From the NCBI GenBank assembly GCA_010356995.1, contig ML996694.1:62001-121138 (forward strand): a DNA stretch of 59,138 bases, in the 5' to 3' direction. This DNA comes from Trichodelitschia bisporula. Its lineage: Eukaryota. The position numbers and the translations under genes were made by a program. The notes beneath the pieces are model-generated. The model was given only the letters and a program-made list of their open reading frames with translations, searched no databases and was not told the origin of the DNA. Of this stretch, positions 1 through 59,138 are shown piece after piece. Position 1 is the first letter of the stretch, and each line of letters starts with the position of its first letter.

Positions 1-391
1 TTTGACGTGGAGTTGCGGATGCAAGAGGCAGGTCGGTGGGGCAGAGCCGCAAACGGCGACGCGACGCGCATGAGTCTTGGCGCCGGGTGCTCCCGATCGG
101 GGGTGCGGTCGGGCCGAGTGGAACGAGGGCCGGCAGTTTGGCAGTGCCGGGTAGATGCAAGACAAGGGAGGTTGTGTGTCCGAGGAAGAGCAGCGGAACA
201 TCGCACGGCAGCTACAGAGTGGATTCGGTACAGAGGCACACAAAGGACCTCGGTTTGACCTGCGAGGCGAACGCGGGAGGTCTAGCGGACCAGTGAAGCT
301 GGAGCCATATCCTAGGCCAAAATCATACTACAGGACCACCAAGACATCGATTCTCGAAGCTGATAACGCTCGGGACGATGACTTGAGATGA
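1..391 (+). CDS. Possible 3' end of a gene entering from the left edge; product unknown
   Basis: ORF 155-391 looks protein-like and ends just before the AT-richer gap shared with the convergent PRCC gene. No motif recognised and exon structure unresolved. Confidence 0.25.
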
Positions 392-649
392 TGGAGAAGG
401 GGGGTGGAGAGGAGTCGGAGCCGTTGTGAAATCGTCAGGCTAGTTGGGACTGACTGCTGTGCACGAGAGGACATGGAGGAATCGCAACAATATTCAGCAT
501 CTCGTTGAAACACGCAACAGCGCAAAAATTACACGATACCTTGCGCCAGTCGCAAGACCAATTCCAACCCTTTGATTCCTTCTATTGGTATAACCATGAC
601 CTGAAACCAGAGCACCTCGCCAGCTATGCAAACATCCCATTAACACCTC

Positions 650-1720
650 TCACCATCCATATCTTGCCCCAGCCTCGCGCTGATTCCTCTTCCCCTGTGC
701 AAAATGCTCCTCCAAAGCCTCCTTCTGCGCCGTGGCCTGGTTGAGTAGCTGTTTGAGGCTGTGTTTGCCCGGGGCGATGGTGCGGACGGGGTTGTGCACG
801 GCAGTCTCGCCCCGCGCCCGCAGCTCCTCGTTCGCCTCGTACTCGGCATCTGTGTTGAATTTGCCGATGTTGACCCCGGACAGATCGAGACCGCCGGCTT
901 TGCCTGCCTTCCGCCCAAATATGCGCTTCATTTCGGCTTGGGAGAGGTTGAGATCGCTGACTTCGAGCCCCGAGGGTGCAGCTTTTTGTGCGGGCTGCTC
1001 CGGCCACGACGTTTCTTCCTGGTACTCATTTGCATTATCCTCCTCCGGTTCCAGCAGGACGGGCTTGTATGCTTCGGTTGGCGCCGCCTTCGTCTCCACT
1101 ATCTCCTCTGTTGTTATCGAAAAGAGAGACACCTTTGGTTTGGTGGGTTTGGCCGGCAGTGCTTGCGAAGGCGCGGTCGATGCCGATGCATTTGATGCCT
1201 TTGACGCCTCGGCAGCAGCGGCGCTGCTTGGATGTGGTCGCTTCTTCTGAGCTCTCCTCGCGACCGAAAGTGGCTTGAAGACGGTGGCCTTGCCGACGAT
1301 CTTGACGCTGTCTCCTGGATTCATTGGCTCCACCTTTGCTGTCGCTGCTCCGGTAGCTGTTGTACTAGCCTCTTCTGCAGTGTGATCACTCGCGGGTGCC
1401 TCTCTGCTAAACGCAGGAGCAGCACCTGTCTTAAGATTCACACCCGTGCCCATCCCCTTCAGTGCCCGCTTTGGCGCAGGCAAAAAGGCATTGATGTTGA
1501 GCGCGCCACCTGTGCGCGGCTTCTTCGCCGGAGGCGCATCTTTGTCTATGTCGTCCGTGGAGCTCGCGAGCGAGGATAGGTTGACGCGAACTTTGTGGGT
1601 TGAAGGATCGATGAGCTTGCGGGCGGCGGGCTTTGCGGGTTCGGGAGGCGCGGGCTTTTGGACGGGAGTTTCGTTGTCAGAGTCCTCTGAGTCGGAGTAG
1701 GCTACCAGAAGGCTATTCAT
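650..1720 (-). CDS. PRCC-family protein (mitotic checkpoint regulator / MAD2B-interacting-like)
   Basis: ATG at 1720 gives MNSLLVAYSDSEDSD. Internal FLPAPK and C-terminal HNPVRTIAPGKHSLKQLL...LEEHFAQGKRNQREAGARYGW* match the PRCC C-terminal signature. Confidence 0.88.
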   Translation of the reverse strand: MNSLLVAYSDSEDSDNETPVQKPAPPEPAKPAARKLIDPSTHKVRVNLSSLASSTDDIDKDAPPAKKPRTGGALNINAFLPAPKRALKGMGTGVNLKTGAAPAFSREAPASDHTAEEASTTATGAATAKVEPMNPGDSVKIVGKATVFKPLSVARRAQKKRPHPSSAAAAEASKASNASASTAPSQALPAKPTKPKVSLFSITTEEIVETKAAPTEAYKPVLLEPEEDNANEYQEETSWPEQPAQKAAPSGLEVSDLNLSQAEMKRIFGRKAGKAGGLDLSGVNIGKFNTDAEYEANEELRARGETAVHNPVRTIAPGKHSLKQLLNQATAQKEALEEHFAQGKRNQREAGARYGW

Positions 1721-2035
1721 GGTGAAATGAGGGAGACGCGTAAGTTGGATGGTGGTTTTGGAGGAGTTGGATAAATGATGCTCTGGAAGTGGCAAGCCGC
1801 GTCGCAGAATCCAGGCCCAGTGACCCGCTCCCCGCACCCGCGACTTTCGGCCAACAACCCTCAGCGGCTGCTCGCTGAGACGTAAGGCCCGACATCACCA
1901 CCTCTCGAAATGCCTCAACTGCACCATTAACCTAGGTTAGCCTGCAGCATAACTCCGTTCTTTATCCCAGCAGCGGGCCTGTTACTTCCTGCGGTTACCT
2001 TTGTCGCAGGAGTTGTTATCTGCCATGAACTCATC
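1721..2035. promoter_or_regulatory. Compact divergent promoter between PRCC-like gene and sin1
   Basis: 315 bp between head-to-head start codons at 1720 (-) and 2036 (+). Confidence 0.6.
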
Positions 2036-4581
2036 ATGTCTCTCTTAGAACGAGAGGAGTACGTTTGGCCTCCAGTTGCATGTCTCGTCTAACTGTCCCC
2101 AGCTTCGTCCTCTACCACCTTAGAACTTCCTACCTCTCGATGATCAAAGATGGCGTCGGAGACCGCCTTATTCATGTTGACGCTTCGGTCCTGAACGATC
2201 CAGCGTTCCGAGCAGCCGGCTGGTTCGCCAACCCATCCGATATCCGCCGTACTTACTCCCCGCCCATCCCCACTGCCGTCACTGCAGAGTATTTCCAAGC
2301 ACCCCGAAATGTGAACCTCGTCGACCCCGGGTTTGGCGATGATGAAGAGGAGGGCGGCATGATCACCGGTGCCGGGCCCAGCGCCGACACAGTTGGTCCC
2401 GGGATGCAGACGCGCAGGAAGCGTCGTAAGGAGACACAACCGGAAGAAGAGGATAGCAGCGATCTCAGTGAAGAAAGCGATGAGGAGGGCGAAGGAACTC
2501 AGAGGTAGGCAGTTTCTGCCACTCGCAATCCCAGCTTACCCCGCAGGCCTGGGAACCAGATCAAGTTCCAGAAAATGCCTCTCCGTACGCGCGCTGGCTC
2601 GTCACCCATCCGCAGCAGCAATCTCCTTGATGGGCCCTCGGTGTTGGTCACATCTCCCTCGCACCCAGCCGATGGCAGCCGGTTGAGGCGGGGCTCTCTT
2701 GGTGCGGTAGAAGTCGTCAAGGAGCGTGCCCGTCGTGACACCACGACTAGCAGTGAAATGTCGTCGGAGAACGAGCTGGACCCCTCTGTCTTCCAGCGGA
2801 AGCAGGTAAATCCCCTTCGAGCAGCCAAGGCCGGTCGCTTGCTTGCGGAGCGCATCCAGGAGGATGACCGTGAAGACTTGCACGATATGGATCCGGGCGA
2901 GGAATCCGACAGCACTCTGTCCTCAGGCTTTGACGGCTCAGAAGACAGCGAGTCGATTCTGGACGCTGTCGACTCCGGCCCACTCACGTCACTACCGTCG
3001 CGCCCCTCTGGGGAGACGGCAATGGCCAAGTTGACGACTTCGTCGCCCAAAAGGTCAAGGCAGGGTCCCTCCGTGCTTCAAGCACTGCCCCCACCTCGGC
3101 CCATCAGCGTCATGGCACCAGTCAGCGCCTTGACTTTGGCTTTGAAAGCCAAGGATAAGAAGCCGGATGTCCCCTTCGAGAGGTTTGCCATTCTGAGTGG
3201 AAAAGGCGACCCCAATCCCATCTACATCAAGGTCTTCGCCCCATTTGCAAAGCCCACTCGATCCTATGAAGTTCTGCTGCGCCGGTCGCCCGACTCAGGC
3301 GGTGCAGTCTCAGTCGCCGAAGCCATTGGTTTGGCACTATGGCGGTATTTCGAGGAAAAAATCGAGCCTCCGATTCCCAACGATAAGTTCAACGTCAACC
3401 GATGGAACTTCCGCATGGTCGAAGACGACGAAGTGGATTACGACTTTCCAGCTCTCAGTCGCGTCCGCCCGATGGCCGACTTCACTTCCAACAACAACAA
3501 CCCTCGGCTGCGAGGCCGCTCGCGGGACAAGCCGTGGGACGAGTTTGCGTTGGTCGAAGCCAATGATAGCGAGTTCCGCGACAACCAAACTGCTACTCCG
3601 CAATACGCCGGAGACACGACTGCGGTAAGACGCGTCTCTTCACCTCCTCCAACGCTATCGAAAACTCCCGTGCCACAGGCACCCGCGTCCGTTGCCTCCG
3701 TCGTGCCCGTCTTGCCCAGGAATCCCATCATTGGCCCCACATTCTCGGTAGCTGCATTCCGTAGCCCAGCTGCACCACTCCTCGATGCGCCTGTTGCTCC
3801 CGTATCCCATGCGACTCCCCGCATGGGGCCGCCGAAAACTCTCACTGTCCACTTCACGGACAATAACTTTGTCTCTATAAAGACTCAAGTCGAAGTCACT
3901 ACCGACACGTATATTGCCGAGGTGTTTGACCAGGTCTGCAAGCGTCTCAAAGTGGATATGGCCGCCCACGTACTCAAAGTTTCAAATTCCGCAACTGTTG
4001 CGCCTTCAGACCGCACGGTTGAAGCGCTAGGCGACCGCTCGGAGCTGGACCTCGTGCGGCGGAGGTTTATCGGAGACGGCAATTTCGGTCTGAGCGGTTC
4101 GCCGGGCAGCAGCAGCCCGAATGCGCCTCTGCTCATCGCTCCTGGTGGGACGCCAAAGAAAGGCAAGAAAGTCGGCACTCACCCGCTCGCTCAAAGGAAT
4201 GACGCCCTCATGCTTTTCGGGAGCAACTCGACATATAAGCGCTACTACGTGGTGCAAAAGAAGCAGATGTCTTTCTCGTCTTCGACGGCAAAGATCATGG
4301 CTCTGGAGGGCGAGTATATGCACGTCATGCCAACGTCGTCTGAGCACCATCCGACCGCGACCAAGTTCTTCGAGACGCCGGGCAAGGTCATGACGGTTCA
4401 CTTCAGCAGTGTTATTGGCACCAAAGTCTCTCGACGTCATCCGCGCATGTTCCGGGTAGTTGTCTATCGGGAGCGCGAGCAGAAACGCTACGACTTTGAG
4501 ACGCAGACTTCGGATGAAGCTCAGGAAATCGTCAGTGAGATCAAAAAGGGTGTCGCGCGGTTCCATGAGGGCGCGGCTTAG
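2036..4581 (+). CDS. sin1: TORC2 subunit Sin1/Avo1; join(2036..2058,2103..2504,2547..4581)
   Basis: N-terminal FVLYHLRTSYL...DGVGDRLI and RTYSPPIP; CRIM region (VAEAIGLALWRY, NRWNFRMVEDDEVDYDFPAL, FALVEA); C-terminal PH region (YKRYYVVQK...KRYDFET...AQEIVSEI). Both introns are canonical and keep the frame. Confidence 0.93.
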
Positions 4582-4898
4582 GCGTGGGATGGGTCTGGGA
4601 GGGAATGAGGGCGTTTCGGATGAAATAAGGATGGCCGGATGGGATTCTTTCGCGGGCAGGCGGGGCGTAGGATACTGCTTCCTGATATAAAATGCAATGT
4701 TTGCGCTTCCACGCCATACTGGCTTGTCCCTGACGTGCTCTGATCTCTTTGTGCCCATCCCGCCCCCATACCGTAGGGCTGACACTCGGACCGGTCCGCC
4801 GGACTAACGTTTATCCCGATCGGCATCGTCACCAGGCTCCGGTCACGGCCCCGAGCTTCAACGCTCTCACAGTACATACGCCATGTGTCTTTAGAGAC

Positions 4899-7668
4899 AT
4901 GCCCTATCCGTCATCCTCAAACTCAAGTAGCCTGTATGGCCAGACTAGTGGTGAATCGTCTTCGAGCCGCATCGGCGCGCGCCAGCCGCATGTTGAGGAT
5001 GCAGACGATGATGCGGATAACGCGCCGGAGCGCACTGACGACTTAGCTTCTCAGTATGTCCGTCCGCTCAGTTAGTAGACGGTTCTAATGGTAGCAGTAT
5101 CTCATTCAAGCGCCGTGCCAAAAATACCAGCGTGTCGGGCTTCGCGCTTCCCCGCTTTCTCTCCGGCTTCGCCCAGCCCCCCCATCCCAACGGCGAGGCC
5201 TCGTCAAACCGCTCCGCAATCGATTTGCCCCTCCTCGATACAGACGATGATAACCCACCGGGTCAAACAAAGGATGGCTCGGTCTACGATTGGTACGCCG
5301 AGGGCCCCGGTCGGCGTGTCGGCTACGACGATCTCACGGCCATCGACTGGATCTTCGAGTACGCGAAGGAGCGGCAGCGGTTGCGCGCATTATACTCCAC
5401 GGCGACGGGATTGGCGGGATATGTGCGCCAAGTGGCGGATGCGGCGCAGATATGGGTCGTGTTGATTGTGACGGGGATTGCGGTCGGGGCGATTGCGGCG
5501 TGCATTGATGTTGTGAGTGACTGGTTAGGGGATTTGAAGGCGGGGGTGTGTCGGGATGTGGATCAGGGAGGACGGTTTTATTTGAATAGGGCGTTTTGCT
5601 GTTGGGGGGCTGAAGGTACGTTGAGGGACTTGCGGAGGGTCGGGCTAACAGGCACAGACCTGGCACAATGCTCGGACTGGCAACCGTGGAGTGATGTATT
5701 TGGCGTTCGGGCATCGAAGGGAGGCTGGATCCTGGAATACATGGTGTTTTTGATTTTATCTGTGGGTTCGGAATCCCATCAAGTGGTCATTGCTGATTTG
5801 CAGGTGCTCTTTGCGGCTTGCGCCAGCGTCCTAGTGAAGAACTATGCGATGTATGCGAAGCACAGTGGGATACCCGAGATAAAGACGGTTTTGAGCGGGT
5901 TTGTCATTCGGCGTTTTATGGGTTCCTGGACTTTGCTCATCAAGTCACTGGGATTGGTATGTTGGCTATATTCTATTTGACTCCTTGCTAATGAAACCAG
6001 TGTCTAGCAGTGGCTTCTGGACTGTGGCTCGGGAAAGAGGGTCCCCTTGTACATGTTGCGTGCTGTTGTGCGAATCTTATACTCAAGGCTTTCGACACCC
6101 TCAACAGTAATGAGGCACGAAAGCGAGAGGTGCTCTCGGCTGCGGCTGCGGCTGGCATCTCTGTTGCATTTGGGTCTCCCATCGGTGGAGTCCTCTTCAG
6201 CCTTGAGGTACGAATTCGTCTCAGTCTTCTTTTTATTACTGACGGCCAACAGCAACTCTCATACTACTTCCCCGACAAGACGATGTGGCAGAGCTTCGTC
6301 TGCGCCATGATCGGCGCTGTCACCTTGCAGGCCTTCAACCCCTTCCGAACCGGCAAGCTGGTGCTGTATCAAGTCACATATCACAGTGGCTGGCATGGCT
6401 TCGAAATAATACCCTTTGCGCTCTTGGGCATTCTGGGCGGCGTGTATGGAGGACTGTTCATACGCCTCAACATGAAAGTCGCCCAGTGGCGGCGAGACCG
6501 CACATACCTCAAGGGTCCAGTTCTCGAGGTCGTCCTCGTCGCGCTCCTCACCGCCATCATCAACTACCCCATCAAATTCACCCGCGCCCAGACCTCCCAG
6601 CTCGTCTACACGCTCTTCGCCGAATGCATCGACATAACCGACGACCAACTCGACCTCTGCCAATCCGGCCGCGCAAACACCGGCGTCATAACCCTCCTCC
6701 TCATCGCCGCCGTCCTCGGCTTCTTCCTCTCGGCCATCACCTTCGGCCTGCATATCCCAGCTGGCATCATCCTCCCCTCCATGGCCATCGGCGCGCTGTA
6801 CGGCCGCGCCGTCGGCCTCATCCTCGAGGTCTGGCAGCAGGCTCACCCCGCTTGGCTCATCTTCCGCAACTGCGAGGCTGACATCCCGTGCATCACTCCG
6901 GGCACGTATGCCATCATCGGCGCTGCGTCTGCACTCGGCGGCGCGACGCGCATGACCGTCTCTATCGTGGTCATTATGTTCGAGCTCACGGGGGCGCTGA
7001 CTTACGTCCTCCCCATTATGATCGCCGTGCTGCTGAGCAAATGGGTCGGGGATGCGATATCCCCGCGCGGCATTTACGAGTCCTGGATTCAATTCAATGG
7101 GTACCCGCTCCTGGATAATCGCGACGATAATGCGGCGCAGGTGCCGGATGTACCGGCCGCTGATATCATGACCCGCATTGAGGATCTATGCGTCATTACG
7201 GCGACGGGGCACACGGTTGCCACCCTCACCGATCTGCTGGCCAAGCACCCGTACCGCGGCTTTCCGGTCATCGACGACCCGCGCGACGCGCTGCTGCTCG
7301 GGTACATATCGCGGACGGAGCTGGACTTTGCATTAAGGGCTGCGGCGCGGGGACGGGCCGGTGCCGCGGGCACGGAGGTTGTGTTTGCGCATCAGGCGCT
7401 GGGGGAGATGGGGCAGGTTGTGGACTTCAGGGCGTGGATGGATCAGACGCCGATAACACTGGGGGCGAGGGCGAGTTTGGGGCTCACGGTGAATATGTTT
7501 CAGAAGTTGGGGTTGAGGTATGTGCTTTTTGTTGAGAGGGGGGGGTTGAGGGGGTTGTTGACTAAGAAGGATGTTTGGGTTGCGTTGAATGAGGAGGGGT
7601 TGGGGGGGGGACGGGATGAGGGGGTGGGGGTGGAGAGGGGGGAGGATGTTGGGGGGGAGTATGAGTAG
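4899..7668 (+). CDS. CLC-family chloride channel/transporter with C-terminal CBS domains; introns ~5054-5094, 5616-5657, 5762-5803, 5957-6000, 6208-6252
   Basis: Motifs YDDLTAIDW, SGIPEIK, GKEGP, AFGSPIGGVLFSLE, GIILPSMAIGA, RMTVSIVVIMFELTG; CBS-like YRGFPV...GYISR and MDQTPITL. Splice sites are frame-consistent. Confidence 0.95.
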
Positions 7669-9525
7669 TGGGATGGGTAGGGGTGGGTGGGCTCGATGTT
7701 GTGCATAGATGGTATGTTTGAAGTCTGGTTCAGGAGGCTGCGAGGCCTAATGCTGTGTTTGTCACCAGAGGTCGTTGAGGATAGTGGCCCTTTCTGCGGC
7801 CTCATTGTGACTTCTCTAGAACCGAGTTGCCTGCATGCCATTGTCCAATCGACACGCCCTCCTCCTGCAAGCGGATACGCGTTGTGACGCGATTGTGACA
7901 CATGAGGTGGCATGGTATGGAACTGCGTGTGCGGAATGAGTTCGGTTTAGGCAGTAGTTTATCATGAGTTAACGGTACAACGGCAGGGATCTAGTCTGGC
8001 GTCCGTTCTTCACCGGTCACAAGGCTGAAGTTGCGGGGTAGTTCTACCGTACGGTAGTCTGTCGTGTCTGTCAAAAGCGGCCTGGCGGGGCTTATCCGTG
8101 GTCACATGTAGAACTAGTCTGGTCGGAGGCCGGAGTCATGAACCGGAGCTTCCCGAAAAGGTCCAGAAACTTGTGGCCGTCTTTTGCTAAGGCCTTTTGC
8201 TGAGGAAAGAGGTAGAGACTGTCGGGAGGGCGACATTACTTGGACCCAGGCAACGAAGGTTTAGATGAGTTCTAGGCGACAAGAGCGTCATCTGGGATCT
8301 GATAAGGCTGGGAGGCCTACCGGCAAAGTGCGGTTGCAGGAGGCAGCCGAGAAGGCCCGAATGCCAGCCTTTCCGGGGGACGAAGGGCATTTTTCGGTAA
8401 ATCACTTTGGTTTCCTTGTCCCCCTTGCGCCATACAGTAACAACTTGCCAGCAAGGCAAACACGGCGGAGATTCACGAACCGCATGTGGTACCTGCCGCC
8501 TTCCCGGTTGTACGACAGTGATAAAGCCATGTTCCGGATTTCGTGCGGGGGGGGGGGAGGCTGATACTCCGGATATGGGCTTTGGGGAAGGGAAGTGGGG
8601 GCCAGCAGGGAGTGGTTGATGGGTATTGGCGTTCGGCTGCTTCTCAGCCTTACTAGATATTCAGGATGCGTGGGTGCGGCTGAACTGCGCACTGCATGTC
8701 GGCCTACCCCGCCACTGAGGCCGCGCAGCCAGCCTCAGATCGTAGAGAGAGCAAATGATGTCGACACTGCATTGAAGAAGAGGAAGCAGCCTCAACGCAG
8801 GCTCTCGCCTTTATAAGTCGTGCGCGGACACATCCTCGCTCGCATTCATTGCCTCGCGGGACCTCTAACCTCTTCCTTATTCCCCAGGATCGTCGGTGAG
8901 GAAGGCTCCATAAAATGTGCCGTGGTCCTCTGCCTGATGGAAAATCTGACGCAGCTGAAACTGATGATGATTCTCTCACGACTGGATATTAGTGTTCGCT
9001 GATGAGATATCTCAGGTGAGAAGTGTCGCGTTACCATTATTGCGAATATTTATATGCTGACCTGCGTCGTGAGACCGAAGCTGACAATGCCTTGCTACTG
9101 TCTAGAACTAATCGAATCGACGAGGCCGTAAATTAAATTATCTAGGTGGGGAGACCCTTGGGGAAATCGCTATGGTCGTCGGCATCCCAATCGGGCTCGC
9201 CGACAAACACGAGGTCCCCGTATGCGTCGTGAAAATTGCTTCCTGGAACTCATGCACTCCTACGCAACTTACACGCGCGCTTTCAGCTTGACACAGCGGT
9301 GAAATGGCCCTCTATGGCATGCACCTTCACCTCATCCACTTGCATCTCGCGACAGTCGCCTCCGATGGCACCTCACTGTACGGCCTCAATGCGTGAGATG
9401 CCGGCCCCAGCTGTCAAAAATCAGCCAGTTCACAATACGGCACGGACACGAGAATCGACGAGTCCCCCACGCAGGTGCAATTTTCTCATCGTGTAATCAC
9501 CGTGGTCCAGAATGGTCACCTCCCC

Positions 9526-9561
9526 GCCAATCACGCCAATCACGCCAACCACGCCAATCAC
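9526..9561 (+). repeat. 4 x 9-bp tandem repeat GCCAATCAC (three intact CCAAT pentamers)
   Basis: gccaatcac gccaatcac gccaaccac gccaatcac read directly. Confidence 0.9.
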
Positions 9562-9947
9562 GCGACCACAATACTTTTTGGGGGCCCAGAGAAAATGTGG
9601 GAATCTGAAGCCGAGTGGTTGAAAAAGCATCTGAGGACCACTCGAAACGTCGTGGCCACCCCGTCTTGCGCCCTTCTGTGGTCAGGCAAGAACGGATTTA
9701 ATGCCGGTCTGAAGATATATCCGGTTGAGGCCTCCGGATTTCGAACTGGATTGTTTGGAAATGCGCCTTAGGGCCTCGAGACCGGATGCGGCGGCTTCTG
9801 AATCATGAAGCCTTGTGGAGCCGGTCGCGGGCGTCATGGATAAGGGGCAAGGCTGAGCACAATCAAACATCAGGTATGGTACGGTAGAACTCAATGGCCT
9901 CAAGGCCGCTTTGGTTACGCTAATAAAACATGACGAACGTCAGGAAA

Positions 9948-11279
9948 TCATTTCAGCCCAGCAAATGTAATGGAGAACATCCCCATGACACCCGTCGCTT
10001 CCTGACCGCTAGCCGACTTCCTCCTGCTCCGAGTTAGGAAGGTGCTTTCTGGTGAGTGTGGGGGTACTTACAGGGGGTACTTCTTGAGATCGTACTCCAC
10101 CACCATGGAAAGCTCATCGCCCTTCTTGACGGGGACGGGTCCATCGCAGTTCGTCATGGACGAGATGGTCTGCCATTGCTGGCCGTTGATCTCAGCGGTA
10201 GAGCCCGCGCCGCCATACACCGCCTTCGACGCGCAAGCGAACTTGTTGTTAATGAACAGATCCACCGCGACGCCGCCATCTGCACCCGTTAGTCCATATC
10301 TAACCACTTCCAGACCACCTACCATGCAAATGGCCCCGCGCAGCCAGAATATTCCCGTCCTCGCGAACAGTCCACTTCCCGCTCGTCGTGTTCGTCGGCC
10401 CAGCATTCGAGGTCTTAATTGCCTTGCCCTTGCACTGCGAAATCGAGATCAACATGCCCTTGCTATTGACCTCCTGGCCGCGTGGCGTCCATTCCAGATC
10501 GTACGTGATGTACACCTGCTTCGCCTCCTTGTTGTAGTTGACCAGCTCCACCATGGCCATGAACGCATCGCCCTGACCCACGTGATACCCGGCATTAGCC
10601 TTGCCGTCACGCGACGTGTACAGCACGGGAACGTCGCCGCTGTCCTCGCCCGTGCCGACGAAGCCCGTGCCGGAGCCCATCGAACTGACGGAAGATCCAG
10701 GGCGAGTAGGGTTATCGCAGCTCGAAAGCCAAGACTCGGTTTTCTTGGTCGTATCCGTGGTGAGGACGTGGTGGATGTAGACGCCTGGTCTCGGTTAGCG
10801 GTCATGGCGCGGCAACGTGGTCGGCTCACCCTTGGACGGGTCGGCCTTAGTGCCGTCTTCGAACTGCACGCCGACTTTGCCGGCGTAGACGGTGCACGGC
10901 GCGTTCTCGTTGCAGAAGCCCTTCTTGATGTTGAGGAAGTAGGACTGGCCGGCGAGGGTGGAGTCGCCGCCCATACCGCCCATCATCCCGCCGCTGCTCT
11001 TCCCGGTGCTCTGAAGAGGGATTAGCTGATACAGTTGTTGAAATCGAAATACATACAGCCTTGGCGCCATTGAGGGTGTACGCTAGTCTGTCAGCCGCAG
11101 CCTTGCGGTGTTCACATGTTGCGCAACTCACGCCCGAATTTTGTCAAGGTGCGCTGGGCGCCAGCTTTAATCTTAGGCTGGAGCTTCTCAATGCCAGCAA
11201 CCGGCGCCATCTTGGCCTGGCGGGCATCAAGCACCGCCGCCGAGACCAGCGGCAGCACGAAAAGAGCGGATATCTTCAT
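9948..11279 (-). CDS. Secreted protein (~366 aa) with HH / HxH / Met motifs resembling PHM/DBH copper monooxygenases; complement(join(9948..10023,10072..10279,10323..10784,10830..11010,11057..11082,11132..11279))
   Basis: Signal peptide MKISALFVLPLVSAA. Five canonical introns give 1101 nt in frame. Motifs VYIHH, AARGHLHDGG, ISSMTNC, GVMGMF. Confidence 0.8.
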
Positions 11280-14200
11280 GGTAAGACGTTAAGCAAAGGA
11301 CGGTCAAAGGAGTGTGAGAAAGGAAGTATAACACAAAATATTCTCAATGATAGCCAGAGTGTTTGGGCGAGATCATATATCTGCGCAAGCGAGTGTCAAT
11401 CTTATCGGCCATTGCTTCTACCGATATACTATAGAACATTCGGCAATCTGAGTGGCTAGCGCAGTGTTTGGCTCCAGATCTGATACCAAGATATAGTGCT
11501 TTAGACGTTACGCCCGCTAGCATCACGCGGACTAGTGATCGCAAGGCTCGGAACCCGACGATCTGCCCGAATGGTGATTTTCCACCCAATGAGATGATGT
11601 TCTGTGAACCTTGCATCCAAACTTCAGATGCGGAGAAGCTGAAGTGCAGGCCGATATGTCAGATAGTGATCCATCATGGAGCCAGCGTGCCCCACGCCCA
11701 GTGCAAAGGGAACCCTTCCCGAAAGACTTCGGAGATCGAAGAATTAGATTAAAGAACATCGGAATGTGATCTATCGGTGATAAGCACATGCACGATTCGC
11801 TAGTATCCTTGCGCAACTTCGCGTGAACGTCCCGAGGCCTGTATCAGATAGAGGGGCGTGCATCAAGCAAACGATCAAAGTAACCTTGAATAGCACGAGG
11901 TATGCTGGGAAGTCCGAAGGGCATGTAATTTCCCCGAACCCTACGTTCCCGGTCATCAAGGAGCGTTGAGAGGGATGGGCAACTGATCTAATGCTGCGGA
12001 TGGACGGTTGGTTTTAATCGGGATAGCCCTCAGCGGCCGAAAGGTTAAACGGCACGGATAAGCTAGGGCTTCCATCCATATGATAGAGAATTATCTTAAG
12101 AAGTTAGCCCTATTTTCGAAGATACCTAAGAGTGGATGTAAGTATCGATGCTCGTCGCTTTCAGGCTGACAAAAGTGTCGACAAGAGTGTTAAGCAAAAT
12201 GACTCCGATATGCGAGCACTCATAACTGGCTGGATATCACTTCCAAACAGCCAAGGTGGCAATAACAACGATAGATAGGCCGATTGGATGGAGTCAACAG
12301 CTGTCATAAGATGACTGGGGGGCGATTTTCTACTCAGTATTAAGATGTGGACTGCAGGCTTGAGTTGATGTTAAAATGAAGTGTGAACATGACTGAGTTG
12401 CTTATTTGACTAGCAGTGGGAGGTGAGCTGACTCTATACCTCGCCAGAAGACGACCCCTGTCTCCTGGCTCCACTCCAGCCACCCCAGGTTGCCGCCACA
12501 AATTCAAACAGTTGAGCTCTTCGACGTATCTTTTAAGGCTTGAAAACTCTGAGCAATCTGCTGTATAACCCAAAGCGCTTGCCGGTGACCAAATGGACAT
12601 CGCAAGTTGCCACCAACGAATACCGTTTACCAACGGACTTTCCTGGCGAGACCCGATGGTCAGAGGGCTGGGGATTGAGGCATTATCACGGTCACGTTCA
12701 CCGTAAAGCTTTTACTATATCACGTGAGCTGATTTTGCCCCATCAGCTCTTCCACCATTTTCTACCCACGTCCCTCGCAAAAGCAAGTGATTGAGGTGTT
12801 CCTTTGACGACTTTTACGGAGTAGACGGCGAAACTTACGTTGAACCTCACAAGTGGGCCGCCACAGTAATAAAGAGCTCGACCCATCAGCGCGGAGAACT
12901 CCACGAACCCCTATTCGAGAGAGCTTCAGCGCTAATCTTACCTGCAAGTTCGCTGACGACACATACACCAACACGCTTCCGCGGTCAGTTTCACCGAGGG
13001 ACACCGTTATCCCTATCAAGAGCGAAGCGACTACCTACTGCACCGTATCGGAATGCTGCCTGGTGGGCTTTTGGCTTCTCTCTTACCTATTCGGGGCCTC
13101 AGTATCCATTCAGTTTGAGATGATTCGGAGATCTCACCGCCAGGCGTACCATGATAGCCTGAGACTTGAAGCGGGCCACGCCGACCGTGCCTTTGCCTCA
13201 TGTAGGCCGTGACTGGCTTGCCTTTCACTGCGCTGGCCACGTCCCTCTGATCCCCCACGCAGTCAGTGATGCGTATGGCACTCTGCAACGTCTGCCTGTC
13301 AAGATGCCTTGATGGGTGGCAACGTGAGAGTGGGGCGTCTGGGTCTTCCTTCATTGCCTAGTTACGACTCCACTCTTTTTTCGGTGATTGCGGACGAGTC
13401 TCAAGATCTGGATGTTGAGACTTCTTTTCCCATGATCGGTTCAGGGCGGCCTCCATTCCTTGAGGTCATGATACGTTAGTGACGATCTCTAGGAAGCCTG
13501 GTGGTTACATACGCTTTCTCAGCACATTGTCACCGGACCTGAATCGGTGTAGGTACTTTGGGGAAGTCCAAGAACCATAAACCAGTCGAAGTAGTCCGTA
13601 GGCACCCCTTCGAAACACGAAAATGATGCAGTTCACGTGTTGAGATGGCCAGCGGCCTCGCTTCATCACCATTCCAATGTCGGCGAGAAGTTGTGTTCCC
13701 ATCTCGAGTTCCCCAGCCGCAGAGAACAGGGCGAACGAAGGCGACCTTAATCGGAGATGGGTTCGCATGAACCTAAGCATATGACGCTGTCTATGCCACT
13801 AACTGTCCGTTTGTATGCCTTTGGTGTCACCGCTTAGTTGGTATTACCGTACTGGTAGGTGATGCTAGCTTACCGGCCCGCCGGTGCACTCACATGCATC
13901 TGCCGGCGATTATCGGCACCCTGGCGAGAGTGCTGCTCTGCGTTGGTCAAATAAACTCCTCCTTTGGTTGGTCATGCAGAGGGCTCCCGTGTCCTCCGAG
14001 CGCCTCATTCATTGCAGTATGTCGTCTCGTTGCACTTAGGATCCTGCTGTGACGCTGAGCTTCTTACGGTATAGGCTCCGTCTGGGGTCACTCGTGTCGG
14101 AGGTCACACTCAAAAGGTGCCACGGTTCAGTTGCCTCGGGGTACGTGGATCCTAGAACTAACAGCGTCCGCATGTATACAGGCTCCATCTCAAGATATTT

Positions 14201-14889
14201 GCCGGCATAGTCGCATGATGGCTCTGTCGAGGGGCAAGGAAAGTCGGTTGCCTCTCATGAGGCCTGATCTGTTCCACGGTCGTTGTATCACATGTGGAGG
14301 TTGACGTCACCTATGCAGTCAGTAGATAGTAACTCATTGTTTCGGCTTATGGAACCAGCAAGAAAGCATGTGCTTAACATGTGACTTGTCTAATCTTCCT
14401 GCGCGATGGTTTTGCGGAGTTTTATCGATTCGTTTGCTCAGAGCGTGCTGTACTCGGCTTTAACCCCTTAGGTTTACAGATGGAGAGCAACCAAATGGCA
14501 GTCAGAAGGGCAGATGTCCATCATTCTAGAAATTTCCAATGATTAGCCGGAACATCAATTGAAGGACTGGGGTGGAGGTACCTCATCCGAAGCATGGCCT
14601 GACTTCCTTCCGCTTTCGGAACCGAGACTAAAGTGAACAAATGGCCATCAGCCTCGCTAGCTACGTGTACACGGATGCTTATCTACCGCCATTTGTCGCT
14701 TTACTCCCAATGATGAAGCATCAACCGAATCCATAATGATTTTGTACTATGCAGCTGAGGCGTGGAATAGAATTCGATGCCTCAAAGATGATCTCACGCA
14801 AGAACATCGCGGCAACCTGGCACCATATTGTCCAATCATTTGACAGCCTTGCCTCAGAGGCTGAACTCAGCACACAGCCATCCGATAAG

Positions 14890-16050
14890 CCTCATCTCTC
14901 TGGAAACACGATGGTCAACGGTATCATTTCTCTGGTGCATGATGAATGCTGTGGACGGTGCTTCCCCGAGTATTGGGCGCTTCACCATCTGAAGTTGAAA
15001 TAAGGTTTGCGAAAATCCGGTGAGCGTTCAGACGCCACATGAAAGAGGTATTCCCATACCGTGGACAGTAATGCACAGAGAGATATTCCCTTGGGAATCT
15101 GCTTTGACATGAGGCTTCGGCGATTGGATCAAGCTCTACGCTCTGGAGCAAGAGCGACGCCGATAGACTCCCGGGACAAGCGACCAACTATGTCCCAAGT
15201 TCCAGAGGTCGAACATTCACCCGCTCGGAGCTCTCCGATATTGCCGCTGAAGCGTGACTTGCTGCAAAACCGAGTAGATACATATGTAATGCAAGCAGAA
15301 TGTTTAGTACATCGTCTTGCTCATGTGATGCAGTAAATCTTACATACGCTCCTTTTAGAGTGGAAGAACCTGCTTGCAGCTTTGCAGCCTAAGCCTGACT
15401 TTGACTTCCGCCCTTCCAAGCGGGCACGGCGGGGTTGAATCGGTCGCGCCTGTCAACAGCGAGTTCCAAGGGCTAACTTAAAGTATCATGTTCCCCCTCC
15501 TTCCTCATCTTTTGCTGTGTGATAAACATGTCATTGGAGGAGAGGGAAGTAGACGGCTACGCTTTTATTCGGATGGCCCTTGGTCCTTTCTGCAGCTTTC
15601 GAGAATGTTGAGATTTTATTGGCTGGAAGCGTCCAGGCGAATTTTGAACTTTTATATAAACTTGTATATAAGGAGGGCGCATTCCGTTGAGAGAACAGGT
15701 CGGAGTAAGGCTACTGCGTTTTGGGTCGCATTCGGCTCAGTGCTGGCCTCGGCGCAGGGGGAGAAGCTGAGCGACATTTTAAGCCGCAAGGCAACGGTGC
15801 GCGAACCACGCTCCGGCCCTTGTAACCACCAGCGCGGGCCGCGCACCGCCGAATGCGTATATGTTCAATCCAACTCCCTCGGATGATGATGATTCTGGTG
15901 CCATTGCTCGCACTTTGTTAGATTCGGTCGCTACCGGCTTTCGACGCTTTCTAATCAAATCAAACTTTCACAACTTACTCTTCAAGACCGAGCCTAAATG
16001 CGTTCCCAAGGATCTGAACTCGGCACGTTCACCGCAATGCGTGCCAGTCC
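14890..16050 (+). repeat. Upstream region and 5' end of the Est1/SMG6-like gene, duplicated near the right end (14890-15761 inverted at 57654-58530; 15708-16050 direct at 58731-59138)
   Basis: Near-identical sequence by eye. ORF track pairs 15061..15336(+) with 58083..58358(-) and 15488(+) with 57931(-). Confidence 0.95.
15651..15672. promoter_or_regulatory. Palindromic TATA element TTTATATAAA plus adjacent TATATAAG, ~340 bp upstream of ATG 15998
   Basis: TTTATATAAA (15651-15660) is its own reverse complement. ATTGG (reverse CCAAT) at 15618-15622. Confidence 0.5.
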
Positions 16051-19033
16051 CGCATCTTCCATGCTGCGAGATAAAGATGCTTCGATGAAGGGGAGCCTTC
16101 CATTGGAAAGATCGGCCTCTTCTCAAGACGGAAGGTCGAACCATCGGCCGTCGTTGGATGGAACTCCCAGAAACAGGCGCACATCGTCAGTTCGAGAACT
16201 CCTTCCACACCCTGCCTCACCTAACGTCCCATTAGCGACACTTCATCTCAAGTCTGTCATCAGGTGTCGCATGGTTCTCCTTCACCAACGGTCTCTCCTG
16301 CAACCCGTATGCGCCACGCTCCTTCGCCCACGAAATCGACCAGCCATCCGTCGAACCAACGTTCACCTCACGCTCACTCCCCTCCTCCGACCGTCGATCA
16401 TACATCTCCAACACACAACATTTCCTTGCCGATGAAAACTAAGAATTCTTTGAACCAGTCCTCGCCTCTTCCAACTGTCTCTCAAGCATCTCCCATACGT
16501 CACAATCCTGCCATGAAAAAGAAGACCAACCTCCATTCAAATCAACATGCCCTTCACACCCACACACAGCGCACTCGTATGTCGGTCCCTGACGGTATCA
16601 AGGCTTCGGGTCCTAAGACTCCACGCCCTGTTCCTCCGTCCCAGTCGAAGAGGCGAGGAAATCAGTCCAGACCACCAGAGCCTGATCACCCACGCGACCC
16701 TCGATGGCCTGCCCTTGCTCGCCAACCGGAATCGAGGACGATATCGCCCGAACAGCTGGCTACGGAGGTCAAGTCTATATACCAGGGGCTCACAATGGTC
16801 GAATCGAAGTGTCGACACGTCGACAAGGCCCAGGTCGCGGCGTTGAATGATGGTGCCCCTCTGGAGGATATTCACTTCCAAGCCCTTCTTGCCCTGCACA
16901 GGACCCTTCTTCACGAACATCATGACTTCTTCCTCGCCAGCCAACACCCGATGGCGACGCCGGCGCTTCGAAAACTCGCGCAGAAGTATACGATGACGGC
17001 GAGGATGTGGAAGCATGGTATTCATTCTTTTCTGGAGCTTCTTCGGTACCGGCTTCCAGAGAGCCTTGAATACATGCTCGCCTTCATCTATACCGCGTAC
17101 CAAATGATGTGTCTTCTGCTGGAAACAGTACCCTCCTATGACGAGACCTGGATCGAATGTTTAGGGGACCTCGCAAGATACCGCATGGCCATCGAAGACG
17201 AGTGTATGCAGACGCGGGAGATCTGGGCTGGCGTTGCGCGTTCTTGGTATACTAAGGCGGCCGACCGTTCTCCTACCGTCGGCCGGCTATTCCACCGCCT
17301 CGCCATCCTTGCACGTCCTTTCGCCGTTCAACAACTTCATCTCTACAGCCTCTCACTCACCAGCGTTATCCCCTTTCTCAGCACGCGTGATTCCATCCAA
17401 TCTCTTCTTGATCCAATGCTCGCACGAAATGATGCAACACCAATGGGAATTCCCGAAAACGACGTTGAGTTTATCACAGCCATAACCATCGTCTTCAAGC
17501 GACAAAAGCTCGACGCCTTCCATCATCACGCTGATAAGTTCCTTAAATCTCTCGATTCCAGCTGCCAGGGTATGGGGCAGAAATGGCGGGATCATGGCTC
17601 GTTTATTGCCTTCACATTGGTTGCTTCCCTCTTTGATTTCGGCTTCGATAACCCCCTGCGACGGTTGTACCATTGGGGCAATCTCAAGCGGATCTCCGAG
17701 CAAAATAAGCCACATGCAGAAGACGATACCCAGGGCAACCCGCCGGCGCCAACAGCTTGGGAGCCCTTGCAGCCGCTCCCGCCTCAGGATCCCGAAACCG
17801 CCAAGGTCTCCGAGTACGAACTCTTTCTCACAACTCATACGTTTGCTGTTGTCCTCTCTCGCCGTTGCGACAGGAATTGCTTACCTTTTGTACACGTGCT
17901 TTGCTGTTTCTTGTATTCCTTGACATCCGTTCCGCGTACCGAGTTTTCTATTGCGTATACGTCGTCTGCGAACCGCATCTTAGAGGCTCAGCCCTGGTCT
18001 GCGCTCTGCGATTATGCCAATGCTCTGGACAAATCGGAAAGGGAGGATGCGAGTTATCAGGGTCCAGACTTCGTGCGACCAGAGGGAGGCAATGGACCTC
18101 TGCCCGAGGACTTTAAGCTCAGGGGTCAGATTTATGCCGCCCATGGCTACTACCCCGGCGACTGGTTTGAGGGTAAAGGGATGGGTGTGGACGACGATGA
18201 ATGCTTGATTGAACGGGCAAGCACCTCTATCATCCGAGCCGGTCGCGTCTTATGGCTGATGCATCGGCTGGCCGCTGTAACAACCACTGCACTCCACTTT
18301 CTCAATTTGCTGATTTGAACAGGATGAACTATATATTGGATTCGATCAGGCGAACAAGCAGTTCTACGTCGTCGCAAGCTCTGCTAGTCCAAGCCTTAGC
18401 GCAGGTATCATGGCGCCAGAAAGTGTTGATGACAATGTCGACCTCGTCATGTCGGATGCTTCGCTGCCCGAGCCGATGCAGAACGATATCCCTTACAATG
18501 TACGGTATACCCCTCCCTCCCTTCCATGTCGCTAAACTTTTAAGGTTGTTGTTGTGGACAAGAGCACGCTTGAACGGGATGAGTTCGAGGGAGTTGTGCA
18601 AATCCACTGGGACGTAATTGTTCCCTTTGAATGTAGGCTTTATCAACTCTGTCTAGCAAGACTACTCACGCTCGCAGTTGCCTCCCGTCTGCCTAAGGAC
18701 TCGCTTGCCGAGAAGCGATTGCGTGATGCCATCAAAAATGGAAAGAGCAATGTCCGCGTCTGGACTCAGGACGGCGACGACCGGACGGACGAGCTTCGGG
18801 TCAAGGACGAAGACGAGATGGACATAGACGGCCAAAATACGTCCATGCAGGACCAGGAGATTGTCATGAAAATTGCACGGAGGGCCACTGATCTGAACCT
18901 GGACGGGAAAGAGGGCCAGGCTAAGACCGTGCTTCTGACTGAAGATGGCGATGTGGAAACCAGGGCCCTTGGCAGAGGACTCAAAGCGATGGCCTCCATG
19001 CTTGCCATCAAGTTACGCGGCGGGAATGGGTGA
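15998..19033 (+). CDS. Est1/Ebs1/SMG6-like protein (~949 aa): disordered N-terminus, Est1 TPR-like DNA/RNA-binding domain, degenerate C-terminal PIN-like domain; join(15998..16185,16236..18276,18323..18499,18545..18632,18678..19033)
   Basis: Fungal Est1-family motifs ISPEQLATEVKSIY, HRTLLHEHHDFFLASQHP, RMWKHGIHSFLELLR, TWIECLGDLARYRMAIED, GRLFHRLAILARP, LPEDFKLRG. C-terminal VVVVD, VIVP, VLLTED resemble PIN. Four introns give 2850 nt in frame. Confidence 0.88.
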
Positions 19034-19065
19034 TTCAACGTACCTCCAGTGCTCCTTTTGGGTTG

Positions 19066-19315
19066 TCCATGTTCTGGATGGAGAGCCATGCCGTTGGTGG
19101 GCTCCGACAGAAAATGCGTGACTCAACTTCCATCCCATGTTGGTAGATCCTGACGGAAGCACGTGATTCAACATCCATGCCATATTGGTGGAACTTATCC
19201 TTGGATCGGCAACAATGCCATGTTGGTTTAACTTGTCTCTGGACCGGCAACCATGCCGCTGATGGATATCGGACCCATCACGCTCCCGCAGGTGGTACCG
19301 GGATTCCATGTTGGA
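19066..19315 (+). repeat. Degenerate ~38-46 bp tandem repeats (core (CAAC)ATGCCATGTTGG) just 3' of the Est1-like stop codon
   Basis: Units gtgactcaacttccatcccatgttggtag / gtgattcaacatccatgccatattggtggaacttatccttggatcg / gcaacaatgccatgttggtttaacttgtctctggaccg / gcaaccatgcc. Confidence 0.7.
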
Positions 19316-22300
19316 CCCAAACGGTGTGCTCTTTGTGCTGGTCTGGACGAGGCCTCTCCCGGCGGTCTCCATAACGCGTCGTGAAGATGAGGTTCCCGAC
19401 GCAATGTGGCTCGGTGGATATCCCTCAACGGATAGCCGTGCTTTTTAATGAGTACATTCAAACATTCAAACATGGATCTGGGAGGGAGAATTCCGCGGAA
19501 GAAAGGTCGAAACTGAGAGGCCCGCTAACCCTTTGAACCGTTCCACAAGCAACACCACCATCTCCCCACATAACATCCCTTTTGCGACTTCGACATCCCA
19601 CTTGCTCGAGATCCGCCGGATGGCGCAGATACTGCCCATGCACGCTGGTTTGCCTCCGTATTTTGGGCCCGAGCCTGGTCTGCACGCCCTTTCGGTTGCT
19701 GGGTCGGCGGCGCACAAGATTTCCGCCGTTGAGAGGACGAAAACTGGGAACAAAAAATCTGTCACGTCTTGTACATGTCCATTGGGTTTCCCGTGCCTGA
19801 TGTTTTTTGCTCATGCTTCTTGGACTGTGTGAGGGTTGGCAGCGCAATCATGGATATCACACCTGGGTTTTTTTATACGTTTCACGGCTGATGATTACTG
19901 TTACCGTACAACGGTCGATCTTTGATTGCTGTCCCTCAGCACAGTGACTATCCTGAAGTCTACTAGATATCTGACTCAGGTGAAAATGATGCCAGAAGTC
20001 CATGTCTTCCACGGACTCCGCGGATGGCCTGCAGCTGTCACAGCGGAGAGCAAGTAGCCTTTGAACTTCTTGACGATGACAGCAGTAGAATTACCGGAGG
20101 GAACGACCATTCACCTGCCGTAGCGCAAGCGTTTGGCGCGACCGCGATCGCACAAGTGGCCTCGGTCGGGAGGTGATGGCATGTCTCACTTACCGTGCTG
20201 GCTGGCCTGAGGCCGCGCCATGACACCACCTCGGAGTGCCTCGACCGCAGCATCAGCTGTCCGGCCTCACCATCATCATCCCATGCACGGCCTTCCATCA
20301 CACGGCATATCTCCCCACCCAAACGCCCTCATCCAGACGAACTCCCGTTCGCCCACCGCGCCGGGACGCACAAGGCACACTCCCCCAAAGCGTCACTAAC
20401 CCAGCCAAAGCGGCACTCGCCGCCACTCCCCGCACACCTAAGGTTGCGGTACCGAACCGAGTCATGCCCCAGCGGCCCGGTTCCCGCGTCGGCCCGGCGA
20501 GTCGGATTCAGGCAACCGCCTCGGTGTGCGCGAGTCAGGATATGCGTAAGTAGGCTGAAACAGGCACGCGCTCCGTGCGTAACTCTTTGCCGTTCCTGCA
20601 GCGATACCGCTTTTGCGCCGCAATGCGAGGCAAACGAAGGACCCTACCTTGTGCTCTGCTTTGAGGATCGGGGCGGAACTAAGGAATGAATTGCCTTGCT
20701 CCCGTAGGAAGCACAGAATGAGTAGCGGCGGTTTCGAGTCGCCGCTGCATGTGTGCAGGGGCTGATCCCTTACGTGTGCGAGAGCGGCTGGACTGCGCAC
20801 CCTGCATGCCGGAGGGATGTCCGGTGCAGATCGCAGGTGGCCGGAATATGTTAGGGACGAGGCAAGCGTTGGGAATGAGGCATAGCGGTACAAAGCCCCA
20901 TCGAAAATGGCGGGGAGAACCCCGAGTCTAATTGCCGCCCGAGTGGGGTGCCGAGGCTTGCCCAGGTCGGGGTATTGAGATCTTCGGCAATTCGACATTC
21001 GTGCACCGCAGCTAGGCGACTTTTGTGCACATTGGAGCGCCGGAAGGCAAAGTCGGGTATCAAATCGGGTTATTTCCGCGCCTTGGGCGAGATTGTGCCC
21101 AGCGACGGTGTCGTGTCGAGAGATGTGAGGTCCGAGAGCTACCTGAAAAAGTCAGGTGCTCCTCACTCAGCCAAAGCCTTGCGGAGGGCGGCTACAACTC
21201 TTTTTTGGGCGCCTTTTGGGCAGACTTTGGTCACTAAACAAGGCTTCAATATGCAAACGGAGAGTCAAACTCAGTCACCGACGTCGGATAAGGAAAGATG
21301 CGGGGCACATCCGGGCATGATTATCTCGTGCTGAGTGTCGTGGGAGACCAATGACGGGCCTTGACCTAATTGGCTCCCGCGATCTTCCCCCGCGGCTGCT
21401 ACCACGTCACGCCAGCCTTCCCGCACCCGGCCGTGCCTTAGGCAGACGGCAGCGCGATCTGCTCAAGAGTCTGGCGGCTCGCTCTTCAGATAGATCTTTG
21501 TGGAAGTAACTTGTTCATGCCTGCACCATACCCATCGTGACTTCCACACTTTTGCACGCCCCTGACACTGAGATAACGTTTGCCTACCTACGCCATAAGG
21601 CACTGGGCAGATGAGCATTATCGAGCAAGATTGTCGCGTGGACAATGTGTCGTGGCAAGACAGTGCAGTGTGCATGATGCATGGTCAAGCGCAGTTGAGG
21701 CCGCCAACGTGCTGATCTGAGCCCGACGGTGCACCGCATCGCCGCACTCGGCGCTAAGTGCAGTAAGACTGAATGTGAGCTCATTCACGGGCTTGCAGAT
21801 ACTCGAGACAGACGGGCAACAGGCAAGGCAATGATCTCTCGGAAGCACACATCGGGTAGAGGGTTTGCTGTTTGCGGCGAAGGCAATATTGCGGTTAACG
21901 TGCAAAGGCTGCGGAAGTAAGGAGTTGGGACATTTGGTGTTAGAAGGAGTGGGACAGAAGATAATTGGTAACGGAACCGCAGGTGTACGCGAAGGCAAAA
22001 TGCCAACGCCCGCGAAGGAGCTGGCTGAGTTGGACGGCGCTTACTCTTGATATAGGCAAATTAGACACCAATGCTCATAGCTCCTCGCGTTAGAGCCGCG
22101 ATCGTTAGCCTTGGGCGGAGCGGCCTCCCCCACAGTTACTTCCAGCGCTAACAGTGAAGTGTGGGGTCGTGGGGTAACGCAGCGCTGATCACCTCCAGAT
22201 ACAGCGCAGCGAGTCTTGGACAGACAGGAGTGAATCTCAGTAACCGTACCGCCGAGTTTTGAGAAGCTTTCCTTACATACCGTACCGTTCGCTCTTCGGC

Positions 22301-23437
22301 CGTACGAGTACGATGCATGACGCATGTACGATGGAAAGCGGCGCTTGGCATGGAGGTGAGATATCAGGGCAACTGGGAAGTCGAACATCGTCTCAGCATC
22401 GTGAACCATTAAGACACCGGAGTCCCCCTCCAGTGGGTTGCGGGGTAAGTGCTGGATTTGAAAGCAGATGAGTCTCCCTCCTGTGGTCAAGCCTGATCAT
22501 CATGAATGCTGCCCGGCTTCGTTTTTCCTGTGATGCAACACTTTGTCAGATTACAGCATCTGCTCCAGTAGATATCGGAGCAAGCGCATGGAAGAAGAAA
22601 GGAGCGTCAGCGCTCCGCTAAAGAAAAAATCGACAGGCCGGTGGTGCCGACACACCGTGACACCATCGCAAGTTGAATGAAGCTCGCTAGGTTTTATCGA
22701 TAAGCCGTTACGGACCGAGCCGGACAACCCAGTTCGGACGACCCATTTCGGAGCGGAGGATTTTGTTGCCGAGCCCCGTCACCAAGTGGGACAGAGATAT
22801 GTCATCATTCACTCCGCAATCTGGAACAGGGCTTAGCCTGCTTCATTATGCAGCTCGCTGCTACGTACCATTTGAAGATGGCTCGCTGTCTTCAACTTGA
22901 CACCTTCATACCAACTCCGCGACGACCCCCCAACGACCCGATAACCGTCCAATAAAGTCCAGATAGGAGACTGCGCGCCGGCGCGTGCCATATCGTGAAC
23001 ATCTTGGAAGCCTCCGATCTCCTCTTTGCAGCCTTTGTACCCGCGACCTCCCGTTATCTACAACGGTCGGCCATACGCACGATCCGACTTTCCCCTTTCG
23101 TGGTAGCCGCGACCGGCCCGCGTGCATCGCCAGTGGGCGATTACGTCGTTGACTTTGCGCGCTGCGCCAATCAGCGTGCACGCTTTAGATTGGCCGCTGG
23201 GGTTCGTTGCTGGAACGCAGAGTGGAGCGATAACAGGTTGTCAGCGCGCATATCGTTTTTTTGGGGGGTGGGGACTTGTTACTTGCACCCCGTTTCTTGG
23301 AAACACACTGGCGTTGGGGTTTCAGGGCATGCAACGTTACTTGGAAGGAGATTCTGGACTGAGAATGTGAAGCTGCCGTGTTGTGCGACATTCAAATCAC
23401 CACGCATAAGACGCGCCTGCGGGGACCATTGCACGAC

Positions 23438-25260
23438 ATGGAGGGTGATCAGCTTCTCGAAGTCGAGGAGGAGTTCCAGAGGCCGCCCCGGAGGAGGGAT
23501 GCGACGGAACGTCCCGTGCACTTGGACTCGCCGTACCGCGACAGCGAGGATACGCCACTGCTGCGCGACGACGACTCCAGGCGCAGCTCCGTCGACGAAT
23601 CTGCCTCCGAATGGGCGGGCGATGTGGACTGGCGGCATCTGCCGTGGTGGAGGAGACCATCCGTATGTATCATGCTTCCAATTCCATCCGCCGCGACACT
23701 AATAGCCGCAGGTGTTTTGGCTCCTCGGTCCTTACATCCTCACTGCGCTCGCTTTCGGCGGCATCATTGTGCCCAAGATCAACCTCATTCTCTCGCTCAT
23801 CTGCCGCGAATACTACGCCGATAAAAGCCTCAAGGACCCGAACTTCACATTCCTACCCATCGTTTTCGGAGGCGACAACCCCCAATGCCGCACCCCAGAA
23901 GTCCAGCGCCGCGTCACGCAGTTCAGTCTCTGCGGCAGTCTAATCACAGGTATCTTATCCGCCATAATCGCCCCCAAACTAGGCGCTTTGTCCGATCGCT
24001 ACGGCCGCAAGCCGCTCATGGTCCTGACCAGCGCGGGCATGCTCTCCGGCGAGATAATCACCATCTTCGCAGCTAACTACCCCGAGACCTTCAACGTCAA
24101 GTGGATCTTCCTGGGCATGGCCATTGACGGTCTCTGCGGCTCCTTCGTCGCGTCCATGGCGCTGTCGCACTCGTATGCTACGGACTGCACGCCGCCGAAC
24201 CGGCGCAATGTGGTGTTTGGCTGGTTCCACGGGTGCATGTTCACGGGCATCGCGATTGGGCCCGCGCTCGCTGGCAAAATCATCAAGGAGACGGGGTCTA
24301 TCGTGTTCATGTTCTACATAGCCCTCGGCTGCCACGTGTTCTACATCGTGTACCTCATCCTCATCGTCCCGGAATCGCTCAGCATGCGCCTGCAACACGC
24401 CGGGCGCGCACGGCACGAGGAAGCCAAAGCCACCATGTCCGAGTCCGCGGATTGGATAACCCAAATCCGGCGCGTGAACATCTTCGCCCCGCTCAAAATC
24501 CTCTACCCGACTACGCCCGGCACAAACAAAGCCCTGCGGAGAAACCTCGTCCTCCTCGCCGCCATCGACGCCATAATCTTCGGTGTCGCCTCTGGAGCGG
24601 GCCCCATCATTATTATATACTCGAATTTCAAGTTCGCGTGGACGACGTGGGAGCAGAGTATTTTCATGACCGTCGCGAATACGTGTCGCGTCGCGTGTCT
24701 GATGCTCGTCCTCCCGGCGCTGACGTGGATCTTTCGTCGGGGGGAGAGGGGGCCTATGTCCGGGACGGACACCTTCGAGCTCGGCATCCTGCGCGTCGCG
24801 ATCGCGTTCGACGTGCTCGGGTACGCGATGTTCGCGGCCGCGGACCAGAGCGCCGTATTCATGGCCGCCGGCGCCCTGGCCTCGTTCGGCGGCATGGGCT
24901 CCCCCACACTCCAAGGCGCACTCACAAAGCACGTCCGCGCCGGCGAAATCGGCCAGTTACTCGGTGCCATGGGGCTGCTGCACAGCGTGGGCAAGATCGT
25001 AGGCCCGATTGTGTTCAATGGGATTTATATGGCGACCGTGGCGAGCTTTCCGCAGATGAGTTTTTGCATTCTGGCGGTGCTGTTTGGGGGGGCTTGGGGG
25101 CTGACGTGGGGGATTAGGCCGGGGGGTGAGTTTTGAGTGGATATTTTTGGGGGTAGGGGCTAACCTAATGGTGCTAGTTGCGATGGTGGATGAGGAGGAT
25201 AAAGTGCGGAGGCGGGAGGCGGGGACCGTGGATGGCGTGGAGGAGCAGATGGGGCTGTAG
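23438..25260 (+). CDS. MFS transporter (SLC46/TetA-like fungal group); join(23438..23662,23712..25125,25178..25260)
   Basis: LPWWRRPSVFWLL N-terminus, MFS motif A GALSDRYGRK, about 12 hydrophobic segments, GQLLGAMGLL. Introns are in frame. Confidence 0.93.
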
Positions 25261-26212
25261 ATTGTGGTGGAGGCCTAATGGCAGCCTAGCGACGGCGACG
25301 TATAAGGTGAGGATTCTAAAGCTGCCTTTCTGACTTCTGACGCGTTCTAGTTCAGCCCGTTTTTGCCTCGTTCGTATTTCGTCACTTGGGGGCTGCTTTG
25401 GCGTTGTGGTCTCGTGCGGAGAGTTATGACTCTAGGATACATCTACTGCCACTGGTTTGGGGGCCAGGTCGAGGAAATATACCGCGTGTTCTTTGCGTAT
25501 GGGCTGGATCTGGGTGTACATGGCATGCTGGCGTTTTGCGAGTCGTTATGAATGGCTGTACGGTTGGACGGGGTGGTACAGTGTGCTTTTTTTGGGCCCG
25601 GCATAGGTAGCTATGCGTCGTCATGATGTCTTAGTCCTCGCTTTCATGACCTCGTGCACTCCATATGAAGGGAGTTGCAATACAATCAAGTCTCTCTAGG
25701 AACACTGAGCTTCATCCGGCGGTTCATAGGTACACCAACTGAGAGGAGTAAAGCTCATACACAGGCGACGGCAAGTTTGTAAACTGAAGATTGGCGTTGA
25801 GGACAAGGAGAGCAAGAGACTCGAGACACTTAGGTACGCGATACCGATTATCCTCGTTTGCTTCCTTCCTTCCACTATCCGCTGATTACATCATGGCTCT
25901 GATATGTGCCTTCCTGACATGAAGCTGCTCCTTCCATGTCCACATAACCTTATTGGTAACGGACGTGGACTCGCCCTGAAGGGGATGTCATCGTCATGAG
26001 AACATGCAGATTTGGCACAGTACATCGCATTAATGAAGCCCCTAACGTACAAACATAGTCCACCCATCTGAATGGCACCTCATCTAAACACATATCCATC
26101 CGCAAGAACCATGGCTCTTCTTGATGCCGGTCGCCCGCATCAGACGCTCTCCCACCGACGAGCAGTTGAGAAAACAAACCCATACCCAAACGCCATGAAC
26201 AACAACCCCCAT

Positions 26213-28415
26213 CTACCGCCACCTCTCCCCCCCACCCCTCCCATACCCAATCCCCCTCCGATTCCCATAATCATCATTCCTCCCCCGTCCGCCTCCATAC
26301 CCACCCCGCCAACTATCCCCACCACCACCACCACCACCACCACCATACGCCCCCCTCCCCCCTCCACCCGGCCCCACCCCCCCGTCCCCTCCTCCCATCA
26401 AAATGCGTCCCACTATGCACCAACCCCTCCCCCTCAAACGTAAACCTCCTCAACTCCTCCCCAACCCTCCAATCACTCCCCCGCCACCCCTTAGCAGTAG
26501 CGTCCCTAATCTCATCCAGCCGATCCTCAGCCACATCCCGCTTGACGGGCAGGAAGTAGAGCTTCGGCTTCGCGGTCGTGGATTCGAACAGCTGGTCCAG
26601 GGTCTGGAAGCTCTTGCTCGTCTCCCGCGCCGCAGGCGGAGGGGTGGTGCGAGGCACGTGGTCCTCGCGCGGCGGACTCGCGCGGTCACGCCGCGGCCCC
26701 GTCGGCGCGCCCTCGATGCCCTCGTTCCGCACCGGCCGCGGCGGCTGGACCAGGGCACCAACCTCGCACAACATCGCTTCAACCGCGCCATTCACGCCCG
26801 GCTCATAGACAACCTCCCACTTAACCCTGCTCCCCTCCACATTTTTTTCTGCCTTTACCCAATCCTCCATCCTCTCCTCGGGCACAAAATCAACCCACAA
26901 CTCGCGGCGATCGCGCTCCATCGGCCAGACCCGTCCATGCAGACCCATGCGGACGCGGGCGGCGGCCGCGGGGGCGGTGAAGCGGACGAAGGCGTGGGTG
27001 CGGATGGGGTCGAGGTAGAAGTCTTCGATGATAGAAGCGTCGGGATCGGAGTTGGGCGGGGCGGCGAGGCGCGCGAGGTGGGTGCGTAAGGCCGGAGGTT
27101 GGAGCGGGCGCATGAAGTTGCGGATGTAGAGGGCGCGGGTGGCGGGGTGGAGAGCGGGAGGTGGTGGTTCGATGTCGTCGGTTGCCTCATCGACTGGGGC
27201 GGATGAGGCGGTGGGTTGAAAGAGGGATTTGTAGCGGACGTCCTTTGCGGGTGGGGATTTCGGCTTGTCAACTGACGTGTCGTCTTTGACCTCAACAACC
27301 TGCTCTGTATCGGCAGGAGGTGCTTGGTCTTCGGCGTTGGCAGAGGCTTGGGGTACATCATTTTCAGGCGCTTGATCCGTAGACCCAGTGGAGAGCGGTT
27401 TCTCCTCCTGTACAGCTTGAGCCGGCGCGTTTTCGGGTTCTGAGCCGTCGCTCTCCTCCATGGCGACATCCTCGGCCTCATTTGTCGCATCGTCCTGAGT
27501 CATTTCCACGTCTTGCTGTACTGGTGCTTCTTCTGTTGCTTCCGCTGCCGCATCCATTTCGAGCTGCTTCTGTCTCTTTGCGGCAACTTCCTCCGGCGAC
27601 ACGGATGGGGTGGCGCTGCGCCGCTTGCGCTTGCGGCTGTCCTCAACCATCTCCTGCGAGAGCTCAGGCGCGACCTCAACCGTGACTTGCGCATCGGCCA
27701 GTGCCGACGTCTTGGGGAGTTCTGCGCTCTCTGCCATTACCGCGGTCGACGTTGCAACTCCCTCCACAGAAGCTTCGTGGGCGATGGCCGTGGGAAGGCT
27801 GACGCTTGGTTCCTGGGAGGCTACATCGGCGTCCGGCACACTGACTGCGGCTCCATCCGGCACGGTGATTGTCGCTCCATCTGGAACAGTGATTGTTGCT
27901 CCAGCCGGAACAGTGATCGTAGCTCCATCCGGCGCAGCGACTGTCGCTTCATCCGGCTCAGTCTCCGCAGTCACAGGCGCAACCTCAACCTGCGCTGTCT
28001 CAATTGTAGGCTGCGCCGGGGGTTCGGACGCGTCAGTCGCGCCCGAAGTACCAGCAGTTGTCTCGTTCTGCGCCTGGTCAACCACGGGCGTATTAGCGGC
28101 AATGGTCACGCTGGACGCGGCAGAGAAGCCCTGGCTCACAGGCGATATCTGCTCTGGATCGCCGGGCAGGATAGAATCGTGGTGCTTTGGCACAGGAGTC
28201 GCGGTGCGCGATTCTTCATCAGCGCCCGAAATCTGCGCGACGGCCGCATCGGTGATTGCCGGGGGACCCTGAGCGGACGTCGCTTCTGTATCGTCAGCTT
28301 CGCGCAGCTTCTCGATGATCTGGGCCTTGCGAGTGAGACCGGTGGATGGAATGTTGCGGTCTTTGAGCAAGCCTCGCAGGTCCTTGACGGTGAGCTTGTC
28401 GTAATCGGCGGCCAT
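26213..28415 (-). CDS. SAP-domain, Acinus-like RRM protein with RGG tail; apparent frameshift near 26370-26390
   Basis: N-terminal SAP (YDKLTVKDLRGLLKDRNIPSTGLTRKAQIIEKL), RRM (HPATRALYIRNFMRPL, DPIRTHAFV, LHGRVWP), RSB-like LDQLFESTTAKPKLYFLPV. The RGG tail continues in the shifted frame ending at 26213. Confidence 0.88.
27830..27935 (-). repeat. In-frame 24-bp coding tandem repeat (P[D/A]GATITV x ~4)
   Basis: Translation APDGATITVPAGATITVPDGATITVPDGAAVSVPDA. Confidence 0.85.
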
Positions 28416-29568
28416 GGCGCGTGTGTGGACGATGGATTCAGGTTAGGGATAGTAGCATTCGCGATGGGGATGCGTGAAGTTGCAAAGGAATGTGGTGTTT
28501 GGAGTTGGGGATGTGGAGTGAGAAAGAAGAAGGCGAGCCGAGCGCGCCGCGCGAGGAAGTGACGTTGCGACGCTCTGTTTGCTGCTTGGCGTGGAAGATG
28601 CAAAGCTCATTGTGGCTGAAGGTTACTGGGGCGGTGCATCGGTATGTGCGCTGTGGCGCTTTGACATCAAAATCGCAAGGCCAACATTTGTTTGCCTCAG
28701 GCTTTAAAGCTGCTTATGCCAAGAGCTCAACCCACATGCAACAAGAAGACAGGCCCAAAACACACGACGTCTTGAATGGCCTTTGTTCATGAAGTTACGG
28801 GTAAGACTTATGGGATGTCTTGCTCTATAGCCGTTGGATCATCTGAGTACATCCGTACTCCGCACTCACCACTTTCCCCTTTGTGCGGCGCATTGCAGCA
28901 CTCCCGCTCAAGATATCTTCCCATATGGTATCGTGGGTACACGGGATGGGAGGGGTACAGGTTGACTTGCAGCAGAACCTGGGTATCCGAACATGCGATA
29001 AGCGTGCATTAGATTCACTGAGCCTGGAGTAGCCAGGCGAAGGTAAGTCGATGTGGCTCATGGCGATGAAAAAGGTCCTTGTAAGAAGAGGTCAAAGAAG
29101 ATCATGGGGTTTAATTCACGGGCATGAAGCCACAAAGTCGTGGGTAAGATGTTTGCGGCCTACGATATCCAGAAAAAAGCAGTAGGTATCAAAGATGGAT
29201 GGATACTCAGAAGATCTGGCCTGCGATCGGCCAAAATCGTGCTCGAGATCGTGGCGTCTCATGGCGCCTGTGGCGGATCTCAACATGGCTGAGTCAGCAA
29301 CGCGTCTCAAACGGATCCCCCCCCAGTTGCCGCGCCCTGCGCCCCCCTACCCGCCTGCCACTGGGACAAGTGGCACGAGCTCAAACCACTCACAACGTCT
29401 TGTCCCGACTTCCGACAGCCTCAACTCCACTTCATCCCTCTCCACACCCATCCTTTTCCCTCTCTGCTAACCCCATCTCGGCGCCTCCGGTCCCTCTCCC
29501 CAATTAACCCCGTGTTCCCTTCCCCGCATCACCCCCCCACACCACCCGCCTCTCGGTTCCGGCCCGAG

Positions 29569-31203
29569 ATGGTCGCTACACGACCGCCCCTGCCGCCGGG
29601 TGCCCGGAATCAGGTCCGCATCCGCGGCAAGAAACCCGACATGATGTTGCAGTGCGCCTCACTCGAGGAACTCACAGGACTACTGCGGAACCGATTGGCG
29701 CAAGCTACCGAGTGCGGCGATTGGCCGGAGACCGTGCATGTTCAATTCAAAGTCAGCCTGGACGCGATCCTCGGCGAAATAGCCGAAGTACATGGATACC
29801 TCCGCGACCTGTTCCAGGACTTCGTGGATGAGGCTGAACGCCTCGGGGATGCCCACAAGGAGCAGGACCGTAAACCACCGGACGGTCCGCTGCACATTGA
29901 AGTCGCGCAGTTGTATGACAAGGACCTCAAGCTTCGACGTCAGCGTGCCATCGCGCGGGTCATCGTCGATACCTTCCAGGGAGTAGATGGGTTCCGGTAT
30001 TTCGAAAAAGAGGCCTGGAACACCAAACACTTTGATGGCTATCGGTTCAAATTCCACTGTCATGAGTCGCCGTTTGGTAGGGAGCGTGCGCTCAAGGCCT
30101 GTGCTTCTACCTCCAACAGTCTGCCAAGCGCTGAACAAACAGACACCGAAGGTATGCTTTCCTTCATACCACACAGCTTCGCTTAACTTCTTCGCTCGCT
30201 TAGATCAATCTGTTATCGATTGCAAAGGAGCTATATATGTCAAATTTTCTATATCTCAACACATCGTCGACGTAGTGTACCAACACTTTCCACTTCACGG
30301 AGAGCTTCCACTCGTCGCCGCCCTGAACAAGGCTTCGTTGCAAGCCGAAACAAGGCCTCAAGTGTAAGTCCAGCATGCTACTTAATGCTTCCCAGGTTGC
30401 AGCAATTGACTAGACCGTGTGCACGATTTCCTTAACCTCGTTTGCAAGTAGCCGTTAGCAATCTTTCATCGCCTCTAATCTCTCGATGTACCTTACTAGT
30501 GCGAACCGAGCAGACCGTGAGCTGCAGTGACTGGTCTAGTCAATTGCTGCACTGGTGATTCCTTCCAAGTCTAACGCACCCCAGTGAAGTCCCAGACCCG
30601 ATTGTTTCTTACCAAACGCCGCCAGCCATCTACACGGCGCGCGCTGTGGAGAACGATAAAAAGGAGCTGAAGCGCAAGCGCCCGGCGAAGGGTCTCGGCT
30701 CGTCGGACGACACCCCGCCCCCAATCCGCGACGACGACGACGACGACGATCTGGGCGACGCGTTCTGCCTGGCTCTCGTCTCCCCGACCTGGCAGCCCGA
30801 CCCCGGCGACGGCGATTTCTACCGGCAAAGCGTCGTAACGCGGAAGCCGCTTCTCGCCCGCCCTACCAAGAAGACAATGTCCAGGAGCGGTATCTCCAGC
30901 ACGCCCCGGTCGGATTCTGATGGCGAATCGGCCAGTGGCTCGGCATATGATACCAAGAAGGACCGCAATAGGACGGCACTGAAAGCCCGATCCCTCGCCA
31001 CGCCGGTTCTGACAACTGCAAAGGCGACGCAACATTCCCATAGGAAGCGCACGAAGACCGGGTGCTTCACCTGTCGCGCACGGAAGTTGAAATGCGACGA
31101 AGTGAAGCCGACGTGCACCCTCTGCGCGCGGAGCCGGGAGCCCCGGGATTGCGCCTACCCCGACGACGCCGAGGGGACGCCCGGCCCTCCGGTCAAACGC
31201 TAG
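29569..31203 (+). CDS. Protein with C-terminal Zn(II)2Cys6 binuclear cluster (fungal TF-like); join(29569..30151,30204..30363,30585..31203)
   Basis: RTKTGCFTCRARKLKCDEVKPTCTLCARSREPRDCAY; upstream exons contain YRFKFHC and DCKGAIYVKFS...YQHFPLH. Exons total 1362 nt in frame; a middle mini-exon cannot be excluded. Confidence 0.8.
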
Positions 31204-32670
31204 GGCGACATATCTGAGAAGGATTGGACACGATGGTAGGCCGGGCACGGGACAGGATCAATAGGAGTAAACGACTTGAACGAAACAACGACTTTCCTTG
31301 ACCTCATATACGGAAGAACACGGGACGACTTGACATATATACCAAAAAGTGCGATTAGAGCGGCTCTTCCACTCCGAGAGACATGATTTTCGTTAAACGG
31401 TTTTGGGCTATGGACGGACTTGCGGCGGCGGATATTTGACGAACTCGTGATACCTCTGGATCTTTCTCCACCGCGGGCGGGACGCTTGGATGATGACTCT
31501 GAAATGCGTTTGTTTTTGATGACGCGCATCGCAGTTTGCATGCGTGGTGTTGGCGGATGTTTGTTTTACCTTTACTGCGCTTGCGTTCGCGCCTGATTCC
31601 ACTCTGCGTTTACGTTCTATTGTTGTCTCTTTACCTTGCGCGCTACTTGGTATTTTCCTAGCGATTCTTGGGTGGCTGTATGCTTGATTCACGCTCTGTA
31701 CTGGCAAAAATGCGGAAATTGTCTGAGTATCGGTTCATGCTGCGTTCTTGCGTGCCCTTTGTCTTCCTTATCGAAGTAGGATATCATGTTTGGCTGGTGG
31801 GCTGGCTACAATGATAGTATATTGTGGCAGGCTGGATGTGTCTCGAACGAATTCATGGCTAGTTTTGATGGGAACCCGTGGCGAGACGGCCTATTCCACC
31901 CTGATTAAGTGATAATGCGGAAAGGTGAATAGACCAAGGCATAGCCGTTCCCGGGACTGAGGAAGATCCGTCCGAGCCCAGGCCTATCCAGAAGTTAGGA
32001 ACAGGTATGGCAGATGTGGTCATGAAAGGAGCATTGATATGTCGGGAGGCGCATACGGAGGTACTAAGGGTCATAATGTAATGAGCCATGATAGAAAGAA
32101 GGAGCAAAAAGGAGGACACTCGACATCCTGTATTTAAGTCTCGACAGTCTCCTCCTCTCCTCCTCTCCTCCTCTCCTCGTCTTCCACTTCAATCCTCAGT
32201 TCACACAGATGTTCTGCCTGTGCACGAGCCTTGCTCCCATTATCGGCCCCTGAAGCTGTCCTTCGGCTTTCGCTGGCTTCGTGCCTTCGGAGTTCTTCAG
32301 ACGTCATCATTCTTTGACTACATCGGCACGCGTTCAGACTTCAAGCCGGAGCAATATGGAAGTGGGCGGCTAAGGCCAGGGGTTTCCCATTCACGGCCCT
32401 CGCTGACGTCGGTGACGTGGTTCCACCACGAACTCAACGGTTATGCGTACCCATGGAGTGGAGACATCTCCGCTGCCGGATGATATCACGTACGACCTCA
32501 AACCCCTCCACCGCATATGTCCCCGACATGTGTTCGCCACGGCATCCACCTCTGCCGCTCCCGCCTGGTATCGTACAAACCGCACATCGAATATACAGAT
32601 CAGCCCGCCACGCCCGAGCCATACCTCCAATGCCCTCCCGCCGCGATCTTCCTCAACCACCGCCGATCAC

Positions 32671-33214
32671 TCAAGGCACCTTCGTGCGTAACTGTATTCC
32701 ATGCCACTCCTTAATATCGCTTTTCAGGATATCATTCACAAGCCGGTGCTGCTTGATAACGGGTAATCCACGGAAGGCCTCTGCGGTGATGGCGACGGCG
32801 TACATGCTCCCGCAGCCGCCGCTTATGTCTTGGACCTGGCGCACCATCCCATTAGCACCGTCTTCCCCCAGGCAAGCCCACAAGCCAGGAATAGGCCCCA
32901 AGCGCACTACCCACCTCCAACGCAACCGGATCCAGCGCCTCCCTGAGCCGCAGAAATATCCCCCTCTCCTTATCGTCCAGATAGTCAGGGGGTTCAGGCG
33001 CCTGCACAGCGGCCGCCGCCTGGATTCGCTTCCCCGCGTTGAAGCGTCGTGTCTGAGTGCGGGGAGGGTTGCACAGGGCGGGGAAAGCTGCGGGTCGGGG
33101 TGCGGATGCGGATGCGACGAGGCATTGCGGGGTTGTGGTTCGGTGAGGGCGGGTGTAGAAGGGGGCCCGGCGGCAAGTAGTGAGGAAGCGGGTGGGGGCT
33201 CTAGAAGGGGCCAT
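32671..33214 (-). CDS. bol3: Mitochondrial BolA-family protein, Bol3/Aim1 type; complement(join(32671..32835,32915..33214))
   Basis: LEV|QDISGGCGSMYAVAI...FRGLPVIKQHRLVN...WHGIQLRT; Arg/Ser/Thr-rich presequence; 465 nt in frame. Confidence 0.9.
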
Positions 33215-35833
33215 TTTGGAGGTGATGGGGGAGAGATGATGGTGTAGTTCAGAATTCTCGATGCAGAGGTCGTCGTCATACGGGTAAGCGGTTTGAGGGT
33301 CCGTGCACGGCGAGTGCTGCCGCGACTACGCCGTTAGGGCACGTGATATCGAGTCATCTCTTCAACGTTGACGTCGATTCGAGTTCACTTTGTTTCTTGA
33401 TACTTCATCTCTTCGCAGATGAGCGTTCCTAGGCCGCAAGAACGGATGGCATATCCGCCATGACGTAGAGTAGTGAGCATCCACGCGCCCTCTCCGTCCC
33501 CTCACCACTTCCTAACAACGCCAGAACCACTCCCCGATGCGCGGTCAAGCGCGTCGGATAACACTCCACCAAAAACACCCTCAAGCTTCCAGTCCAGGTC
33601 TTAAACCAAAATCCCAACCGATTTTGCATAAAGTGCTGGATTTCGCAACCCCACGTTGCCCGGACTCAACCCCGGCCATGCCTTCCCCGCATCCAGCAGC
33701 TTGCTGCAGCCACCTGCAGACATTAGATGAATAGCATTCATCGCCCCGCGCGCAGGACGCGCATCCCTTCCCTCTTAGGCCGCCATCGTTCGACACATTG
33801 CATACCGCTGGCATCTCCGCAGGGCCTGACACGGTTACCTGCACGTTCCCCTCCCAGCCCGGGGACTTGCCTTGTGTAAGGAGGTTCACATGCCACAACA
33901 GGAATTCTAGGGATTGCGCAACAATGAGGGTTTCTGGAAGTGCGGAGTTTCGCCACTTGCTTCACCCCCCGTTCTGCCCCCGCCCTGCCATATGAGCTCA
34001 TTTACACGCTCGCCGGGCTGGGGTAATATGCGATGCTGGGGGGGTGGAGGTTGCACAGCGTGTTGCTCCCTCGTCCTTCGTATAATTGCCTGCGAGGGCC
34101 CTGGCGAGAGGAGTTTGATGCTGGGCGAGCGGCGGGCCCCTGCTTAAGCGCTGGCGAGATGGAAGGGGTTATTCAGGATGTATGGCCCCCATGGGCACAA
34201 TGAGCACGGTCGAAGTTCTCAGACTCCCCTGTTGCATGTTGCTGGGGGAGGAGATACTTCCTTAACTGTTCGTCAGGGGAGGGGGGAGATACAAGTACTT
34301 GGGTACTTATGGGCCAAGTACCCATTCATTTCGCTGGAGATGTGAGAGGCGGTATAAAACTCAGCGCTGGAGGGTCTTCATTCGGTCTCCACTGGATCGT
34401 GTAAGTGCCTCACACTTTGGATATGACGTATCTGCTTTCTCAAAGGTTCTTACTGTGAGCCTGGAACTCGCTGCTGGATACCATTGCCACTAATTTCACA
34501 GGCAATGAACGTCTAAGCATTCTAGAATACTCCACATGGAACCATACGACGTACTCCACGCGCGGATATTCGTTAGCATCACCATACGTCCAAGAATTTC
34601 GATATTCGGCCCTCGACCTCCCTCGCAACCACGCGCAGAATCAAACCCGCCTACTGGACACTCACTCAAGCGCGGCTTGCCCATCTCAACCCGTCCTCGC
34701 TTCATCTGCCCCGTCCCTCCATCCACAACACACGTTTCCCCAGCTATCCCCAGCCCAGACAAGCCCCGCTCCACGAAGCCCGTGGTACCAGAAGCTCACT
34801 CCCGTTGCGCAACCCCAACTCCCTCACGCTTGCCACGAGGAGGGCCCAACCGTTTACTCCACCATTCGCGATCCGCAGTCTTCAGACGTACAGGAAGCGT
34901 TTGTCCAACTCCGATCGACGGAACGCTTACTCTAACGTGGTATGGCAATCACTAGATCAAAGAACACGCTGACGGTTAGCACTCCCTTCGTGCCTCATCT
35001 GCGTGGTACGTTGCGTGGAAAATTCGAGATAGGTGGCGTAGACTGTGCGGTCGGTGGTGGTAGTGTCGATTCTCACTCCTTGTGGGAAGCTGCATGGTCG
35101 GTGTCGGCTAGACCTTTCTATCTCGGTGGGAAATTCCCTATCACGCACTTCTCACAGCAGAACTTCACGTCTAAACGTCGGGCCGGAACATGCTTCGCAA
35201 GCAGAGAATATACTCGCCAAGTACCGTCGCTGCTTTGCATCATCCCATCCCATACCAAGCTCGAGTACCGTACGTAACAATCAAATCTCCATTCCCTTCC
35301 CCAGCCCTCTCACTCCATACCAACCCTCTCAACCCCCTCACCCATCCACAGCATCAAAAAATTCGCCCCGCATACGCCACGCACCTCAACAATGTCAATC
35401 CCCTCCCCGCCAGATTAATGATAAACCTCCGCACGGTATTTCCCGCACCGTCGCCCATAACGCTGCCGATCGGCACGCCTCGTTCCCCAGACACCACGCC
35501 GGACCCCGTCCCGCATCGCGCCTACCGTAGAAGGACCACACCCTCACCTCCACCTCCACCTCCACCCCCGTCTAACCCCAAGCCCCCGCCACATATTGCA
35601 AATTCCTAGCCACATCGCTAAAAATCGTTTGCTACGAATCCGTAGTCAAGTCTCATGAAGGAATAGACGAGTGAATTAATGAATGAATCTCGATATCCAC
35701 GAGAACATGTCAAGTCTGACGTGGCCCCACATCCCAAAAAAAAGCATTCACCCGGACTTTCGACCTCACGCCCCCCCGAGTCGCCTTCTCACACCTTCAA
35801 CCTCCCTCCCTCCACGCAACATCCCCCCTCGCC

Positions 35834-36373
35834 ATGGACACCAACTCCAACGCCGAAGATACGGACAACAGCCTCCCCGACCTCCTCCCAGCATCCCCCC
35901 CCCGGCCACACTCACCACCTCCAACGCGGAAGAGACGACCACCACCCTCCCCGTCATCCCCCCCGCCACAGACACCAACTCCGACAACGACGAAGAGATG
36001 GACTCCGACTCCAACACCGACTCCGACTCCGACTCCGGCCTATTCCCCATCTTCCCCCCCCCGAGGATACGGGTACTACTACTCCGGGCGAAACATCCAC
36101 ACCGAAGACGTAGAAGAACACCCCTACGACGGCATCATGGTCTGGTGGAAAGACCGGCAGCTCCTCGTCTACGCCGAAAAGCCAGTCTGGCCGGTGGAGA
36201 CCCACGTCAACACCTGCAAAGGGTGCGGGTGGTTCTATCTACACTGCCCCAAGCACGACGACATCCCGCTCACGCGCCGGCCGTGCCACCACAAGCGCGT
36301 CATTTTCGTCGCCGGGTCGTGTATTTCCGAAGACGATACTAATGCTATAGTGGGGAATTGGGTTGCGATGGGC

Positions 36374-36430
<57 letters not shown>

Positions 36431-37132
36431 GGCCGCTGCTGCCGTCGTATTGGGGGCCGAGTCAGGGGCAGAAGGATCATTTTTCGAAGGGGTATAACCC
36501 AAGGAAGAAAAAGAAGTCTCAAGTGGTTGATGAAGACGATGATGAAGAGGGGGACGAAGAGGACGAGGACGAGGAACCTGAGGATGATACCCTTGCCAAA
36601 GGCGTACCGTCGAAGCAGCGCGCGGTTCTGCTGGCCGTGCTTTACGGGCTGAATATCCAGATCCTGACGGAGGCGTTTGAGTTCGAGGAGGATGGGGAAA
36701 AGCTGAAGTCTGCGATGTGGATCGTGGCGACGGATTCGGAGTACGTCATGCGCGGGCTGACGGAGTGGCTGCCTAAGTGGAGGGTAAGGGCGTTTCGTGG
36801 TTTAAAACTATCTTGACTGACGAAATTAGTCCAAAAAAAATGATCAAGTGGGAAACCACGCCAGAAACCTTCAAGGGTGCGGATGGTAACCTCATTGAGA
36901 ACGGAAACGTGTTCCTCAAGATTGAGCGGTTGCTCGATGACTACGAGCACAGGGGAAAGCAGGTTAGTCTTTCACTATCCCGGGATTCAAGAGTCTGGAG
37001 CTAATACATGTAGATCGGTTTCTGGCAGATATCTCCAGCGAAAATACCCTTGCCAATAAGCTAGCGAGGAAAGGCGAATTCGAGGGGTCGTTCGAGGGCC
37101 CCCCGCCACCAGACATGTGCGTCCCTCAGTGA
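35834..37132 (+). pseudogene. RNase H1-fold gene with substituted catalytic residues and several frameshifts (pseudogene or assembly errors)
   Basis: Motifs in RNase HI order: IFVAGSC, SKQRAVLLAV, IVATDSEYVMRGLTEWLPKWR, IENGNVF, IGFWQI..ENTLANKLA. Introns 36784-36829 and 36963-37013. Frame changes at C-runs, the 54-G run, A8 at 36833 and near 37033. Confidence 0.7.
36376..36429 (+). repeat. 54-nt poly-G run
   Basis: Counted directly. Confidence 0.95.
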
Positions 37133-40100
37133 GAGGAAAGAATCGGAAAAAGGGTGTTGCCATCACTTTGTATAAGCCCTTGGTTCTTGCTCGTGATGTT
37201 CGAGAGCCGGCCGCTATGATGGAGCCACAGCCTAAGCACGTGCGCCTCCAATTTCCCCCTCAACATGTAGGCGAAATCTTCAACTGCTGTGCAACTACCA
37301 CCGCAGATATTGAACCGCTAACGTCATGCCTCGCCCACCGGACGCCTTCACAGTAAATGCCTCCCTAACACCCTAAACCACCGACCTAAATCCCCCCGCC
37401 CCATTTCACACCTTCGTACAAGGCGCACAACACGGTCCGCGCCCGGGACGCTAGCCCCGATGATCAGGTCCAGTCCAGTTCAAGTCAAGTCAGGGCGGGG
37501 AGGGAGTGCTCCATACGCGTGGCTAGCAGCGTGGATGGTGACATGTAGCTCGTGGTAAATGTACGTATCGTGGAGTATTCATGGGCCTGGAACGGGAGCA
37601 ACCCGGGTTGGCGTGCTCCCCGCGTATACGAGTGCGGGGGCGAATCCTTGCATCTCGTATTGCCAGAATATTCTCACCGACTTCATTCATCTAGACACAA
37701 TCAGAGCACACTATTCCCACGCCACCATCAATCCTCCTCTCCATCAATCCCCAAGCCAACCTCCATTCCCACGGTTCCACAACCCTCATCCAACCACAAC
37801 TTAGCATCGGGTCCTCCTGCAGACGCCGTACAACATCCGGCCCCCCGCACACTGCCGACTTCCTATCTTGTGCGCCGCGACCGACGGCGAAACTCACCTC
37901 TTATGACACCATCAATTCACATTCGATCCGTAGAAACCAGCGGCAGGTAAAAGACAAACCACCCAAACTTGTAATCCCTCAGAAAACCACAATATCAACG
38001 CCGCCCATACATCCCCTCCATCCCGTCCTCACAATCCCATCCCCACAACGGTACGTACCGCCCAGGCGGGAACGCGGCCCCACGCCCAGGCATCCCGCCC
38101 GCGAACAGTTTCCCGAGACCAGCGCCAGACGCCTAGCTTCCGTTTTCCAGGCCTAGTCCAGACCCCTTAGCAGCACGAGTACCATTGGCGCGCACTCCGC
38201 TGCAGTGGCGAGTGGCAAACAGTCCTCGCCCTCGCCAGTACGCGCTTGCGTTGCGCGGCGCTTCGCGGGGGCGGCCCCGCAGCGGCGTAAAGTCTAATTA
38301 CGGTCCGCGCGGCGCGGGGCCCACATATAATGGGTCCCGATGGCCGCGGCGCGGCTTGGGGGTGGGGAGGGCGGTTCGTCGGTGAGATTTGGTTTTTGCC
38401 TATGGTGATGGGTGTGGAGGGGTGGAGATGATGCGGGGAGGTGGGGGAGTTCTGAAGTGAGTTCTCGGGTATTTGGGGTCGTTGCAGCTGTTGGTTAATG
38501 AGTGTAGATGGAAATACGCGGTTGCCCTAGGCGGGTCTGGTGGAGAACGGTTGAGTGGAAGTTTTCTCCACTCTGTCGACGTTCCCTACGTCGTCCTCGC
38601 CACTCTTGCGTAACACTTTCGCACGTCCTAGCTCAACCGCAGCCATGCCCGCAGTCTGCCGATACGCGATAGGAAAAATGCGTCTTCATGCCGTCGTGGC
38701 GATGGAAGCCGCCGAGAGAGTGGAGTCGACGACCCCGCCTGCCCCACCCCGCGCTCCCGACCCCGCCTGGAGCCCGCTGCTGTCTGGCTCCGCTATGCAC
38801 CCCGCAGGCCGGGATCTATAATCTAGCTGGACGATGGAGGCGGGGCTTTTGTTGCTGGGACTGGGAGTGAGGGTGTTGAGATGGCGACGGTGGGTGGGTA
38901 TTGAGGTCAGGGGGGTTGAGGTTGACGGGGGTTGTGGGGTGTGGGGTAGGAGGGGTGGGGTGTGGTTGGTGAAGATGGGGACTTTGTGGGCTTTTGGATG
39001 CGTTGGGGGATGGTGATGCGGGGTTGGTTCATGGTAGGTGAGTTTGACCGGTTGTTTTGACTGTGTTGCAGGCGATGGAGCTGCTCTGGCTGGTTGTAGT
39101 ACCCGTACTCTTGCAGTTTACCTGCGAATACTAATGGGAGCATGCCTCAAGGCACATGTAGTGTCAACGAGTGCGGAGGGAAAGCATGAATGAAAGACGA
39201 AGAGCAAACGAAGGTGGAGACGGAGTCGCTCTTACCCGTATCGTGATACAAGGCAACGTATCCTCCTTCCTCCTTTTAACGAGAGTTCCCTCCGGCCTTG
39301 TCCTCCGTGGCTTCCCTAGATAAGAATGCTCTTTCCATGAAGACGAATGCCCCTTCCCTTCGCCTACACCACGTACGATGTTTCTCTGGCAGCCGCAATG
39401 CATCCGCTTTGCATGGCCAAAGCTGATACAATATGGCCATGTCCGATGGCGGAGGTGTCAACTCTCAGATGTTGCATTGTGTGTACGATACAGGAGTACG
39501 CCGGCCCGCATCACATCCGTGCTGCAGTTGCAAGCCCTTTGTGGAGGTAATATGTAGGTGAGTCCCCATGGCCTATTTTCGCCCCAAGGTCCGAGTTCAC
39601 CGATGCCCTCCCCCAAAAATTTAGTACGAGAGCCATAAGGTAAATCCCCATGCCTCACATCCCACCTCAAGACCAGGAATGGCATGTCCGCAGGACGCCA
39701 AGCCCCATGCTGCCTATCAGACCAACCCCCGTAAAATGACCTGCATCTGCATGCACCTCGCAGGCGCTGCAGGTAAGCGGCGATAAAGCAGTGCCCCGAG
39801 TCATATTTAAAGAGAAAAAAATGCCAAAGCACAAAGTAATCCGGAGGCTCAGTCAACATGAATGTACATTTGCTGACATATTTCTACAGTCCTTACGCCC
39901 CGCAGCTGTGCCCCTCCAAATACCCCACCCATGACGTCGTGACAAGGCTGACCGTTGCTTTCGAGTATGGCCCGAATTGGCTAGCTTTGCCAAGATGGTT
40001 GCCTTGTTCGAACAAAGCAGGTGGGGCGAGGGATGGCGCAAGATAAGCATTGGCTCGTGCGCGCTAGGCTGGGATTGTGTGACCTTGCCAAGACTGGAGT

Positions 40101-43100
40101 TGGTTGGCATGTGCGGGTGGGGCTGGCGGGGTACGTACCTCAGTCCGATTTTGGGGACACGCTGGGACATTTTGCAGTGAGTAAATATTGCGATATCTCG
40201 ATAGTACTCATGGTTTTAATGGGTTTGATGCTAGAGACACCGTACGACGGCACCTCAATCAAGACTATCGCGTTTTGGAAGCGGCGTGCGAATAGGCGGT
40301 GTACGGCGTAAATGATGTGGGAGGGGTGCAACGGCGAGCGATTGCGATGGAAGTGGCGCACATTACTAACAGACGGGAGAGGCACGGGCTGGGGCTGGTA
40401 GCGGGGTCGGAGGTTGGTAATTTGATATGCATTGATTGAGCGGCGGGAGGGGCACGGAACGGCGGGGCTTTGTTTGGCAACCCCCTCCGCGGCCCCCGTT
40501 GCTGAGTATGGAAGCGAGATAAAGACGCCTAGAATAATTGAAGGGTCTTGCGCGGCATTTTGCCCTGCAGAAGGGTTTTTGTGGGGTTGGACTTGGGAGA
40601 GCCTTGGAGTGTTAGCACTTGTTGAGGGTGGTTTGCGTGGGTTGCTACGAGGGTTTGCTGCGAGGGGAGGGGTTGGAGATGGTGAAGGGCCGCAACGCGT
40701 CTGGGGTGGGGCACGATGGCAGCGGGAGGGCCGGGAAGGGAGCCTAGATTGCGTTTGAGATATGAAATCAAACTGGCAGCGGAGGGTTAGGGCGGGGTTG
40801 CGTGCGGCAGAGACGCTGGCCCCTGGTGGCCGGCGCTTTGGCAGCGGTTCTGCCCTCGACCTTGATGCTGTTGTGCGTCGGTAGGCTGCCTGCGAGAGTC
40901 GAACCGAGTTGCATTGCGAGGAAGAACTCCCACTGCTGTCTGTGTGAGGGCTTCGGGTGAGGAAAGGATTCCCGATGCCTTGCTAGCCTTTGCGCCGACT
41001 AGCCTGCAATATACTCCTCCCAGTCAGGGACTTTGAAGTTTGGTAGACTAGAATATGTGCCTACGATGCACATATCAAAAGTCTACGTTAGACGTCGGCG
41101 TTGTAGATTCCAAACACACGAAGCATATCTCCTCGCCAAAACCGCCCCTCAGTACCCACCATTTTACCTTTTGTCCGACGGTTCTGAGATTGACAGCTTG
41201 CACGCTAGCCAATCACGCTCCCGCACGCCAGTCGTTGGTTCGCTTACGCGGGTCGTGGAGTGCCGACGACATGCATCGAAGGCACAAACCCCAGCCGTTG
41301 GCTGCATACCCATTTCATTCATACAGTAGCGCATCTGCATTGCTGCATGCCCCCAAACCGTGGGGCCAGGGGTGGGGGCGAATAGAGCATGCAATCGGCC
41401 TGCGCTCTCATTGCCCAGCGTTTGGCAGTTGCGAGCGAGCCTTGATTGATGCGCAACGCAAGGCCATGACGGCCTGATGTGGTCCCATCTGGTGCGGGGA
41501 AGATATCCCCCTCGCCACGACTTATGAGATATCCGCCGTGCTTGGCTGGCGCAGGGTCGCTATTGCAGATGTGGGTAGTGCACGCAACGATTCGACGACA
41601 TGTGCAATGGTGGGAGCACCAAGCATCCGACACCGGGGAATTGATTCCGAGATGGCGCACGATGATCGGATTTGCTTCCGACACCATTTTATGGGACGAC
41701 GTTTGTTGCGCCGCAAGTGGGAGTCTGATCCTCTCCCAGTCAGGCCACCGGGCATCCAATGCGGGGTTCGTGTTCGACATACCGGTACGTACTGACATGC
41801 GCGCGCGGCGGGCCTATCGCTGCGCAACGTGGGGCGAGATCGAGGGTCCAGCTGTCTTCCAATCTCGCCGCTGCGATAGAGCAGCACGTTGATGAAGGAA
41901 CTAACGCCCGGCGGTCCAGGGGGGGAAGCAGAATGGCAACACCTTCTATGCGTATGCTGGATACCCTCATGCTAAAATGCTAGTCTTCTGCATCGGTCAT
42001 ATCCTTCATCCCAGTTGGTCCATACATTTGCAGCGAGAGGTGCGGAAATCCCATGACGACTTCCATACGGAAAATTAGACACAGATATTAGCCCCGGCCC
42101 GTGTGCGAAGTGGAGGGGACGGTTTCGGGTTTTGCGGCAATGCGGCGCTCCGAGCGGGTTTCAACGTCCACGGCCACGACGCAACTGGATCTCAGCCGGA
42201 GCACGCCCACCCGACCACAAAGCACGCGAAATACACGTGACGATGAATGAATGCAACGGCTTCACCGAATCACATAATTCCGGTCAGCTCAACACGAGTG
42301 AGAGGAAGGCCTCACAGCCGCGATGCGGAAGCTGGAGCCTCGTCCCCACCCCCACAAGGCAGCGGACGCTCAAACTCCCCCAAAAGCAATTCGCTACTTG
42401 AAGGATGGCGTATGTGGGTGCTGATAAGGCTGCTCGCAGGTCGTCGATACACGGCTGACTGGTTGGTCCATAGGTGGAACGCCCACCACCGCGAGCAGGG
42501 GCCTCAAGATGATCCAGCTTTGCGCTACGCTCTGACAATGTTTTGATGGACGAGCCTCCCGCAACCGGAGGCGTCGAGGGCTGCGCACATGTCGCGAAAT
42601 TCATTCAACAATTTTTTTCACATCTGAATCCGGCCCGCCTGCCTCTTTCTATAGACGGGAGACGGGGATGCTGCGGGCGGCTCGACGGCGGCGAGAGTGG
42701 AGATGTCTATTTTGGCATGTGGCCAAAGTTTTCTTGCGGGGCGACAAGGATTTTTATCTTCGCGGCCAGCGTCGGTTCTGAGCGTTGCACAAGGACCTTT
42801 GCAAGGATGAGAGCTGAGCGAGGCGATCATGGCTGTAAGGGAACTCCCAACGAGCGCCACTCGCATGGTCTGTGCTGTGTAACCATGCAGGAAACCTGGC
42901 AGACTTCTTGAATAGCCAATGCGCATCAGGCTCGGCAGCCAGCCACTAACCGCATGTTCGTCAAAGTGTCCCGTCCATATCTGTGAGATAAGCGGACTTG
43001 GCTGCGCGCTAATCTGCCCGAGGGCTGTCAAACACAATGTTTTGGTAACGGAGAGCGTGCCGCATCAATCCGCGGATATTGAATGCTTCTGAGCTTCAGA

Positions 43101-46100
43101 TGGAGGGTCATAGATGTTGAGCAATGCCCGATAAAAGGGCCAGAATTTATCGGATTCATATGGCTCGGGTCTGGTGAGGGGTGAGTGCGGCGATGCAAAC
43201 AGAATTGGCTCGTAGTGCTTGCGGCATGCTTTGGCAAAGCTGAAGGCTGAAGGGCGATGGTTGCTGGAAAGCCTCGAGGCTCTTTACTGCTGACCGAGCA
43301 AAAGTGAGCATGGAAATGTCGAAAGCACGTGATAAGCTGGCTACATCAGCAGCACTGCAAAGGTTAGTGTGGTGCGAGAGAATAAGTGGAGATAGTACGG
43401 TACCTCATCTCATTAATGATCGCAACTCTGCTGTTGCCATATGCTAGAGATTAGAGGCGGGCTAGAATAAAGCTGCTTCGACGCTCAGCTCGGCATCTCA
43501 TCGTTAGCCACCTGGCTTGATGTCGTCAGGTACCAAGCAACCGAGCTCGTCGTGTGTGGGCAAGCCTGCAGCCTCATCCACGACCGAACGTAATGGGCTT
43601 TACTATGCTGATAGAGCCCGAAGAGCGTCGCAGAAGGGGTGTCGCGGGTGAGACGATGGTTATTGTACTGTTTGCAAGTACGTACGATATAAGGAAGTAC
43701 CGCGACTGGCGCCTGACTAAGGGGAGACCTCGGGTCGCACAAGAGCCAAGGAGTGACGTCACTGCTCGCTTGTTGCCATAGTCTGACACACCAATATTGC
43801 GGGGCATCGTCACTTTTGAGCATCAACCTCAGCAAAGTCCACTCGAGACAGCCGAGGAGTGCTCCGTACCAGCCAAGCCTCACTGGGACGGGATTCCACG
43901 TTTTCAAGTTCCATTCAGTCCTTGGACAACATATCCTCGCATCCGATGGCTGTTGAACCCGACGACCGGGTTCGTTGGTCAGGTTCGGTTCCTGTTCCTC
44001 ATTGATCTTGCCGAAAACCCAGCTATCGGGTATATTTTGCGATTCAATAATAGATCGAGTGCACATCTCCCGAGATCTACGATCACCGATCACCGATCAT
44101 CACTTCGGCCTAGAAAAGGGGAAGGAAGAAAGTCTGCAGTGATGGTCTTTCAAGGCATCAACCGCTATAGGCCCTCGTCTCCAGTTTCTTGACTTCAACT
44201 CGATCTTCCGGCAAAACCACGATCGTGAAGGCAGATACGTTTTAGGTATTTACCCCGGGTGCCTTGGCTACCAAAGGACCTTGGTTTTTGTCGTGCCGGT
44301 TTAATCTCCGCGACCGGGTCAAGCTTTGATCGATGCCCGTCAGAATACGTACCTTGGAAGTTGCGGGCACCCACTTCACGGACATCCATTCCGTCAGCGC
44401 CGCTCATCGTGATCGTTGATTCGAGCTTGAGGGCCTGCGGAAACGCGGCACGCCAGACACTCACGATGCATCTGCCATTGGTAGCGACGCACGTAACCCT
44501 GCAGTGTGGGGTACCTGACGAGGGACGCTATTCCGCAATATGAGATTTATGACTTTGTGCCTTGTCAAAAGGCGGCATTCTGTGAGATCCCCACGCGCAC
44601 GCGCCACCTTTTTACCCTTTGCCATTTGATGGGGAAAAGGGCGCAGGATGATGTTCCCCAACAGTTGAGTGTGAATCTGCAAAATCCAGGATGCGAGTCT
44701 TGGAAACTGGGCAGTTTACGAGGCCGGGATGCTGGATGTTGCATTTCCCCGCGGGGTCCCGCGGAAGGGTCGAAGCCAAATCAGTGTTTGTTTAATTGCG
44801 CGGTTTACGTGAGAGCACACCGACTCTATGATGATACCGCGCAGTTATAGAGTTTGACACCTTGACAGTGAGCGAGGCGACGCAATGCCGACGGATGGCT
44901 ACGGCTTCCGGCAAAGTCAGCTGACCAGGCGCTGGGTGCGACGGCAGGCGATTCAGGCCCTCGCCGCTCTCGCATTCGACAAGCGCCCACAGGAATCGGG
45001 ATGCCGAAGGTAAACAACCACCAATATCCAACCCCCACTCCCCAGCCGTGCGCGGCTCGCCTTCATCCGCGGTCCTGCAGCAATGATGTAGGGACGATGG
45101 CGATGGGATCCATTATCGTCAATGGCAGCTATTAAGCGGAACAATGTGGGGAAAGGCGAATGACAAACTTTTCTTCACGAACCTAGCGACCAATCCACTT
45201 TCTCCTGCACCGCTCCAAAGTCTCTTCACTTGCCACCGCCGTCGATGTTCGCTGCACGGCGGCGCTGCTAGACTGCTGCAGGACACAAGAGCCGACTCCT
45301 GCGTTGCGGCAGCTGCAGACTACTGGCTGGCTGGCCAATGCGGGACGCGGGCGTCGGCGTGCGCGAGGGGACGAGAACGCGCTGCAGTAGGCGTCCGCCA
45401 GCCGTCCCTGTGTCATCTCATCTCGGAGACGGCATCACTAAGGACGCTCCGCCACACGGCTCGGATTGTCTGTACGGTAGGAGGCTGGGCGGCAGACGGC
45501 GCGCGGGCAAGCACGACGCTTTTCGAGCGGGATCGCAGGTGGCTTTTTGTCCTGCGTCAAATGTATCTCGGGAGACCGGAGGATTCAACGAGGGAACTAC
45601 TGCGAAGCGATGGAGTGAAGCGGGGCGGCCGACTGCGAACATCGGAGGTTGAGTTGTGCAAAGGGCGCAGAATGCTGATCATCCTCCAAGCGCGCGGCCG
45701 TCCCCGTCCGGTGCTCTGGGATCGTGATGGGAATGTTTTTTGGGGTACAGAACTGGCGCGCACGGAGAAAAAAAGCTTGCGCGGCGCCGTTAGCGGCAGT
45801 CGGGTGAAACTCAACGACCGCTCCCTTTTCGACTGCAAGTCCAAGACGCCGCGAGCAGCGGCCCGGCACTATTTTAGATGGTGAGGAATATCGTACGGCT
45901 CTAGCAGTACGTACACACTACGTATGTAAGTCATGGGTGGAGCAGCGGGGCTGGTAGGGAGTGGGTCGGCCGAGCACAGCCATTGTTCGAAAGTTTTGCG
46001 GGCCGCTCGCACGATTCTCGATAACGCATATTGAACGAAGAGTGGATAACAGGCAGTTAGGGGTTCGTTAGTCTAGGGTCTTTAGGTTGTGCAAGCGCGA

Positions 46101-48203
46101 CTGCGAGCGGGACCCCGCTTGACTCCAACCCTTTCCCACGCACATCCATCACCTCACACCTCAAACCTCACAGATCTCGTACAGAAACACAGAAGAATGG
46201 CTCCTCGTGTGGCGCATCTTCCACCATGCGGCACAACAATGGTTTGATTGGCCAATTGCGGCGTGATGTCCCACCGCCTTTTTTTTCGAGGCCCGTGTGT
46301 GGGTTGTTGGAATGAGGGGTGCCACACTTGATGCACGCCGCATCCGGCTGGCGCTGCCCTCTTCGACGTCCCAGGCTGACTGCCTCATGCTGCCTCCGCA
46401 TACATACGGGACGCACTCAGCTGCTGTGCGCAACAAGCTCCGAGAACGGCGTGCGATATGATAGGAATGGGGTTAAGGTTTCCCCTCTGCAAAATGCAAG
46501 CTGACAGGGCCTCCGGCGAGATGAACTGATGCTAGGTTGTTTAGTGGGGGCATGTTTCTATCCTATTTGGAGGGCAACAGGCATCAACTCCGCGGGGCGG
46601 GGTTCCTTTTCAGGTCCCTCTTCATCCCTGATGCTGTTGCGGGGTTCAGTCAGCTTATTAACCACTCGATGAGGGGATTTGAGCGATAGATGACCGGAGG
46701 GGACTCCGTGCTGCCCCTCGACTGACCTTCGTGTAACCGATCTCGCGAGGAAATGCCAAGATTTGGGATCCAAAAGCTGGACATGGATGGTTGTACCGTA
46801 GTGGTACGGCTTGCACCACCACCCCCACCACCCGCCTAAAGCACGGGCCGTTCGGCGTGTTCGGCGGCGGCTCGCTTGATTCGCTTAGAGGCAATCTGGC
46901 GCTGCCTTGGCCCTAGGCGAATCATGAAGGCGGCACGCCGTGTGTTTTGCACTACGGTATGGCGCCGCGCGGTGATGATGTCAGGCCCCATGAAGGGCGG
47001 GGTGCATATTGGCCTTTCTTATTACCCTCTATCGCGACATACTGTTCCGTCAAATGTGTCGCGTAGAAATGGCGGCACGAGAGGGGGTTGTTGACGATGG
47101 AAATTGAGATGGAAGCGGACGACGGCGAGAATGATGACGACGGAGTTACGGTAGAAGCGGCATTTCCTCTCATCCTTCGCGCGCGCGCGCGCTAGCAACA
47201 CAAACAATCACGAAGCATTGCCAATCAAGAGACTATTGCGCAAGCATCGCGTTGGGAACATTCTATGCCCTCATTTTTACACTTTTCAGCATTTCTCAAC
47301 GGCCTGATATTTCGTGTGGGATGGAGGCTTTGACAAAGGCGGCGAGAAAGTAGCGCTTCGTACCGCGCGCAGCGGCAAAGTATCGTGTGGGAAGGAATGG
47401 GTGGTGGGTATGAGGAGGGGGAGGGAGTACGGCGATGGCCAAGTCCGGCGATGGCTGGGTTTCGACGCCCTGGTTTGTTGGGGGGTAAAAAAACGCTGGG
47501 CGGCACACTCGGTGAGGGACGGCGGCAACTTCACAACCAACCTCATCTTTTGTCTTCTTCTCTTCTCGCAGGTCTGGAGGGGAAAGGGCTCTGAGGTAGT
47601 TCATACGCGAGGGTTTGGACTTCATTATATGCTTGAGCGGAGGCGCAATTGCATCAAGAGCGTGTACAGCAGCAGCGACATCAGCGGCAAGTACTGGAGC
47701 AACAAGAAGCTGCACTGCAGTACCGTAACCAGCACCAGCACCAACATTAGCAGGTTTGGCGAGCCGTGCAGAAAAGAGGTCAGCCAGGCTTTATTCTCCT
47801 ACGGCAAGGTTAGTGGTTAGTCTCTATCCAATCCTTTGGTATCCACCTCCTCCCTCCCTCTCTTTCCCACTCCCTCACCCGTCTGCCGCCGTGGTTCGCC
47901 AGCCCTGGCTCGTTCGCCGCCTATGCTTGCTAACCACTGGCCAGTCTGTGTTCACAGCCTGCCCAGTCGCGTGTTGGGGATAGGACAATTGTTGCTGAGA
48001 ATATTTTCACGGCTGCACATCGTGCACACCACAGGCACACACACCTACCACACAAAAAGGCACACCGATGATGAAGAAGCAAGAGAGGTGCCGAAGAACT
48101 TCAACACGCGATAGTCACGAGCGGGTACTCTGCAACAAAGTGTGGGGATATCCGTAGGGATAGAAGGGGTCTTCTCTTCTTACGCTTCAACACCCAGCTT
48201 CTC

Positions 48204-48246
48204 CCCTCCTCCTCCTCCTCCTCCTCCTCCTCATCCTCCTCCTCCT
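48204..48246 (+). repeat. (CCT)n microsatellite in pyrimidine-rich region upstream of gac1
   Basis: About 14 CCT units with one CAT interruption. Confidence 0.9.
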
Positions 48247-49481
48247 ACCGTACATCAAAACACCAAGGTCCAAGCCTCGACGCTTTCCTCACGGCCCATC
48301 TCTCCCCAGACGAGCTCTAAGCTTCTTCCGTAGGAGGCTAGATACCTGGCTACCAAGGCCCTTCAGAAAAGTAGTCTCGGTAAGGAACACCCTAGCTACA
48401 GCCCAGCCGTTGCAGCTTGCAAGGCTTTTCCTTGCCCCAACTCCCTTCCAACCTTTACGTTTAGCCGTTAGAGCGCAACCCACCTCTCGTCATTTGTTCC
48501 TCCTACCCACCTCATCCTCCTCCTCCCCCTCCACTTCCTCCCCTCCCTCATCCAATATCCCACCATCCCACCTTACACACCACCCATCGCCTCCCTCGCC
48601 GCCCACCACACCTATCCACCCCTCCTACCTCCCTCGCCTTCATCAATCCGCACGGCCCGCAAGACCCTGCGACTATTTCGCCCGTCTCAACGCCTTCCAG
48701 CCCGGCCTCCAGCCAAAAGGTGACTGAAGGCCCTGGAAATTCAAACTCTCACCCACTCTTCATCACTTCCCCTCCTCCCTCACATTCTTCTTCCTCTCCC
48801 TCTTGAATTAGCATCACAGCCTTTGCCCGGCTTGCTAATTCAATTCTCCCTCACGAAAAGGTCTTCTGTCATTTTGTTTGTTGCCGAACAAAACGATAAG
48901 ACTCTTCTCTCCCCAATATCACTCTCTCAACGCCCCTCCCCACCAAGTCACACCACTCGGATCTCCGCGGACGGTTCCTTCCCTGACTCTACGACGCATC
49001 GAAAGATTGCGTCTTCTGTTTCTCAGGGTAGAGGTTTTGCGAAGTTGCAAAGCATCGCCTCCTCTTGACCATCCTGTGGCCTGACCGCACCTCATTCGAC
49101 ATCACAGCTTTAACTAGACTGTGCGCCATCCAAAGGACTGCCCTTATCCAAACACCGCCCTATCAGCACCCACTGAAGCCTTCCCATCCCTCCCCCTCCC
49201 CCCCACTCCACCTCCACCTACCTCAACCTACCTCACAACCTCACGGTCAACCTCTCCTCCCTTGGGTTTGCACCAGTGAAACCTCCATTTGCGCGGAGCT
49301 CGGTTTTTCTATTCCTGTAAGTTTAGTAACATTGCTCTCTTCATCATCAATCATCGTTTCTCTCGAGGCTGACATCCCTGTGCAGGGTACATATCTTGTT
49401 CCTACGCCCTGTGATGCTCGCGACATCCTAGAAGTCGACGTCACCACTAGCAAGCCCCTTCTCCTCGACCGTCAAGAAGGA

Positions 49482-51618
49482 ATGCCTTACACACCGCCGT
49501 CTCAGCGGTCCCCTGCCTCCTCCAAATCTAACAGCCCGACCGTCTCCCGTACCCACTCGTTTGACAACACCTCCGTTCCCTCGGAGCGTCCTGTTATCGC
49601 GCGCTCCAAGTCGGCAGCGTACCTCCACAAGCATCGCCGCTCGCCGTCCGTTTCGGACCACTCTAACAATGGGAACATGGCGGTAAACGGCTTCGGCCAG
49701 CACATCCCCCGCAGCAGGCACGACGCCGCGCGGCATGTCTCGCCTGCTCCTGCAGTCGGATCGCCGCAAGCTGGATCACCTCTGGGCTCCGAAGACGACT
49801 ACCGTGGCCGCCAGATCCAGCACCTCGCTGAGTCGCTGAAAGAGACCATGAAGATATCGAAGCGCACACAGTCGCCGACTCGGGAGGTGCTATCACCGGT
49901 GCTCGCATTAACGGCATCGAAGCCTGCTCTCCCGCCATTGACGGCTGAGGCGCGTAAGATTTCGCACTCGCGGTCGTCGAGCGAAGTCCAACTGTCGGCG
50001 CTCGAGACGCTCACTGATGGTCCGGTCGCATTGACATCTGAAAGCGATGATGACGAGTACTATGGGTCGAAGCCTCTGATGGTTCGCAAGAAGTCCGGCG
50101 AGCTCGTGAAACCGGCTCTGCGACCTCCCATCAATCGTCGGCGCCCGTCCAGCATGCCTGGCACGCCGACATTCGTCAAAAACGTGCATTTCAACGAGGA
50201 CGCCCAAGTCCGCCACTTCTTGAAAGTCGATAAGCCTATCGCCGTCAGCGCGGGTTCGTCACCCGTGGAGACCTACGACAGCGAGTCGGAGTACCCGTTT
50301 TACCACGCTCGTTCGAAGCCCAAGGTCGAGTGGGAACTCCGCCTCGCCAACTTCCCACGGGACACTCATGAGCGGTTGGCCCAAGCTGTTCGCGTTGAGC
50401 GTTTGTTCCTGTCGTCGGACTTCAAGATGCTGATCGGAACTGTGGCCGTGGCGAACCTGGCCTTCCACAAGCATGTTACTGCACGCTTCACATTTGACTA
50501 CTGGAGCACCACATCCGAAGTTACTGCGGAGTACAACAATGACGTACGGAAGAAGCAGAGCAGTGACGGCTTTGACCGGTTCAACTTTTCCATCAAGCTG
50601 TCCGAGCAGGCCCATCTTGAGAGCAAGACGCTTCTTCTGTGCGTCCGGTACAACGTCGAGGGCCAGGAGTTCTGGGACAGCAACCAAGGTAGCAACTACA
50701 TGGTCGACTTCGTTAAGAAGGTCGCGCCATCGCCGGACCAAAAGCATGGAGTCGGATCTGGGGTTGGACCGTTGGGGGCCATCCCCCGCAGCCGCCACTC
50801 GCCGTCAGTGGCACGCCCTCGGTCATACCCTGCCGGTAACCATGGTGATGATGACTGGAGCCACACATTGGAACAGCCTGCTCCTGCCCCCAACTGCCTC
50901 CGCACTGATCCCCTGCGGGCCGGTAAGAATGCGCGCAAGCAGCCGTCGTATCCGACCCAAGTTCCCCGCGCCAAGCCGGGACAGCCCATCAAGCAGGCAT
51001 TTTCGACCCGATACGACTTTTCGGCTTCGCTCTCGGCCGCACTAACCACGGCACAGACGGCTCTCGGTGACCAGAGCGGGCTGAAGATGAAGGACGTCGG
51101 CCGGCAGTCAAGGTCGTCCGCCCCCGCTGTCCAACCTGTTAACAGCCCGCGGCCCGATGCGTTGTCGTCTGTCAGGCCCGATGTCCATTCCGCGGAGTAC
51201 AACGATCTGATCCAGAAGTTCTGTTATGTACGTGTGCCCGTCCCGGGGAGCGGCCAACACGGCGGTGTACTAATGCTGGACACAGTATCGCCCCAACCCT
51301 ACTCCTACACCGGTGTCTTCACCCAAGGACAACGTCAAGGCTCCGAATACCAAGACGCCGTCAGGCGTTCCTGATGGTCCGGTCAACTCTCCTCCCTCGG
51401 ATACCGACACCGACAATGAGAGCGGTCCGTCATCCGGCTCAAACAGTCCTCCCTCTCCGCGCGCTGAACTTCAACAACTTGACGGTACCTGCGACTCCCA
51501 GTCCACGACGCGAACCGCTAGCCCTTCGTATTTCTCGACGTCGCCGCGCCTCCTCGCGCAGTATCGCTCGGCATCGCCTGCCCTTCAGTTGCCACACCAG
51601 GTGGTCGGGCATGCCTGA
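49482..51618 (+). CDS. gac1: Glycogen-targeting PP1 regulatory subunit with CBM21 domain (Gac1/Gip2-like); join(49482..51227,51286..51618)
   Basis: MPYTPP start, RKKSGELVKPAL, PP1-docking KNVHF (RVxF), CBM21 motifs GTVAVANLAFHKHVTARFTFDYW and CVRYNVEGQEFWDSNQGSNY, FSTRYDF, YNDLIQKFCY. Confidence 0.9.
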
Positions 51619-53189
51619 AAAATGGAACCGGAAAAAAAACGACTAGAAACGACCACGACAATATCGTTGTCATGGTGTTTTACGATCTTATGATTGAGAC
51701 GAGCTGAAGTGGAGGGCTTTGCTGCTTGATCCACGAGTTCGCGCGGCTTTTTCGGAGGATGGGGTCTGGGAATCCTTTTCTCGCTGGGACATGTGCGCCA
51801 TTTGTGGTGCGGCCTGGGAGTCAAAGGTTCCTCATGGCAACGCCCGGCTCTGGATCATTCCTGCGTGTCTTTTTTTTATGTCCGGTGGCGCTTTGCTACT
51901 GCCGAGGGGGGATCAGGCGCTATATCCAATAGACGGTTTGTAATTTTTTGCGGTTTTTCTTTCTTGGGTCCCGCGGTGGGACATCTTCTCACCTCTGAAG
52001 CGCCTGCTTCGCCCAAAAGCTCGGGGTTTCGTCTGCTTCGCCGTTGTGTTTTTTGCTGCCATTTTGTGCGTGGGACCCGTGGGCCTTTTTCTCTCGCCTC
52101 CCACTGGGTTTCGGGCTGCGTGTCTGGGTTTGTTTTCGGTCTTCGTGTCGTCATTTGAAGCGGAAACACACAGCACACGTATTGCAAGGCGTTATTGGCG
52201 TTTTGTGGTTCGCGTTTTTGTGAGTGCGGTGCAGAGGCGGCCGTTTGTGTAAGTCACCAGGCCTTCTTTTCCGGCTCGGGCTTTGTCGCTGTCGTTTTTG
52301 GTTGCTGAAAAGCGAGGGGAGGGAGACTTCTTCAGGGGAAAGGATGACGCCGTGCGATGAGGAATGGATTTTATCGCCTGCATCTTCTTTCGACTGGGAG
52401 TCTTCTTCGCCTCGTCGCATGGTGGCAATGGTTGCTCTTGCCGTGTGTGCGCCGAGACGTGGACGGACGGGTTTGGGCTGGGGGGAGGTTGGCTGGACAT
52501 TGGGGATGGCTGGATGGGGTAGATTCCACTCGAGCTGGGCGAAGACGGGTGGTTTGGAGCTGGTGCAGCCGATAGGTCTAAGGCCTTTTGGGGGATCGGG
52601 GGCAATGGTGAACGTCTAGGCATCATTAGGCTCAGAATGAGGATATATCTTACTCTCTCAGTGTGCTTGCTGTGGTGATTTGTCGACTTGGGAGGAGTTG
52701 GTGAGGGTGTTAGGTATGTTTCATTTCTTGTTCTGGGCCCGCGCTGATGGTTTTAGGTGCAGAGGCGAGGGATTGGGACCTGATCTGCATATCGTGGGAG
52801 TGGTACGTGCAGGTGTAAGTGCCGCTCTGAGGACGAGATTATGCTGATGGACGGCGATAGGAAGCCCGTTCCAATGCCAGCATGTCGAACCAAACCACCG
52901 AACCATGGCGGAATGTTATTGCGAACTCTTTTCTAAGTTGATTATCGGTATGTCGTCTCCCCCGCGCGTAGCTGATTGGCCGCCGCCACCCGCGCGGCAA
53001 TCTTACCCCGCACTCGCACGGGCCCTACCGCATTGGCTCGTGCCTCAACGTCACCTCTTCCGTCCACGACACTCTTCCTCACCATACATACCCTCCCACA
53101 CTCTGGGTTCTGACTCCGCTGCGGATCTGGCTTACGGCGGTATGGACATGGGTGTTTGGTGAGTGTGTGGTTATGCTGTGTTCTATTTG

Positions 53190-53515
53190 GGCGGTAGCTG
53201 ATGGTGTGTATCCTTGATGGAAGGGTTTGTCGTCATTTGGCTGTTTTTGCGAGGCCCGCAGGCTGGGCGACGGCGGAGAAACGGAGCTGAGCTAGCAGCT
53301 TGGTTTAAGAAGGTGGTGAGGTGGGCTTCTAGGTTGGAAGGGTTTATCGTCATTTCCCTGTTTTCGCGAGTCCGGAGCTGGGGGACGGCTTCGTAGCTCA
53401 CCGAGCAAGCATCTTGGTACACGAAGGCGGCGGACTGTCCTCCTGCAGTTGGAAGGTTTTATCATCATCTCGCCCTTTGCGCTCGTCCGTTCGCTGGATG
53501 ACAGCTTCGTCTCTC
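53190..53515 (+). repeat. 3 x ~116-bp degenerate repeat derived from the WYTKAAD-GRLYHHLAILARP segment (gene 17238-17345)
   Basis: ggaagggtttgtcgtcattt (53219), ggaagggtttatcgtcattt (53336), ggaaggttttatcatcatct (53451). Confidence 0.8.
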
Positions 53516-53637
53516 GCGAAGCAAGCAGCGAGGATGTGGAAGCGTGGCATTCATTCCTTTCTGAAACTTCTTCGCTGTCGGATTTGACTGAGGATTTGAC
53601 TGACATTTTCTCAAGACCGTTCGCTGACCTCGGGCGT

Positions 53638-53926
53638 TTCTGGAGAGCACCGGGATCGGATGACTGAAGATCTAGGAGGAGCCCGAATGGCCTGCTTTTG
53701 GAGAGCCCGTGGACCGGATACCTGGATACCTAGGGAGATCCAAACAGCCTGCTTCTGGAGAGAACTTGGACCGGATGCCTGGGAGACCTTGATGGAGCCC
53801 AAATGGCCTGCTTTTGGAGAGCCCATGGACCAAATGCTCGAGGAACCCAGGAAAATGCAAACAGCCCGCTTCTGGAGAGAACCTGAACGGAATGCCTGGG
53901 AGACCTAGGAAGACCACAAATGGCCA
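53638..53926 (+). repeat. 5 x ~58-bp tandem repeat (A-B-A-B-A) derived from ETWIECLGDLGRYRMA
   Basis: Units start tt(c/t)tggagag at 53638, 53696, 53753, 53812 and 53870, and end alternately in aatggcc and aaacagcc. Confidence 0.85.
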
Positions 53927-54152
53927 GAACGCGTGTTGAGGCCTCCTGGTGCCGCACCCAGGCAAAGAGGGACTTCCAATGCCATGCTCGGGAATGAAGT
54001 ACGCTCTGTTAAGGAGGTCTCTTTCAACTTTTTTTATGATATTTCTAGCATCCCTCAAACACTTTCAAAGGCTTATGGCCCTCCCCCGGACTCTCCTTCA
54101 CGAGCACCATGACTTCTTCCTCGTCAGGCAGCATCTGATGGCGATGCCAGCG

Positions 54153-54349
54153 AGGATGTGGAAACATGGCTTCCATTTCCTTCTGAGCTTCTTCGCTACC
54201 GGGAGGTGGAAACATGGAATACCTTCCTTTCTGGCTCTTCTTCTCTACCTGGGGGTGGAAACATGGCATTCATTCCTTCCAGAGCTTCTTCACAGCCGGG
54301 ATGTGGAAACACGATGTTCATTCCTTCCTGGGACTCCTTCACTGCCGGC
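54153..54349 (+). repeat. 4 x ~49-bp tandem repeat of the MWKHGIHSFLELLRYR segment
   Basis: gtggaaaca core at ~54158, 54206, 54255 and 54303. Confidence 0.9.
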
Positions 54350-56045
54350 TTCCGGATAGCCTTGGATACATGCTGGCCTTCATCTATACAGCGAACCAAA
54401 TAATGTGTCTTCTGGTGGAGACCGTTCCTTCCTTCGACGGGACCTGGATCGAATGTTTGGGAGACCCCGCGAGGTACCGCATGGCCATCGAGGGTGAGCG
54501 TATGCAGACCGCGACATTTGGACTGGCGTTGCACGTTTTTGGTATACGAAGGCGTGCGACATTTGGACTGAAGTTGAACGTTTTGGTATACGAAGACGGC
54601 CGGCCGTGGGAGACCGATCGGCCGACTTCATCACATACCCGTCCCAAGACTCCAAGACCTGTTCCAGCGTCCGAGTCGAAGAGACGAGGAACCCAATCCA
54701 GACCCGCAGAGCCCGATCTCCCACGCGACCCCGGATGGCCTCCTTAATCCATGACCATATCCCCCGAGCAGTTGGCCACAGAAGTCAAGTATATATACCA
54801 GGGGCTCACAACGGTTCGAGTCGAAGTGCGGTCACGTCGACAAGTCCCAGGTCGCGGCTTTAAACGATGGTGCCCTCCTGGAGGATCCTCACTTCCAAGC
54901 CCTAGTTGCCCTCCACCGGACCCTTCTTCACGAGCATCATGACTTAATCCTCGCCAGCCAACATCATCTTGCCATTCTTGCTCGTCCCTTCTCCCTTTAC
55001 GAAGACCATGACTTTTTTCTCACCAGCCAGTATTCGATGATAACGCAGGGGGTTCCCAGAAATGAGCAAAAATGCACGATGCCGGCGAGGATGTGGAAAC
55101 ATGGCATTCACTCCTTCCTAGAGCTTCTTCACTCGCGGGTTCTGATGTAGGAACTTGCGGGGATTATGTGACTTTGTCAGTATCGCTATGTGGCTGGCGC
55201 AGCTGTTGAAGCGGCACTGCGCGCCCATGAGGGACAGCATGGTCGATCACATGGTGGATCGGCTGCGCGCTGGGATTCCGCCGGACGTACCCAAGGGACT
55301 GTTGGAGCTGTTTGGCGTTCTGGAGTCCATGAAGCTGGGTTGTATCCGTTTGCGTTGGAATGCTAGGATCTAACAGCGCAGGATGTGGCTAACCACCAAA
55401 TCCGGCACCTCTACTGCCTCATTGTGGACACCATCTCGTTCGAACAGGCATGTGGAAACATGGGAAATGTCCTTTTTTGGAGCTTCTTCGTCACCGGGAC
55501 TCTCCTCCACGAGCATCATGACTTCTTCCTCGCTAGCCAGTACCCGATGGCGACGCGTGCGCTCCCCAAACTCTGGCAAAATGTATGCGATGCCGGCGAG
55601 GATGTGGAAACATGGAATACCTTCACTTTCTGGAGCTTCTTCGCCGCTGGGGCGTGGAAACATGACATCCATTCCTTCCTGGAGCTCCCTCGCTGTCAGA
55701 CTCGATTCCGAACATTTGTCAACGCCGTTCACTAAATGATGGATCACCTCAGGCCTCTTGGACAGCACTTGGACCGAATGCCTGGGGCATCTTGGAAGAT
55801 ACCGAATGAACATAGTCAGGCAAAGCAACTTCAGGACCTTGCGGGGAACGAAAATGCGCTCCGCCAAAGACGTCTCTTCGGCTTGTTTCGCCACTCATAC
55901 GACCTGACGCGCCAAGAGGACACGATCCACAACACCTGTATGCGAATAGGTACACGCGCTTCAAATCAGAAGGACGTCTAGGTCTGCAGTGACGACGCAC
56001 CATCTGGATTTGACCGAAAGCGGCATTTTCCATGGAAGCTGACAA

Positions 56046-56481
56046 GCCGACTCCCAATACCCGTGGTACCTGAACAGCTGGCGACAGAAGTCAAGTCCAT
56101 ATATGCCGGCCTCACTATGGTCGAGGGAACTCAACAAGCCGACAAACGCTAACGACAGCGCCGGGAGATAGTCTTATCTCCACGGTACGCGCTTCCAAAC
56201 CCCTATCGCCGTCTATGGAATACTGGTCACCCACGAGTACCTCGACCGCTTCTTCGCCTCGTAGTATCCCGCCGGTCTGGACCGGGACACGGCTAACTTC
56301 CATAGGAAATGCCACTTCCGCCTGCTCTGGACCGGGAGACCGTTAACTTCTATGGGGAATGCCACTTCCGGCCACTCTGGACTGGGACACGGCTGAGTTG
56401 CCTCGACCATAGTGAGGCCGGCATACATGGACTTCACTCTTGCAGCCAGCTGTTCAGATACCGCGGGTATTGTGGGTCGGC
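56046..56481. repeat. Inverted repeat, 81-bp arms (56046-56126 / 56401-56481), enclosing a ~50-bp x2.5 tandem repeat
   Basis: Arms match at about 71 of 81 positions by hand alignment; the inner 25 bp (tatgccggcctcactatggtcgagg) are perfect. Confidence 0.9.
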
Positions 56482-56724
56482 ACGAATGCCAAATTTTTTT
56501 TTTCGAAAAGCAATAATCTCGAAGCACTCCAAGCGACAGATACGAAACCATACCTGCCCAAACTGGAAGTTTCGCAGATGTCCGACCAAGGAATGGAAAA
56601 CAGCCCGAACCGTAGACTCAGTACAACGTATGTCAGTCCACCACAAATAGAAACAATGAAACCCAACTTAAAGAACTTGGGCTTGTGTGGTGACCGTTCA
56701 CAGTTTCTCTCATGTGACTTCGTC

Positions 56725-57032
56725 CTAAGGGTTCTTGACGAATCTCTCCATCACGGTCAAGCCACGTGTGTCCTCCCCATCAGCCAGTCGAACCGTATTG
56801 ACGTCGAACTGGATGCCCATCTGCGCCAGCACGGCAAGGTGCCTGTTCGTGTGGGCTGAGGCGCTGGTGCTTGGTGGGTGGGCTGCGGTGATTTGGTCAT
56901 GCCTGGCAAGGTTTTCGGCCGTGAGAGGGCTGTAGCGGTGTTAGTGTACGGACTGCTGATGGGTGGGTGGAGTGAAAGGTGTTGGTTGTAAGGGAGGGCG
57001 AAGACTTACTTCGACGACTGGTTCTGTGCCAT
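56725..57032 (-). CDS. Small orphan protein (75 aa, MAQNQSSNPLTAENLARHDQ...MERFVKNP); complement(join(56725..56929,57010..57032))
   Basis: GTAAGT donor, CTAAC branch point and CAG acceptor give 228 nt in frame. TATAAA at 57270-57275 (-) with a CT/CA-rich leader. Confidence 0.6.
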
Positions 57033-57078
57033 GTGCGCGGTCGTGGTGGTGGTATTGGTGGCAGTCGTTGTTGAGGTG

Positions 57079-57188
57079 GGTATGGATGACGAAGAGAGCA
57101 AGCGAGTTGAGGGGCGGCTATGGATAACGAAGAGAGCAAGCGAGTTGAGGGGTGGGTATGGATGACGAAGAGAGTAAGAGAGTTTAGG
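57079..57188. repeat. ~38-bp tandem repeat x ~2.8 in the leader of the small orphan gene
   Basis: tatggatgacgaagagagcaagcgagttgagggg repeated. Confidence 0.9.
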
Positions 57189-57653
57189 AATGGAGGCTGA
57201 GTTGTTGCTAAGGGATTGGAAGGTGTAAACTGGAAGTGGTGATAGGGAAGTTGCTCGGCGGGACATGTCTTTATATCAAGCACATTTCACAGTTTTTACG
57301 CCTGCAACCTGCGATGGGAGGCAGTAGACCATACTTGCATTATGGCTGATAGATCCAGTCGAAACCAGCGAGCCGTGGTGCGCACCTTCATGGCGGGGGG
57401 TGGGTGAGGTGCGATGAGATAGTGTACATCAAGGGCGAACCCGTCGGTAACTAGGGTGCAATTCGTAGCGTGTTTTTTATTGGCCGCACACACGCGTCAA
57501 GGGCGGATCCCACTTGCAGATACACCCCGGTTGTGGTGTCGCTAAATTCATCTTGCGGTGCGCGAACCGTCTGCCTGAACACATCGAAGCAAGTTGCAGG
57601 ATATAAGCTTACTTGGGGCTCAACGACTGGCGTGTGGTGGATGTACGCACGTC

Positions 57654-58530
57654 CCCCCTGCGCCGAATGCGACCCAAAACGCAGTAGCCCTTACTCCGAC
57701 CTTACTCCGACCTGTTCTCTCAACGGAATGCGCCCTCTTTACCTCTTTATATACAAGTTTATATAAAAGTTCCAAAATCCGCCTGGACGCTTCCAGCCAA
57801 TAAAATCTCAAAATTCTCGAAAGCTGCAGAAAGGACCAAGGGCCATCCGAAAAAAAGCGTAGCCGTCTACTTCCCTCTCCTCCAATGACATGTTTATCAC
57901 ACAGCAAAAGATGAGGAAGGAGGGGGAACATGATACTTTAAGTTAGCCCTTGGAACTCGCTGTTGACAGGCGCGACCGATTCAACCCCGCCGTGCCCGCT
58001 TGGAAGGACGGAAGTCAAAGTCAGGCTCAGGCTGCAAAGCTGCAAGCAGGTTCTTCCACTCTAAAAGGAGCGTATGTAAGATTTACTGCATCACATGAGC
58101 AAGACGATGTACTAAACATTCTGCTTGCATTACATATGTATCTACTCGGTTTTGCAGCAAGTCACGCTTCAGCGGCAATATCGGAGAGCTCCGAGCGGGT
58201 GAATGTTCGACCTCTGGAACTTGGGACATAGTTGGTCGCTTGTCCAGGGAGTCTATCGGCGTCGCTCTTGCTCCAGAGCGTAGAGCTTGATCCAATCGCC
58301 GAAGCCTCATGTCAAAGCAGATTCCCAAGGGAATATCTCTCTGTGCATTACTGTCCACGGTATGGGAATACCTCTTTCATGTGGCGTCTGAACGCTCACC
58401 GGATTTTCGCAAACCTTTATTTCAACTTCAGATGGTGAAGCGCCCAATACTCGGGGAAGCACCGTCCACAGCATTCATCATGCACCAGAGAAATGATACC
58501 GTTGACCATCGTGTTTCCAGAGAGATGAGG
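57654..58530 (-). repeat. Inverted near-identical copy of 14890-15761, including the palindromic TATA at 57758-57767
   Basis: Reverse complement matches with few SNPs and short indels (11-bp tandem duplication ccttactccga; microhomology deletion at tcggc). Confidence 0.95.
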
Positions 58531-58730
58531 GAGACTTCTGCCTTGCCCCCTTTAGGGCGTCCTCCGATCACCTTTTGTCGCCTTTTTTTCGAGTCTTCGG
58601 CCTTGTCATCTATTCCAGATACATCGGACTCGGCCATTTTTCCACGGCCGCCCGATGATGCGATGGCCACAGGCTACCCGAAAACATCGTGGCCTCGCCA
58701 AACCACAACATAAGCTACAACTCAACCTGA

Positions 58731-59138
58731 AGGCTACTGCGTTTTGGGTCGCATTCGGCTCAGTGCTGGCCTCAGCGCAGGGGGGAGAAGCTGAGGCGAA
58801 ATTTTAAGCCGCAAGGCAACGGTGCGCGAACCACGCGGGATTACGTGTTGGCCCTCGCTCCGGCCCTTGTAACCACCAGCCCCATGAATGGAGGCCCACC
58901 AAACAACTGCTTTCGGGCGTCGAGGGCCGCGCTCCACAGAATGCGTACATGTTCAATCCAACTCCCTCGGATGATGATGATTCTGGTGCCATTGCTCGCA
59001 CTTTGTTAGATTCGGTCGCTATCAGCTTTCGACGCTTTCTAATCAAATCAAACTTTCACAACTTACTCTTCAAGACCGAGCCTAAATGCGTTCCCGAGGA
59101 TCTGAACTCGGCACGTTCACCGCAATGCGTGCCAGTCC
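58731..59138 (+). repeat. Direct copy of 15708-16050 carrying two extra segments
   Basis: Near-identical to locus 1 apart from insertions near 58835-58855 and 58880-58920. Confidence 0.95.
59086..59138 (+). CDS. Start of a second copy of the Est1/SMG6-like gene, truncated by the window edge
   Basis: MRSRGSELGTFTAMRAS versus MRSQGSELGTFTAMRAS at 15998. Confidence 0.7.
   Translation, partial: MRSRGSELGTFTAMRAS

Follow-up and report, generated by a model that had tools for sequence, protein, structure and literature searches.

Within the window, i.e., the whole stretch of 59,138 nucleotides analyzed here, the region at 53.2–56.5 kb contains about 20 diverged fragments, 35–340 nt long and 70–85% identical at the nucleotide level to the Est1/SMG6-like gene at 15998 (gene 1), which lies 37 kb upstream. 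All of these fragments derive from one ~750-nt segment of gene 1 (Table 1). With moderate confidence, we interpret the array as a dead, internally amplified Est1/SMG6-like paralogue that underwent later rearrangement and is now transcribed weakly.

The pieces could be found in three ways: by blastn against the window, by tblastn with the gene 1 ORF, and by a six-frame family profile. This bears out an earlier note, in which an array of Est1-domain pieces had been described here, and the positions it gave for them were recovered each time. On the profile, the pieces covered positions 193–442 of 770, corresponding to gene 1 residues ~116–364, and the C-terminal half of gene 1 gave no match in the array at E < 1, as the note had also said. 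The match is far above chance, because the best HSPs against gene 1 reached E = 1e-83 and the longer pieces were 79–85% identical to gene 1, as opposed to 62–71% when compared with the best 14 orthologues of other taxa. Sixteen of the 18 blastn HSPs were on the plus (sense) strand and two on the minus strand, confirming a nearly uniform orientation. Homology over most of the 3.3 kb had also been claimed; blastn aligned only 1640 of 3292 nt to gene 1, and counting degenerate tandem units and profile-only matches as well brings the Est1-derived share to roughly three-quarters by our own tally.

Table 1. Features of the array, the parent-type gene and their surroundings (positions in the window)
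Feature	Position	Strand	Remarks
Gene 1, parent-type Est1/SMG6-like	15998..19033	+	ORF 16264–18318, Est1 domain; 18554–19033, weak PIN match
Sole gene 1 segment represented in the array	16610..17355	+	residues ~116–364
Further plus-strand intron	52803..52860	+	
65-nt GT..AG intron	53159..53223	+	spliced out of contigs that continue across the array without further splicing
Three ~117-nt tandem units, each with a GRLYHHLAILARP-type piece (residues ~327–360)	53203..53527	+	blastn, tblastn, profile
One MWKHG piece, then TWIECLGDL-type units in a tandem block (57/58/117 nt)	53525..53925	+	
Run R2, residues 204–344 in order	54057..54634	+	
Run R3, residues 116–228	54631..54991	+	15-nt deletion, 1-nt frameshift
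Run R4, LLHEHHDFF...MWKHGIHSFLELL hairpin, residues 216–265	54995..55142	+	
Tcp11-domain gene fragment	55142..55450	+	PF05794, E = 2.8e-15
Annotated 170-aa chimeric model P0122	55188..55735	+	Tcp11 fragment joined to Est1 pieces
Runs R5 and R6: MWKHG piece, residues 213–261, second MWKHG copy, TWIECLGDL piece	55447..55814	+	
Run R7: EQLATEVKSIY piece (141–180) and weak LLHEHHDFF-type piece (200–229)	56012..56273	+	
Inverted repeat	56046..56481	.	arms 56046–56133 / 56394–56481, 87.5% over 88 nt
76-nt GT..AG intron	56628..56703	+	downstream end of array transcript
80-nt intron, GTAAGT...CTAAC...CAG	56930..57009	-	transcript converging on the array transcript
Inverted duplicate (96.6%) of region upstream of gene 1 (14890–15740)	57658..58530	-	blastn
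Second gene copy, upstream region and first codons	58730..59138	+	matches 15707–16050

Gene 1 has 2828 relatives at E ≤ 1e-3, the nearest being 52–53% identical; those listed carry PF10373, some also PF13638, and their names read either DNA/RNA-binding domain-containing protein or NMD factor. A Pfam scan of gene 1 returned only PF22695, at 19 bits against a cut-off of 27. Gene 1 nevertheless has an Est1 DNA/RNA-binding (14-3-3-like/TPR) domain, since its listed relatives carry PF10373. The PIN match in the downstream ORF (PF13638, 16.7 bits) is likewise below its cut-off of 21.9.

The motif counts of the earlier note were reproduced almost entirely. There are nine copies of MWKHGIHSFLELL (starting at 53528, 54142, 54202, 54255, 54292, 55085, 55450, 55596 and 55654), about seven of TWIECLGDL (54292–54510, 55757–55813 and the 57/58/117-nt tandem block at 53638–53925), four of GRLYHHLAILARP (53219, 53336, 53450 and 54962) and three of EQLATEVKSIY (54763, 56069 and an inverted copy at 56403–56455). 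Of the five LLHEHHDFF copies claimed, four are clear (within 54060–54152, 54641–54963, 54995–55142 and 55497–55643) and the fifth is weak (56178–56270).

Overall, the 750-nt segment is represented about 8-fold, with local tandem amplification at periods of 117, 57/58, 48 and 45 nt, four of them multiples of three. Run R2 contains four tandem 48-nt MWKHG units (54142–54350) and a 45-nt tandem duplication (54511–54595), the block at 53525–53925 is as a whole homologous to 55643–55808, and R3 joins directly to an HHLAILARPF piece (residues 344–353). By our own tally of profile matches, the piece order shows 6 descents in 15 steps and is indistinguishable from random, so that an array of head-to-tail units is not demonstrated. 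The earlier note fairly pointed out that one expects colinearity of an ordinary pseudogene; partial units arranged head to tail and affected by deletions would, however, fit the observed order too.

The pieces are diverged from each other by 13–33%, and family-invariant residues are replaced in them. At least four contain frameshifts (54142–54202, 54292–54560, 54641–54963 and 55497–55643). Being out of order and in three frames, they form no continuous Est1-domain reading frame; the longest ATG-initiated ORF in the array is 177 aa. There are stop-free frames of 131–186 codons, and the frame at 54755–55147, shared by R4 and the end of R3, reads three successive pieces in sense.

The divergence from gene 1, measured on 15 pieces (498 codons), was strongly uneven along the codon: differences at the three positions numbered 66/70/180 (chi-square p = 6e-18). 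Silent changes affected 130 codons, compared to 50 ± 6.6 under random placement of the same substitutions, and residue changes affected 109, compared to 180 ± 7.1; in 2000 simulations, neither observed value was ever reached. Sense-frame stops were depleted as well (2 vs 8.1 expected, P = 0.01). Two-fold third positions showed 0.289 transitions and 0.049 transversions per site, first and second positions gave 0.063 and 0.061, and four-fold sites 0.202 and 0.189, meaning that the excess is specific to synonymous changes. In this test of degeneracy classes, CpG did not account for the excess.

A similar pattern was seen when copies were compared with one another. In seven pairs, two of which share R3, differences by codon position were 25/28/54 (p = 8e-4), with pS = 0.55 and pN = 0.165. 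Taken with the degeneracy classes and with R4 and R6a (below), these values indicate that purifying selection acted on the copies after duplication, although the sample is small (144 codons). In the codon alignment of R4 and R6a, the two pieces have derived residues in common, followed by private changes that are mostly silent. The short MWKHG pairs taken alone (three pairs) were instead uniform, with 8/11/12 differences by codon position, so that the 48-nt units at least may have multiplied after the gene had died.

First- and second-position changes, when polarized, fell on the pieces in 90 cases vs 23 on gene 1, the outgroups being distant (64–66% nucleotide identity) and 130 third-position differences not being polarizable; the piece lineages thus appear relaxed relative to gene 1. 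The concentration of differences at synonymous sites, together with the depletion of stops, indicates that the copies were long under coding constraint. Codon-position statistics alone can reveal the history of a scrambled array: in the present case, the pieces would have been constrained coding sequence both before and after multiplying, which separates a dead repeat-expanded gene from a heap of dead fragments.

The array would accordingly be understood as follows. The starting point may have been an Est1/SMG6-like paralogue, old and confined to this lineage, in which the sequence for the conserved N-terminal helices (LLHEHHDFF, MWKHGIHSFLELL, TWIECLGDL, GRLYHHLAILARP) was copied head to tail again and again; slippage, unequal exchange or microhomology-mediated joining would have been the mechanism. 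Much of this amplification presumably occurred inside a coding gene, while the sequence was still translated in a constrained reading frame; the tandem periods and the stop-free frame at 54755–55147 are compatible with this. The paralogue would then have died and lost its C-terminal half, later gaining an unlinked Tcp11 genomic fragment, an inverted duplication, frameshifts and deletions. What is left today is single-copy DNA, which RNA-like runs contain as spliced contigs of the plus strand and in which no long reading frame exists. The anatomy and orientation of the array, its foreign fragment, its codon-level signature and its occurrence in spliced contigs are direct observations; because no intact frame remains and many junctions shift the frame (e.g., at 55497), the former long ORF is something we infer. 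Two further points weigh against a dead paralogue: the C-terminal half leaves no trace, and the codon pattern would look no different if the pieces had come from several diverged functional paralogues that no longer exist.

The latter point connects to the main alternative, a non-coding mosaic in which break repair or replicative template switching repeatedly copied bits of one or more functional Est1-type paralogues, and once of Tcp11, into a site that was never genic. Fragments from functional genes would indeed show a synonymous-biased difference from gene 1. The pieces are not colinear, one is inverted, and only one short gene segment is represented. The four junctions inspected are all direct, without filler, and have 2–6 nt of possible microhomology, the original junction bases being not readable with certainty after ~20% divergence. 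Furthermore, some 0.3 kb of genomic sequence from an unlinked gene sits flush between two Est1 pieces at 55142–55450, a tract that is thus without Est1 origin. This piece corresponds to residues 222–305 of the 590-aa Tcp11 protein P0121, encoded on another contig, and it retains a 44-nt intron (55338–55381) that is skipped in a contig bearing the parent gene's own differences. The presence of this intron implies that the fragment was copied from DNA, and a processed (retro-copied) pseudogene was rejected on this ground; the Est1 segment, being intronless in its parent gene, is uninformative in this respect.

Many short templated segments joined directly, a few bases of possible microhomology and one template from another contig make the array resemble templated insertions at break sites, as well as complex rearrangements produced by fork stalling and template switching or by microhomology-mediated break-induced replication. 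Such events, however, usually produce both orientations and a single age, whereas the array is nearly all sense, 13–33% diverged, and patterned like coding sequence. The mosaic must also accommodate the fact that the copies differ from each other at four-fold sites as much as they do from gene 1 (31/73 vs 95/243). By our own calculation, a single evolving source gene cannot give a synonymous excess above the neutral part, so that several diverged sources would be needed; the DNA-like run shows no other sequence at least 80% identical to the pieces, save gene 1-type contigs and one 49-nt match. The sense orientation of 16 of the 18 HSPs, the tandem periods in multiples of three and the shared, then mostly silently diverging, residues of R4 and R6a also argue against it. 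Overall, we judge a non-coding mosaic rather unlikely. The footprint of repeated template switching, one of the origins first proposed, thus finds partial support in the direct junctions and the foreign fragment, but the long coding constraint is not what random insertion of dead fragments predicts.

In being a DNA-level copy of a neighboring family member, with frameshifts, stops, no long ORF and RNA-like contigs, the array resembles an unprocessed pseudogene, and it combines homology to a functional gene (70–85%) with disabling lesions, namely, frameshifts and two sense-frame stops. It differs from one in being non-colinear, in having one segment at ~8-fold with tandem amplification and a second-gene piece inserted, and in the constraint that its copies show against each other, not just against the parent. 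Helitrons and Pack-MULEs capture gene fragments, and here too fragments of more than one gene occur in one transcribed unit with an annotated chimeric ORF. However, no transposase or element end came to notice in the array. In the DNA-like run its word depths (430–439) are similar to those of the single-copy flanks, giving no sign of a multi-copy element, and no other contig covered the parts that are neither Est1 nor Tcp11.

The contigs of runs X1 and X4, which come from a second sample, join 53157 to 53223 and then continue unspliced to 55217; others extend from 55196 to 56627, and the array sequence is reproduced with 0 differences. These runs behave as RNA, because they omit a GT..AG intron (51228–51285) that is retained by the DNA-like run X2. 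All orientable transcripts over the array are sense, as judged from the two introns that bracket it, and weak transcription is the best reading of these data.

Does this transcript do anything? One could imagine a functional RNA locus, i.e., a sense long non-coding RNA or hairpin RNA that titrates or silences Est1/SMG6-like genes, or that feeds back on nonsense-mediated decay. Besides the splicing at two canonical plus-strand introns, the 88-nt inverted repeat, the only element here able to form dsRNA and one whose arms enclose a 50-nt tandem repeat (56269–56394), lies within the contig at 55196–56627 and folds as RNA into a long hairpin (MFE -237 kcal/mol, z = -14). In addition, a convergent minus-strand spliced transcript ends beside the array, and the array has survived despite its age. 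Nevertheless, near-perfect complementarity to the presumed target is absent: on neither strand do exact matches to gene 1 reach 21 nt (two have 20 nt), and the hairpin arms match gene 1 over at most 11–12 nt. Rfam gave no match in the array, nothing similar was present at any of 80 related loci, and the contigs could represent read-through from the upstream CBM21 gene, which is strongly covered. Consequently, we regard an RNA function as improbable, and the small-RNA or antisense generator, or decoy, envisaged in the earlier note is unsupported, every orientable transcript being sense.

Equally improbable, in our opinion, is that the array still encodes small chimeric proteins in places, the annotated model P0122 being an example. 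The existence of this model, the depletion of sense-frame stops and the stop-free frames of 131–186 codons would be in keeping with this idea. P0122, however, reads two MWKHG pieces out of frame; its intron is retained in the array's own listed contig, the spliced joint belonging to a parent-type contig; Pfam recognizes the Tcp11 part alone; and family-invariant residues are replaced in the Est1 pieces. In annotation, the 170-aa model is best treated as a chimeric ORF within a pseudogene.

A donor library for gene conversion had been suggested as well. Silent-cassette arrays of this kind are found in Borrelia (vls), Neisseria (pilS), trypanosomes (VSG pseudogenes) and chicken (pseudo-V). As in these systems, the pieces are partial, promoterless and mostly sense, have an expressed-type copy 2.6 kb downstream, and show a protein-like substitution pattern with few stops. 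Unlike them, the array lacks conversion tracts: the longest runs identical to gene 1 (8–20 nt) were no longer than in shuffled alignments for 6/6 pieces (P = 0.20–0.90), and a gene 1-type contig has the gene 1 letter at 25/25 listed differences over 211 nt, hence no mosaic there. Moreover, the cassettes carry internal frameshifts and changed invariant residues and correspond to the conserved core rather than to a variable region, and we know of no biological reason for diversifying an Est1/SMG6-like protein. We therefore consider a donor role very improbable. An assembly artefact in this repeat-rich stretch is hardly credible: although short-read contigs break at 55196–55217 in every run, the arrangement is, as far as contigs can show, genuine, since second-sample contigs (53223–55217 and 55196–56627) and DNA-like contigs (50000–55217 and 55196–57729, with a 22-nt overlap) match it with 0 differences.

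There is no sign that the array acts on the intact gene, and we infer that it has no present function, although its persistence at 15–30% divergence and its transcription leave room for an unseen one. The array is an evolutionary curiosity that opens no long-standing question, and a regulatory role is unsupported.

A search for an equivalent array in relatives was unsuccessful: neither such an array nor extra copies occurred at any of 80 related metagenome loci, and extra helix copies were absent from all 120 top full-length relatives. In a search of 1.84 billion proteins, 10 of 150 listed representatives, predicted proteins of other fungi, carried 2–4 matched hairpin stretches, a count that concerns this hairpin alone and so does not show a special propensity to duplicate. 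KPM43187.1 from Neonectria ditissima, for example, has four in-frame MWRHGIHSFLE units, and KAK2022102.1 from Colletotrichum zoysiae also has repeated in-frame units. The copies inside one protein share private residues, indicating that the duplications are independent events. The array resembles in-frame hairpin expansion of helical-repeat (TPR/14-3-3-like solenoid) proteins in that its amplified units correspond to one helix or a helix pair from the N-terminal domain of Est1 and its periods are multiples of three; unlike the open repeats in predicted proteins of other fungi, it has no open frame and a scrambled order, and it lacks the remainder of the protein.

It is conceivable, if doubtful, that Est1/SMG6-like N-terminal helices multiply repeatedly in independent lineages of filamentous ascomycetes and are retained by selection in the form of multi-hairpin proteins, with the array as an extreme, recently disabled member whose stop-rich sense transcript might feed back on the parent's pathway. 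If so, it would belong to an unrecognized class in which paralogues of a decay or telomere factor have undergone repeat expansion. The in-frame duplication of these helices in unrelated fungi is a lead worth a proper survey.

Over 58730–59138, the second gene copy near the end of the window differs from gene 1 only at nine aligned positions and by insertions (22 nt, 41 nt and two single bases). The two genes form a nearly identical pair, much younger than the array and not its source. The array does lie upstream of this copy, as first described, but not directly: the copy begins ~2.6 kb after it, and in between are a minus-strand spliced transcript and the inverted 0.87-kb duplicate.

The array at 53190–56481 is real: blastn, tblastn and a family profile (made from 26 members, 770 positions long) all located pieces of the intact Est1/SMG6-like gene at 15998–19033 (gene 1) throughout 53.2–56.5 kb, and the motif counts of the earlier note were essentially correct. 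Nearly all the pieces are in sense orientation, as that note had said (16 of 18 blastn HSPs), and all are confined to nt 16610–17355 of gene 1, or profile positions 193–442; the C-terminal half is absent, none of the three methods giving a hit to protein parts outside this segment. The claim that most of the 3.3 kb is homologous holds for a tally of direct alignments, degenerate tandem units and profile-only hits, which gives an Est1-derived share of roughly three quarters, but direct blastn alignment to gene 1 covers 1640 of the 3292 nt.

The succession of runs is listed in the table. Whole blocks have also been duplicated within the array (for example, 54082–54280 resembles 55491–55679, and 53525–53689 resembles 55643–55808). 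Tandem units derived from Est1 repeat every 117, 57/58, 48 or 45 nt, and two tandem repeats of other origin every 50 and 38 nt. All four junctions inspected were direct, with a possible overlap of both parental sequences of 2–6 nt; this microhomology is only suggestive, because some 20% of later divergence limits the reading of such overlaps. No direct or inverted repeats accounting for the junctions were found inside the parent segment.

Coordinates and composition of the features discussed (window positions; residues are those of gene 1)
Feature	Position or members	Strand	Details
Array run 1	residues 327–360		3x in tandem
Array run 2	residues 245–264, then 290–309		290–309 about 5x in tandem
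Array run 3	residues 204–344		includes 4 tandem MWKHG units
Array run 4	residues 116–228 fused to 344–353
Array run 5	residues 216–265
Array run 6	residues 248–263
Array run 7	residues 213–261, then 291–310		second MWKHG unit after 213–261
Array run 8	residues 141–180 and 200–229
Array run 9	residues 163–180		inverted
CBM21 starch-binding-module gene	49482–52657		intron 51228–51285
Array transcript intron	53157 joined to 53223	+	GTGAGT...CTGAT...AG, RNA-like contigs
Downstream intron	56627 joined to 56704	+	GTATGT...CAG
Minus-strand intron	56930–57009	-	GTAAGT...CTAAC...CAG
Inverted duplicate	14890–15740 vs 58530–57658		96.6% identity
Upstream region and start of second gene copy	58730–59138 vs 15707–16050		nine mismatched aligned positions
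Predicted fungal proteins with 2–4 in-frame Est1 helix copies	P0135–P0140, P0142, P0169, P0215, P0230

One stretch, 55142–55450, is not Est1-derived. It corresponds to residues 222–305 of a 590-residue protein with a Tcp11 domain, which the same species encodes on a different contig; the two exons are 90% and 83% identical, and Pfam recognises the fragment as PF05794 (E 2.8e-15). Since it still holds an intron (44 nt, branch site CTAAC), the fragment was copied from DNA; this intron is kept in the array contig and skipped in a contig bearing the parent gene's differences. The genome annotation fuses this insert with Est1 pieces in a 170-residue model (P0122) that translates two MWKHG pieces out of frame. 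A Pfam search of the 95 stop-to-stop frames of 52650–57660 returned Tcp11 alone, besides two chance-level hits, and Rfam gave no match in 52500–59138. Full-text literature searches gave no description of such an array.

The genomic setting is fungal in its features, with a G+C content of about 55% and short GT..AG introns, and the window carries housekeeping genes (PRCC, Sin1, a CLC channel, an MFS transporter and a CBM21 protein). Gene 1, whose own Pfam matches fall below the cut-off, belongs to a large filamentous-fungal family whose members carry an Est1-type DNA/RNA-binding domain and, in some cases, a PIN domain. We counted 2828 relatives at E ≤ 1e-3, the nearest being 52–53% identical, and conservation is concentrated at residues ~134–369 of the gene 1 ORF (ATG numbering). 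Among the genes that a preprint (10.1101/721753) lists on Fusarium oxysporum accessory chromosomes are Est1-domain genes. A 49-nt stretch of the array (55508–55556, the LLHEHHDFFLASQ motif) is the sole match of another contig from the same genome, a sign that the genome contains at least one more distant member of the family at another site.

The divergence of the pieces bears the mark of coding constraint. In 15 pieces compared with gene 1 (498 codons), 130 codons were silently changed and 109 had a changed residue, against 50 ± 6.6 and 180 ± 7.1 when the same substitutions were placed at random; none of 2000 simulations reached either observed figure. Two sense-frame stops were present, with 8.1 expected. 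At two-fold third positions, transitions amounted to 0.289 per site and transversions to 0.049, the latter resembling first and second positions (0.061), while at four-fold sites both transitions (0.202) and transversions (0.189) were high. This comparison of degeneracy classes rules out third-position hypermutability as the cause, and the excess of changes is truly synonymous. CpG context is not the explanation, and there is no RIP-type excess of C-to-T and G-to-A changes (81, against 84 in the reverse direction; ts:tv 165:116).

The third-position excess ratio was ~2.7, whereas constraint on gene 1 alone would, by our reckoning, give at most ~1.7. Polarisation with 14 outgroup sequences assigned 90 first- and second-position changes to the pieces and 23 to gene 1, so constraint on the pieces was relaxed, though not over their whole history. 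Compared with one another (seven pairs), the copies differed by 25/28/54 changes by codon position (p 8e-4; pS 0.55, pN 0.165). The piece at 54995–55142 (R4) and its partner (R6a) have two derived residues in common, followed by about a dozen silent differences, and the stretch 54755–55147 maintains one stop-free frame across three successive pieces. The 48-nt MWKHG units, among themselves, look neutral (8/11/12).

Most likely, the array descends from an old paralogue whose conserved helices would have multiplied, at least partly during its coding life; the paralogue would then have died and been rearranged through illegitimate joining, the remnant remaining weakly transcribed. The main rival is a mosaic that never coded, assembled by template switching from paralogues since lost. 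The earlier note had proposed a template-switch footprint, and the direct junctions and the foreign insert agree with it. If a single functional gene had been the source, however, the synonymous excess would be too large: one gene sampled repeatedly over time cannot yield an excess greater than the neutral part, so that the copies either coexisted as constrained sequence or came from several diverged functional genes. The latter would also give the constrained pattern of the copies.

The proposals that the array acts on its gene family, as a small-RNA or antisense generator, a decoy or a gene-conversion donor library, appear on sequence grounds to lack support. Array and gene 1 have no identical stretch of 21 nt or longer in common on either strand, and between gene 1 and the hairpin arms exact identity extends over 11–12 nt at most. 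Identity tracts between the pieces and gene 1 were no longer than chance in all six pieces tested, and recent gene conversion was rejected for the same reason.

The array is transcribed. Contigs of two runs of a second sample (X1 and X4), taken as RNA because of their spliced joints only, skip the canonical intron of the CBM21 gene, which a DNA-like run retains. After the 53223 joint, RNA-like contigs continue unspliced across the array to 55217, and others cover 55196–56627; spliced joints thus flank unspliced cover, placing the array within a spliced plus-strand RNA that carries an 88-nt inverted repeat folding into a long hairpin. The contigs give neither the start, the end nor the level of this transcript, and their depths (61.6–184.8 for the array, 2280–6470 for the neighbouring gene and 1445–1926 for gene 1-type contigs) cannot rank expression. 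Read-through of the CBM21 gene is a possible origin. An RNA-like contig of that gene extends to 52657, ~150 nt short of the first array-transcript intron (52803–52860). On the minus strand, a spliced transcript at 56900–57480, where low-complexity ORFs and a tandem repeat of 38-nt period (57070–57188) lie, converges on the array transcript; X1 gave no cover over 57625–57929. Matches in run X5, which comes from another organism, namely 56 nt at 82% within a 31-kb contig and an identical 196-nt contig of depth 2.9 (55526–55721), say nothing on the presence of the array there, and the latter seems to stem from carry-over from one data set to another and not from homology.

When the 61-residue hairpin of gene 1 was searched against 1.84 billion representative proteins, those with two to four matched stretches ranked top (10 of the 150 listed). 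In the otherwise full-length Neonectria ditissima KPM43187.1, the MWRHGIHSFLE unit occurs four times in frame, another protein has three LHEHHDFFLASQHPSANP units, and Colletotrichum zoysiae KAK2022102.1 has repeated units in a degenerate-looking one. Within each protein, the copies have private residues in common, and the duplications are therefore independent events. Such proteins are rare: multiple units were present in one of 268 other proteins examined, the cluster mate of a multi-unit protein. In-frame helix duplication seems to recur in other fungi, which does not by itself show a special propensity of this segment. Equivalent arrays beside the gene in relatives, a prospect raised earlier, were absent, with no extra copy at any of 80 related metagenome loci (783 kb; 39 loci with at least 3 kb upstream); double HSPs at two of them (L074 and L077) proved to be adjacent parts of a single gene. 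In Exophiala sideris KIV83162.1, another of the predicted proteins with multi-copy Est1 helices, there is a distant second domain.

The array is flanked by a younger duplication. Over 58730–59138, besides the mismatches, the second gene copy differs from gene 1 by insertions of 22 nt, 41 nt and two single bases, and the window ends ~50 nt into its coding region. The array pieces, being only 70–85% identical to gene 1, are much older than this gene pair and cannot derive from it. At 54299–54509, a contig of the DNA-like run with 38 differences from the array has the gene 1 letter at 25 of 25 listed differences, and its word depth is 870, about twice the 430 of the contig over single-copy flanks; together these weakly suggest near-identity of gene 1 and the second copy in that part. 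The 0.87-kb stretch in front of gene 1, repeated in inverted orientation in front of the second copy, holds short ORFs only, with no Pfam match. What looked like a third gene copy among RNA-like contigs at 58501–59138 was rejected, as the placeable differences from 58730 onward match gene 1. In one such contig, 58501–58730, specific to the second locus, is followed by sequence of gene 1 type after position 58730; either contig chimerism or variation between strains may account for this joint.
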